From assembly GCA_977862235.1 (NCBI GenBank), contig OZ374565.1:2666001-2716068 (forward strand): DNA of 50,068 nucleotides, given 5' to 3'. Positions 1 to 50,068 of this stretch are shown here, piece after piece. The translations under genes and the position numbers were made by a program. Source of the stretch: Dudresnaya verticillata (lineage: Eukaryota). The notes below the pieces were generated by a model. That model ran no database searches and was not told where the DNA came from. It was given only the letters and a program-made list of their open reading frames with translations. Each line of letters starts with the position of its first letter. Positions within the stretch are counted from its first letter, which is position 1.

Positions 1-1082
1 ATCACAGAGTCTGTGGCTGGGGCGATTCCATCAGAGTCTAGAGCTGCTGCTGCCTTACTGTAGGCGCCCTCCTTTGCAAGGCGAAGGGCTCGTGAGGCAT
101 TGATACGGCGTTGCTCTTCTGCGGAAGGCGCAGTCTGCTCACGGAATGTCGAGCCCTTCAAGGCCTCCTGCCATAGGGCGTCGTAATCCTTGAGTCCCCA
201 GCGTCGGATTCGATCGCGGAAGGTGCCGATCGAGGACGCAGAGGTTGACGCGCTGGCCCTTGCACTCGCGGCGGGAGGATTGGACAAGACGGCTGCTGGA
301 AAAAGCAGGAATGCAGTGAGCTCTTTGGTGGCTTCCTGAGAGTTGGTTGCGTTCGTAAAAGCCCATACCGTCTTGGACAGTGCGTCGCGCACCTCGGCGC
401 GGACGCGAGACGGTATATGTGTGACCATAGGGATATGCGAGCGACAGATGTCTTCGACCGCCGGCAGAAGCTGCCCTCCTGGACCCCGCGCAACGGGTGG
501 GGTTTGCGCAGTTGGTACCTCTCGAGTAGCAGGTACCGGTGCAGGAGGCGGCTCCTGGCTGTCCGGGATTCGTCGCGGGGCTGGCAGGATATCGTCCGCT
601 GGCTCGCCGTCCTCGGGTTGCGTCTCCGTGACCGCGTCCAGAGCAGGAGACTGTGATGGCGCGGCTACAGTTTCTTCACGGCTCGGTGTCGTCAATTGGT
701 TGGACGGGACGTGGGAGAACGCCGGAGTGCGAGTAGCGGGACATGCGCTGCAATTCTTGTACCGCATACTGTACATGCCTTCACTGTTCATGCGGGAGCT
801 ACAGTGGGTGGGCATGTACTTGTTGTGAGTCACACAGTACCATACTCCATAGTCCAGGAGCTGCTGCTTGAGAGGCTCGATGTCGGTCCTCGTCGGTGGT
901 CCTCGCCTGCCAGGAACATGCATCTTCCGCAGGTGCATGAGTAGCGCTTCTACAGTAGGCAGTGAGGACGACTGGCAGCCCAGAGGACAGCTGGTACTGT
1001 TTGTCGGGCGGTGTTTTGCCGAAGGCATAAAGCATGGAGAGAGCCATACCTTCGGCATGTCGGGGTGCTGCTGACCAATCAT
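1..1082 (-). CDS. N-terminal part of RT-RLE polyprotein (runs off window start)
   Basis: ATG at 1082; same sequence as the N-terminus of ORF 3470..6958, including the C2H2 finger. Confidence 0.9.
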   Translation of the reverse strand, partial: MIGQQHPDMPKVWLSPCFMPSAKHRPTNSTSCPLGCQSSSLPTVEALLMHLRKMHVPGRRGPPTRTDIEPLKQQLLDYGVWYCVTHNKYMPTHCSSRMNSEGMYSMRYKNCSACPATRTPAFSHVPSNQLTTPSREETVAAPSQSPALDAVTETQPEDGEPADDILPAPRRIPDSQEPPPAPVPATREVPTAQTPPVARGPGGQLLPAVEDICRSHIPMVTHIPSRVRAEVRDALSKTVWAFTNATNSQEATKELTAFLLFPAAVLSNPPAASARASASTSASSIGTFRDRIRRWGLKDYDALWQEALKGSTFREQTAPSAEEQRRINASRALRLAKEGAYSKAAAALDSDGIAPATDSV

Positions 1083-1822
1083 GGTTACAGCGCTGGGTAA
1101 GGTACCTGTAAAGGTCCTCTACAGTAGGTTCCCACGGGGCACAGACCTCCTAACCGGGACGCAAGCCTGTCGTCCGTCGTCAGTCTGTTCGGGACACCTC
1201 CAGAGGGTGCTACAGGTGGCCTTGCTGCGAGATGAGGGCCTCTTCGCAGCGTAGGGCGCGAGATCGCGCACTTTGCGCACGAGCTCGCGCAAAAGGGCGC
1301 GCGTGTTAGCGTTCGTGCGCGCAGAGTTATCGGACGTTCCCTTCCCTGCCGCAGCTGAGAAGACTCTCTTCACTGCGGTCCTGTAACGCGCGGTACTTCT
1401 CGTTTGCACAAGCTCTCAATGGGGTCGCAGAACCACCGTTTACCTGTGAGTGCCCACAGGATTTTTGGCCTCCCCCGAAGGTTCGCTGGCAGGACGTTCG
1501 CTCGATCTTAGAAGGGGTGGTTTCAAAACAGGATCCACCAGGCTTAAGCCACGTTACCCCAACTTCGACGTTGCTTGGCACGTTTCTGCGATGAGCTTGT
1601 GGGTCACGAGCCGCCTACCACTCAAGGTCGAGGGTCTTTGGCGATTCCCACACTTGTAGGTCTCTCGGCACTTCCCGAAGGAAGATTTTACAGGACAAGC
1701 CTGGCCTTTACCAATCTGTCAGTTGAAGGGTGTGAAACCCCTCTGTCGACAGTCCACGGCAGCCTAGACAGAGTCTAGGCTGTGCCGGGTACAAGCAAAA
1801 CGCGTACAGGGCCAGGGAAAGA

Positions 1823-1868
1823 AAGATAAGTCAGTGGGGCCCGGGCAAATTTCAAGGTGAGGGATCAC
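1823..1868 (+). promoter_or_regulatory. 5S internal-control-region mimic (box A + box C) in element 5' UTR; also at 7699-7744, 8965-9010(-), 20158-20203, 30868-30913, 36997-37042, 43311-43356
   Basis: AAGATAAGTC-N22-AGGTGAGGGATCAC is identical in motif and spacing to 5S nt 51-60 and 83-96. Function is inferred. Confidence 0.6.
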
Positions 1869-1905
1869 CTTAAAAGTAAGCGCAAAATAGGAAACGCGTG
1901 ACCGT

Positions 1906-1946
1906 CGGCGACGACGGCGGCGGCGACGGCGGCGACGACGACGGCG
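1906..1946. repeat. GC-rich (CGG/CGA)n trinucleotide tract in element 5' UTR
   Basis: cggcgacgacggcggcggcgacggcggcgacgacgacggcg, present in every copy that has a 5' end. Confidence 0.8.
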
Positions 1947-2146
1947 TCGCGGCGCAGATCGGCGGCGCGGAAAGAGACAAAAGTAGACCGCGCTCGCCCG
2001 CCCGCGAAGGTGAAGGGCTGAAAAACCCCGCACCGACGCGCCGTCGCGCGCTCGAACAGGCGGCACCGCCGCCGAAAAGATCGGTGCAGAACTTGCTGAG
2101 AAATCTCCGAAACAAAAAATTCGGCAGATCGCGAGGGGTTCTCCGG

Positions 2147-2190
2147 GTACTGAGGTGAGGGATCACTCTGGAATCGCCAGTGCCGAATGT
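2147..2190 (+). pseudogene. 5S rRNA 3' half (nt 77-120) of disrupted gene
   Basis: GTACTGAGGTGAGGGATCACTCTGGAATCGCCAGTGCCGAATGT followed by a T-run. Confidence 0.93.
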
Positions 2191-2202
2191 TTTTATTTTT
2201 TT
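2190..2202 (+). terminator. RNA polymerase III oligo(dT) terminator (repeated after every 5S 3' end)
   Basis: TTTTTATTTTTTT at the end of 5S helix I. Confidence 0.85.
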
Positions 2203-3279
2203 GCACCTCATTCCTTCCTCCCCGCCGCCCTCTGCGTACATTGCTGCCTTGCATACCTCTCCCACAGAATCCCCGACCCACTGCCTCTGTACAGCGTATT
2301 CTTTTCACTCGCACTTTTCCCCTTTTCTTGTAAGTGGGAGGGAGTCTGAGAGTGTTTGCAGGTGTCTAGGGGTTGTTTAGGGTTAGGTCTAGGGTTAGTT
2401 TGGTTACTGTGGTACGCGAGGGGCATGATATTGGGAGGGTAAAGGGTCTAGTGTTGGTGCATGGAATGAATCATGGTGGTGGAAGGAATGGATCAGTGTG
2501 GTGGATGAATTGGATTTAGGGACATAGAATTGGATTAGATTTAGTACCCAGAAGATTGGATCAAGGATCACCACAATCGGATCAAGTCTGGTGGCTGGGG
2601 TGAGGGTGGCTTGGACGTTTGTGCTCATAACTTTGGAACGGCTGGGGCTAGGGAGCTGCTCAGTAGCTGAATCGAAGCGTCTCGTTGCTGCGCATTGCGT
2701 AGCGCTCTTACCCTCCTAAATCGACTTTTTGGCGCGTTTCTATGGTGCAAAACGTCCCCACGGGCCGTCGGCAGCTTTTGAGCAGATCAAATAGGGGTTT
2801 GGGGCATGTATGGTTATGGGTGGGTTTAGGGGTGTTAGGGATGTGTCATTTTAACGCGTTTAGGAGTGTAGGGAGTGGGAATGAAAGTAGTAAGGATGAG
2901 GAAATGGAAAGGGAAGGATGAGAAAGTATAGTACAATGCAGTAATACAAATCACGGAATGCATCAGGTTGGGATCCAATAAGGGTGGATGGATTGGATCA
3001 ACGGAAGTCAAGGCGTTATAGGATTGGATCTAGGGGCTCTGTAAATTAGATTGGGTGCTGGTTTCATTGAACCAAGGGGTCAGAACGTCCATGAGCTGGT
3101 TGACTGTATTTATATTGAATCCTGCGTTTAGAGTAAATGGTATACGGTTATGGGTCATTACTTTAATGCTCCACGTGTACACTACAGTCGGATGGACATT
3201 GGACGCAGGAGTCTTTAGTCGATGACGGGGAGTGCAGTTGATGGCGCATTTAAATAGGGGTACGGCGGGAACAGCAAGC
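2191..3279 (+). repeat. 5S rDNA non-transcribed spacer, 1,089 bp; 11 near-identical copies (also 12668, 13877, 20524, 21733, 22942, 24151, 25360, 31489, 37803, 43996)
   Basis: 1,209-bp periodicity of consecutive units. The only difference noticed is G>T near 23820. Confidence 0.93.
3249..3256 (+). promoter_or_regulatory. TATA-like upstream element of 5S gene (-31 to -24)
   Basis: TTTAAATA at the usual upstream position for 5S genes, in every unit. Confidence 0.6.
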
Positions 3280-3368
3280 ACATTCGGCCATACTACGCAG
3301 ACATGCTCCGTATCCCATCCCGAACTGCGAAGATAAGTCTCGTCAGGCTGGTTTAGTACTGAGGTGAG
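3280..3368 (+). pseudogene. 5S rRNA 5' part (nt 1-89), disrupted by copies 2+3; 3' half at 12624-12667
   Basis: ACATTCGGCCATAC...TTAGTACTGAGGTGAG, then the element 3' end TTCAAC. Confidence 0.93.
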
Positions 3369-6300
3369 TTCAACTTTATAACAGGTGACCATATTCTAAT
3401 ATTTGTCGACGTACAATCTACTGTAGTATCACAACAAAGTTAAACCCCAACTCAAAACAACCTGCACATCTACACCTCCTGTTGGATCCCTTCCATCAGG
3501 CACTTGACGTTGTTCTGCACCAGTCGCGCCGCGTGCCTGTGGAACAGAGCCGCTCGCGAAACACCGCGAGTTACCATGGCCCGAGAAGCCACGGTATCCG
3601 CCAACTCTTGCATATACTTGTGCGCCTCCGGGTGCCAGCCACCTAGTGTGGTCATCGGCACCGGCACAAGCCTTGCCCCCGGTCCGGCAGCCTGGATGAA
3701 GCCACGATAAGTCCGCACCTTGTCAGCGTGGGCGTTCTTCAGCGTCCCTTGCGGGTTTGTTATGCAGCTGAGAATGCGTTGTTCTGACGACAGTGGATGA
3801 CTGATTGTGACGTCCAGGTAGTCCGTTCCTCCTTCTGTTCCAAGCGCCTTGATGTCCGGCCGATCCAAGTGAGCCCCCACAGGGCGGGGCTCCACAATCG
3901 GGGTGCGTGTCGCACGTTTCAGATCCGAAGCCAGCAGACGAACCTGAGAGTCGTGGCGCCACGACCGAGGAGATCCGCTGTTCCGCATGCCGTTCGGACA
4001 AATCAGCAGATGGTCGCCGTGAACATCCATCATCTTCTTGCACCCGGCCCGAGGACACTCCGTGTCGGGTTCCAGCAGTGGAATCCGACAGTAGAATCGA
4101 AGCCATACGCGGTAGTCCCGATCCGCAATGTACGTCTTCATGCCTGGTGCCGGCTGGCACTTGAGCCAGTCCTTGGCGCCCGGCACGCCAAGGGAAGCTC
4201 GGAAAGCTTGCGTCCGCCTGTCCCCGAGCGGCAGCTCGGCTTGCACTTTCTTCAGAACCAACCGCGTCAAGTCCCGCTGGCGCGGGCACTCGTCGCTGTC
4301 GATCTTCTCCAGGTCCAGGGCATCCTCACTATGGCACTTGGCGCTCCAGTCTTCGTGCGCTTCTACTGCAAAAGGATCGTCAGAAAGAGCAGTGTTCACA
4401 GAAGCGGGTAAGATAGAACGCAGTAAGTTGCGGGTCAGTGAAAGGGACGCCAAAAACGCGCTCGAGTTCATGTCGCCAGCTCCCGAAATACCGATTCCGA
4501 AGCTGGGCTCTTTCGTGCGCAGGGGAAGCTGAAGTTCGCGGAAGGTGTCCCTCGGTAGGACTCCTCCCACGAGCTTGCGCATGCAAGCCTCAATCTTCTG
4601 GTCGAAGAGCTCGGCGCCCTTTGCCGTGGCGGATGATGGAACTACTCGCAGCAGGTAGTTCAGCCGGCAGACTCCGGCACAGTTGCGGAGTAGAGTGATG
4701 GCCACGTGTAGGTCTTCTAGTCCCGAAATTGCGTCCAGCAGGGGCTGGATGGACTCGACATGGCCATTCACGCTCTCCTCCATGTAGTTCTGCGTTCCAA
4801 TCGGAGCCTGAAGTACTGTAGTGCCTTCTCCGTAGCTCTGCCCAAGATCCGACGGGTAGGCAGCGCAGTCTTCTGGGTCGGGTGCAGTAGGCCACCAAAC
4901 AGTACACTTGTCCATGCGCAGGTGGAAGCCATAGCCCTTAGCTTCCTCGGAGTCAAAGAAGGACAGAACCTTCCTGAGTACGGCGTGTTTCGCCACGATG
5001 ACGCCGTCGTCCAGGTAGAACAGTGACAGCAGCAAGTTGTTCGCCCCCTCCGCTTGCTGATTGCGGCCCGAGCGCCGCAGGTCGGCGGTGAGTTCCTTCA
5101 ACTGTTTGATCAGTGCCTGCAGCACCAAAGCAAACAGTAACGGCCCGAGCGGGTCACCTTGCTGTACACCAGTGACACTCCGCAGTAGAGTGTCACCCAT
5201 CCACAGGTGCGGGCCCTCAGAGTCATAACAGTATCTGACCCACGGTAGTAGTTCAGGCATATGTCGGCGGACCTCCTTCATGAATGCTTTGCGGCTGACA
5301 AGGTTGAAGGCATTCTTCAAGTCCACTTGTAGCAACCCGTAGGACTTGTCATGGCCGTGAGACTTCTGCAGCTTCCGGACCGCGTGTACAATGGCTTCTG
5401 TGCCGCCCGAGGTTGCGACCCCGAGCTGAAGCGGTTCGAGGTATGCCTTGGCCTTGGGAGCGACTCTGGTCATGAGCATAGAGCTCACGAGTCGTCGGAT
5501 TGTCTCTCCTACAGCAATGGGGCGGACACCGCCGGTGCGCTTCTTCAGAGCCGTGAGAGGAGCGCTGGCAATCCAAGGCGACAGCTCCGCAGGTCCTGCG
5601 CCGCTGGCCAGCACGTTGACCATTTTGGTGAGCCCGCCAAGCAGGCCCGTGTGCTCGTGAGTGGTCGGGACTGAGAGCAGTTCCTGCAGATGCGTCGGTG
5701 ATAGTCCTGTTCCCCCCGAGGCCGAAGCCCGGGGGAACTTGGCCACTGCTTTTCGTACTTCGTCGGCTGTGAAAGGCACGAAGTCAGGCATGGTCGGCAG
5801 CGGTTCGGACTGGTCAAGCTCGTGGTCCGCGTCGGTTTGCGGTACGGACTGCGGGTGCTTGTCCTTCATGGACTGTATCACAGAGTCTGTGGCTGGGGCG
5901 ATTCCATCAGAGTCTAGAGCTGCTGCTGCCTTACTGTAGGCGCCCTCCTTTGCAAGGCGAAGGGCTCGTGAGGCATTGATACGGCGTTGCTCTTCTGCGG
6001 AAGGCGCAGTCTGCTCACGGAATGTCGAGCCCTTCAAGGCCTCCTGCCATAGGGCGTCGTAATCCTTGAGTCCCCAGCGTCGGATTCGATCGCGGAAGGT
6101 GCCGATCGAGGACGCAGAGGTTGACGCGCTGGCCCTTGCACTCGCGGCGGGAGGATTGGACAAGACGGCTGCTGGAAAAAGCAGGAATGCAGTGAGCTCT
6201 TTGGTGGCTTCCTGAGAGTTGGTTGCGTTCGTAAAAGCCCATACCGTCTTGGACAGTGCGTCGCGCACCTCGGCGCGGACGCGAGACGGTATATGTGTGA

Positions 6301-8022
6301 CCATAGGGATATGCGAGCGACAGATGTCTTCGACCGCCGGCAGAAGCTGCCCTCCTGGACCCCGCGCAACGGGTGGGGTTTGCGCAGTTGGTACCTCTCG
6401 AGTAGCAGGTACCGGTGCAGGAGGCGGCTCCTGGCTGTCCGGGATTCGTCGCGGGGCTGGCAGGATATCGTCCGCTGGCTCGCCGTCCTCGGGTTGCGTC
6501 TCCGTGACCGCGTCCAGAGCAGGAGACTGTGATGGCGCGGCTACAGTTTCTTCACGGCTCGGTGTCGTCAATTGGTTGGACGGGACGTGGGAGAACGCCG
6601 GAGTGCGAGTAGCGGGACATGCGCTGCAATTCTTGTACCGCATACTGTACATGCCTTCACTGTTCATGCGGGAGCTACAGTGGGTGGGCATGTACTTGTT
6701 GTGAGTCACACAGTACCATACTCCATAGTCCAGGAGCTGCTGCTTGAGAGGCTCGATGTCGGTCCTCGTCGGTGGTCCTCGCCTGCCAGGAACATGCATC
6801 TTCCGCAGGTGCATGAGTAGCGCTTCTACAGTAGGCAGTGAGGACGACTGGCAGCCCAGAGGACAGCTGGTACTGTTTGTCGGGCGGTGTTTTGCCGAAG
6901 GCATAAAGCATGGAGAGAGCCATACCTTCGGCATGTCGGGGTGCTGCTGACCAATCATGGTTACAGCGCTGGGTAAGGTACCTGTAAAGGTCCTCTACAG
7001 TAGGTTCCCACGGGGCACAGACCTCCTAACCGGGACGCAAGCCTGTCGTCCGTCGTCAGTCTGTTCGGGACACCTCCAGAGGGTGCTACAGGTGGCCTTG
7101 CTGCGAGATGAGGGCCTCTTCGCAGCGTAGGGCGCGAGATCGCGCACTTTGCGCACGAGCTCGCGCAAAAGGGCGCGCGTGTTAGCGTTCGTGCGCGCAG
7201 AGTTATCGGACGTTCCCTTCCCTGCCGCAGCTGAGAAGACTCTCTTCACTGCGGTCCTGTAACGCGCGGTACTTCTCGTTTGCACAAGCTCTCAATGGGG
7301 TCGCAGAACCACCGTTTACCTGTGAGTGCCCACAGGATTTTTGGCCTCCCCCGAAGGTTCGCTGGCAGGACGTTCGCTCGATCTTAGAAGGGGTGGTTTC
7401 AAAACAGGATCCACCAGGCTTAAGCCACGTTACCCCAACTTCGACGTTGCTTGGCACGTTTCTGCGATGAGCTTGTGGGTCACGAGCCGCCTACCACTCA
7501 AGGTCGAGGGTCTTTGGCGATTCCCACACTTGTAGGTCTCTCGGCACTTCCCGAAGGAAGATTTTACAGGACAAGCCTGGCCTTTACCAATCTGTCAGTT
7601 GAAGGGTGTGAAACCCCTCTGTCGACAGTCCACGGCAGCCTAGACAGAGTCTAGGCTGTGCCGGGTACAAGCAAAACGCGTACAGGGCCAGGGAAAGAAA
7701 GATAAGTCAGTGGGGCCCGGGCAAATTTCAAGGTGAGGGATCACCTTAAAAGTAAGCGCAAAATAGGAAACGCGTGACCGTCGGCGACGACGGCGGCGGC
7801 GACGGCGGCGACGACGACGGCGTCGCGGCGCAGATCGGCGGCGCGGAAAGAGACAAAAGTAGACCGCGCTCGCCCGCCCGCGAAGGTGAAGGGCTGAAAA
7901 ACCCCGCACCGACGCGCCGTCGCGCGCTCGAACAGGCGGCACCGCCGCCGAAAAGATCGGTGCAGAACTTGCTGAGAAATCTCCGAAACAAAAAATTCGG
8001 CAGATCGCGAGGGGTTCTCCGG
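3369..8022 (-). mobile_element. Full-length CRE-like RLE non-LTR retrotransposon, copy 2 (4,654 bp)
   Basis: Flanked by 13-bp TSD (3356-3368 / 8023-8035); ~1.06-kb 5' UTR, intact ORF, 101-bp 3' UTR. Confidence 0.95.
3470..6958 (-). CDS. RT-restriction-like endonuclease polyprotein, 1162 aa
   Basis: C-x3-C-x13-H-x4-H finger; RT motifs GGVRPIAVGE, DLKNAFN, GVQQGDPLGP, YLDD; C-x4-C-x9-H-x3-C knuckle; RHD, RPD, DVT and K of the RLE. Confidence 0.96.
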   Translation of the reverse strand: MIGQQHPDMPKVWLSPCFMPSAKHRPTNSTSCPLGCQSSSLPTVEALLMHLRKMHVPGRRGPPTRTDIEPLKQQLLDYGVWYCVTHNKYMPTHCSSRMNSEGMYSMRYKNCSACPATRTPAFSHVPSNQLTTPSREETVAAPSQSPALDAVTETQPEDGEPADDILPAPRRIPDSQEPPPAPVPATREVPTAQTPPVARGPGGQLLPAVEDICRSHIPMVTHIPSRVRAEVRDALSKTVWAFTNATNSQEATKELTAFLLFPAAVLSNPPAASARASASTSASSIGTFRDRIRRWGLKDYDALWQEALKGSTFREQTAPSAEEQRRINASRALRLAKEGAYSKAAAALDSDGIAPATDSVIQSMKDKHPQSVPQTDADHELDQSEPLPTMPDFVPFTADEVRKAVAKFPRASASGGTGLSPTHLQELLSVPTTHEHTGLLGGLTKMVNVLASGAGPAELSPWIASAPLTALKKRTGGVRPIAVGETIRRLVSSMLMTRVAPKAKAYLEPLQLGVATSGGTEAIVHAVRKLQKSHGHDKSYGLLQVDLKNAFNLVSRKAFMKEVRRHMPELLPWVRYCYDSEGPHLWMGDTLLRSVTGVQQGDPLGPLLFALVLQALIKQLKELTADLRRSGRNQQAEGANNLLLSLFYLDDGVIVAKHAVLRKVLSFFDSEEAKGYGFHLRMDKCTVWWPTAPDPEDCAAYPSDLGQSYGEGTTVLQAPIGTQNYMEESVNGHVESIQPLLDAISGLEDLHVAITLLRNCAGVCRLNYLLRVVPSSATAKGAELFDQKIEACMRKLVGGVLPRDTFRELQLPLRTKEPSFGIGISGAGDMNSSAFLASLSLTRNLLRSILPASVNTALSDDPFAVEAHEDWSAKCHSEDALDLEKIDSDECPRQRDLTRLVLKKVQAELPLGDRRTQAFRASLGVPGAKDWLKCQPAPGMKTYIADRDYRVWLRFYCRIPLLEPDTECPRAGCKKMMDVHGDHLLICPNGMRNSGSPRSWRHDSQVRLLASDLKRATRTPIVEPRPVGAHLDRPDIKALGTEGGTDYLDVTISHPLSSEQRILSCITNPQGTLKNAHADKVRTYRGFIQAAGPGARLVPVPMTTLGGWHPEAHKYMQELADTVASRAMVTRGVSRAALFHRHAARLVQNNVKCLMEGIQQEV

Positions 8023-8035
8023 GTACTGAGGTGAG

Positions 8036-11000
8036 TTCAACTTTATAACAGGGGACCATATTCTAATATTTGTCGACGTACAATCTACTGTAGTATCACA
8101 ACAAAGTTAAACCCCCAACTCAAAACAACTTGCACATCTACACCTCCTGTTGGATCCCTTCCATCAGGCACTTGACGTTGTTCTGTACCAGTCGCGCCGC
8201 GTGCCTGTGGAATAGAGCCGCTCGCGAAACACCGCGAGTTACCATGGCCCGAGAAGCCACGGTATCCGCCAACTCTTGCATATACTTGTGCGCCTCCGGG
8301 TGCCAGCCACCTAGTGTGGTCATCGGCACCGGCACAAGCCTTGCCCCCGGTCCGGCAGCCTGGATGAAGCCACGGTAAGTCCGCACCTTGTCAGCGTGGG
8401 CGTTCTTCAGCGTCCCTTGCGGGTTTGTTATGCAGCTGAGAATGCGTTGTTCTGACGACAGTGGATGACTGATTGTGACGTCCAGGTAGTCCGTTCCTCC
8501 TTCTGTTCCAAGCGCCTTGATGTCTGGCCGATCCAGGTGAGCCCCCACCGGGCGGGGCTCCACAATCGGGGTGCGTGTCGCACGTTTCAGATCCGAAGCC
8601 AGCAGACGAACCTGAGAGTCGTGGCGCCACGACCGAGGAGAACCGCTGTTCCGCATGCCGTTCGGACAAATCAGCAGATGGTCGCCCCTCAGTACCCCTC
8701 GCGATCTGCCGAATTTTTTGTTTCGGAGATTTCTCAGCAAGTTCTGCACCGATCTTTTCGGCGGCGGTGCCGCCTGTTCGAGCGCGCGACGGCGCGTCGG
8801 TGCGGGGTTTTTCAGCCCTTCACCTTCGCGGGCGGGCGAGCGCGGTCTACTTTTGTCTCTTTCCGCGCCGCCGATCTGCGCCGCGACGCCGTCGTCGTCG
8901 CCGCCGTCGCCGCCGCCGTCGTCGCCGACGGTCACGCGTTTCCTATTTTGCGCTTACTTTTAAGGTGATCCCTCACCTTGAAATTTTCCCGGGCCCCACT
9001 GACTTATCTTTCTTTCCCTGGCCCTGTACGCGTTTTGCTTGTACCCGGCACAGCCTAGACTCTGTCTAGGCTGCCGTGGACTGTCGACAGAGGGGTTTCA
9101 CACCCTTCAACTGACAGATTGGTAAAGGCCAGGCTTGTCCTGTAAAATCTTCCTTCGGGAAGTGCCGAGAGACCTACAAGTGTGGGAATCGCCAAAGACC
9201 CTCGACCTTGAGTGGTAGGCGGCTCGTGACCCACAAGCTCATCGCAGAAACGTGCCAAGCAACGTCGAAGTTGGGGTAACGTGGCTTAAGCCTGGTGGAT
9301 CCTGTTTTGAAACCACCCCTTCTAAGATCGAGCGAACGTCCTGCCAGCGAACCTTCGGGGGAGGCCAAAAATCCTGTGGGCACTCACAGGTAAACGGTGG
9401 TTCTGCGACCCCATTGAGAGCTTGTGCAAACGAGAAGTACCGCGCGTTACAGGACCGCAGTGAAGAGAGTCTTCTCAGCTGCGGCAGGGAAGGGAACGTC
9501 CGATAACTCTGCGCGCACGAACGCTAACACGCGCGCCCTTTTGCGCGAGCTCGTGCGCAAAGTGCGCGATCTCGCGCCCTACGCTGCGAAGAGGCCCTCA
9601 TCTCGCAGCAAGGCCACCTGTAGCACCCTCTGGAGGTGTCCCGAACAGACTGACGACGGACGACAGGCTTGCGTCCCGGTTAGGAGGTCTGTGCCCCGTG
9701 GGAACCTACTGTAGAGGACCTTTACAGGTACCTTACCCAGCGCTGTAACCATGATTGGTCAGCAGCACCCCGACATGCCGAAGGTATGGCTCTCTCCATG
9801 CTTTATGCCTTCGGCAAAACACCGCCCGACAAACAGTACCAGCTGTCCTCTGGGCTGCCAGTCGTCCTCACTGCCTACTGTAGAAGCGCTACTCATGCAC
9901 CTGCGGAAGATGCATGTTCCTGGCAGGCGAGGACCACCGACGAGGACCGACATCGAGCCTCTCAAGCAGCAGCTCCTGGACTATGGAGTATGGTACTGTG
10001 TGACTCACAACAAGTACATGCCCACCCACTGTAGCTCCCGCATGAACAGTGAAGGCATGTACAGTATGCGGTACAAGAATTGCAGCGCATGTCCCGCTAC
10101 TCGCACTCCGGCGTTCTCCCACGTCCCGTCCAACCAATTGACGACACCGAGCCGTGAAGAAACTGTAGCCGCGCCATCACAGTCTCCTGCTCTGGACGCG
10201 GTCACGGAGACGCAACCCGAGGACGGCGAGCCAGCGGACGATATCCTGCCAGCCCCGCGACGAATCCCGGACAGCCAGGAGCCGCCTCCTGCACCGGTAC
10301 CTGCTACTCGAGAGGTACCAACTGCGCAAACCCCACCCGTTGCGCGGGGTCCAGGAGGGCAGCTTCTGCCGGCGGTCGAAGACATCTGTCGCTCGCATAT
10401 CCCTATGGTCACACATATACCGTCTCGCGTCCGCGCCGAGGTGCGCGACGCACTGTCCAAGACGGTATGGGCTTTTACGAACGCAACCAACTCTCAGGAA
10501 GCCACCAAAGAGCTCACTGCATTCCTGCTTTTTCCAGCAGCCGTCTTGTCCAATCCTCCCGCGGCGAGTGCAAGGGCCAGCGCGTCAACCTCTGCGTCCT
10601 CGATCGGCACCTTCCGCGATCGAATCCGACGCTGGGGACTCAAGGATTACGACGCCCTATGGCAGGAGGCCTTGAAGGGCTCGACATTCCGTGAGCAGAC
10701 TGCGCCTTCCGCAGAAGAGCAACGCCGTATCAATGCCTCACGAGCCCTTCGCCTTGCAAAGGAGGGCGCCTACAGTAAGGCAGCAGCAGCTCTAGACTCT
10801 GATGGAATCGCCCCAGCCACAGACTCTGTGATACAGTCCATGAAGGACAAGCACCCGCAGTCCGTACCGCAAACCGACGCGGACCACGAGCTTGACCAGT
10901 CCGAACCGCTGCCGACCATGCCTGACTTCGTGCCTTTCACAGCCGACGAAGTACGAAAAGCAGTGGCCAAGTTCCCCCGGGCTTCGGCCTCGGGGGGAAC

Positions 11001-12623
11001 AGGACTATCACCGACCCATCTGCAGGAACTGCTCTCAGTCCCGACCACTCACGAGCACACGGGCCTGCTTGGCGGGCTCACCAAAATGGTCAACGTGCTG
11101 GCCAGCGGCGCAGGACCTGCGGAGCTGTCGCCTTGGATTGCCAGCGCTCCTCTCACGGCTCTGAAGAAGCGCACCGGCGGTGTCCGCCCCATTGCTGTAG
11201 GAGAGACAATCCGACGACTCGTGAGCTCTATGCTCATGACCAGAGTCGCTCCCAAGGCCAAGGCATACCTCGAACCGCTTCAGCTCGGGGTCGCAACCTC
11301 GGGCGGCACAGAAGCCATTGTACACGCGGTCCGGAAGCTGCAGAAGTCTCACGGCCATGACAAGTCCTACGGGTTGCTACAAGTGGACTTGAAGAATGCC
11401 TTCAACCTTGTCAGCCGCAAAGCATTCATGAAGGAGGTCCGCCGACATATGCCTGAACTACTACCGTGGGTCAGATACTGTTATGACTCTGAGGGCCCGC
11501 ACCTGTGGATGGGTGACACTCTACTGCGGAGTGTCACTGGTGTACAGCAAGGTGACCCGCTCGGGCCGTTACTGTTTGCTTTGGTGCTGCAGGCACTGAT
11601 CAAACAGTTGAAGGAACTCACCGCCGACCTGCGGCGCTCGGGCCGCAATCAGCAAGCGGAGGGGGCGAACAACTTGCTGCTGTCACTGTTCTACCTGGAC
11701 GACGGCGTCATCGTGGCGAAACACGCCGTACTCAGGAAGGTTCTGTCCTTCTTTGACTCCGAGGAAGCTAAGGGCTATGGCTTCCACCTGCGCATGGACA
11801 AGTGTACTGTTTGGTGGCCTACTGCACCCGACCCAGAAGACTGCGCTGCCTACCCGTCGGATCTTGGGCAGAGCTACGGAGAAGGCACTACAGTACTTCA
11901 GGCTCCGATTGGAACGCAGAACTACATGGAGGAGAGCGTGAATGGCCATGTCGAGTCCATCCAGCCCCTGCTGGACGCAATTTCGGGACTAGAAGACCTA
12001 CACGTGGCCATCACTCTACTCCGCAACTGTGCCGGAGTCTGCCGGCTGAACTACCTGCTGCGAGTAGTTCCATCATCCGCCACGGCAAAGGGCGCCGAGC
12101 TCTTCGACCAGAAGATTGAGGCTTGCACGCGCAAGCTCGTGGGAGGAGTCCTACCGAGGGACACCTTCCGCGAACTTCAGCTTCCCCTGCGCACGAAAGA
12201 GCCCAGCTTCGGAATCGGTATTTCGGGAGCTGGAGACATGAACTCGAGCGCGTTTTTGGCATCCCTTTCACTGACCCGCAACTTACTGCGTTCTATCTTA
12301 CCCGCTTCTGTGAACACTGCTCTTTCTGACGATCCTTTTGCAGTAGAAGCGCACGAAGCCTGGAGCGCCAAGTGCCATAGTGAGGATGCCCTGGACCTGG
12401 AGAAGATCGACAGCGACGAGTGCCCGCGCCAGCGGGACTTGACGCGGTTGGTACTGAAGAAAGTGCAAGCCGAGCTGCCGCTCGGGGACAGGCGGACTCA
12501 AGCTTTCCGAGCTTCCCTTGGCGTGCCGGGCGCCAAGGACTGGCTCAAGTGCCAGCCGGCACCAGGCATGAAGACGTACATTGCGGATCGGGACTACCGC
12601 GTATGGCTTCGATTCTACTGTCG
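8036..12623. mobile_element. Copy 3: 5'-inverted (twin-primed) insertion; 3' part 8036-8686 (-), 5' part ~8696-12623 (+)
   Basis: Orientation switch at 8686/8687, ~66-bp internal deletion, flanked by TSDs 8023-8035 and 12624-12636. Confidence 0.92.
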
Positions 12624-12630
12624 GTACTGA
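9751..12630 (+). pseudogene. C-terminally truncated polyprotein (959 aa; RT intact, knuckle and endonuclease lost)
   Basis: Ends FYCRY* with the TGA stop inside the target duplication. Confidence 0.88.
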
Positions 12631-12667
12631 GGTGAGGGATCACTCTGGAATCGCCAGTGCCGAATGT
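12624..12667 (+). pseudogene. 5S rRNA 3' half (nt 77-120)
   Basis: Identical to the 3' end of the intact 5S copies. Confidence 0.92.
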
Positions 12668-13756
12668 TTTTATTTTTTTGCACCTCATTCCTTCCTCCCC
12701 GCCGCCCTCTGCGTACATTGCTGCCTTGCATACCTCTCCCACAGAATCCCCGACCCACTGCCTCTGTACAGCGTATTCTTTTCACTCGCACTTTTCCCCT
12801 TTTCTTGTAAGTGGGAGGGAGTCTGAGAGTGTTTGCAGGTGTCTAGGGGTTGTTTAGGGTTAGGTCTAGGGTTAGTTTGGTTACTGTGGTACGCGAGGGG
12901 CATGATATTGGGAGGGTAAAGGGTCTAGTGTTGGTGCATGGAATGAATCATGGTGGTGGAAGGAATGGATCAGTGTGGTGGATGAATTGGATTTAGGGAC
13001 ATAGAATTGGATTAGATTTAGTACCCAGAAGATTGGATCAAGGATCACCACAATCGGATCAAGTCTGGTGGCTGGGGTGAGGGTGGCTTGGACGTTTGTG
13101 CTCATAACTTTGGAACGGCTGGGGCTAGGGAGCTGCTCAGTAGCTGAATCGAAGCGTCTCGTTGCTGCGCATTGCGTAGCGCTCTTACCCTCCTAAATCG
13201 ACTTTTTGGCGCGTTTCTATGGTGCAAAACGTCCCCACGGGCCGTCGGCAGCTTTTGAGCAGATCAAATAGGGGTTTGGGGCATGTATGGTTATGGGTGG
13301 GTTTAGGGGTGTTAGGGATGTGTCATTTTAACGCGTTTAGGAGTGTAGGGAGTGGGAATGAAAGTAGTAAGGATGAGGAAATGGAAAGGGAAGGATGAGA
13401 AAGTATAGTACAATGCAGTAATACAAATCACGGAATGCATCAGGTTGGGATCCAATAAGGGTGGATGGATTGGATCAACGGAAGTCAAGGCGTTATAGGA
13501 TTGGATCTAGGGGCTCTGTAAATTAGATTGGGTGCTGGTTTCATTGAACCAAGGGGTCAGAACGTCCATGAGCTGGTTGACTGTATTTATATTGAATCCT
13601 GCGTTTAGAGTAAATGGTATACGGTTATGGGTCATTACTTTAATGCTCCACGTGTACACTACAGTCGGATGGACATTGGACGCAGGAGTCTTTAGTCGAT
13701 GACGGGGAGTGCAGTTGATGGCGCATTTAAATAGGGGTACGGCGGGAACAGCAAGC

Positions 13757-13876
13757 ACATTCGGCCATACTACGCAGACATGCTCCGTATCCCATCCCGA
13801 ACTGCGAAGATAAGTCTCGTCAGGCTGGTTTAGTACTGAGGTGAGGGATCACTCTGGAATCGCCAGTGCCGAATGT
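13757..13876 (+). rRNA. 5S rRNA, intact
   Basis: 120 nt; helix I ACATTCGGC/GCCGAATGT; conserved eukaryotic 5S motifs GGCCATAC, CGAAC, GAAG.TAAG, TTAGTACT, GGAAT; T-run terminator. Confidence 0.95.
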
Positions 13877-14965
13877 TTTTATTTTTTTGCACCTCATTCC
13901 TTCCTCCCCGCCGCCCTCTGCGTACATTGCTGCCTTGCATACCTCTCCCACAGAATCCCCGACCCACTGCCTCTGTACAGCGTATTCTTTTCACTCGCAC
14001 TTTTCCCCTTTTCTTGTAAGTGGGAGGGAGTCTGAGAGTGTTTGCAGGTGTCTAGGGGTTGTTTAGGGTTAGGTCTAGGGTTAGTTTGGTTACTGTGGTA
14101 CGCGAGGGGCATGATATTGGGAGGGTAAAGGGTCTAGTGTTGGTGCATGGAATGAATCATGGTGGTGGAAGGAATGGATCAGTGTGGTGGATGAATTGGA
14201 TTTAGGGACATAGAATTGGATTAGATTTAGTACCCAGAAGATTGGATCAAGGATCACCACAATCGGATCAAGTCTGGTGGCTGGGGTGAGGGTGGCTTGG
14301 ACGTTTGTGCTCATAACTTTGGAACGGCTGGGGCTAGGGAGCTGCTCAGTAGCTGAATCGAAGCGTCTCGTTGCTGCGCATTGCGTAGCGCTCTTACCCT
14401 CCTAAATCGACTTTTTGGCGCGTTTCTATGGTGCAAAACGTCCCCACGGGCCGTCGGCAGCTTTTGAGCAGATCAAATAGGGGTTTGGGGCATGTATGGT
14501 TATGGGTGGGTTTAGGGGTGTTAGGGATGTGTCATTTTAACGCGTTTAGGAGTGTAGGGAGTGGGAATGAAAGTAGTAAGGATGAGGAAATGGAAAGGGA
14601 AGGATGAGAAAGTATAGTACAATGCAGTAATACAAATCACGGAATGCATCAGGTTGGGATCCAATAAGGGTGGATGGATTGGATCAACGGAAGTCAAGGC
14701 GTTATAGGATTGGATCTAGGGGCTCTGTAAATTAGATTGGGTGCTGGTTTCATTGAACCAAGGGGTCAGAACGTCCATGAGCTGGTTGACTGTATTTATA
14801 TTGAATCCTGCGTTTAGAGTAAATGGTATACGGTTATGGGTCATTACTTTAATGCTCCACGTGTACACTACAGTCGGATGGACATTGGACGCAGGAGTCT
14901 TTAGTCGATGACGGGGAGTGCAGTTGATGGCGCATTTAAATAGGGGTACGGCGGGAACAGCAAGC

Positions 14966-15054
14966 ACATTCGGCCATACTACGCAGACATGCTCCGTATC
15001 CCATCCCGAACTGCGAAGATAAGTCTCGTCAGGCTGGTTTAGTACTGAGGTGAG
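14966..15054 (+). pseudogene. 5S rRNA 5' part, disrupted by copies 4+5; 3' half at 20480-20523
   Basis: 5S nt 1-89 joined to the element 3' end. Confidence 0.92.
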
Positions 15055-15813
15055 TTCAACTTTATAACAGGTGATCATATTCTAATATTTGTCGACGTAC
15101 AATCTACTGTAGTATCACAACAAAGTTAAACCCCAACTCAAAACAACTTGCACATCTACACCTCCTGTTGGATCCCTTCCATCAGGCACTTGACGTTGTT
15201 CTGCACCAGTCGCGCCGCGTGCCTGTGGAATAGAGCCGCTCGCGAAACACCGCGAGTTACCATGGCCCGAGAAGCCACAGTATCCGCCAACTCTTGCATG
15301 TACTTGTGCGCCTCCGGGTGCCAGCCACCTAGTGTGGTCATCGGCACCGGCACAAGTCTTGCCCCCGGTCCGGCAGCCTGGATGAAGCCACGGTAAGTCC
15401 GCACCTTGTCAGCGTGGGCGTTCTTCAGCGTCCCTTGCGGGTTTGTTATGCAGCTGAGAATGCGTTGTTCTGACGACAGTGGATGACTGATTGTGACGTC
15501 CAGGTAGTCCGTTCCTCCTTCTGTTCCAAGCGCCTTGATGTCCGGCCGATCCAGGTGAGCCCCCACAGGGCGGGGCTCCACAATCGGGGTGCGTGTCGCA
15601 CGTTTCAGATCCGAAGCCAGCAGACGAACCTGAGAGTCGTGGCGCCACGACCGAGGAGATCCGCTGTTCCGCATGCCGTTCGGACAAATCAGCAGATGGT
15701 CGCCGTGAACATCCATCATCTTCTTGCACCCGGCCCGAGGACACTCCGTGTCGGGTTCCAGCAGTGGAATCCGACAGTAGAATCGAAGCCATACGCGGTA
15801 GTCCCGATCCGCA
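15055..15813 (-). mobile_element. Copy 4, 5'-truncated (759 bp; endonuclease region and 3' UTR)
   Basis: Precise 3' end; truncated at ...GATCCGCA, then TSD 15814-15826. Confidence 0.92.
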
Positions 15814-15826
15814 GTACTGAGGTGAG

Positions 15827-18800
15827 TTCAACTTTATAACAGGGGACCATATTCTAATATTTGTCGACGTACAATCTACTGTAGTATCACAACAAAGTTA
15901 AACCCCCAACTCAAAACAACTTGCACATCTACACCTCCTGTTGGATCCCTTCCATCAGGCACTTGACGTTGTTCTGTACCAGTCGCGCCGCGTGCCTGTG
16001 GAATAGAGCCGCTCGCGAAACACCGCGAGTTACCATGGCCCGAGAAGCCACGGTATCCGCCAACTCTTGCATATACTTGTGCGCCTCCGGGTGCCAGCCA
16101 CCTAGTGTGGTCATCGGCACCGGCACAAGCCTTGCCCCCGGTCCGGCAGCCTGGATGAAGCCACGGTAAGTCCGCACCTTGTCAGCGTGGGCGTTCTTCA
16201 GCGTCCCTTGCGGGTTTGTTATGCAGCTGAGAATGCGTTGTTCTGACGACAGTGGATGACTGATTGTGACGTCCAGGTAGTCCGTTCCTCCTTCTGTTCC
16301 AAGCGCCTTGATGTCTGGCCGATCCAGGTGAGCCCCCACCGGGCGGGGCTCCACAATCGGGGTGCGTGTCGCACGTTTCAGATCCGAAGCCAGCAGACGA
16401 ACCTGAGAGTCGTGGCGCCACGACCGAGGAGAACCGCTGTTCCGCATGCCGTTCGGACAAATCAGCAGATGGTCGCCGTGAACATCCATCTTCTTCTTGC
16501 ACCCGGCCCGAGGACACTCCGTGTCGGGTTCCAGCAGTGGGATCTGACAGTAGAATCGAAGCCATACGCGGTAGTCCCGATCCGCAATGTACGTCTTCAT
16601 GCCTGGTGCCGGCTGGCACTTGAGCCAGTCCTTGGCGCCCGGCACGCCAAGGGAAGCTCGGAAAGCTTGAGTCCGCCTGTCCCCGAGCGGCAGCTCGGCT
16701 TGCACTTTCTTCAGTACCAACCGCGTCAAGTCCCGCTGGCGCGGGCACTCGTCGCTGTCGATCTTCTCCAGGTCCAGGGCATCCTCACTATGGCACTTGG
16801 CGCTCCAGGCTTCGTGCGCTTCTACTGCAAAAGGATCGTCAGAAAGAGCAGTGTTCACAGAAGCGGGTAAGATAGAACGCAGTAAGTTGCGGGTCAGTGA
16901 AAGGGATGCCAAAAACGCGCTCGAGTTCATGTCTCCAGCTCCCGAAATACCGATTCCGAAGCTGGGCTCTTTCGTGCGCAGGGGAAGCTGAAGTTCGCGG
17001 AAGGTGTCCCTCGGTAGGACTCCTCCCACGAGCTTGCGCGTGCAAGCCTCAATCTTCTGGTCGAAGAGCTCGGCGCCCTTTGCCGTGGCGGATGATGGAA
17101 CTACTCGCAGCAGGTAGTTCAGCCGGCAGACTCCGGCACAGTTGCGGAGTAGAGTGATGGCCACGTGTAGGTCTTCTAGTCCCGAAATTGCGTCCAGCAG
17201 GGGCTGGATGGACTCGACATGGCCATTCACGCTCTCCTCCATGTAGTTCTGCGTTCCAATCGGAGCCTGAAGTACTGTAGTGCCTTCTCCGTAGCTCTGC
17301 CCAAGATCCGACGGGTAGGCAGCGCAGTCTTCTGGGTCGGGTGCAGTAGGCCACCAAACAGTACACTTGTCCATGCGCAGGTGGAAGCCATAGCCCTTAG
17401 CTTCCTCGGAGTCAAAGAAGGACAGAACCTTCCTGAGTACGGCGTGTTTCGCCACGATGACGCCGTCGTCCAGGTAGAACAGTGACAGCAGCAAGTTGTT
17501 CGCCCCCTCCGCTTGCTGATTGCGGCCCGAGCGCCGCAGGTCGGCGGTGAGTTCCTTCAACTGTTTGATCAGTGCCTGCAGCACCAAAGCAAACAGTAAC
17601 GGCCCGAGCGGGTCACCTTGCTGTACACCAGTGACACTCCGCAGTAGAGTGTCACCCATCCACAGGTGCGGGCCCTCAGAGTCATAACAGTATCTGACCC
17701 ACGGTAGTAGTTCAGGCATATGTCGGCGGACCTCCTTCATGAATGCTTTGCGGCTGACAAGGTTGAAGGCATTCTTCAAGTCCACTTGTAGCAACCCGTA
17801 GGACTTGTCATGGCCGTGAGACTTCTGCAGCTTCCGGACCGCGTGTACAATCGCTTCTGTGCCGCCCGAGGTTGCGACCCCGAGCTGAAGCGGTTCGAGG
17901 TATGCCTTGGCCTTGGGAGCGACTCTGGTCATGAGCATAGAGCTCACGAGTCGTCGGATTGTCTCTCCTACAGCAATGGGGCGGACACCGCCGGTGCGCT
18001 TCTTCAGAGCCGTGAGAGGAGCGCTGGCAATCCAAGGCGACAGCTCCGCAGGTCCTGCGCCGCTGGCCAGCACGTTGACCATTTTGGTGAGCCCGCCAAG
18101 CAGGCCCGTGTGCTCGTGAGTGGTCGGGACTGAGAGCAGTTCCTGCAGATGCGTCGGTGATAGTCCTGTTCCCCCCGAGGCCGAAGCCCGGGGGAACTTG
18201 GCCACTGCTTTTCGTACTTCGTCGGCTGTGAAAGGCACGAAGTCAGGCATGGTCGGCAGCGGTTCGGACTGGTCAAGCTCGTGGTCCGCGTCGGTTTGCG
18301 GTACGGACTGCGGGTGCTTGTCCTTCATGGACTGTATCACAGAGTCTGTGGCTGGGGCGATTCCATCAGAGTCTAGAGCTGCTGCTGCCTTACTGTAGGC
18401 GCCCTCCTTTGCAAGGCGAAGGGCTCGTGAGGCATTGATACGGCGTTGCTCTTCTGCGGAAGGCGCAGTCTGCTCACGGAATGTCGAGCCCTTCAAGGCC
18501 TCCTGCCATAGGGCGTCGTAATCCTTGAGTCCCCAGCGTCGGATTCGATCGCGGAAGGTGCCGATCGAGGACGCAGAGGTTGACGCGCTGGCCCTTGCAC
18601 TCGCCGCGGGAGGATTGGACAAGACGGCTGCTGGAAAAAGCAGGAATGCAGTGAGCTCTTTGGTGGCTTCCTGAGAGTTGGTTGCGTTCGTAAAAGCCCA
18701 TACCGTCTTGGACAGTGCGTCGCGCACCTCGGCGCGGACGCGAGACGGTATATGTGTGACCATAGGGATATGCGAGCGACAGATGTCTTCGACCGCCGGC

Positions 18801-20479
18801 AGAAGCTGCCCTCCTGGACCCCGCGCAACGGGTGGGGTTTGCGCAGTTGGTACCTCTCGAGTAGCAGGTACCGGTGCAGGAGGCGGCTCCTGGCTGTCCG
18901 GGATTCGTCGCGGGGCTGGCAGGATATCGTCCGCTGGCTCGCCGTCCTCGGGTTGCGTCTCCGTGACCGCGTCCAGAGCAGGAGACTGTGATGGCGCGGC
19001 TACAGTTTCTTCACGGCTCGGTGTCGTCAATTGGTTGGACGGGACGTGGGAGAACGCCGGAGTGCGAGTAGCGGGACATGCGCTGCAATTCTTGTACCGC
19101 ATACTGTACATGCCTTCACTGTTCATGCGGGAGCTACAGTGGGTGGGCATGTACTTGTTGTGAGTCACACAGTACCATACTCCATAGTCCAGGAGCTGCT
19201 GCTTGAGAGGCTCGATGTCGGTCCTCGTCGGTGGTCCTCGCCTGCCAGGAACATGCATCTTCCGCAGGTGCATGAGTAGCGCTTCTACAGTAGGCAGTGA
19301 GGACGACTGGCAGCCCAGAGGACAGCTGGTACTGTTTGTCGGGCGGTGTTTTGCCGAAGGCATAAAGCATGGAGAGAGCCATACCTTCGGCATGTCGGGG
19401 TGCTGCTGACCAATCATGGTTACAGCGCTGGGTAAGGTACCTGTAAAGGTCCTCTACAGTAGGTTCCCACGGGGCACAGACCTCCTAACCGGGACGCAAG
19501 CCTGTCGTCCGTCGTCAGTCTGTTCGGGACACCTCCAGAGGGTGCTACAGGTGGCCTTGCTGCGAGATGAGGGCCTCTTCGCAGCGTAGGGCGCGAGATC
19601 GCGCACTTTGCGCACGAGCTCGCGCAAAAGGGCGCGCGTGTTAGCGTTCGTGCGCGCAGAGTTATCGGACGTTCCCTTCCCTGCCGCAGCTGAGAAGACT
19701 CTCTTCACTGCGGTCCTGTAACGCGCGGTACTTCTCGTTTGCACAAGCTCTCAATGGGGTCGCAGAACCACCGTTTACCTGTGAGTGCCCACAGGATTTT
19801 TGGCCTCCCCCGAAGGTTCGCTGGCAGGACGTTCGCTCGATCTTAGAAGGGGTGGTTTCAAAACAGGATCCACCAGGCTTAAGCCACGTTACCCCAACTT
19901 CGACGTTGCTTGGCACGTTTCTGCGATGAGCTTGTGGGTCACGAGCCGCCTACCACTCAAGGTCGAGGGTCTTTGGCGATTCCCACACTTGTAGGTCTCT
20001 CGGCACTTCCCGAAGGAAGATTTTACAGGACAAGCCTGGCCTTTACCAATCTGTCAGTTGAAGGGTGTGAAACCCCTCTGTCGACAGTCCACGGCAGCCT
20101 AGACAGAGTCTAGGCTGTGCCGGGTACAAGCAAAACGCGTACAGGGCCAGGGAAAGAAAGATAAGTCAGTGGGGCCCGGGCAAATTTCAAGGTGAGGGAT
20201 CACCTTAAAAGTAAGCGCAAAATAGGAAACGCGTGACCGTCGGCGACGACGGCGGCGGCGACGGCGGCGACGACGACGGCGTCGCGGCGCAGATCGGCGG
20301 CGCGGAAAGAGACAAAAGTAGACCGCGCTCGCCCGCCCGCGAAGGTGAAGGGCTGAAAAACCCCGCACCGACGCGCCGTCGCGCGCTCGAACAGGCGGCA
20401 CCGCCGCCGAAAAGATCGGTGCAGAACTTGTTGAGATATCCGCGAAACAAAAATTTCGGCAGATCGCTGAGGGAGTCGC
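15827..20479 (-). mobile_element. Full-length copy 5
   Basis: TSDs 15814-15826 / 20480-20492. Confidence 0.95.
15929..19417 (-). CDS. RT-RLE polyprotein, 1162 aa
   Basis: Same motifs as 3470..6958, with few substitutions. Confidence 0.95.
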   Translation of the reverse strand: MIGQQHPDMPKVWLSPCFMPSAKHRPTNSTSCPLGCQSSSLPTVEALLMHLRKMHVPGRRGPPTRTDIEPLKQQLLDYGVWYCVTHNKYMPTHCSSRMNSEGMYSMRYKNCSACPATRTPAFSHVPSNQLTTPSREETVAAPSQSPALDAVTETQPEDGEPADDILPAPRRIPDSQEPPPAPVPATREVPTAQTPPVARGPGGQLLPAVEDICRSHIPMVTHIPSRVRAEVRDALSKTVWAFTNATNSQEATKELTAFLLFPAAVLSNPPAASARASASTSASSIGTFRDRIRRWGLKDYDALWQEALKGSTFREQTAPSAEEQRRINASRALRLAKEGAYSKAAAALDSDGIAPATDSVIQSMKDKHPQSVPQTDADHELDQSEPLPTMPDFVPFTADEVRKAVAKFPRASASGGTGLSPTHLQELLSVPTTHEHTGLLGGLTKMVNVLASGAGPAELSPWIASAPLTALKKRTGGVRPIAVGETIRRLVSSMLMTRVAPKAKAYLEPLQLGVATSGGTEAIVHAVRKLQKSHGHDKSYGLLQVDLKNAFNLVSRKAFMKEVRRHMPELLPWVRYCYDSEGPHLWMGDTLLRSVTGVQQGDPLGPLLFALVLQALIKQLKELTADLRRSGRNQQAEGANNLLLSLFYLDDGVIVAKHAVLRKVLSFFDSEEAKGYGFHLRMDKCTVWWPTAPDPEDCAAYPSDLGQSYGEGTTVLQAPIGTQNYMEESVNGHVESIQPLLDAISGLEDLHVAITLLRNCAGVCRLNYLLRVVPSSATAKGAELFDQKIEACTRKLVGGVLPRDTFRELQLPLRTKEPSFGIGISGAGDMNSSAFLASLSLTRNLLRSILPASVNTALSDDPFAVEAHEAWSAKCHSEDALDLEKIDSDECPRQRDLTRLVLKKVQAELPLGDRRTQAFRASLGVPGAKDWLKCQPAPGMKTYIADRDYRVWLRFYCQIPLLEPDTECPRAGCKKKMDVHGDHLLICPNGMRNSGSPRSWRHDSQVRLLASDLKRATRTPIVEPRPVGAHLDRPDIKALGTEGGTDYLDVTISHPLSSEQRILSCITNPQGTLKNAHADKVRTYRGFIQAAGPGARLVPVPMTTLGGWHPEAHKYMQELADTVASRAMVTRGVSRAALFHRHAARLVQNNVKCLMEGIQQEV

Positions 20480-21612
20480 GTACTGAGGTGAGGGATCACT
20501 CTGGAATCGCCAGTGCCGAATGTTTTTATTTTTTTGCACCTCATTCCTTCCTCCCCGCCGCCCTCTGCGTACATTGCTGCCTTGCATACCTCTCCCACAG
20601 AATCCCCGACCCACTGCCTCTGTACAGCGTATTCTTTTCACTCGCACTTTTCCCCTTTTCTTGTAAGTGGGAGGGAGTCTGAGAGTGTTTGCAGGTGTCT
20701 AGGGGTTGTTTAGGGTTAGGTCTAGGGTTAGTTTGGTTACTGTGGTACGCGAGGGGCATGATATTGGGAGGGTAAAGGGTCTAGTGTTGGTGCATGGAAT
20801 GAATCATGGTGGTGGAAGGAATGGATCAGTGTGGTGGATGAATTGGATTTAGGGACATAGAATTGGATTAGATTTAGTACCCAGAAGATTGGATCAAGGA
20901 TCACCACAATCGGATCAAGTCTGGTGGCTGGGGTGAGGGTGGCTTGGACGTTTGTGCTCATAACTTTGGAACGGCTGGGGCTAGGGAGCTGCTCAGTAGC
21001 TGAATCGAAGCGTCTCGTTGCTGCGCATTGCGTAGCGCTCTTACCCTCCTAAATCGACTTTTTGGCGCGTTTCTATGGTGCAAAACGTCCCCACGGGCCG
21101 TCGGCAGCTTTTGAGCAGATCAAATAGGGGTTTGGGGCATGTATGGTTATGGGTGGGTTTAGGGGTGTTAGGGATGTGTCATTTTAACGCGTTTAGGAGT
21201 GTAGGGAGTGGGAATGAAAGTAGTAAGGATGAGGAAATGGAAAGGGAAGGATGAGAAAGTATAGTACAATGCAGTAATACAAATCACGGAATGCATCAGG
21301 TTGGGATCCAATAAGGGTGGATGGATTGGATCAACGGAAGTCAAGGCGTTATAGGATTGGATCTAGGGGCTCTGTAAATTAGATTGGGTGCTGGTTTCAT
21401 TGAACCAAGGGGTCAGAACGTCCATGAGCTGGTTGACTGTATTTATATTGAATCCTGCGTTTAGAGTAAATGGTATACGGTTATGGGTCATTACTTTAAT
21501 GCTCCACGTGTACACTACAGTCGGATGGACATTGGACGCAGGAGTCTTTAGTCGATGACGGGGAGTGCAGTTGATGGCGCATTTAAATAGGGGTACGGCG
21601 GGAACAGCAAGC

Positions 21613-21732
21613 ACATTCGGCCATACTACGCAGACATGCTCCGTATCCCATCCCGAACTGCGAAGATAAGTCTCGTCAGGCTGGTTTAGTACTGAGGTGA
21701 GGGATCACTCTGGAATCGCCAGTGCCGAATGT
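21613..21732 (+). rRNA. 5S rRNA, intact
   Basis: Identical to 13757-13876. Confidence 0.95.
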
Positions 21733-22821
21733 TTTTATTTTTTTGCACCTCATTCCTTCCTCCCCGCCGCCCTCTGCGTACATTGCTGCCTTGCATACCT
21801 CTCCCACAGAATCCCCGACCCACTGCCTCTGTACAGCGTATTCTTTTCACTCGCACTTTTCCCCTTTTCTTGTAAGTGGGAGGGAGTCTGAGAGTGTTTG
21901 CAGGTGTCTAGGGGTTGTTTAGGGTTAGGTCTAGGGTTAGTTTGGTTACTGTGGTACGCGAGGGGCATGATATTGGGAGGGTAAAGGGTCTAGTGTTGGT
22001 GCATGGAATGAATCATGGTGGTGGAAGGAATGGATCAGTGTGGTGGATGAATTGGATTTAGGGACATAGAATTGGATTAGATTTAGTACCCAGAAGATTG
22101 GATCAAGGATCACCACAATCGGATCAAGTCTGGTGGCTGGGGTGAGGGTGGCTTGGACGTTTGTGCTCATAACTTTGGAACGGCTGGGGCTAGGGAGCTG
22201 CTCAGTAGCTGAATCGAAGCGTCTCGTTGCTGCGCATTGCGTAGCGCTCTTACCCTCCTAAATCGACTTTTTGGCGCGTTTCTATGGTGCAAAACGTCCC
22301 CACGGGCCGTCGGCAGCTTTTGAGCAGATCAAATAGGGGTTTGGGGCATGTATGGTTATGGGTGGGTTTAGGGGTGTTAGGGATGTGTCATTTTAACGCG
22401 TTTAGGAGTGTAGGGAGTGGGAATGAAAGTAGTAAGGATGAGGAAATGGAAAGGGAAGGATGAGAAAGTATAGTACAATGCAGTAATACAAATCACGGAA
22501 TGCATCAGGTTGGGATCCAATAAGGGTGGATGGATTGGATCAACGGAAGTCAAGGCGTTATAGGATTGGATCTAGGGGCTCTGTAAATTAGATTGGGTGC
22601 TGGTTTCATTGAACCAAGGGGTCAGAACGTCCATGAGCTGGTTGACTGTATTTATATTGAATCCTGCGTTTAGAGTAAATGGTATACGGTTATGGGTCAT
22701 TACTTTAATGCTCCACGTGTACACTACAGTCGGATGGACATTGGACGCAGGAGTCTTTAGTCGATGACGGGGAGTGCAGTTGATGGCGCATTTAAATAGG
22801 GGTACGGCGGGAACAGCAAGC

Positions 22822-22941
22822 ACATTCGGCCATACTACGCAGACATGCTCCGTATCCCATCCCGAACTGCGAAGATAAGTCTCGTCAGGCTGGTTTAGTA
22901 CTGAGGTGAGGGATCACTCTGGAATCGCCAGTGCCGAATGT
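22822..22941 (+). rRNA. 5S rRNA, intact
   Basis: Identical to 13757-13876. Confidence 0.95.
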
Positions 22942-24030
22942 TTTTATTTTTTTGCACCTCATTCCTTCCTCCCCGCCGCCCTCTGCGTACATTGCTGCCT
23001 TGCATACCTCTCCCACAGAATCCCCGACCCACTGCCTCTGTACAGCGTATTCTTTTCACTCGCACTTTTCCCCTTTTCTTGTAAGTGGGAGGGAGTCTGA
23101 GAGTGTTTGCAGGTGTCTAGGGGTTGTTTAGGGTTAGGTCTAGGGTTAGTTTGGTTACTGTGGTACGCGAGGGGCATGATATTGGGAGGGTAAAGGGTCT
23201 AGTGTTGGTGCATGGAATGAATCATGGTGGTGGAAGGAATGGATCAGTGTGGTGGATGAATTGGATTTAGGGACATAGAATTGGATTAGATTTAGTACCC
23301 AGAAGATTGGATCAAGGATCACCACAATCGGATCAAGTCTGGTGGCTGGGGTGAGGGTGGCTTGGACGTTTGTGCTCATAACTTTGGAACGGCTGGGGCT
23401 AGGGAGCTGCTCAGTAGCTGAATCGAAGCGTCTCGTTGCTGCGCATTGCGTAGCGCTCTTACCCTCCTAAATCGACTTTTTGGCGCGTTTCTATGGTGCA
23501 AAACGTCCCCACGGGCCGTCGGCAGCTTTTGAGCAGATCAAATAGGGGTTTGGGGCATGTATGGTTATGGGTGGGTTTAGGGGTGTTAGGGATGTGTCAT
23601 TTTAACGCGTTTAGGAGTGTAGGGAGTGGGAATGAAAGTAGTAAGGATGAGGAAATGGAAAGGGAAGGATGAGAAAGTATAGTACAATGCAGTAATACAA
23701 ATCACGGAATGCATCAGGTTGGGATCCAATAAGGGTGGATGGATTGGATCAACGGAAGTCAAGGCGTTATAGGATTGGATCTAGGGGCTCTGTAAATTAG
23801 ATTGGGTGCTGGTTTCATTTAACCAAGGGGTCAGAACGTCCATGAGCTGGTTGACTGTATTTATATTGAATCCTGCGTTTAGAGTAAATGGTATACGGTT
23901 ATGGGTCATTACTTTAATGCTCCACGTGTACACTACAGTCGGATGGACATTGGACGCAGGAGTCTTTAGTCGATGACGGGGAGTGCAGTTGATGGCGCAT
24001 TTAAATAGGGGTACGGCGGGAACAGCAAGC

Positions 24031-24150
24031 ACATTCGGCCATACTACGCAGACATGCTCCGTATCCCATCCCGAACTGCGAAGATAAGTCTCGTCAGGCT
24101 GGTTTAGTACTGAGGTGAGGGATCACTCTGGAATCGCCAGTGCCGAATGT
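24031..24150 (+). rRNA. 5S rRNA, intact
   Basis: Identical to 13757-13876. Confidence 0.95.
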
Positions 24151-25239
24151 TTTTATTTTTTTGCACCTCATTCCTTCCTCCCCGCCGCCCTCTGCGTACA
24201 TTGCTGCCTTGCATACCTCTCCCACAGAATCCCCGACCCACTGCCTCTGTACAGCGTATTCTTTTCACTCGCACTTTTCCCCTTTTCTTGTAAGTGGGAG
24301 GGAGTCTGAGAGTGTTTGCAGGTGTCTAGGGGTTGTTTAGGGTTAGGTCTAGGGTTAGTTTGGTTACTGTGGTACGCGAGGGGCATGATATTGGGAGGGT
24401 AAAGGGTCTAGTGTTGGTGCATGGAATGAATCATGGTGGTGGAAGGAATGGATCAGTGTGGTGGATGAATTGGATTTAGGGACATAGAATTGGATTAGAT
24501 TTAGTACCCAGAAGATTGGATCAAGGATCACCACAATCGGATCAAGTCTGGTGGCTGGGGTGAGGGTGGCTTGGACGTTTGTGCTCATAACTTTGGAACG
24601 GCTGGGGCTAGGGAGCTGCTCAGTAGCTGAATCGAAGCGTCTCGTTGCTGCGCATTGCGTAGCGCTCTTACCCTCCTAAATCGACTTTTTGGCGCGTTTC
24701 TATGGTGCAAAACGTCCCCACGGGCCGTCGGCAGCTTTTGAGCAGATCAAATAGGGGTTTGGGGCATGTATGGTTATGGGTGGGTTTAGGGGTGTTAGGG
24801 ATGTGTCATTTTAACGCGTTTAGGAGTGTAGGGAGTGGGAATGAAAGTAGTAAGGATGAGGAAATGGAAAGGGAAGGATGAGAAAGTATAGTACAATGCA
24901 GTAATACAAATCACGGAATGCATCAGGTTGGGATCCAATAAGGGTGGATGGATTGGATCAACGGAAGTCAAGGCGTTATAGGATTGGATCTAGGGGCTCT
25001 GTAAATTAGATTGGGTGCTGGTTTCATTGAACCAAGGGGTCAGAACGTCCATGAGCTGGTTGACTGTATTTATATTGAATCCTGCGTTTAGAGTAAATGG
25101 TATACGGTTATGGGTCATTACTTTAATGCTCCACGTGTACACTACAGTCGGATGGACATTGGACGCAGGAGTCTTTAGTCGATGACGGGGAGTGCAGTTG
25201 ATGGCGCATTTAAATAGGGGTACGGCGGGAACAGCAAGC

Positions 25240-25359
25240 ACATTCGGCCATACTACGCAGACATGCTCCGTATCCCATCCCGAACTGCGAAGATAAGTCT
25301 CGTCAGGCTGGTTTAGTACTGAGGTGAGGGATCACTCTGGAATCGCCAGTGCCGAATGT
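25240..25359 (+). rRNA. 5S rRNA, intact
   Basis: Identical to 13757-13876. Confidence 0.95.
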
Positions 25360-26448
25360 TTTTATTTTTTTGCACCTCATTCCTTCCTCCCCGCCGCCCT
25401 CTGCGTACATTGCTGCCTTGCATACCTCTCCCACAGAATCCCCGACCCACTGCCTCTGTACAGCGTATTCTTTTCACTCGCACTTTTCCCCTTTTCTTGT
25501 AAGTGGGAGGGAGTCTGAGAGTGTTTGCAGGTGTCTAGGGGTTGTTTAGGGTTAGGTCTAGGGTTAGTTTGGTTACTGTGGTACGCGAGGGGCATGATAT
25601 TGGGAGGGTAAAGGGTCTAGTGTTGGTGCATGGAATGAATCATGGTGGTGGAAGGAATGGATCAGTGTGGTGGATGAATTGGATTTAGGGACATAGAATT
25701 GGATTAGATTTAGTACCCAGAAGATTGGATCAAGGATCACCACAATCGGATCAAGTCTGGTGGCTGGGGTGAGGGTGGCTTGGACGTTTGTGCTCATAAC
25801 TTTGGAACGGCTGGGGCTAGGGAGCTGCTCAGTAGCTGAATCGAAGCGTCTCGTTGCTGCGCATTGCGTAGCGCTCTTACCCTCCTAAATCGACTTTTTG
25901 GCGCGTTTCTATGGTGCAAAACGTCCCCACGGGCCGTCGGCAGCTTTTGAGCAGATCAAATAGGGGTTTGGGGCATGTATGGTTATGGGTGGGTTTAGGG
26001 GTGTTAGGGATGTGTCATTTTAACGCGTTTAGGAGTGTAGGGAGTGGGAATGAAAGTAGTAAGGATGAGGAAATGGAAAGGGAAGGATGAGAAAGTATAG
26101 TACAATGCAGTAATACAAATCACGGAATGCATCAGGTTGGGATCCAATAAGGGTGGATGGATTGGATCAACGGAAGTCAAGGCGTTATAGGATTGGATCT
26201 AGGGGCTCTGTAAATTAGATTGGGTGCTGGTTTCATTGAACCAAGGGGTCAGAACGTCCATGAGCTGGTTGACTGTATTTATATTGAATCCTGCGTTTAG
26301 AGTAAATGGTATACGGTTATGGGTCATTACTTTAATGCTCCACGTGTACACTACAGTCGGATGGACATTGGACGCAGGAGTCTTTAGTCGATGACGGGGA
26401 GTGCAGTTGATGGCGCATTTAAATAGGGGTACGGCGGGAACAGCAAGC

Positions 26449-26537
26449 ACATTCGGCCATACTACGCAGACATGCTCCGTATCCCATCCCGAACTGCGAA
26501 GATAAGTCTCGTCAGGCTGGTTTAGTACTGAGGTGAG
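26449..26537 (+). pseudogene. 5S rRNA 5' part, disrupted by copies 6+7; 3' half at 31445-31488
   Basis: 5S nt 1-89 joined to the element 3' end. Confidence 0.92.
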
Positions 26538-29500
26538 TTCAACTTTATAACAGGTGACCATATTCTAATATTTGTCGACGTACAATCTACTGTAGTATCA
26601 CAACAAAGTTAAACCCCAACTCAAAACAACCTGCACATCTACACCTCCTGTTGGATCCCTTCCATCAGGCACTTGACGTTGTTCTGCACCAGTCGCGCCG
26701 CGTGCCTGTGGAACAGAGCCGCTCGCGAAACACCGCGAGTTACCATGGCCCGAGAAGCCACGGTATCCGCCAACTCTTGCATATACTTGTGCGCCTCCGG
26801 GTGCCAGCCACCTAGTGTGGTCATCGGCACCGGCACAAGCCTTGCCCCCGGTCCGGCAGCCTGGATGAAGCCACGGTAAGTCCGCACCTTGTCAGCGTGG
26901 GCGTTCTTCAGCGTCCCTTGCGGGTTTGTTATGCAGCTGAGAATGCGTTGTTCTGACGACAGTGGATGACTGATTGTGACGTCCAGGTAGTCCGTTCCTC
27001 CTTCTGTTCCAAGCGCCTTGATGTCCGGCCGATCCAAGTGAGCCCCCACAGGGCGGGGCTCCACAATCGGGGTGCGTGTCGCACGTTTCAGATCCGAAGC
27101 CAGCAGACGAACCTGAGAGTCGTGGCGCCACGACCGAGGAGATCCGCTGTTCCGCATGCCGTTCGGACAAATCAGCAGATGGTCGCCGTGAACATCCATC
27201 ATCTTCTTGCACCCGGCCCGAGGACACTCCGTGTCGGGTTCCAGCAGTGGAATCCGACAGTAGAATCGAAGCCATACGCGGTAGTCCCGATCCGCAATGT
27301 ACGTCTTCATGCCTGGTGCCGGCTGGCACTTGAGCCAGTCCTTGGCGCCCGGCACGCCAAGGGAAGCTCGGAAAGCTTGCGTCCGCCTGTCCCCGAGCGG
27401 CAGCTCGGCTTGCACTTTCTTCAGAACCAACCGCGTCAAGTCCCGCTGGCGCGGGCACTCGTCGCTGTCGATCTTCTCCAGGTCCAGAGCATCCTCACTA
27501 TGGCACTTGGCGCTCCAGTCTTCGTGCGCTTCTACTGCAAAAGGATCGTCAGAAAGAGCAGTGTTCACAGAAGCGGGTAAGATAGAACGCAGTAAGTTGC
27601 GGGTCAGTGAAAGGGACGCCAAAAACGCGCTCGAGTTCATGTCGCCAGCTCCCGAAATACCGATTCCGAAGCTGGGCTCTTTCGTGCGCAGGGGAAGCTG
27701 AAGTTCGCGGAAGGTGTCCCTCGGTAGGACTCCTCCCACGAGCTTGCGCATGCAAGCCTCAATCTTCTGGTCGAAGAGCTCGGCGCCCTTTGCCGTGGCG
27801 GATGATGGAACTACTCGCAGCAGGTAGTTCAGCCGGCAGACTCCGGCACAGTTGCGGAGTAGAGTGATGGCCACGTGTAGGTCTTCTAGTCCCGAAATTG
27901 CGTCCAGCAGGGGCTGGATGGACTCGACATGGCCATTCACGCTCTCCTCCATGTAGTTCTGCGTTCCAATCGGAGCCTGAAGTACTGTAGTGCCTTCTCC
28001 GTAGCTCTGCCCAAGATCCGACGGGTAGGCAGCGCAGTCTTCTGGGTCGGGTGCAGTAGGCCACCAAACAGTACACTTGTCCATGCGCAGGTGGAAGCCA
28101 TAGCCCTTAGCTTCCTCGGAGTCAAAGAAGGACAGAACCTTCCTGAGTACGGCGTGTTTCGCCACGATGACGCCGTCGTCCAGGTAGAACAGTGACAGCA
28201 GCAAGTTGTTCGCCCCCTCCGCTTGCTGATTGCGGCCCGAGCGCCGCAGGTCGGCGGTGAGTTCCTTCAACTGTTTGATCAGTGCCTGCAGCACCAAAGC
28301 AAACAGTAACGGCCCGAGCGGGTCACCTTGCTGTACACCAGTGACACTCCGCAGTAGAGTGTCACCCATCCACAGGTGCGGGCCCTCAGAGTCATAACAG
28401 TATCTGACCCACGGTAGTAGTTCAGGCATATGTCGGCGGACCTCCTTCATGAATGCTTTGCGGCTGACAAGGTTGAAGGCATTCTTCAAGTCCACTTGTA
28501 GCAACCCGTAGGACTTGTCATGGCCGTGAGACTTCTGCAGCTTCCGGACCGCGTGTACAATCGCTTCTGTGCCGCCCGAGGTTGCGACCCCGAGCTGAAG
28601 CGGTTCGAGGTATGCCTTGGCCTTGGGAGCGACTCTGGTCATGAGCATAGAGCTCACGAGTCGTCGGATTGTCTCTCCTACAGCAATGGGGCGGACACCG
28701 CCGGTGCGCTTCTTCAGAGCCGTGAGAGGAGCGCTGGCAATCCAAGGCGACAGCTCCGCAGGTCCTGCACCGTTGGCCAGCACGTTGACCATTTTGGTGA
28801 GCCCGCCAAGCAGGCCCGTGTGCTCGTGGGTGGTCGGGACTGAGAGCAGTTCCTGCAGATGGGTCGGTGATAGTCCTGTGCCCCCCGAGGCCGAAGCCCG
28901 GGGGAACTTGGCCACTGCTTTTCGTACTTCGTCGGCTGTGAAAGGCACGAAGTCAGGGATGGTCGGCAGCGGTTCGGACTGGTCAAGCTCGTGGTCCGCG
29001 TCGGTTTGCGGTACGGACTGTGGGTGCTTGTCCTTCATGGACTGTATCACAGAGTCTGTGGCTGGCGCGATTCCATCAGAGTCTAGAGCTGCTGCTGCCT
29101 TACTGTAGGCGCCCTCCTTTGCGAGGCGAAGGGCTCGTGAGGCGTTGATACGGCGTTGCTCTTCTGCGGAAGGCGCAGTCTGCTCACGGAATGTCGAGCC
29201 CTTCAAGGCCTCCTGCCATAGGGCGTCGTAATCCTTGAGTCCCCAGCGGCGGATTCGATCGCGGAAGGTGCCGATCGAGGACGCAGAGGTTGACGCGCCG
29301 GCCCTTGCACTCGCCGCGGGAGGATTGGACAAGACGGCTGCTGGAAAAAGCAGGAATGCAGTGAGCTCTTTGGTGGCTTCCTGAGAGTTGGTTGCGTTCG
29401 TAAAAGCCCATACCGTCTTGGACAGTGCGTCGCGCACCTCTGCGCGGACGCGAGACGGTATATGTGTGACCATAGGGATATGCGAGCGACAGATATCTTC

Positions 29501-31184
29501 GACCGCCGGCAGAAGCTGCCCTCCTGGACCCCGCGCAGCGTGTCGGGTTTGCGCAGTTGGTACCACTTGAGTAGCTGGTACCGGTGCAGGAGGCGGCTCC
29601 TGGCTGTCCGGGATTCGTCGCGGGGCTGGCAGGATATCGTCCGCCGGCTCGCCGTCCTCGGGTTGCGTCTCCGTGACCGCGTCCAGAGCAGGAGTCTGTG
29701 ATGGCGCGGCTACAGTTTCTTCACGGCTCGGTGTCGTCAATTGGTTGGACGGGACGTGGGAGAACGCCGGAGTGCGAGTGGCGGGACATGCGCTGCAATT
29801 CTTGTACCGCATACTGTACATGCCTTCACTGTTCATGCGGGAGCTACAGTGGGTAGGCATGTACTTGTTGTGAGTCACACAGTACCATACTCCATAGTCC
29901 AGGAGCTGCTGCTTGAGAGGCTCGATGTCGGTCCTCGTCGGTGGTCCTCGCCTGCCAGGAACATGCATCTTCCGCAGGTGCATGAGTAGCGCTTCTACAG
30001 TAGGCAGTGAGGACGACTGGCAGCCCAGAGGACAGCTGGTACTGTTTGTCGGGCGGTGTTTTGCCGAAGGCATAAAGCATGGAGAGAGCCATACCTTCGG
30101 CATGTCGGGGTGCTGCTGACCAATCATGGTTACAGCGCTGGGTAAGGTACCTGTAAAGGTCCTCTACAGTAGGTTCCCACGGGGCACAGACCTCCTAACC
30201 GGGACGCAAGCCTGTCGTCCGTCGTCAGTCTGTTCGGGACACCTCCAGAGGGTGCTACAGGTGGCCTTGCTGCGAGATGAAGGCCTCTTCGCAGCGTAGG
30301 GCGCGAGATCGCGCAATTTGCGCACGAGCTCGCGCAAAAGGGCGCGCGTGTTAGCGTTCGTGCGCGCAGACTTATCGGACGTTCCCTTCCCTGCCGCAGC
30401 TGAGAAGACTCTCTTCACTGCGGTCCTGTAACGCGCGGTACTTCTCGTTTGCACAAGCTCTCAATGGGGTCGCAGAACCACCGTTTACCTGTGAGTGCCC
30501 ACAGGATTTTTGGCCTCCCCCGAAGGTTCGCTGGCAGGACGTTCGCTCGATCTTAGAAGGGGTGGTTTCAAAACAGGATCCACCAGGCTTAAGCCACGTT
30601 ACCCCAACTTCGACGTTGCTTGGCACGTTTCTGCGATGAGCTTGTGGGTCACGAGCCGCCTACCACTCAAGGTCGAGGGTCTTTGGCGATTCCCACACTT
30701 GTAGGTCTCTCGGCACTTCCCGAAGGAAGATTTTACAGGACAAGCCTGGCCTTTACCAATCTGTCAGTTGAAGGGTGTGAAACCCCTCTGTCGACAGTCC
30801 ACGGCAGCCTAGACAGAGTCTAGGCTGTGCCGGGTACAAGCAAAACGCGTACAGGGCCAGGGAAAGAAAGATAAGTCAGTGGGGCCCGGGCAAATTTCAA
30901 GGTGAGGGATCACCTTAAAAGTAAGCGCAAAATAGGAAACGCGTGACCGTCGGCGACGACGGCGGCGGCGACGGCGGCGACGACGACGGCGTCGCGGCGC
31001 AGATCGGCGGCGCAAAAAGAGACAAAAGTAGACCGCGCTCGCCCGCCGTCAAAGGTGAAGGGCTGAAAAACCCCGCACCGACGCGCCGTCGCGCGCTCGA
31101 ACAGGCGGCACCGCCGCCGAAAAGATCGGTGCAGAACTTGCTGAGAAATCTCCGAAACAAAAAATTCGGCAGATCGCGAGCTCA
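26538..31184 (-). mobile_element. Full-length copy 6
   Basis: 5' junction GCGAG-CTCA, followed by a doubled TSD at 31185-31209. Confidence 0.95.
26639..30127 (-). CDS. RT-RLE polyprotein, 1162 aa (variant TQVVPTAQTRHAARG)
   Basis: Same domain motifs as the other full-length copies. Confidence 0.95.
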   Translation of the reverse strand: MIGQQHPDMPKVWLSPCFMPSAKHRPTNSTSCPLGCQSSSLPTVEALLMHLRKMHVPGRRGPPTRTDIEPLKQQLLDYGVWYCVTHNKYMPTHCSSRMNSEGMYSMRYKNCSACPATRTPAFSHVPSNQLTTPSREETVAAPSQTPALDAVTETQPEDGEPADDILPAPRRIPDSQEPPPAPVPATQVVPTAQTRHAARGPGGQLLPAVEDICRSHIPMVTHIPSRVRAEVRDALSKTVWAFTNATNSQEATKELTAFLLFPAAVLSNPPAASARAGASTSASSIGTFRDRIRRWGLKDYDALWQEALKGSTFREQTAPSAEEQRRINASRALRLAKEGAYSKAAAALDSDGIAPATDSVIQSMKDKHPQSVPQTDADHELDQSEPLPTIPDFVPFTADEVRKAVAKFPRASASGGTGLSPTHLQELLSVPTTHEHTGLLGGLTKMVNVLANGAGPAELSPWIASAPLTALKKRTGGVRPIAVGETIRRLVSSMLMTRVAPKAKAYLEPLQLGVATSGGTEAIVHAVRKLQKSHGHDKSYGLLQVDLKNAFNLVSRKAFMKEVRRHMPELLPWVRYCYDSEGPHLWMGDTLLRSVTGVQQGDPLGPLLFALVLQALIKQLKELTADLRRSGRNQQAEGANNLLLSLFYLDDGVIVAKHAVLRKVLSFFDSEEAKGYGFHLRMDKCTVWWPTAPDPEDCAAYPSDLGQSYGEGTTVLQAPIGTQNYMEESVNGHVESIQPLLDAISGLEDLHVAITLLRNCAGVCRLNYLLRVVPSSATAKGAELFDQKIEACMRKLVGGVLPRDTFRELQLPLRTKEPSFGIGISGAGDMNSSAFLASLSLTRNLLRSILPASVNTALSDDPFAVEAHEDWSAKCHSEDALDLEKIDSDECPRQRDLTRLVLKKVQAELPLGDRRTQAFRASLGVPGAKDWLKCQPAPGMKTYIADRDYRVWLRFYCRIPLLEPDTECPRAGCKKMMDVHGDHLLICPNGMRNSGSPRSWRHDSQVRLLASDLKRATRTPIVEPRPVGAHLDRPDIKALGTEGGTDYLDVTISHPLSSEQRILSCITNPQGTLKNAHADKVRTYRGFIQAAGPGARLVPVPMTTLGGWHPEAHKYMQELADTVASRAMVTRGVSRAALFHRHAARLVQNNVKCLMEGIQQEV

Positions 31185-31209
31185 GTACTGAGGTGAGTAC
31201 TGAGGTGAG

Positions 31210-31444
31210 TTCAACTTTATAACAGGTGATCATATTCTAATATTTGTCGACGTACAATCTACTGTAGTATCACAACAAAGTTAAACCCCAACTCAAAACA
31301 ACTTGCACATCTACACCTCCTGTTGGATCCCTTCCATCAGGCACTTGACGTTGTTCTGCACCAGTCGCGCCGCGTGCCTGTGGAATAGAGCCGCTCGCGA
31401 AACACCGCGAGTTACCATGGCCCGAGAAGCCACAGTATCCGCCA
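31210..31444 (-). mobile_element. Copy 7, 5'-truncated (235 bp)
   Basis: Element 3' end, then TSD 31445-31457. Confidence 0.9.
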
Positions 31445-32577
31445 GTACTGAGGTGAGGGATCACTCTGGAATCGCCAGTGCCGAATGTTTTTATTTTTTT
31501 GCACCTCATTCCTTCCTCCCCGCCGCCCTCTGCGTACATTGCTGCCTTGCATACCTCTCCCACAGAATCCCCGACCCACTGCCTCTGTACAGCGTATTCT
31601 TTTCACTCGCACTTTTCCCCTTTTCTTGTAAGTGGGAGGGAGTCTGAGAGTGTTTGCAGGTGTCTAGGGGTTGTTTAGGGTTAGGTCTAGGGTTAGTTTG
31701 GTTACTGTGGTACGCGAGGGGCATGATATTGGGAGGGTAAAGGGTCTAGTGTTGGTGCATGGAATGAATCATGGTGGTGGAAGGAATGGATCAGTGTGGT
31801 GGATGAATTGGATTTAGGGACATAGAATTGGATTAGATTTAGTACCCAGAAGATTGGATCAAGGATCACCACAATCGGATCAAGTCTGGTGGCTGGGGTG
31901 AGGGTGGCTTGGACGTTTGTGCTCATAACTTTGGAACGGCTGGGGCTAGGGAGCTGCTCAGTAGCTGAATCGAAGCGTCTCGTTGCTGCGCATTGCGTAG
32001 CGCTCTTACCCTCCTAAATCGACTTTTTGGCGCGTTTCTATGGTGCAAAACGTCCCCACGGGCCGTCGGCAGCTTTTGAGCAGATCAAATAGGGGTTTGG
32101 GGCATGTATGGTTATGGGTGGGTTTAGGGGTGTTAGGGATGTGTCATTTTAACGCGTTTAGGAGTGTAGGGAGTGGGAATGAAAGTAGTAAGGATGAGGA
32201 AATGGAAAGGGAAGGATGAGAAAGTATAGTACAATGCAGTAATACAAATCACGGAATGCATCAGGTTGGGATCCAATAAGGGTGGATGGATTGGATCAAC
32301 GGAAGTCAAGGCGTTATAGGATTGGATCTAGGGGCTCTGTAAATTAGATTGGGTGCTGGTTTCATTGAACCAAGGGGTCAGAACGTCCATGAGCTGGTTG
32401 ACTGTATTTATATTGAATCCTGCGTTTAGAGTAAATGGTATACGGTTATGGGTCATTACTTTAATGCTCCACGTGTACACTACAGTCGGATGGACATTGG
32501 ACGCAGGAGTCTTTAGTCGATGACGGGGAGTGCAGTTGATGGCGCATTTAAATAGGGGTACGGCGGGAACAGCAAGC

Positions 32578-32666
32578 ACATTCGGCCATACTACGCAGAC
32601 ATGCTCCGTATCCCATCCCGAACTGCGAAGATAAGTCTCGTCAGGCTGGTTTAGTACTGAGGTGAG
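32578..32666 (+). pseudogene. 5S rRNA 5' part, disrupted by copy 8; 3' half at 37759-37802
   Basis: 5S nt 1-89 joined to the element 3' end. Confidence 0.92.
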
Positions 32667-35600
32667 TTCAACTTTATAACAGGTGACCATATTCTAATAT
32701 TTGTCGACGTACAATCTACTGTAGTATCACAACAAAGTTAAACCCCAACTCAAAACAACCTGCACATCTACACCTCCTGTTGGATCCCTTCCATCAGGCA
32801 CTTGACGTTGTTCTGCACCAGTCGCGCCGCGTGCCTGTGGAACAGAGCCGCTCGCGAAACACCGCGAGTTACCATGGCCCGAGAAGCCACGGTATCCGCC
32901 AACTCTTGCATATACTTGTGCGCCTCCGGGTGCCAGCCACCTAGTGTGGTCATCGGCACCGGCACAAGCCTTGCCCCCGGTCCGGCAGCCTGGATGAAGC
33001 CACGATAAGTCCGCACCTTGTCAGCGTGGGCGTTCTTCAGCGTCCCTTGCGGGTTTGTTATGCAGCTGAGAATGCGTTGTTCTGACGACAGTGGATGACT
33101 GATTGTGACGTCCAGGTAGTCCGTTCCTCCTTCTGTTCCAAGCGCCTTGATGTCCGGCCGATCCAAGTGAGCCCCCACAGGGCGGGGCTCCACAATCGGG
33201 GTGCGTGTCGCACGTTTCAGATCCGAAGCCAGCAGACGAACCTGAGAGTCGTGGCGCCACGACCGAGGAGATCCGCTGTTCCGCATGCCGTTCGGACAAA
33301 TCAGCAGATGGTCGCCGTGAACATCCATCATCTTCTTGCACCCGGCCCGAGGACACTCCGTGTCGGGTTCCAGCAGTGGAATCCGACAGTAGAATCGAAG
33401 CCATACGCGGTAGTCCCGATCCGCAATGTACGTCTTCATGCCTGGTGCCGGCTGGCACTTGAGCCAGTCCTTGGCGCCCGGCACGCCAAGGGAAGCTCGG
33501 AAAGCTTGCGTCCGCCTGTCCCCGAGCGGCAGCTCGGCTTGCACTTTCTTCAGAACCAACCGCGTCAAGTCCCGCTGGCGCGGGCACTCGTCGCTGTCGA
33601 TCTTCTCCAGGTCCAGGGCATCCTCACTATGGCACTTGGCGCTCCAGTCTTCGTGCGCTTCTACTGCAAAAGGATCGTCAGAAAGAGCAGTGTTCACAGA
33701 AGCGGGTAAGATAGAACGCAGTAAGTTGCGGGTCAGTGAAAGGGACGCCAAAAACGCGCTCGAGTTCATGTCGCCAGCTCCCGAAATACCGATTCCGAAG
33801 CTGGGCTCTTTCGTGCGCAGGGGAAGCTGAAGTTCGCGGAAGGTGTCCCTCGGTAGGACTCCTCCCACGAGCTTGCGCATGCAAGCCTCAATCTTCTGGT
33901 CGAAGAGCTCGGCGCCCTTTGCCGTGGCGGATGATGGAACTACTCGCAGCAGGTAGTTCAGCCGGCAGACTCCGGCACAGTTGCGGAGTAGAGTGATGGC
34001 CACGTGTAGGTCTTCTAGTCCCGAAATTGCGTCCAGCAGGGGCTGGATGGACTCGACATGGCCATTCACGCTCTCCTCCATGTAGTTCTGCGTTCCAATC
34101 GGAGCCTGAAGTACTGTAGTGCCTTCTCCGTAGCTCTGCCCAAGATCCGACGGGTAGGCAGCGCAGTCTTCTGGGTCGGGTGCAGTAGGCCACCAAACAG
34201 TACACTTGTCCATGCGCAGGTGGAAGCCATAGCCCTTAGCTTCCTCGGAGTCAAAGAAGGACAGAACCTTCCTGAGTACGGCGTGTTTCGCCACGATGAC
34301 GCCGTCGTCCAGGTAGAACAGTGACAGCAGCAAGTTGTTCGCCCCCTCCGCTTGCTGATTGCGGCCCGAGCGCCGCAGGTCGGCGGTGAGTTCCTTCAAC
34401 TGTTTGATCAGTGCCTGCAGCACCAAAGCAAACAGTAACGGCCCGAGCGGGTCACCTTGCTGTACACCAGTGACACTCCGCAGTAGAGTGTCACCCATCC
34501 ACAGGTGCGGGCCCTCAGAGTCATAACAGTATCTGACCCACGGTAGTAGTTCAGGCATATGTCGGCGGACCTCCTTCATGAATGCTTTGCGGCTGACAAG
34601 GTTGAAGGCATTCTTCAAGTCCACTTGTAGCAACCCGTAGGACTTGTCATGGCCGTGAGACTTCTGCAGCTTCCGGACCGCGTGTACAATGGCTTCTGTG
34701 CCGCCCGAGGTTGCGACCCCGAGCTGAAGCGGTTCGAGGTATGCCTTGGCCTTGGGAGCGACTCTGGTCATGAGCATAGAGCTCACGAGTCGTCGGATTG
34801 TCTCTCCTACAGCAATGGGGCGGACACCGCCGGTGCGCTTCTTCAGAGCCGTGAGAGGAGCGCTGGCAATCCAAGGCGACAGCTCCGCAGGTCCTGCGCC
34901 GCTGGCCAGCACGTTGACCATTTTGGTGAGCCCGCCAAGCAGGCCCGTGTGCTCGTGAGTGGTCGGGACTGAGAGCAGTTCCTGCAGATGCGTCGGTGAT
35001 AGTCCTGTTCCCCCCGAGGCCGAAGCCCGGGGGAACTTGGCCACTGCTTTTCGTACTTCGTCGGCTGTGAAAGGCACGAAGTCAGGCATGGTCGGCAGCG
35101 GTTCGGACTGGTCAAGCTCGTGGTCCGCGTCGGTTTGCGGTACGGACTGCGGGTGCTTGTCCTTCATGGACTGTATCACAGAGTCTGTGGCTGGGGCGAT
35201 TCCATCAGAGTCTAGAGCTGCTGCTGCCTTACTGTAGGCGCCCTCCTTTGCAAGGCGAAGGGCTCGTGAGGCATTGATACGGCGTTGCTCTTCTGCGGAA
35301 GGCGCAGTCTGCTCACGGAATGTCGAGCCCTTCAAGGCCTCCTGCCATAGGGCGTCGTAATCCTTGAGTCCCCAGCGTCGGATTCGATCGCGGAAGGTGC
35401 CGATCGAGGACGCAGAGGTTGACGCGCTGGCCCTTGCACTCGCGGCGGGAGGATTGGACAAGACGGCTGCTGGAAAAAGCAGGAATGCAGTGAGCTCTTT
35501 GGTGGCTTCCTGAGAGTTGGTTGCGTTCGTAAAAGCCCATACCGTCTTGGACAGTGCGTCGCGCACCTCGGCGCGGACGCGAGACGGTATATGTGTGACC

Positions 35601-37758
35601 ATAGGGATATGCGAGCGACAGATGTCTTCGACCGCCGGCAGAAGCTGCCCTCCTGGACCCCGCGCAACGGGTGGGGTTTGCGCAGTTGGTACCTCTCGAG
35701 TAGCAGGTACCGGTGCAGGAGGCGGCTCCTGGCTGTCCGGGATTCGTCGCGGGGCTGGCAGGATATCGTCCGCTGGCTCGCCGTCCTCGGGTTGCGTCTC
35801 CGTGACCGCGTCCAGAGCAGGAGACTGTGATGGCGCGGCTACAGTTTCTTCACGGCTCGGTGTCGTCAATTGGTTGGACGGGACGTGGGAGAACGCCGGA
35901 GTGCGAGTAGCGGGACATGCGCTGCAATTCTTGTACCGCATACTGTACATGCCTTCACTGTTCATGCGGGAGCTACAGTGGGTGGGCATGTACTTGTTGT
36001 GAGTCACACAGTACCATACTCCATAGTCCAGGAGCTGCTGCTTGAGAGGCTCGATGTCGGTCCTCGTCGGTGGTCCTCGCCTGCCAGGAACATGCATCTT
36101 CCGCAGGTGCATGAGTAGCGCTTCTACAGTAGGCAGTGAGGACGACTGGCAGCCCAGAGGACAGCTGGTACTGTTTGTCGGGCGGTGTTTTGCCGAAGGC
36201 ATAAAGCATGGAGAGAGACATACCTTCGGCATGTCGGGGTGCTGCTGACCAATCATGGTTACAGCGCTGGGTAAGGTACCTGTAAAGGTCCTCTACAGTA
36301 GGTTCCCACGGGGCACAGACCTCCTAACCGGGACGCAAGCCTGTCGTCCGTCGTCAGTCTGTTCGGGACACCTCCAGAGGGTGCTACAGGTGGCCTTGCT
36401 GCGAGATGAGGGCCTCTTCGCAGCGTAGGGCGCGAGATCGCGCACTTTGCGCACGAGCTCGCGCAAAAGGGCGCGCGTGTTAGCGTTCGTGCGCGCAGAG
36501 TTATCGGACGTTCCCTTCCCTGCCGCAGCTGAGAAGACTCTCTTCACTGCGGTCCTGTAACGCGCGGTACTTTTCGTTTGCACAAGCTCTCAATGGGGTC
36601 GCAGAACCACCGTTTACCTGTGAGTGCCCACAGGATTTTTGGCCTCCCCCGAAGGTTCGCTGGCAGGACGTTCGCTCGATCTTAGAAGGGGTGGTTTCAA
36701 AACAGGATCCACCAGGCTTAAGCCACGTTACCCCAACTTCGACGTTGCTTGGCACGTTTCTGCGATGAGCTTGTGGGTCACGAGCCGCCTACCACTCAAG
36801 GTCGAGGGTCTTTGGCGATTCCCACACTTGTAGGTCTCTCGGCACTTCCCGAAGGAAGATTTTACAGGACAAGCCTGGCCTTTACCAATCTGTCAGTTGA
36901 AGGGTGTGAAACCCCTCTGTCGACAGTCCACGGCAGCCTAGACAGAGTCTAGGCTGTGCCGGGTACAAGCAAAACGCGTACAGGGCCAGGGAAAGAAAGA
37001 TAAGTCAGTGGGGCCCGGGCAAATTTCAAGGTGAGGGATCACCTTAAAAGTAAGCGCAAAATAGGAAACGCGTGACCGTCGGCGACGACGGCGGCGGCGA
37101 CGGCGGCGACGACGACGGCGTCGCGGCGCAGATCGGCGGCGCGGAAAGAGACAAAAGTAGACCGCGCTCGCCCGCCCGCGAAGGTGAAGGGCTGAAAAAC
37201 CCCGCACCGACGCGCCGTCGCGCGCTCGAACAGGCGGCACCGCCGCCGAAAAGATCGGTGCAGAACTTGTTGAGATATCCGCGAAACAAAAATTTCGGCA
37301 GATCGCTGAGGGAGTACTCAGCAGCAAACAGTAACGGCCCGAGCGGGTCACCTTGCTGTACACCAGTGACACTCCGCAGTAGAGTGTCACCCATCCACAG
37401 GTGCGGGCCCTCAGAGTCATAACAGTATCTGACCCACGGTAGTAGTTCAGGCATATGTCGGCGGACCTCCTTCATGAATGCTTTGCGGCTGACAAGGTTG
37501 AAGGCATTCTTCAAGTCCACTTGTAGCAACCCGTAGGACTTGTCATGGCCGTGAGACTTCTGCAGCTTCCGGACCGCGTGTACAATGGCTTCTGTGCCGC
37601 CCGAGGTTGCGACCCCGAGCTGAAGCGGTTCGAGGTATGCCTTGGCCTTGGGAGCGACTCTGGTCATGAGCATAGAGCTCACGAGTCGTCGGATTGTCTC
37701 TCCTACAGCAATGGGGCGGACACCGCCGGTGCAAAAATTTCGGCAGATCGCTGAGGGA
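32667..37758 (-). mobile_element. Full-length copy 8 plus extra 5' segments (internal RT fragment 37323-37732 and repeated 5' terminus 37733-37758)
   Basis: 37323-37732 matches copy 2 5129-5538; TSD 37759-37771. Confidence 0.93.
32768..36256 (-). CDS. RT-RLE polyprotein, 1162 aa
   Basis: Same as copy 2 except W13C. Confidence 0.95.
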   Translation of the reverse strand: MIGQQHPDMPKVCLSPCFMPSAKHRPTNSTSCPLGCQSSSLPTVEALLMHLRKMHVPGRRGPPTRTDIEPLKQQLLDYGVWYCVTHNKYMPTHCSSRMNSEGMYSMRYKNCSACPATRTPAFSHVPSNQLTTPSREETVAAPSQSPALDAVTETQPEDGEPADDILPAPRRIPDSQEPPPAPVPATREVPTAQTPPVARGPGGQLLPAVEDICRSHIPMVTHIPSRVRAEVRDALSKTVWAFTNATNSQEATKELTAFLLFPAAVLSNPPAASARASASTSASSIGTFRDRIRRWGLKDYDALWQEALKGSTFREQTAPSAEEQRRINASRALRLAKEGAYSKAAAALDSDGIAPATDSVIQSMKDKHPQSVPQTDADHELDQSEPLPTMPDFVPFTADEVRKAVAKFPRASASGGTGLSPTHLQELLSVPTTHEHTGLLGGLTKMVNVLASGAGPAELSPWIASAPLTALKKRTGGVRPIAVGETIRRLVSSMLMTRVAPKAKAYLEPLQLGVATSGGTEAIVHAVRKLQKSHGHDKSYGLLQVDLKNAFNLVSRKAFMKEVRRHMPELLPWVRYCYDSEGPHLWMGDTLLRSVTGVQQGDPLGPLLFALVLQALIKQLKELTADLRRSGRNQQAEGANNLLLSLFYLDDGVIVAKHAVLRKVLSFFDSEEAKGYGFHLRMDKCTVWWPTAPDPEDCAAYPSDLGQSYGEGTTVLQAPIGTQNYMEESVNGHVESIQPLLDAISGLEDLHVAITLLRNCAGVCRLNYLLRVVPSSATAKGAELFDQKIEACMRKLVGGVLPRDTFRELQLPLRTKEPSFGIGISGAGDMNSSAFLASLSLTRNLLRSILPASVNTALSDDPFAVEAHEDWSAKCHSEDALDLEKIDSDECPRQRDLTRLVLKKVQAELPLGDRRTQAFRASLGVPGAKDWLKCQPAPGMKTYIADRDYRVWLRFYCRIPLLEPDTECPRAGCKKMMDVHGDHLLICPNGMRNSGSPRSWRHDSQVRLLASDLKRATRTPIVEPRPVGAHLDRPDIKALGTEGGTDYLDVTISHPLSSEQRILSCITNPQGTLKNAHADKVRTYRGFIQAAGPGARLVPVPMTTLGGWHPEAHKYMQELADTVASRAMVTRGVSRAALFHRHAARLVQNNVKCLMEGIQQEV

Positions 37759-38891
37759 GTACTGAGGTGAGGGATCACTCTGGAATCGCCAGTGCCGAAT
37801 GTTTTTATTTTTTTGCACCTCATTCCTTCCTCCCCGCCGCCCTCTGCGTACATTGCTGCCTTGCATACCTCTCCCACAGAATCCCCGACCCACTGCCTCT
37901 GTACAGCGTATTCTTTTCACTCGCACTTTTCCCCTTTTCTTGTAAGTGGGAGGGAGTCTGAGAGTGTTTGCAGGTGTCTAGGGGTTGTTTAGGGTTAGGT
38001 CTAGGGTTAGTTTGGTTACTGTGGTACGCGAGGGGCATGATATTGGGAGGGTAAAGGGTCTAGTGTTGGTGCATGGAATGAATCATGGTGGTGGAAGGAA
38101 TGGATCAGTGTGGTGGATGAATTGGATTTAGGGACATAGAATTGGATTAGATTTAGTACCCAGAAGATTGGATCAAGGATCACCACAATCGGATCAAGTC
38201 TGGTGGCTGGGGTGAGGGTGGCTTGGACGTTTGTGCTCATAACTTTGGAACGGCTGGGGCTAGGGAGCTGCTCAGTAGCTGAATCGAAGCGTCTCGTTGC
38301 TGCGCATTGCGTAGCGCTCTTACCCTCCTAAATCGACTTTTTGGCGCGTTTCTATGGTGCAAAACGTCCCCACGGGCCGTCGGCAGCTTTTGAGCAGATC
38401 AAATAGGGGTTTGGGGCATGTATGGTTATGGGTGGGTTTAGGGGTGTTAGGGATGTGTCATTTTAACGCGTTTAGGAGTGTAGGGAGTGGGAATGAAAGT
38501 AGTAAGGATGAGGAAATGGAAAGGGAAGGATGAGAAAGTATAGTACAATGCAGTAATACAAATCACGGAATGCATCAGGTTGGGATCCAATAAGGGTGGA
38601 TGGATTGGATCAACGGAAGTCAAGGCGTTATAGGATTGGATCTAGGGGCTCTGTAAATTAGATTGGGTGCTGGTTTCATTGAACCAAGGGGTCAGAACGT
38701 CCATGAGCTGGTTGACTGTATTTATATTGAATCCTGCGTTTAGAGTAAATGGTATACGGTTATGGGTCATTACTTTAATGCTCCACGTGTACACTACAGT
38801 CGGATGGACATTGGACGCAGGAGTCTTTAGTCGATGACGGGGAGTGCAGTTGATGGCGCATTTAAATAGGGGTACGGCGGGAACAGCAAGC

Positions 38892-38980
38892 ACATTCGGC
38901 CATACTACGCAGACATGCTCCGTATCCCATCCCGAACTGCGAAGATAAGTCTCGTCAGGCTGGTTTAGTACTGAGGTGAG
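38892..38980 (+). pseudogene. 5S rRNA 5' part, disrupted by copies 9+10+11; 3' half at 43952-43995
   Basis: 5S nt 1-89 joined to the element 3' end. Confidence 0.92.
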
Positions 38981-41900
38981 TTCAACTTTATAACAGGTGA
39001 CCATATTCTAATATTTGTCGACGTACAATCTACTGTAGTATCACAACAAAGTTAAACCCCAACTCAAAACAACCTGCACATCTACACCTCCTGTTGGATC
39101 CCTTCCATCAGGCACTTGACGTTGTTCTGCACCAGTCGCGCCGCGTGCCTGTGGAACAGAGCCGCTCGCGAAACACCGCGAGTTACCATGGCCCGAGAAG
39201 CCACGGTATCCGCCAACTCTTGCATATACTTGTGCGCCTCCGGGTGCCAGCCACCTAGTGTGGTCATCGGCACCGGCACAAGCCTTGCCCCCGGTCCGGC
39301 AGCCTGGATGAAGCCACGGTAAGTCCGCACCTTGTCAGCGTGGGCGTTCTTCAGCGTCCCTTGCGGGTTTGTTATGCAGCTGAGAATGCGTTGTTCTGAC
39401 GACAGTGGATGACTGATTGTGACGTCCAGGTAGTCCGTTCCTCCTTCTGTTCCAAGCGCCTTGATGTCCGGCCGATCCAAGTGAGCCCCCACAGGGCGGG
39501 GCTCCACAATCGGGGTGCGTGTCGCACGTTTCAGATCCGAAGCCAGCAGACGAACCTGAGAGTCGTGGCGCCACGACCGAGGAGATCCGCTGTTCCGCAT
39601 GCCGTTCGGACAAATCAGCAGATGGTCGCCGTGAACATCCATCATCTTCTTGCACCCGGCCCGAGGACACTCCGTGTCGGGTTCCAGCAGTGGAATCCGA
39701 CAGTAGAATCGAAGCCATACGCGGTAGTCCCGATCCGCAATGTACGTCTTCATGCCTGGTGCCGGCTGGCACTTGAGCCAGTCCTTGGCGCCCGGCACGC
39801 CAAGGGAAGCTCGGAAAGCTTGCGTCCGCCTGTCCCCGAGCGGCAGCTCGGCTTGCACTTTCTTCAGAACCAACCGCGTCAAGTCCCGCTGGCGCGGGCA
39901 CTCGTCGCTGTCGATCTTCTCCAGGTCCAGAGCATCCTCACTATGGCACTTGGCGCTCCAGTCTTCGTGCGCTTCTACTGCAAAAGGATCGTCAGAAAGA
40001 GCAGTGTTCACAGAAGCGGGTAAGATAGAACGCAGTAAGTTGCGGGTCAGTGAAAGGGACGCCAAAAACGCGCTCGAGTTCATGTCGCCAGCTCCCGAAA
40101 TACCGATTCCGAAGCTGGGCTCTTTCGTGCGCAGGGGAAGCTGAAGTTCGCGGAAGGTGTCCCTCGGTAGGACTCCTCCCACGAGCTTGCGCATGCAAGC
40201 CTCAATCTTCTGGTCGAAGAGCTCGGCGCCCTTTGCCGTGGCGGATGATGGAACTACTCGCAGCAGGTAGTTCAGCCGGCAGACTCCGGCACAGTTGCGG
40301 AGTAGAGTGATGGCCACGTGTAGGTCTTCTAGTCCCGAAATTGCGTCCAGCAGGGGCTGGATGGACTCGACATGGCCATTCACGCTCTCCTCCATGTAGT
40401 TCTGCGTTCCAATCGGAGCCTGAAGTACTGTAGTGCCTTCTCCGTAGCTCTGCCCAAGATCCGACGGGTAGGCAGCGCAGTCTTCTGGGTCGGGTGCAGT
40501 AGGCCACCAAACAGTACACTTGTCCATGCGCAGGTGGAAGCCATAGCCCTTAGCTTCCTCGGAGTCAAAGAAGGACAGAACCTTCCTGAGTACGGCGTGT
40601 TTCGCCACGATGACGCCGTCGTCCAGGTAGAACAGTGACAGCAGCAAGTTGTTCGCCCCCTCCGCTTGCTGATTGCGGCCCGAGCGCCGCAGGTCGGCGG
40701 TGAGTTCCTTCAACTGTTTGATCAGTGCCTGCAGCACCAAAGCAAACAGTAACGGCCCGAGCGGGTCACCTTGCTGTACACCAGTGACACTCCGCAGTAG
40801 AGTGTCACCCATCCACAGGTGCGGGCCCTCAGAGTCATAACAGTATCTGACCCACGGTAGTAGTTCAGGCATATGTCGGCGGACCTCCTTCATGAATGCT
40901 TTGCGGCTGACAAGGTTGAAGGCATTCTTCAAGTCCACTTGTAGCAACCCGTAGGACTTGTCATGGCCGTGAGACTTCTGCAGCTTCCGGACCGCGTGTA
41001 CAATCGCTTCTGTGCCGCCCGAGGTTGCGACCCCGAGCTGAAGCGGTTCGAGGTATGCCTTGGCCTTGGGAGCGACTCTGGTCATGAGCATAGAGCTCAC
41101 GAGTCGTCGGATTGTCTCTCCTACAGCAATGGGGCGGACACCGCCGGTGCGCTTCTTCAGAGCCGTGAGAGGAGCGCTGGCAATCCAAGGCGACAGCTCC
41201 GCAGGTCCTGCACCGTTGGCCAGCACGTTGACCATTTTGGTGAGCCCGCCAAGCAGGCCCGTGTGCTCGTGGGTGGTCGGGACTGAGAGCAGTTCCTGCA
41301 GATGGGTCGGTGATAGTCCTGTGCCCCCCGAGGCCGAAGCCCGGGGGAACTTGGCCACTGCTTTTCGTACTTCGTCGGCTGTGAAAGGCACGAAGTCAGG
41401 GATGGTCGGCAGCGGTTCGGACTGGTCAAGCTCGTGGTCCGCGTCGGTTTGCGGTACGGACTGTGGGTGCTTGTCCTTCATGGACTGTATCACAGAGTCT
41501 GTGGCTGGCGCGATTCCATCAGAGTCTAGAGCTGCTGCTGCCTTACTGTAGGCGCCCTCCTTTGCGAGGCGAAGGGCTCGTGAGGCGTTGATACGGCGTT
41601 GCTCTTCTGCGGAAGGCGCAGTCTGCTCACGGAATGTCGAGCCCTTCAAGGCCTCCTGCCATAGGGCGTCGTAATCCTTGAGTCCCCAGCGGCGGATTCG
41701 ATCGCGGAAGGTGCCGATCGAGGACGCAGAGGTTGACGCGCCGGCCCTTGCACTCGCCGCGGGAGGATTGGACAAGACGGCTGCTGGAAAAAGCAGGAAT
41801 GCAGTGAGCTCTTTGGTGGCTTCCTGAGAGTTGGTTGCGTTCGTAAAAGCCCATACCGTCTTGGACAGTGCGTCGCGCACCTCTGCGCGGACGCGAGACG

Positions 41901-43627
41901 GTATATGTGTGACCATAGGGATATGCGAGCGACAGATATCTTCGACCGCCGGCAGAAGCTGCCCTCCTGGACCCCGCGCAGCGTGTCGGGTTTGCGCAGT
42001 TGGTACCACTTGAGTAGCTGGTACCGGTGCAGGAGGCGGCTCCTGGCTGTCCGGGATTCGTCGCGGGGCTGGCAGGATATCGTCCGCCGGCTCGCCGTCC
42101 TCGGGTTGCGTCTCCGTGACCGCGTCCAGAGCAGGAGTCTGTGATGGCGCGGCTACAGTTTCTTCACGGCTCGGTGTCGTCAATTGGTTGGACGGGACGT
42201 GGGAGAACGCCGGAGTGCGAGTGGCGGGACATGCGCTGCAATTCTTGTACCGCATACTGTACATGCCTTCACTGTTCATGCGGGAGCTACAGTGGGTAGG
42301 CATGTACTTGTTGTGAGTCACACAGTACCATACTCCATAGTCCAGGAGCTGCTGCTTGAGAGGCTCGATGTCGGTCCTCGTCGGTGGTCCTCGCCTGCCA
42401 GGAACATGCATCTTCCGCAGGTGCATGAGTAGCGCTTCTACAGTAGGCAGTGAGGACGACTGGCAGCCCAGAGGACAGCTGGTACTGTTTGTCGGGCGGT
42501 GTTTTGCCGAAGGCATAAAGCATGGAGAGAGCCATACCTTCGGCATGTCGGGGTGCTGCTGACCAATCATGGTTACAGCGCTGGGTAAGGTACCTGTAAA
42601 GGTCCTCTACAGTAGGTTCCCACGGGGCACAGACCTCCTAACCGGGACGCAAGCCTGTCGTCCGTCGTCAGTCTGTTCGGGACACCTCCAGAGGGTGCTA
42701 CAGGTGGCCTTGCTGCGAGATGAAGGCCTCTTCGCAGCGTAGGGCGCGAGATCGCGCAATTTGCGCACGAGCTCGCGCAAAAGGGCGCGCGTGTTAGCGT
42801 TCGTGCGCGCAGACTTATCGGACGTTCCCTTCCCTGCCGCAGCTGAGAAGACTCTCTTCACTGCGGTCCTGTAACGCGCGGTACTTCTCGTTTGCACAAG
42901 CTCTCAATGGGGTCGCAGAACCACCGTTTACCTGTGAGTGCCCACAGGATTTTTGGCCTCCCCCGAAGGTTCGCTGGCAGGACGTTCGCTCGATCTTAGA
43001 AGGGGTGGTTTCAAAACAGGATCCACCAGGCTTAAGCCACGTTACCCCAACTTCGACGTTGCTTGGCACGTTTCTGCGATGAGCTTGTGGGTCACGAGCC
43101 GCCTACCACTCAAGGTCGAGGGTCTTTGGCGATTCCCACACTTGTAGGTCTCTCGGCACTTCCCGAAGGAAGATTTTACAGGACAAGCCTGGCCTTTACC
43201 AATCTGTCAGTTGAAGGGTGTGAAACCCCTCTGTCGACAGTCCACGGCAGCCTAGACAGAGTCTAGGCTGTGCCGGGTACAAGCAAAACGCGTACAGGGC
43301 CAGGGAAAGAAAGATAAGTCAGTGGGGCCCGGGCAAATTTCAAGGTGAGGGATCACCTTAAAAGTAAGCGCAAAATAGGAAACGCGTGACCGTCGGCGAC
43401 GACGGCGGCGGCGACGGCGGCGACGACGACGGCGTCGCGGCGCAGATCGGCGGCGCAAAAAGAGACAAAAGTAGACCGCGCTCGCCCGCCGTCAAAGGTG
43501 AAGGGCTGAAAAACCCCGCACCGACGCGCCGTCGCGCGCTCGAACAGGCGGCACCGCCGCCGAAAAGATCGGTGCAGAACTTGCTGAGAAATCTCCGAAA
43601 CAAAAAATTCGGCAGATCGCGAGCTCA
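38981..43627 (-). mobile_element. Full-length copy 9 (duplicate of copy 6)
   Basis: Same variants and junction as copy 6 (offset 12443); doubled TSD at 43628-43652. Confidence 0.95.
39082..42570 (-). CDS. RT-RLE polyprotein, 1162 aa
   Basis: Same protein as 26639..30127. Confidence 0.95.
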   Translation of the reverse strand: MIGQQHPDMPKVWLSPCFMPSAKHRPTNSTSCPLGCQSSSLPTVEALLMHLRKMHVPGRRGPPTRTDIEPLKQQLLDYGVWYCVTHNKYMPTHCSSRMNSEGMYSMRYKNCSACPATRTPAFSHVPSNQLTTPSREETVAAPSQTPALDAVTETQPEDGEPADDILPAPRRIPDSQEPPPAPVPATQVVPTAQTRHAARGPGGQLLPAVEDICRSHIPMVTHIPSRVRAEVRDALSKTVWAFTNATNSQEATKELTAFLLFPAAVLSNPPAASARAGASTSASSIGTFRDRIRRWGLKDYDALWQEALKGSTFREQTAPSAEEQRRINASRALRLAKEGAYSKAAAALDSDGIAPATDSVIQSMKDKHPQSVPQTDADHELDQSEPLPTIPDFVPFTADEVRKAVAKFPRASASGGTGLSPTHLQELLSVPTTHEHTGLLGGLTKMVNVLANGAGPAELSPWIASAPLTALKKRTGGVRPIAVGETIRRLVSSMLMTRVAPKAKAYLEPLQLGVATSGGTEAIVHAVRKLQKSHGHDKSYGLLQVDLKNAFNLVSRKAFMKEVRRHMPELLPWVRYCYDSEGPHLWMGDTLLRSVTGVQQGDPLGPLLFALVLQALIKQLKELTADLRRSGRNQQAEGANNLLLSLFYLDDGVIVAKHAVLRKVLSFFDSEEAKGYGFHLRMDKCTVWWPTAPDPEDCAAYPSDLGQSYGEGTTVLQAPIGTQNYMEESVNGHVESIQPLLDAISGLEDLHVAITLLRNCAGVCRLNYLLRVVPSSATAKGAELFDQKIEACMRKLVGGVLPRDTFRELQLPLRTKEPSFGIGISGAGDMNSSAFLASLSLTRNLLRSILPASVNTALSDDPFAVEAHEDWSAKCHSEDALDLEKIDSDECPRQRDLTRLVLKKVQAELPLGDRRTQAFRASLGVPGAKDWLKCQPAPGMKTYIADRDYRVWLRFYCRIPLLEPDTECPRAGCKKMMDVHGDHLLICPNGMRNSGSPRSWRHDSQVRLLASDLKRATRTPIVEPRPVGAHLDRPDIKALGTEGGTDYLDVTISHPLSSEQRILSCITNPQGTLKNAHADKVRTYRGFIQAAGPGARLVPVPMTTLGGWHPEAHKYMQELADTVASRAMVTRGVSRAALFHRHAARLVQNNVKCLMEGIQQEV

Positions 43628-43652
43628 GTACTGAGGTGAGTACTGAGGTGAG

Positions 43653-43887
43653 TTCAACTTTATAACAGGTGATCATATTCTAATATTTGTCGACGTACAA
43701 TCTACTGTAGTATCACAACAAAGTTAAACCCCAACTCAAAACAACTTGCACATCTACACCTCCTGTTGGATCCCTTCCATCAGGCACTTGACGTTGTTCT
43801 GCACCAGTCGCGCCGCGTGCCTGTGGAATAGAGCCGCTCGCGAAACACCGCGAGTTACCATGGCCCGAGAAGCCACAGTATCCGCCA
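43653..43887 (-). mobile_element. Copy 10, 5'-truncated (235 bp; duplicate of copy 7)
   Basis: Same truncation point as copy 7; TSD 43888-43900. Confidence 0.9.
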
Positions 43888-43900
43888 GTACTGAGGTGAG

Positions 43901-43950
43901 TTCAACTTTATAACAGGTGATCATATTCTAATATTTGTCGACGTACAATC
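43901..43950 (-). mobile_element. Copy 11, 50-bp 3'-UTR-only insertion
   Basis: TTCAACTTT...GTACAATC, then (A)GTACTGAGGTGAG. Confidence 0.88.
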
Positions 43951-45084
43951 AGTACTGAGGTGAGGGATCACTCTGGAATCGCCAGTGCCGAATGTTTTTA
44001 TTTTTTTGCACCTCATTCCTTCCTCCCCGCCGCCCTCTGCGTACATTGCTGCCTTGCATACCTCTCCCACAGAATCCCCGACCCACTGCCTCTGTACAGC
44101 GTATTCTTTTCACTCGCACTTTTCCCCTTTTCTTGTAAGTGGGAGGGAGTCTGAGAGTGTTTGCAGGTGTCTAGGGGTTGTTTAGGGTTAGGTCTAGGGT
44201 TAGTTTGGTTACTGTGGTACGCGAGGGGCATGATATTGGGAGGGTAAAGGGTCTAGTGTTGGTGCATGGAATGAATCATGGTGGTGGAAGGAATGGATCA
44301 GTGTGGTGGATGAATTGGATTTAGGGACATAGAATTGGATTAGATTTAGTACCCAGAAGATTGGATCAAGGATCACCACAATCGGATCAAGTCTGGTGGC
44401 TGGGGTGAGGGTGGCTTGGACGTTTGTGCTCATAACTTTGGAACGGCTGGGGCTAGGGAGCTGCTCAGTAGCTGAATCGAAGCGTCTCGTTGCTGCGCAT
44501 TGCGTAGCGCTCTTACCCTCCTAAATCGACTTTTTGGCGCGTTTCTATGGTGCAAAACGTCCCCACGGGCCGTCGGCAGCTTTTGAGCAGATCAAATAGG
44601 GGTTTGGGGCATGTATGGTTATGGGTGGGTTTAGGGGTGTTAGGGATGTGTCATTTTAACGCGTTTAGGAGTGTAGGGAGTGGGAATGAAAGTAGTAAGG
44701 ATGAGGAAATGGAAAGGGAAGGATGAGAAAGTATAGTACAATGCAGTAATACAAATCACGGAATGCATCAGGTTGGGATCCAATAAGGGTGGATGGATTG
44801 GATCAACGGAAGTCAAGGCGTTATAGGATTGGATCTAGGGGCTCTGTAAATTAGATTGGGTGCTGGTTTCATTGAACCAAGGGGTCAGAACGTCCATGAG
44901 CTGGTTGACTGTATTTATATTGAATCCTGCGTTTAGAGTAAATGGTATACGGTTATGGGTCATTACTTTAATGCTCCACGTGTACACTACAGTCGGATGG
45001 ACATTGGACGCAGGAGTCTTTAGTCGATGACGGGGAGTGCAGTTGATGGCGCATTTAAATAGGGGTACGGCGGGAACAGCAAGC

Positions 45085-45173
45085 ACATTCGGCCATACTA
45101 CGCAGACATGCTCCGTATCCCATCCCGAACTGCGAAGATAAGTCTCGTCAGGCTGGTTTAGTACTGAGGTGAG
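45085..45173 (+). pseudogene. 5S rRNA 5' part; no 3' half (lost to the telomere)
   Basis: 5S nt 1-89 joined to copy 12. Confidence 0.92.
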
Positions 45174-48100
45174 TTCAACTTTATAACAGGTGATCATATT
45201 CTAATATTTGTCGACGTACAATCTACTGTAGTATCACAACAAAGTTAAACCCCAACTCAAAACAACTTGCACATCTACACCTCCTGTTGGATCCCTTCCA
45301 TCAGGCACTTGACGTTGTTCTGCACCAGTCGCGCCGCGTGCCTGTGGAATAGAGCCGCTCGCGAAACACCGCGAGTTACCATGGCCCGAGAAGCCACAGT
45401 ATCCGCCAACTCTTGCATGTACTTGTGCGCCTCCGGGTGCCAGCCACCTAGTGTGGTCATCGGCACCGGCACAAGTCTTGCCCCCGGTCCGGCAGCCTGG
45501 ATGAAGCCACGGTAAGTCCTCACCTTGTCAGCGTGGGCGTTCTTCAGCGTCCCTTGCGGGTTTGTTATGCAGCTGAGAATGCGTTGTTCTGACGACAGTG
45601 GGTGACTGATTGTGACGTCCAGGTAGTCCGTTCCTCCTTCTGTTCCAAGCGCCTTGATGTCCGGCCGATCCAGGTGAGCCCCCACAGGGCGGGGCTCCAC
45701 AATCGGGGTGCGTGTCGCACGTTTCAGATCCGAAGCCAGCAGACGAACCTGAGAGTCGTGGCGCCACGACCGAGGAGATCCGCTGTTCCGCATGCCGTTC
45801 GGACAAATCAGCAGATGGTCGCCGTGAACATCCATCATCTTCTTGCACCCGGCCCGAGGACACTCCGTGTCGGGTTCCAGCAGTGGAATCCGACAGTAGA
45901 ATCGAAGCCATACGCGGTAGTCCCGATCCGCAATGTACGTCTTCATGCCTGGTGCCGGCTGGCACTTGAGCCAGTCCTTGGCGCCCGGCGCGCCAAGGGA
46001 AGCTCGGAAAGCTTGAGTCCGCCTGTCCCCGAGCGGCAGCTCGGCTTGCACTTTCTTCAGTACCAACCGTGTCAAGTCGCTCTGGCGTGGGCACTCGTCG
46101 CTGTCGATCTTCTCGAGGTCCAGAGCATCCTCACTATGGCACTTGGCGCTCCAGTCTTCGTGCGCTTCTACTGCAAAAGGATCGTCAGAAAGAGCAGTGT
46201 TCACAGAAGTGGGTAAGATAGAACGCAGTAAGTTGCGGGTCAGTGAAAGGGACGCCAAAAACGCGCTCGAGTTCATGTCGCCAGCTCCCGAAATACCGAT
46301 ACCGAAGCTGGGCTCTTTCGTGCGCAGGGGAAGCTGAAGTTCGCGGAAGGTGTCCCTCGGTAGGACGCCTCCCACGAGCTTGCGCATGCAAGCCTCAATC
46401 TTCTGGTCGAAGAGCTCGGCGCCCTTCGCCGTGGCGGATGATGGAACTACTCGCAGCAGGTAGTTCAGCCGGCAGACTCCGGCACAGTTCCGGAGTAGAG
46501 TGATGGCCACGTGTAGGTCTTCTAGTCCCGAAATTGCGTCCAGCAGGGGCTGGATGGACTCGACATGGCCATTCACGCTCTCCTCCATGTAGTTCTGCGT
46601 TCCAATCGGAGCCTGAAGTACTGTAGTGCCTTCTCCGTAGCTCTGCCCAAGATCCGACGGGTAGGCAGCGCAGTCTTCTGGGTCGGGTGCAGTAGGCCAC
46701 CAAACAGTACACTTGTCCATGCGCAGGTGGAAGCCATAGCCCTTAGCTTCCTCGGAGTCAAAGAAGGACAGAACCTTCCTGAGTACGGCGTGTTTCGCCA
46801 CGATGACGCCGTCGTCCAGGTAGAACAGTGACAGCAGCAAGTTGTTCGCCCCCTCCGCTTGCTGATTGCGGCCCGAGCGCCGCAGGTCGGCGGTGAGTTC
46901 CTTCAACTGTTTGATCAGTGCCTGCAGCACCAAAGCAAACAGTAACGGCCCGAGCGGGTCACCTTGCTGTACACCAGTGACACTCCGCAGTAGAGTGTCA
47001 CCCATCCACAGGTGCGGGCCCTCAGAGTCATAACAGTATCTGACCCACGGTAGTAGTTCAGGCATATGTCGGCGGACCTCCTTCATGAATGCTTTGCGGC
47101 TGACAAGGTTGAAGGCATTCTTCAAGTCCACTTGTAGCAACCCGTAGGACTTGTCATGGCCGTGAGACTTCTGCAGCTTCCGGACCGCGTGTACAATCGC
47201 TTCTGTGCCGCCCGAGGTTGCGACCCCGAGCTGAAGCGGTTCGAGGTATGCCTTGGCCTTGGGAGCGACTCTGGTCATGAGCATAGAGCTCACGAGTCGT
47301 CGGATTGTCTCTCCTACAGCAATGGGGCGGACACCGCCGGTGCGCTTCTTCAGAGCCGTGAGAGGAGCGCTGGCAATCCAAGGCGACAGCTCCGCAGGTG
47401 CTGCGCCGCTGGCCAGCACGTTGACCATTTTGGTGAGCCCGCCAAGCAGGCCCGTGTGCTCGTGAGTGGTCGGGACTGAGAGCAGTTCCTGCAGATGGGT
47501 CGGTGATAGTCCTGTGCCCCCCGAGGCCGAAGCCCGGGGGAACTTGGCCACTGCTTTTCGTACTTCGTCGGCTGTGAAAGGCACAAAGTCAGGCATGTTC
47601 GGCAGCGGTTCGGACTGGTCAAGCTCGTGGTCCGCGTCGGTTTGCGGTACGGACTGCGGGTGCTTGTCCTTCATGGACTGTATCACAGAGTCTGTGGCTG
47701 GGGCGATTCCATCAGAGTCTAGAGCTGCTGCGGCCTTACTGTAGGCGCCCTCCTTTGCGAGGCGAAGGGCTCGTGAGGCGTTGATACGGCGTTGCTCTTC
47801 TGCGGAAGGCGCAGTCTGCTCACGGAATGTCGAGCCCTTCAAGGCCTCCTGCCATAGGGCGTCGTAATCCTTGAGTCCCCAGCGGCGGATTCGATCGCGG
47901 AAGGTGCCGATCGAGGACGCAGAGGTTGACGCGCCGGCCCTTGCACTCGCCGCGGGAGGATTGGACAAGACGGCTGCTGGAAAAAGCAGGAATGCAGTGA
48001 GCTCTTTGGTGGCTTCCTGAGAGTTGTTTGCGTTCGTAAAAGCCCATACCGTCTTGGACAGTGCGTCGCGCACCTCTGCGCGGACGCGAGACGGTATATG

Positions 48101-48607
48101 TGTGACCATAGGGATATGCGAGCGACAGATATCTTCGACCGCCGGCAGAAGCTGCCCTCCTGGACCCCGCGCAGCGTGTCGGGTTTGCGCAGTTGGTACC
48201 ACTTGAGTAGCTGGTACCGGTACAGGAGGCGGCTCCTGGCTGTCCGGGATTCGTCGCGGGGCTGGCAGGATATCGTCCGCCGGCTCGCCGTCCTCGGGTT
48301 GCGTCTCCGTGACCGCGTCCAGAGCAGGAGTCTGTGATGGCGCGGCTACAGTTTCTTCACGGCTCGGTGTCGTCAATTGGTTGGACGGGACGTGGGAGAA
48401 CGCCGGAGTGCGAGTGGCAGGACATGCGCTGCAATTCTTGTACCGCATACTGTACATGCCTTCACTGTTCATGCGGGAGCTACAGTGGGTAGGCATGTAC
48501 TTGTTGTGAGTCACACAGTACCATACTCCATAGTCCAGGAGCTGCTGCTTGAGAGGCTCGATGTCGGTCCTCGTCGGTGGTCCTCGCCTGCCAGGAACAT
48601 GCATCTT
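45174..48607 (-). mobile_element. Copy 12, 5'-truncated and capped by the telomere
   Basis: Element sequence stops at ...CATGCATCTT and continues as TAGGGG; no second TSD. Confidence 0.93.
45275..48604 (-). pseudogene. RT-RLE ORF lacking the first 53 aa (C2H2 finger) and the 5' UTR, 1109 aa
   Basis: Open frame from internal Met54; RT and RLE motifs intact. Confidence 0.8.
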
Positions 48608-50068
48608 TAGGGGTTTAGGGGTTTTAGGGGTTTTAGGGGTTTAGGGGTTTAGGGGTTTAGGGGTTTTAGGGGTTTAGGGGTTTTAGGGGTTTTAGGGGTT
48701 TAGGGGTTTAGGGGTTTAGGGGTTTAGGGGTTTAGGGGTTTAGGGGTTTAGGGGTTTTAGGGGTTTAGGGGTTTTAGGGGTTTAGGGGTTTTAGGGGTTT
48801 AGGGGTTTAGGGGTTTAGGGGTTTTAGGGGTTTAGGGGTTTAGGGGTTTAGGGGTTTAGGGGTTTTAGGGGTTTAGGGGTTTTAGGGGTTTTAGGGGTTT
48901 AGGGGTTTAGGGGTTTAGGGGTTTAGGGGTTTAGGGGTTTAGGGGTTTAGGGTTTAGGGGTTTAGGGGTTTTAGGGGTTTAGGGGTTTAGGGGTTTTAGG
49001 GGTTTAGGGGTTTTTAGGGGTTTTAGGGGTTTAGGGTTTTAGGGGTTTAGGGGTTTAGGGGTTTAGGGGTTTAGGGGTTTAGGGGTTTAGGGGTTTTAGG
49101 GGTTTAGGGGTTTTAGGGGTTTTAGGGGTTTTTAGGGGTTTAGGGGTTTAGGGGTTTAGGGGTTTAGGGGTTTAGGGGTTTAGGGGTTTAGGGGTTTAGG
49201 GGTTTAGGGGTTTAGGGGTTTAGGGGTTTAGGGGTTTTAGGGGTTTAGGGGTTTAGGGGTTTAGGGGTTTAGGGGTTTAGGGGTTTAGGGGTTTAGGGGT
49301 TTAGGGGTTTAGGGGTTTAGGGGTTTTAGGGGTTTAGGGGTTTTAGGGGTTTAGGGGTTTAGGGGTTTAGGGGTTTAGGGGTTTAGGGGTTTAGGGGTTT
49401 AGGGGTTTAGGGGTTTTAGGGGTTTTAGGGTTTTAGGGGTTTAGGGGTTTTAGGGGTTTAGGGGTTTAGGGGTTTAGGGGTTTAGGGGTTTAGGGGTTTA
49501 GGGGTTTAGGGGTTTAGGGGTTTAGGGGTTTAGGGGTTTAGGGGTTTAGGGGTTTAGGGGTTTAGGGGTTTAGGGGTTTAGGGGTTTAGGGGTTTAGGGG
49601 TTTAGGGGTTTAGGGGTTTAGGGGTTTAGGGGTTTAGGGGTTTAGGGGTTTAGGGGTTTAGGGGTTTAGGGGTTTAGGGGTTTAGGGGTTTAGGGGTTTA
49701 GGGGTTTAGGGGTTTAGGGGTTTAGGGGTTTAGGGGTTTAGGGGTTTAGGGGTTTAGGGGTTTAGGGGTTTAGGGGTTTAGGGGTTTAGGGGTTTAGGGG
49801 TTTAGGGGTTTAGGGGTTTAGGGGTTTAGGGGTTTAGGGGTTTAGGGGTTTAGGGGTTTAGGGGTTTAGGGGTTTTAGGGGTTTAGGGGTTTTAGGGGTT
49901 TTAGGGGTTTAGGGGTTTTAGGGGTTTAGGGGTTTAGGGGTTTAGGGGTTTTAGGGGTTTTAGGGGTTTAGGGGTTTTAGGGGTTTAGGGGTTTTAGGGG
50001 TTTAGGGGTTTAGGGGTTTAGGGGTTTAGGGTTAGGGGTTTAGGGGTTTAGGGGTTTAGGGGTTTAGG
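48606..50068 (+). repeat. Telomeric repeat (TTTAGGGG)n with TTTTAGGGG variants, ~1.46 kb
   Basis: G-rich strand runs 5'->3' to the end of the window. Confidence 0.95.

Follow-up and report, generated by a model that had tools for sequence, protein, structure and literature searches.

A retrotransposon that splits 5S rRNA genes carries a reversed copy of their internal promoter boxes, a candidate TFIIIA-binding site

Why would a retrotransposon that interrupts 5S rRNA genes carry, in its own 5' UTR, the promoter boxes of the gene that it breaks? The question is raised by a stretch of 50,068 nt of the Dudresnaya verticillata contig OZ374565.1 (hereafter the window), which is a subtelomeric 5S rDNA array with a unit of 1209 bp and with TTTAGGGG repeats at its end from about 48608. 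The array holds 12 5S genes. Five are intact and identical, and seven are interrupted by an element of about 4.65 kb that lies antisense to 5S and has a single frame. A preliminary description of this DNA had reported that the 5' UTR of the element mimics the box A and box C region of 5S, and had offered three readings of the mimic: a captured TFIIIA site or Pol III promoter pointing against the ORF, a guide or tether acting in element RNA, and a decoy or operator for the element protein.

The likeness itself was confirmed by comparison with the intact host gene (Table 1). The two blocks match 5S at 10/10 and 14/14 positions, and the gap between them measures 22 nt in the mimic and in 5S alike. 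Only six of these 22 gap positions agree (0/6 at nt 61-66, 4/6 at nt 67-72 and 2/10 at nt 73-82), and the flanks are unlike 5S, with 9/50 and 6/25 identities. The 46-nt mimic is identical in six of its seven copies in the window; the seventh shows one difference, a single event that falls in the gap, leaving the boxes unchanged in all. Across the same seven copies, positions 1400-1968 contain one variable site, against many in the ORF.

Table 1. Positions in the window of the mimic, of the element that carries it and of the 5S features with which it is compared
Feature	Position	Strand	Remarks
Box A copy, 5S nt 51-60	1823..1832	+	Covers the constrained part of box A
Intermediate-element position	1839..1845	+	Consensus 3/3; 4/6 identical to 5S nt 67-72
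Box C core copy, 5S nt 83-96	1855..1868	+	Inferred nick nt 89/90 = 1861/1862
Mimic copy 2	7699..7744	+	
Mimic copy 3	8965..9010	-	Within inverted element segment; one gap substitution
Mimic copy 4	20158..20203	+	
Mimic copy 5	30868..30913	+	
Mimic copy 6	36997..37042	+	
Mimic copy 7	43311..43356	+	
Second, degenerate two-block cassette	1969..2021	+	153 nt downstream, same spacing; nearer to the mimic than to 5S
11-bp hairpin in element-sense RNA, around antisense box C	1850..1875	-	-11.4 kcal/mol, versus -8.9 on the plus strand
Inverted repeat around the +1 equivalent (1773)	1757..1787	.	Perfect 10-bp arms 1760-1769 and 1773-1782
Element ORF, 5' part	1..1082	-	Cut by window start
Element 5' UTR, about 1055 nt	1083..2137	-	GC-rich 5' end; bounds from first ATG (1082) and junctions; presumed internal promoter
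Complete ORF, next copy	3470..6958	-	Frame 3470-6994, first ATG 6958; C2H2 and Cys/His N-terminal, RT, CCHC knuckle, restriction-like endonuclease
Target-site duplication, 5S nt 77-89	2147..2159	+	
Severed 5S 3' half (nt 77-121) and T-run terminator	2147..2203	+	T-run from 2190
Intact host 5S gene, reference copy	13757..13877	+	nt 1 = 13757 by Rfam RF00001; one of five identical intact copies
TATA-like element of host 5S gene	3249..3256	+	-31 to -24; without counterpart upstream of the mimic

We assessed chance with 1000 dinucleotide shuffles of one full element, searched on both strands. An exact run of at least 14 nt arose in 1/1000 shuffles, at least 30/46 identities (the observed level) in 3/1000, and a pair of runs sharing a diagonal and totaling 24 nt in 0/1000, where the highest total was 18. 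A chance likeness is thus rejected by these tests. A 5S gene or pseudogene is also ruled out, given the unmatched flanks and the absence of any RF00001 match in 1000-2146 (Rfam, E up to 10). Two further 10-nt matches to 5S elsewhere in the element were taken as chance (E 8).

Agreement with the host follows the constraint on the promoter. With the consensus for box A, intermediate element (IE) and box C taken from PMC3369914 and registers that we set at nt 52, 68 and 82, the mimic equals the host at 20/21 constrained positions of nt 52-99 versus 10/27 others (Fisher p 2.5e-5, a value that overstates independence because positions cluster in blocks). All 12 constrained positions of box C and all six of box A are as in the host, the general box A consensus being fitted at 4/6 by host and mimic alike, and identity breaks down in the tail of box A, which is unconstrained. 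At the IE, 3/3 consensus positions are present at nt 68-73, for a weak consensus in a register of our own choosing, which we estimate would be reached by chance about 1 time in 8. At the five positions where the host departs from consensus (nt 54, 59, 88, 93 and 99), the mimic shares the host letter in 5/5. Positions of 5S RNA structure between and outside the boxes have been lost, and the clustering of mismatches arose in 6 of 10^6 trials under uniform neutral decay, which is therefore rejected. TFIIIA contacts box C through fingers 1-3 and the IE through finger 5, and its binding to box A is weak (PMC12409998); the exact spacing of the boxes suits one protein spanning a duplex.

The element is an autonomous CRE-like non-LTR retrotransposon with a restriction-like endonuclease (RLE). 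Its protein contains a Pfam RVT_1 reverse transcriptase (RT) domain at residues 484-700 and, at residues 980-1061, a CCHC motif and an RHD..E..RPD..D endonuclease, with spacers slightly longer than in the published SLACS/CRE pattern used as reference (PMC12857005). An AlphaFold model (pLDDT 81, low at the N-terminus) returned R2 proteins as top fold matches. By sequence, SLACS-named matches scored E ~1e-66 versus ~1e-7 for R2, and a Diplonema protein named SLACS is similar over its full length (26%, E 7e-78). In a tree of 41 rows drawn from the window protein and the 120 matches listed, the protein falls within a lineage of 24 members (support 100/100); this is a tree without an R2 outgroup and without reference CRE1. 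CRE is counted among the mostly target-specific RLE clades (PMC4640811). The relatives P0002-P0004, the nearest proteins among the matches listed, share 45-57% protein identity with the element, and in a more distant one, L002 (39% identical), no 5S gene lies within its 12.8 kb, so not all members of the lineage need target 5S. A Cys/His motif, WYC..H.K.(L/M)P...Y..C..C, found at residues 93-126 of P0001 and also in P0003 and P0004, has no Pfam match and is a candidate DNA-recognition module of the lineage. The protein P0006 has PF02902, the Ulp1-type protease family, upstream of its RT.

Insertion is site-specific. Each element 3' end is preceded by a copy of 5S nt 77-89 (GTACTGAGGTGAG), and this stretch is duplicated, sometimes together with nt 76. 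Hallmarks of target-primed reverse transcription (TPRT) were seen, namely 5' truncations, extra bases at junctions and one inversion, along with template switches at junctions that copy target bases. By TPRT logic, the first nick would fall on the 5S sense strand after nt 89. The mimic had been described as including the element's own cut site, which holds for this presumed first-strand nick; nt 77-82 and the second nick site were not copied. Every insertion splits the box C of the gene it enters.

On balance, we lean slightly towards TFIIIA binding as the selected function of the mimic, judging from its sequence pattern. The boxes would have been captured from a 5S gene and then kept by selection. 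Host TFIIIA, with TFIIIC, would dock on the duplex DNA boxes at their native spacing, facing against the ORF, and docking would keep the element's predicted internal promoter accessible within the 5S array. The benefit to transcription would come through a barrier or open-chromatin effect some 270-315 bp inside the element 5' end, whose GC-rich sequence adjoins the mimic. Because insertion splits the gene's own box C, the mimic would restore one ICR-like site per full-length insertion, and in element RNA the box C hairpin would mask a 14-nt antisense to 5S rRNA. The mimic may in this respect resemble ETC sites and tRNA-gene barriers, where Pol III factors bind without transcription: chromatin barriers are formed both by tRNA genes and by sites that bind TFIIIC but not Pol III (PMC12409998), an analogy limited by the fact that the barrier evidence concerns B-box (type 2) sites and the mimic is a type-1 site. 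We infer by this analogy a TFIIIA-dependent equivalent of an ETC site inside a retrotransposon. Within the TFIIIA reading, docking without much transcription is a tentative proposal that may well be wrong, and a real antisense Pol III transcript is unlikely. Doubtful, too, is the fuller scenario in which the element destroys a TFIIIA site and brings a replacement that tracks host 5S, with TFIIIA and TFIIIC licensing or throttling its expression and Pol III possibly transcribing back across the 5' end into the severed 5S half.

Such a transcript, about 420 nt long, had been predicted from the start equivalent to 5S +1 (1773) and the lack of a TTTT on the plus strand before 2190. There is indeed no earlier TTTT, but this is uninformative: none is expected at a T content of 10%, and none occurred in 96% of 20,000 shuffles. 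The predicted RNA would measure about 415-420 nt in two of the seven copies but 670-1065 nt in the other five. In the host's 5S genes, TTTAAATA occupies -31 to -24 and the base at -1 is C. Plant 5S genes likewise have a TATA-like box and a C at -1 (PMC13065811), and tRNA genes of plants and fission yeast depend on TATA-like elements (PMC11346459). Upstream of 1773 neither the TATA-like box nor the C at -1 is present, which counts against a working promoter and, with the inverted repeat over +1, favors factor docking over productive transcription. The proposal of a captured TFIIIA site or Pol III promoter thus divides: a TFIIIA site is the best supported of the three original readings, through identity at promoter-constrained positions and exact spacing, and an antisense Pol III transcript, with the host TATA-like box missing, is possible but unsupported.

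The mimic could instead bind the element's own protein, as a copy of the target that serves as an operator for autoregulation or as a decoy left uncut. Its 14-nt block is centered 7+7 on the presumed first nick, and 0/7 mimics have been inserted into, as had been reported, against 7/12 5S genes (p 0.016, for copies that are not independent). On box C the two binding partners are inseparable, because this box also contains the element's nick site. R2 proteins, the best fold match, rely on a pair of separate DNA motifs a set distance apart (PMC10499050). The geometry in R2Bm, a distant analogue, nevertheless differs: its recognition motif, at -34 to -22, is on the flank that becomes joined to the 5' end of the element, and mutations in +6 to +37 of the primer flank are without effect (PMC10499050). 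Downstream footprints in the D clade stop near +20 (PMC11204384), whereas box A here would lie at +30 to +39, again on the primer side. In one of a pair of 5009-nt twin units, an extra short insertion sits at a site that lacks nt 1-75; if it was gained, box A is dispensable for targeting, but the difference may also be a loss by slippage and is weak evidence on box A. Neither the IE-like GG nor the matches at promoter-constrained positions are predicted by a decoy, which we consider improbable, largely by analogy with R2. A guide or tether, in which the motifs of element RNA pair either with 5S rRNA or, across the nick, with the top strand of 5S, could hybridize to 5S nt 51-96 at -48.9 kcal/mol. 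Element RNA is strongly structured locally, and short 3' homology helps R2 TPRT (PMC10499050). Yet antisense box C is predicted to be fully paired in its local hairpin (pairing probability 0.83-1.0 per stem base), and antisense box A mostly paired in a long-range helix. Base pairing moreover needs no exactly equal gap that is itself non-complementary, no observed 5' junction ends at the mimic, and TPRT starts at the RNA 3' end, some 4.3 kb away from the motif. These predictions weaken the guide proposal, to which we give little credence.

History without function is another explanation. The element lives among 5S genes, junction template switches copy target bases, and a decayed second cassette may be present, so the mimic might be a functionless relic of captured 5S DNA or the product of two short gene-conversion tracts from neighboring 5S genes. 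A relic does not readily account for perfect blocks around a gap of random-level identity (the 6 in 10^6 under uniform decay), for their coincidence with constrained promoter positions or for the near-invariance of 1400-1968 among copies relative to the ORF, and two independent conversion tracts in exact register are unlikely without selection; the chance we allow for this explanation is small. The blocks might also be an RNA structure or promoter motif of the element with a role of its own, their likeness to 5S being a by-product of origin. The predicted hairpin of each cassette ends at the box C-like block, and the non-5S flanks are shared, but the 24/24 identity to host 5S, including five departures from consensus, is left unexplained, and the UTR yielded neither an Rfam family nor a ribozyme pattern of HDV-like or hammerhead type. 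Of all the explanations weighed here, a motif with its own role seems to us the least probable.

The RNA and the second cassette do qualify the TFIIIA reading. The 7-bp box C hairpin noticed earlier is real, and in element-sense RNA its stem lengthens to 11 bp, one of them a U-G pair. Since this hairpin is more stable in element RNA, and since positions 1750-1899 fold as element RNA at z -6.5, RNA-level selection is also at work on the mimic, and the TFIIIA model accounts for it only as masking. The second cassette matches the mimic at 20/23 positions in two post hoc blocks (0/300 shuffles; 3/400 when the test was less closely fitted to the blocks). As a possible older cassette with the spacing of the first, it speaks for the TFIIIA reading. 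Its agreement with the 5S boxes is 14/24 only, a background level that 1125/2000 shuffles reach. Both cassettes have flanking bases in common that are not those of 5S, and the sequences suggest an old duplication. These shared flanks count against the TFIIIA reading because TFIIIA binding would not require them. On the minus strand, a 5' UTR domain of about 500 nt is predicted at 1310-1830, closed by the helices 1813-1824/1337-1348 and 1793-1810/1380-1398, and is possibly a translation or RNP element. Rfam found no family in the UTR, this domain included, and HDV-like and hammerhead ribozymes were absent both by Rfam and by our own pattern scan, which may miss divergent forms.

The mimic resembles promoter mimicry of the Cassandra type but belongs to none of the families in which this is known, being part of an autonomous element and reversed. 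The 5S promoters of Cassandra, a plant TRIM, keep the boxes, with variable linkers and no indels, and mirror changes in host box C (10.1101/2023.07.14.548913); the nemertean Ajax TRIMs likewise have 5S boxes at fixed spacing with variable linkers and without indels (PMC10886601). Our element shares with both this pattern of kept boxes A and C at fixed spacing, with an IE-like stretch, variable linkers and no indels, which speaks for the TFIIIA reading. It differs from these non-autonomous LTR elements, which are presumed to make their own RNA from the 5S promoter, in being an autonomous non-LTR element, in having the boxes on the plus strand and the ORF on the minus strand, about 300 nt inside its 5' end and with 30/46 nt matching, and in inserting into the very box that it copied. 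SINE3 is non-autonomous, and its 5S-derived head, in sense orientation, is the promoter; our element has no 5S head and the reversed orientation. With an RT-RLE frame of 1174 codons intact in five copies, it is autonomous, unlike Cassandra, Ajax and SINE3. The common ground with SINE3 and other 5S-derived SINEs is a 5S type-1 promoter in a non-LTR retroelement (PMC10946416), and the 5S-promoter transposable elements tabulated in that review are SINEs and TRIMs only.

Like the CRE group (SLACS, CRE1/2, CZAR, Cnl1, MoTeR and FoTeR), the element has a single ORF with zinc motifs, RT, CCHC and endonuclease, and inserts site-specifically with a target duplication. The targets of the CRE group are telomeres (PMC12857005) or spliced-leader genes (PMC4640811, PMC12857005), whereas this element enters 5S at nt 89, antisense. 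We found no report in the literature of a target-promoter copy in CRE-group UTRs. Mutsu is an APE-type element of the Tx1 clade. This fish LINE and the DNA transposon Dada-5S also insert in 5S rDNA, and the passages of the cited accounts that concern them do not describe an internal promoter copy in either (PMC10946416, PMC8869645). A CRE-type element that targets 5S, or an antisense 5S promoter in an autonomous LINE, was not found in the literature searched, which did not extend to Repbase or most subscription journals. Among 138 loci of relatives (80 of at least 467 metagenomic ones from 20 of 64 parts of the collection, 57 distant ones from prokaryote genomes and, from two viral scans, a single distant one), neither a 5S gene nor a convincing two-box motif was found by Rfam on 16 loci and a motif scan; two loose pattern matches in their 746 kb were treated as chance. 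The closest of the 138 loci listed have 39-48% identity and are fragments or degraded copies.

For their expression, R2-like elements rely on read-through by host Pol I. The element described here cannot use such read-through because it lies antisense in short Pol III genes, and its orientation implies a need for its own minus-strand promoter or for read-through from upstream. For the way in which antisense 5S elements are expressed, the backwards promoter copy offers a 46-bp, mutable candidate for the use of host Pol III factors. If the TFIIIA reading is true, 5S promoter mimicry would extend from non-autonomous passengers to an autonomous element that attacks the same promoter, and a parasite would have a new way to use the gene it breaks. 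As an RLE integrase, the element is also compact, targets 5S and leaves a clean duplication of 13-14 nt; our searches found no earlier description of it.

Individual copies show further features of their insertion. The element 5' end has two subtypes in 2096-2134, with several linked differences, and both fold a terminal hairpin. Within it, 2114-2126 is an inverted 12/13 copy of 5S nt 111-123 (2181-2193), which lie at -22 to -34 from the nick, the offsets of the R2Bm upstream motif; the stretch equivalently resembles 5S nt 1-10 on the plus strand. A match of this level was reached by 13/1000 shuffles and may be chance because the stretch is also part of the element's own 5' hairpin. A 5'-inverted insertion occupies 8036-12623, where 651 nt of the 3' end in normal orientation are followed by element positions 720-4647 inverted. 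Nine bases of the target lie at the point of inversion, and the structure resembles that left by L1 twin priming. At 37316-37760, a full-length copy has a complex 5' junction consisting of a snap-back-like stretch, an internal RT fragment 410 nt long and a second copy of the final 29 nt of the element 5' end. The twin units (26449-31457 and 38892-43964), identical over 5009 nt, each have full and truncated elements in tandem between target duplications, including one empty double duplication, and the second has an extra 3' fragment of about 50 nt. The last copy (45174-48607) is the most divergent, at about 1.6%; it is broken within its ORF and directly abuts the TTTAGGGG telomere repeats (48608-50068), and this passage of ORF into telomere repeats suggests a healed chromosome break.

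Follow-up and report, generated by a model that had tools for sequence, protein, structure and literature searches.

A probable CRE-like RLE retrotransposon inserted antisense at one nucleotide of the 5S rRNA genes in a chromosome-end array of Dudresnaya verticillata

Elements of the CRE clade (CRE1, CRE2, SLACS and CZAR; MoTeR, Cnl1 and FoTeR) are described as having a single ORF that encodes one or more zinc fingers, a reverse transcriptase (RT) and a restriction-like endonuclease (RLE) (PMC12278014, PMC12857005). One or two zinc-finger-like motifs are located at the N terminus, a 3′ poly(A) tail is reported to be general in the trypanosomatid members (both PMC12278014), and the REL motif is given as C-X1-3-C-X7-8-H-X3-4-C-X9-10-RHD-X19-33-E-X9-21-RPD-X12-14-D (PMC12857005). 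Like these elements, the one discussed here is inserted site-specifically into a tandem multicopy repeat with duplication of the target (PMC12278014, PMC12857005). Unlike them, its target is nt 89/90 of the 5S rRNA gene, rather than spliced-leader genes or telomere repeats. It also differs in having no poly(A) at its junctions, slightly longer spacers in the CCHC part, a separate clade and copies of 5S promoter boxes.

Mutsu, which is also found in 5S rRNA genes, has an APE endonuclease and belongs to the Tx1 clade. This zebrafish non-LTR element is specific for 5S rRNA genes; it has two ORFs, is L1-type by its Repbase names, carries a poly(A) tail and targets the 5′ half of the gene (PMC5340908). 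Membership of Mutsu was rejected for the present element, which has one ORF, an RLE, no poly(A) and a different 5S site. Dada-5S likewise resides in 5S rRNA genes (PMC8869645), but it is a fish DNA transposon with an unrelated enzyme, and Jockey-like elements are described as interrupting a beetle 5S-satellite array. Among RLE elements, Utopia and NeSL insert into small-RNA genes and form arrays separated by target remnants; the targets given are U2, the spliced leader, tRNA-Pro/Arg/Glu, 28S and microsatellites (PMC4640811), in contrast to 5S here. The term "5S rRNA" is absent from the main text of that paper, the supplementary target lists of which may bear on novelty, and no named NeSL or Utopia protein is among the matches listed for our element.

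The 5S array and its insertions

The window, i.e., the whole 50,068-nucleotide stretch analysed (contig OZ374565.1), is a chromosome end in which a tandem 5S rDNA array with a 1209-bp unit leads into ~1460 bases of telomere (Table 1). Twelve 5S genes are present, five of them intact and seven interrupted, the element lying backwards at one position in each of the latter; it accounts for ~72% of the 48.6 kb that precede the telomere. The spacers are highly homogeneous, since 11 stretches of 1120 bases (5S 3′ end plus spacer) differ by one base in all. Rfam searches of the spacer for other RNA families (E up to 10) returned chance-level rows only, and a spliced-leader gene hidden in the spacer was rejected on the same result.

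Table 1. Coordinates, in the window, of the element copies, the 5S genes and the features of the full-length copy B1.
Feature	Position	Strand	Remarks
Copy A	1..2146	-	clipped by window start; matches B1 including 5′ junction
Interrupted 5S gene, left remnant (nt 1-89)	3280..3368	+	left target-site duplication copy = 3356-3368
Copy B1, full-length element	3369..8022	-	4654 bp; 5′ region ~1064 nt, ORF, 3′ UTR 101 nt
ORF from first ATG	3470..6958	-	1162 aa; stop-to-stop frame 3470-6994, 1174 codons, P0001
CCHC knuckle and restriction-like endonuclease motif	3812..4057	-	aa 980-1061; RHD...E...RPD...D
RT core	4895..5545	-	aa 484-700; Pfam RVT_1, YLDD
N-terminal zinc-binding region	6617..6865	-	aa 44-126; C2H2-like finger and C-x2-H...C-x2-C cluster
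5S internal-promoter mimic in element 5′ region	7699..7744	+	same strand as 5S, antisense to ORF
Box A copy (5S nt 51-60)	7699-7708	+	10/10 match to host gene
Box C copy (5S nt 83-96)	7731-7744	+	14/14 match to host gene
Right target-site duplication copy (5S nt 77-89)	8023..8035	+	regenerated target; copy B2 entered here
Copy B2	8036..12623	mixed	650 nt of 3′ end, 9 target nt, inverted remainder 8696-12623; twin-priming-type
B2 internal target bases (5S nt 77-85, inverted)	8687-8695		junction reading
Intact 5S rRNA gene	13757..13877	+	four further intact genes at 21613, 22822, 24031, 25240
Tandem C	15055..20479	-	759-nt 5′-truncated copy 15055-15813, duplication, full-length copy 15827-20479
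Tandem D	26538..31444	-	full-length copy 26538-31184, then 235-nt copy
D2 extra 12 nt of target	31198-31209		ahead of 235-nt copy
Copy E	32667..37758	-	full length, 410-nt internal piece 37323-37732 and repeated 5′-terminal 26 nt; template-jump structure
Tandem F	38981..43951	-	D duplicate and extra 50-nt copy 43901-43951 at right-hand site
Copy G	45174..48607	-	3434 nt of 3′ part, fused directly to telomere repeats
Telomere	48608..50068	+	TTTAGGGG 137/179 units, TTTTAGGGG 33 units

The 3′ end of the element is seen 11 times in the window, each time directly after the 13-mer of 5S nt 77-89, and at all 11 junctions the copy is antisense to 5S. Six junctions follow 5S nt 1-89 and five an earlier element copy in tandem; at two (one event, duplicated) the 13-mer is followed by a second, 12-nt copy of nt 78-89. 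None of the 11 has an A tract. The insertion point is inside box C of the 5S gene, and the window holds no insertion in spacer (~12 kb) or nested in element DNA (~35 kb). An earlier note, made from the sequence alone, had claimed 11 identical 3′ junctions, a constant antisense orientation, one target site inside box C and avoidance of both the spacer and the element itself, and all of this is borne out in the window. It had also given the target-site duplication as 13 bp and sometimes 14 bp. Here, 13 bp is the reading for only two of the eight independent complete insertions, while six are readable as 14-15 bp, and the fourteenth base in the 50-nt copy F3 does not come from the element, which makes the stagger either 13 or 14. 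The bottom-strand nick predicted near 76/77 is equally likely at 75/76. The copies show the hallmarks of TPRT, namely a fixed 3′ end, variable 5′ truncation and a target-site duplication.

How many insertion events do these junctions represent? Copy A, the twelfth in addition to the 11 with a visible 3′ end, shows 0 differences from B1 in 2146 bases and blocks D and F are identical across 5009, leaving nine independent events (B1, B2, C1, C2, D1, D2, E, F3 and G), of which eight are complete insertions. These exact duplicates, together with SNP patterns that are mosaic between copies, would be expected if one or two old insertions had been spread by unequal crossing-over or assembler duplication with no ongoing specific transposition. 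However, the nine events have nine distinct 5′ ends, all at one 5S nucleotide, and every complete insertion has its own duplication. Moreover, truncated copies of 50, 235 and 759 nt are present, and the element copies, with as many as 55 differences in 4643 bases, are far more divergent than the spacers. Such spreading is thus extremely unlikely, and a single insertion dispersed by array recombination was rejected on the distinct 5′ ends, the separate duplications and the divergence in excess of the spacers. Several source lineages thus entered a homogeneous array.

Intact 1174-codon frames are found in five copies, as stated in the earlier note, but only four are independent because blocks D and F are identical. 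Variants in the ORF comprise 47 synonymous changes at 885 sites and 20 nonsynonymous changes at 2637 sites. The resulting ratio of ~0.14, with five stop-free copies, shows recent activity under purifying selection; this much of the suggestion that the element is currently active stands, while activity at present is something we infer from sequence. In one DNA sequencing run (share 0.07), the element was represented by traces only, at depth 2-3, and the 5S of a related organism appeared at high depth; among the read loose ends listed (6 of 20 in each of two mappings of the run), none matched an element junction.

The protein and its relatives

The single ORF encodes an RT followed by a CCHC knuckle and a PD-(D/E)xK-type endonuclease, with no APE domain and no LTR. 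Its N-terminal zinc-finger-like motifs, C44-C48-H62-H67 and C95-H98-C123-C126, are common to the close relatives. This region, which a disordered linker separates from the RT, is likely to function in DNA recognition. The layout proposed earlier, C2H2-RT-CCHC-PD..D..K, is recovered in that zinc finger, RT, CCHC and RLE were all found; the finger is, however, non-canonical (C-X3-C-X13-H-X4-H, one residue above the canonical pattern, which goes unmatched), and a second cluster is present. All residues of the REL motif occur in P0001, with spacings of 4, 9, 3, 13, 19, 9 and 13. Compared with the CRE pattern given above, the three catalytic spacings and the H-C spacing fit, and three others are 1-3 residues longer. 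In addition, K1092 aligns with the R2 lysine.

The AlphaFold model of P0001 (pLDDT 83) has R2 structures as its top seven Foldseek rows. VIA-align, in contrast, gave a better score to LINE-1 ORF2p (Z 24.9 and rmsd 4.9 over 699 aligned residues) than to R2, which came second (Z 21.2 and rmsd 5.2 over 701), so the fold supports the class of the enzyme, not its clade. Alignment to R2 over the whole length (model 252-1173) gave Z 20.7 and rmsd 6.3 for 771 residues. No Foldseek match at E 0.001 was obtained for the poorly modelled N-terminal domain (pLDDT 57.7), and the ESM Atlas returned unnamed RT clusters only.

The element resembles R2 in its overall RT-RLE fold and, as far as the junctions suggest, in recognition upstream of the nick, in template jumping and in a role for downstream RNA homology, all of which are described for R2 (PMC13586686). 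It differs from R2 in its non-28S target and in its antisense placement, so that, unlike R2, it would not be co-transcribed with the host gene; moreover, the solved R2 proteins score at most 34 bits against P0001 (in a search separate from the one that returned SLACS, below). Membership of R2 was rejected, the target being 5S and not 28S. Two further tests, which concern the zinc finger plus Myb N terminus and the 5′ HDV-like ribozyme of R2, are weak ones: a Myb domain was not detected, and a home-made descriptor of HDV-like ribozymes, run with no positive control, matched neither the 5′ region (0 hits) nor any of 10 shuffled versions. Rfam searches of the 5′ region (E up to 10) yielded chance-level rows only.

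With respect to relatives, sixteen proteins at 36-57% identity to P0001 sit above a gap, and related fragments reach 73-80%. In an RT tree that includes 116 of the 121 proteins (midpoint root, no outgroup and no named references; P0003, P0018, P0025, P0058 and P0070 left out by a length filter), the query and 15 of these sixteen fall into one clade with support 1.0. A Diplonema "SLACS 132 kDa protein" (39% over 208 aa, 113 bits) is the only match whose name refers to an element. The earlier assignment to a CRE-like RLE element agrees with the RLE domains and with SLACS as the nearest named match; placement within the CRE clade proper is putative. We consider it well supported that the element is CRE-like, the nearest named match being SLACS-like and the clade a separate one, and we are nearly certain that it is a real, young, site-specific RLE retrotransposon.

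The clade itself is likely red-algal. A total of 131 related loci were collected (80 from metagenomes and 51 from genome bins); nhmmer found 5S in none of them, Rfam, applied to 20 of the 80 metagenome loci, found nothing, and the best box score was 16/24. Viral contigs yielded no relative and no box pattern. Only four of the 131 belong to the close clade, none being among the nearest relatives, and only one, L002 (P0015), has both flanks. This clade member, at 39% identity, is broken; its surroundings are rich in genes, and no 5S occurs within 6 kb on either side. It lies near a syntaxin-18 gene, of whose 27 matches three name a species, and these are from Gracilariopsis, Agarophyton and Gracilaria, all red algae. 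A Ulp1 protease domain is present in L002 and in three relatives from the clade, as in some NeSL families and one Utopia family (PMC4640811).

Given that 5S is absent from the gene-rich red-algal surroundings of L002, and that strict and relaxed specificity coexist among Utopia families (PMC4640811), the element might have a mere preference for 5S; it would then insert at short-motif sites throughout the genome, and the array would be a hot spot. Yet nine of nine independent events fall on one nucleotide, neither the spacer nor the element DNA of the window was hit, and the 14-base core that spans the nick, present seven times within element DNA, went unused there. A mere preference is hence unlikely. 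Targeting of 5S is established for this element family in one 48.6-kb array only, and the word "strictly" applies to the window.

The insertion reaction as read from the junctions

Several features can be read directly from the sequence: where and in which orientation the element is inserted, the target duplication, the domain motifs, the internal boxes and the truncated, inverted and jumped copies. Taken as a whole, the element is very probably a single-ORF CRE-like non-LTR retrotransposon that inserts antisense at 5S nt 89/90, likely by TPRT. Its protein is predicted to read nt 77-121 of the gene and to cut the strands at positions 13-14 bases apart. According to the model, the transcript would start within the upstream duplication and read through into the downstream one. 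The plus strand corresponds to the cDNA strand, which places the first nick on the 5S sense strand at 89/90. The endonuclease would nick at this position, and the target-matching 3′ end of the RNA would pair with the freed primer; in-register pairing would account for a junction that is always the same and has no poly(A). The duplication would then result from a second nick, at either 75/76 or 76/77. The target site would thereby be rebuilt on the 5′ side of the element, where later copies could stack head to tail. Where completion failed, the outcome would be the truncated, inverted and template-jumped copies, and possibly the final copy with its telomere cap.

Tandems seem to lengthen on the right, where the target has been regenerated. 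In both informative cases (2/2), a block equals another with one copy added on the right: F corresponds to D and B to A. Deletion between short repeats could also derive D from F and A from B, in which case these two cases would no longer speak for growth on the right.

If tandems do grow in this way, new copies enter a rebuilt site that keeps nt 77-121 and is without nt 1-76, so recognition would lie within 5S nt 77-121. The core that spans nt 83-96 occurs seven times inside the element copies in the window and was used as an insertion site in none; bases within 77-82 or 97-121 are therefore needed. The recognition side deduced in this way is upstream in element orientation. R2 is likewise reported to bind the upstream side and to read an upstream DNA motif directly (PMC13586686).

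The ends of the RNA may have left traces as well. The 3′ junction of D2 opens with 12 target bases, an extra copy of nt 78-89, as would be produced if the RNA had run into the downstream duplication and primed out of register. Target bases are also seen at 5′ ends, namely nine in the inverted arm of B2 (nt 77-85), six in E and three in C2, which suggests that the RNA starts inside the upstream duplication. These data suggest that the RNA carries target sequence at both ends. For E and D1, fold-back synthesis is an alternative source of the 5′ extras. The structure of copy E reads as two template jumps. Copy G stops 3434 bases in and continues, after a TT overlap, as telomere. Telomerase might have extended an unfinished cDNA here, the cDNA strand being the G-rich strand, or might have healed a later break; telomere healing of breaks has been reported for MoTeR (PMC7367193).

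Internal 5S promoter boxes and their implications

Two blocks in the 5′ region of the element match the host 5S gene exactly and lie at the exact 5S spacing on one diagonal in all seven copies that span the region. On the basis of Xenopus coordinates and TFIIIA contacts, we take these blocks to be box A and box C, and the site between them to be the intermediate element. The latter matches at 4 of 6 positions, including G71 and G72, and the sequence around the boxes has diverged (matches 9/50 before, 6/22 between and 6/25 after). The joint run length of the boxes is 24, compared with at most 19 in 5000 dinucleotide shuffles (0/5000), and when the 14-mer was taken as fixed, 16 of 200000 trials produced another run of 10 along that diagonal. 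Host-identical 5S boxes at fixed spacing with divergent filler are known from the Cassandra and Ajax TRIMs and from SINE3 (PMC10853983), and the pattern here is the same. However, those elements are non-autonomous and the promoter drives their own transcription, whereas here the boxes are antisense and the element is autonomous and also 5S-targeting.

Most likely, the boxes represent a captured 5S promoter that selection for host TFIIIA binding would have kept, and the neighbouring 5S gene is their likely source. Candidate roles are that they may direct an antisense Pol III RNA, open the chromatin or act as a decoy. No run of four T occurs on the Pol III transcript path from ~7649 to the end of the element; for such a transcript, the terminator in the 5S remnant would be a possible stop. 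Two observations speak against a plain promoter role. A TATA-like element is absent upstream of the internal boxes; the real 5S gene has one ~30 bases upstream. In addition, the region of the box C copy folds into a hairpin of 11 pairs that is perfect in the element RNA alone, and part of the conservation of the box C copy may be due to RNA structure.

The location of the nick raises the possibility that Pol III factors on the 5S gene (TFIIIA or TFIIIC) tether the element, with the reading of sequence by the protein in a lesser role. The nick is within box C, box C is kept in the regenerated targets, and the element has boxes of its own. On the other hand, the internal copy with both boxes was never hit, tandem targets that do not have box A were hit at the same base, and R2 reads its upstream DNA motif directly (PMC13586686). 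We regard tethering as improbable. In another scenario, the box C copy would serve as an RNA guide, the element RNA being complementary to the nicked strand for seven bases on either side of the nick; its 14-base match (5S nt 83-96) is indeed centred on 89/90 and is the same as in the host gene. These 14 bases are, however, buried in the 11-pair hairpin, and the presence of box A at exact spacing suggests a DNA promoter, which makes a guide function very unlikely. The 5′-truncated copies are inserted with equal precision but derive from full RNAs and hence do not decide the matter.

Returning to the captured promoter, the fullest reading of the locus is that it represents a red-algal RLE lineage not described before, with strict specificity for 5S nt 89/90 and a captured promoter that would recruit TFIIIA/Pol III for antisense RNA or 5S-type chromatin. 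We put this combination forward tentatively, as somewhat less probable than its negation. If true, the element would ruin box C in each gene that it invades and yet supply a box A and a box C matched to the host, and one autonomous element would unite targeting of the R2 kind with promoter mimicry of the Cassandra kind.

That this may be an undescribed RLE family with a new target, as the earlier note proposed, is upheld as far as the searchable literature goes: full-text searches returned no 5S-targeting RLE element, Repbase, Dfam, patents and most subscription papers being outside their scope. It is probable, then, that 5S is an undescribed target for RLE elements. The lineage also lies outside the screen of Fell et al. 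2025, which according to a review covered 4464 animal assemblies (PMC13586686). New here are what appears to be right-hand tandem growth, the target sequence that the junctions suggest at both RNA ends, and the internal copy of box A and box C. The earlier note is silent on these boxes, on the inverted and template-jumped copies and on the telomere.

Site-specific RLE retrotransposons underlie RNA-only gene insertion tools, and the published tools use the 28S-specific R2 (PMC13708176). This set would gain a compact, intact enzyme that has a different multicopy target and a precise 3′ junction, as a possible starting point only. For the biology of these elements, the locus would add a third way of targeting 5S, independent of Mutsu and Dada-5S, and within the literature searched no earlier one uses an RLE enzyme. 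Moreover, by-products of the reaction lie side by side in one array, and from this natural series both the recognition side and the RNA ends can be mapped. Finally, the internal promoter copy raises the question of how expression and control work in a parasite that lies antisense in Pol III genes.

Surroundings of the internal promoter copy and the RNA 5′ end

A second, weaker pair of box A- and box C-like sequences lies 153 bases beyond the first pair in the element 5′ region, and its matches (6/10 for box A and 8/14 for box C) are, taken alone, within background. On the minus strand, the element 5′ end (7640-8035) is predicted to fold more stably than shuffled sequences (z = -4.6; 0 of 100 shuffles). 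The other features of this region, together with the telomere, are listed in the table.

Features near the element 5′ end and at the chromosome end (window coordinates)
Feature	Position	Remarks
Inverted repeat, perfect, 10-bp	7636-7658	Where +1 of a 5S gene would fall relative to the internal boxes
CGG/CGA microsatellite	7779-7825	Inside the folded element 5′ end
Second box A/box C-like pair	7852-7897	
Telomere	48608-50068	Main unit TTTAGGGG, 137/179 units; variants TTTTAGGGG

One literature search turned up the main telomere unit solely as a variant in Arabidopsis. The 5S spacer carries six telomere-like T(2-4)AG(2-4) words.

Partial 5S matches and relatives of the element protein

When DNA sequencing run X1 was compared with window 13740-13900, several contigs from another organism aligned solely over 5S nt 51 to ~97-112, with unrelated flanks, and two contigs of that organism start at 5S nt 75. 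These partial matches may be copies of the promoter alone, or may mark a comparable insertion junction in that organism's DNA.

Several members of the clade that holds the element protein have an Ulp1 (Peptidase_C48) protease domain preceding the RT (P0006, P0008, P0126; L002:4541-5797). Eukaryote-type non-LTR RT genes also occur at 51 loci (L081-L131) in bins labelled bacteria, many of them from one bin; these probably represent contaminating host DNA. The distant relatives (~30% identity; P0018, P0047, P0054, and others) include proteins annotated from flowering plants (Asteraceae, spinach, Ranunculus) as well as some with Em-prefixed identifiers, taken here as those of a sponge, which would place them in animals.

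Variation among element copies

SNP patterns across all element copies in the window are mosaic; for example, the full-length copy D1 and the telomere-joined copy G have variants in common at element positions 2586-3318 and not elsewhere. Such mosaic patterns in the aligned copies point to recombination or template switching, which would have taken place between element lineages.
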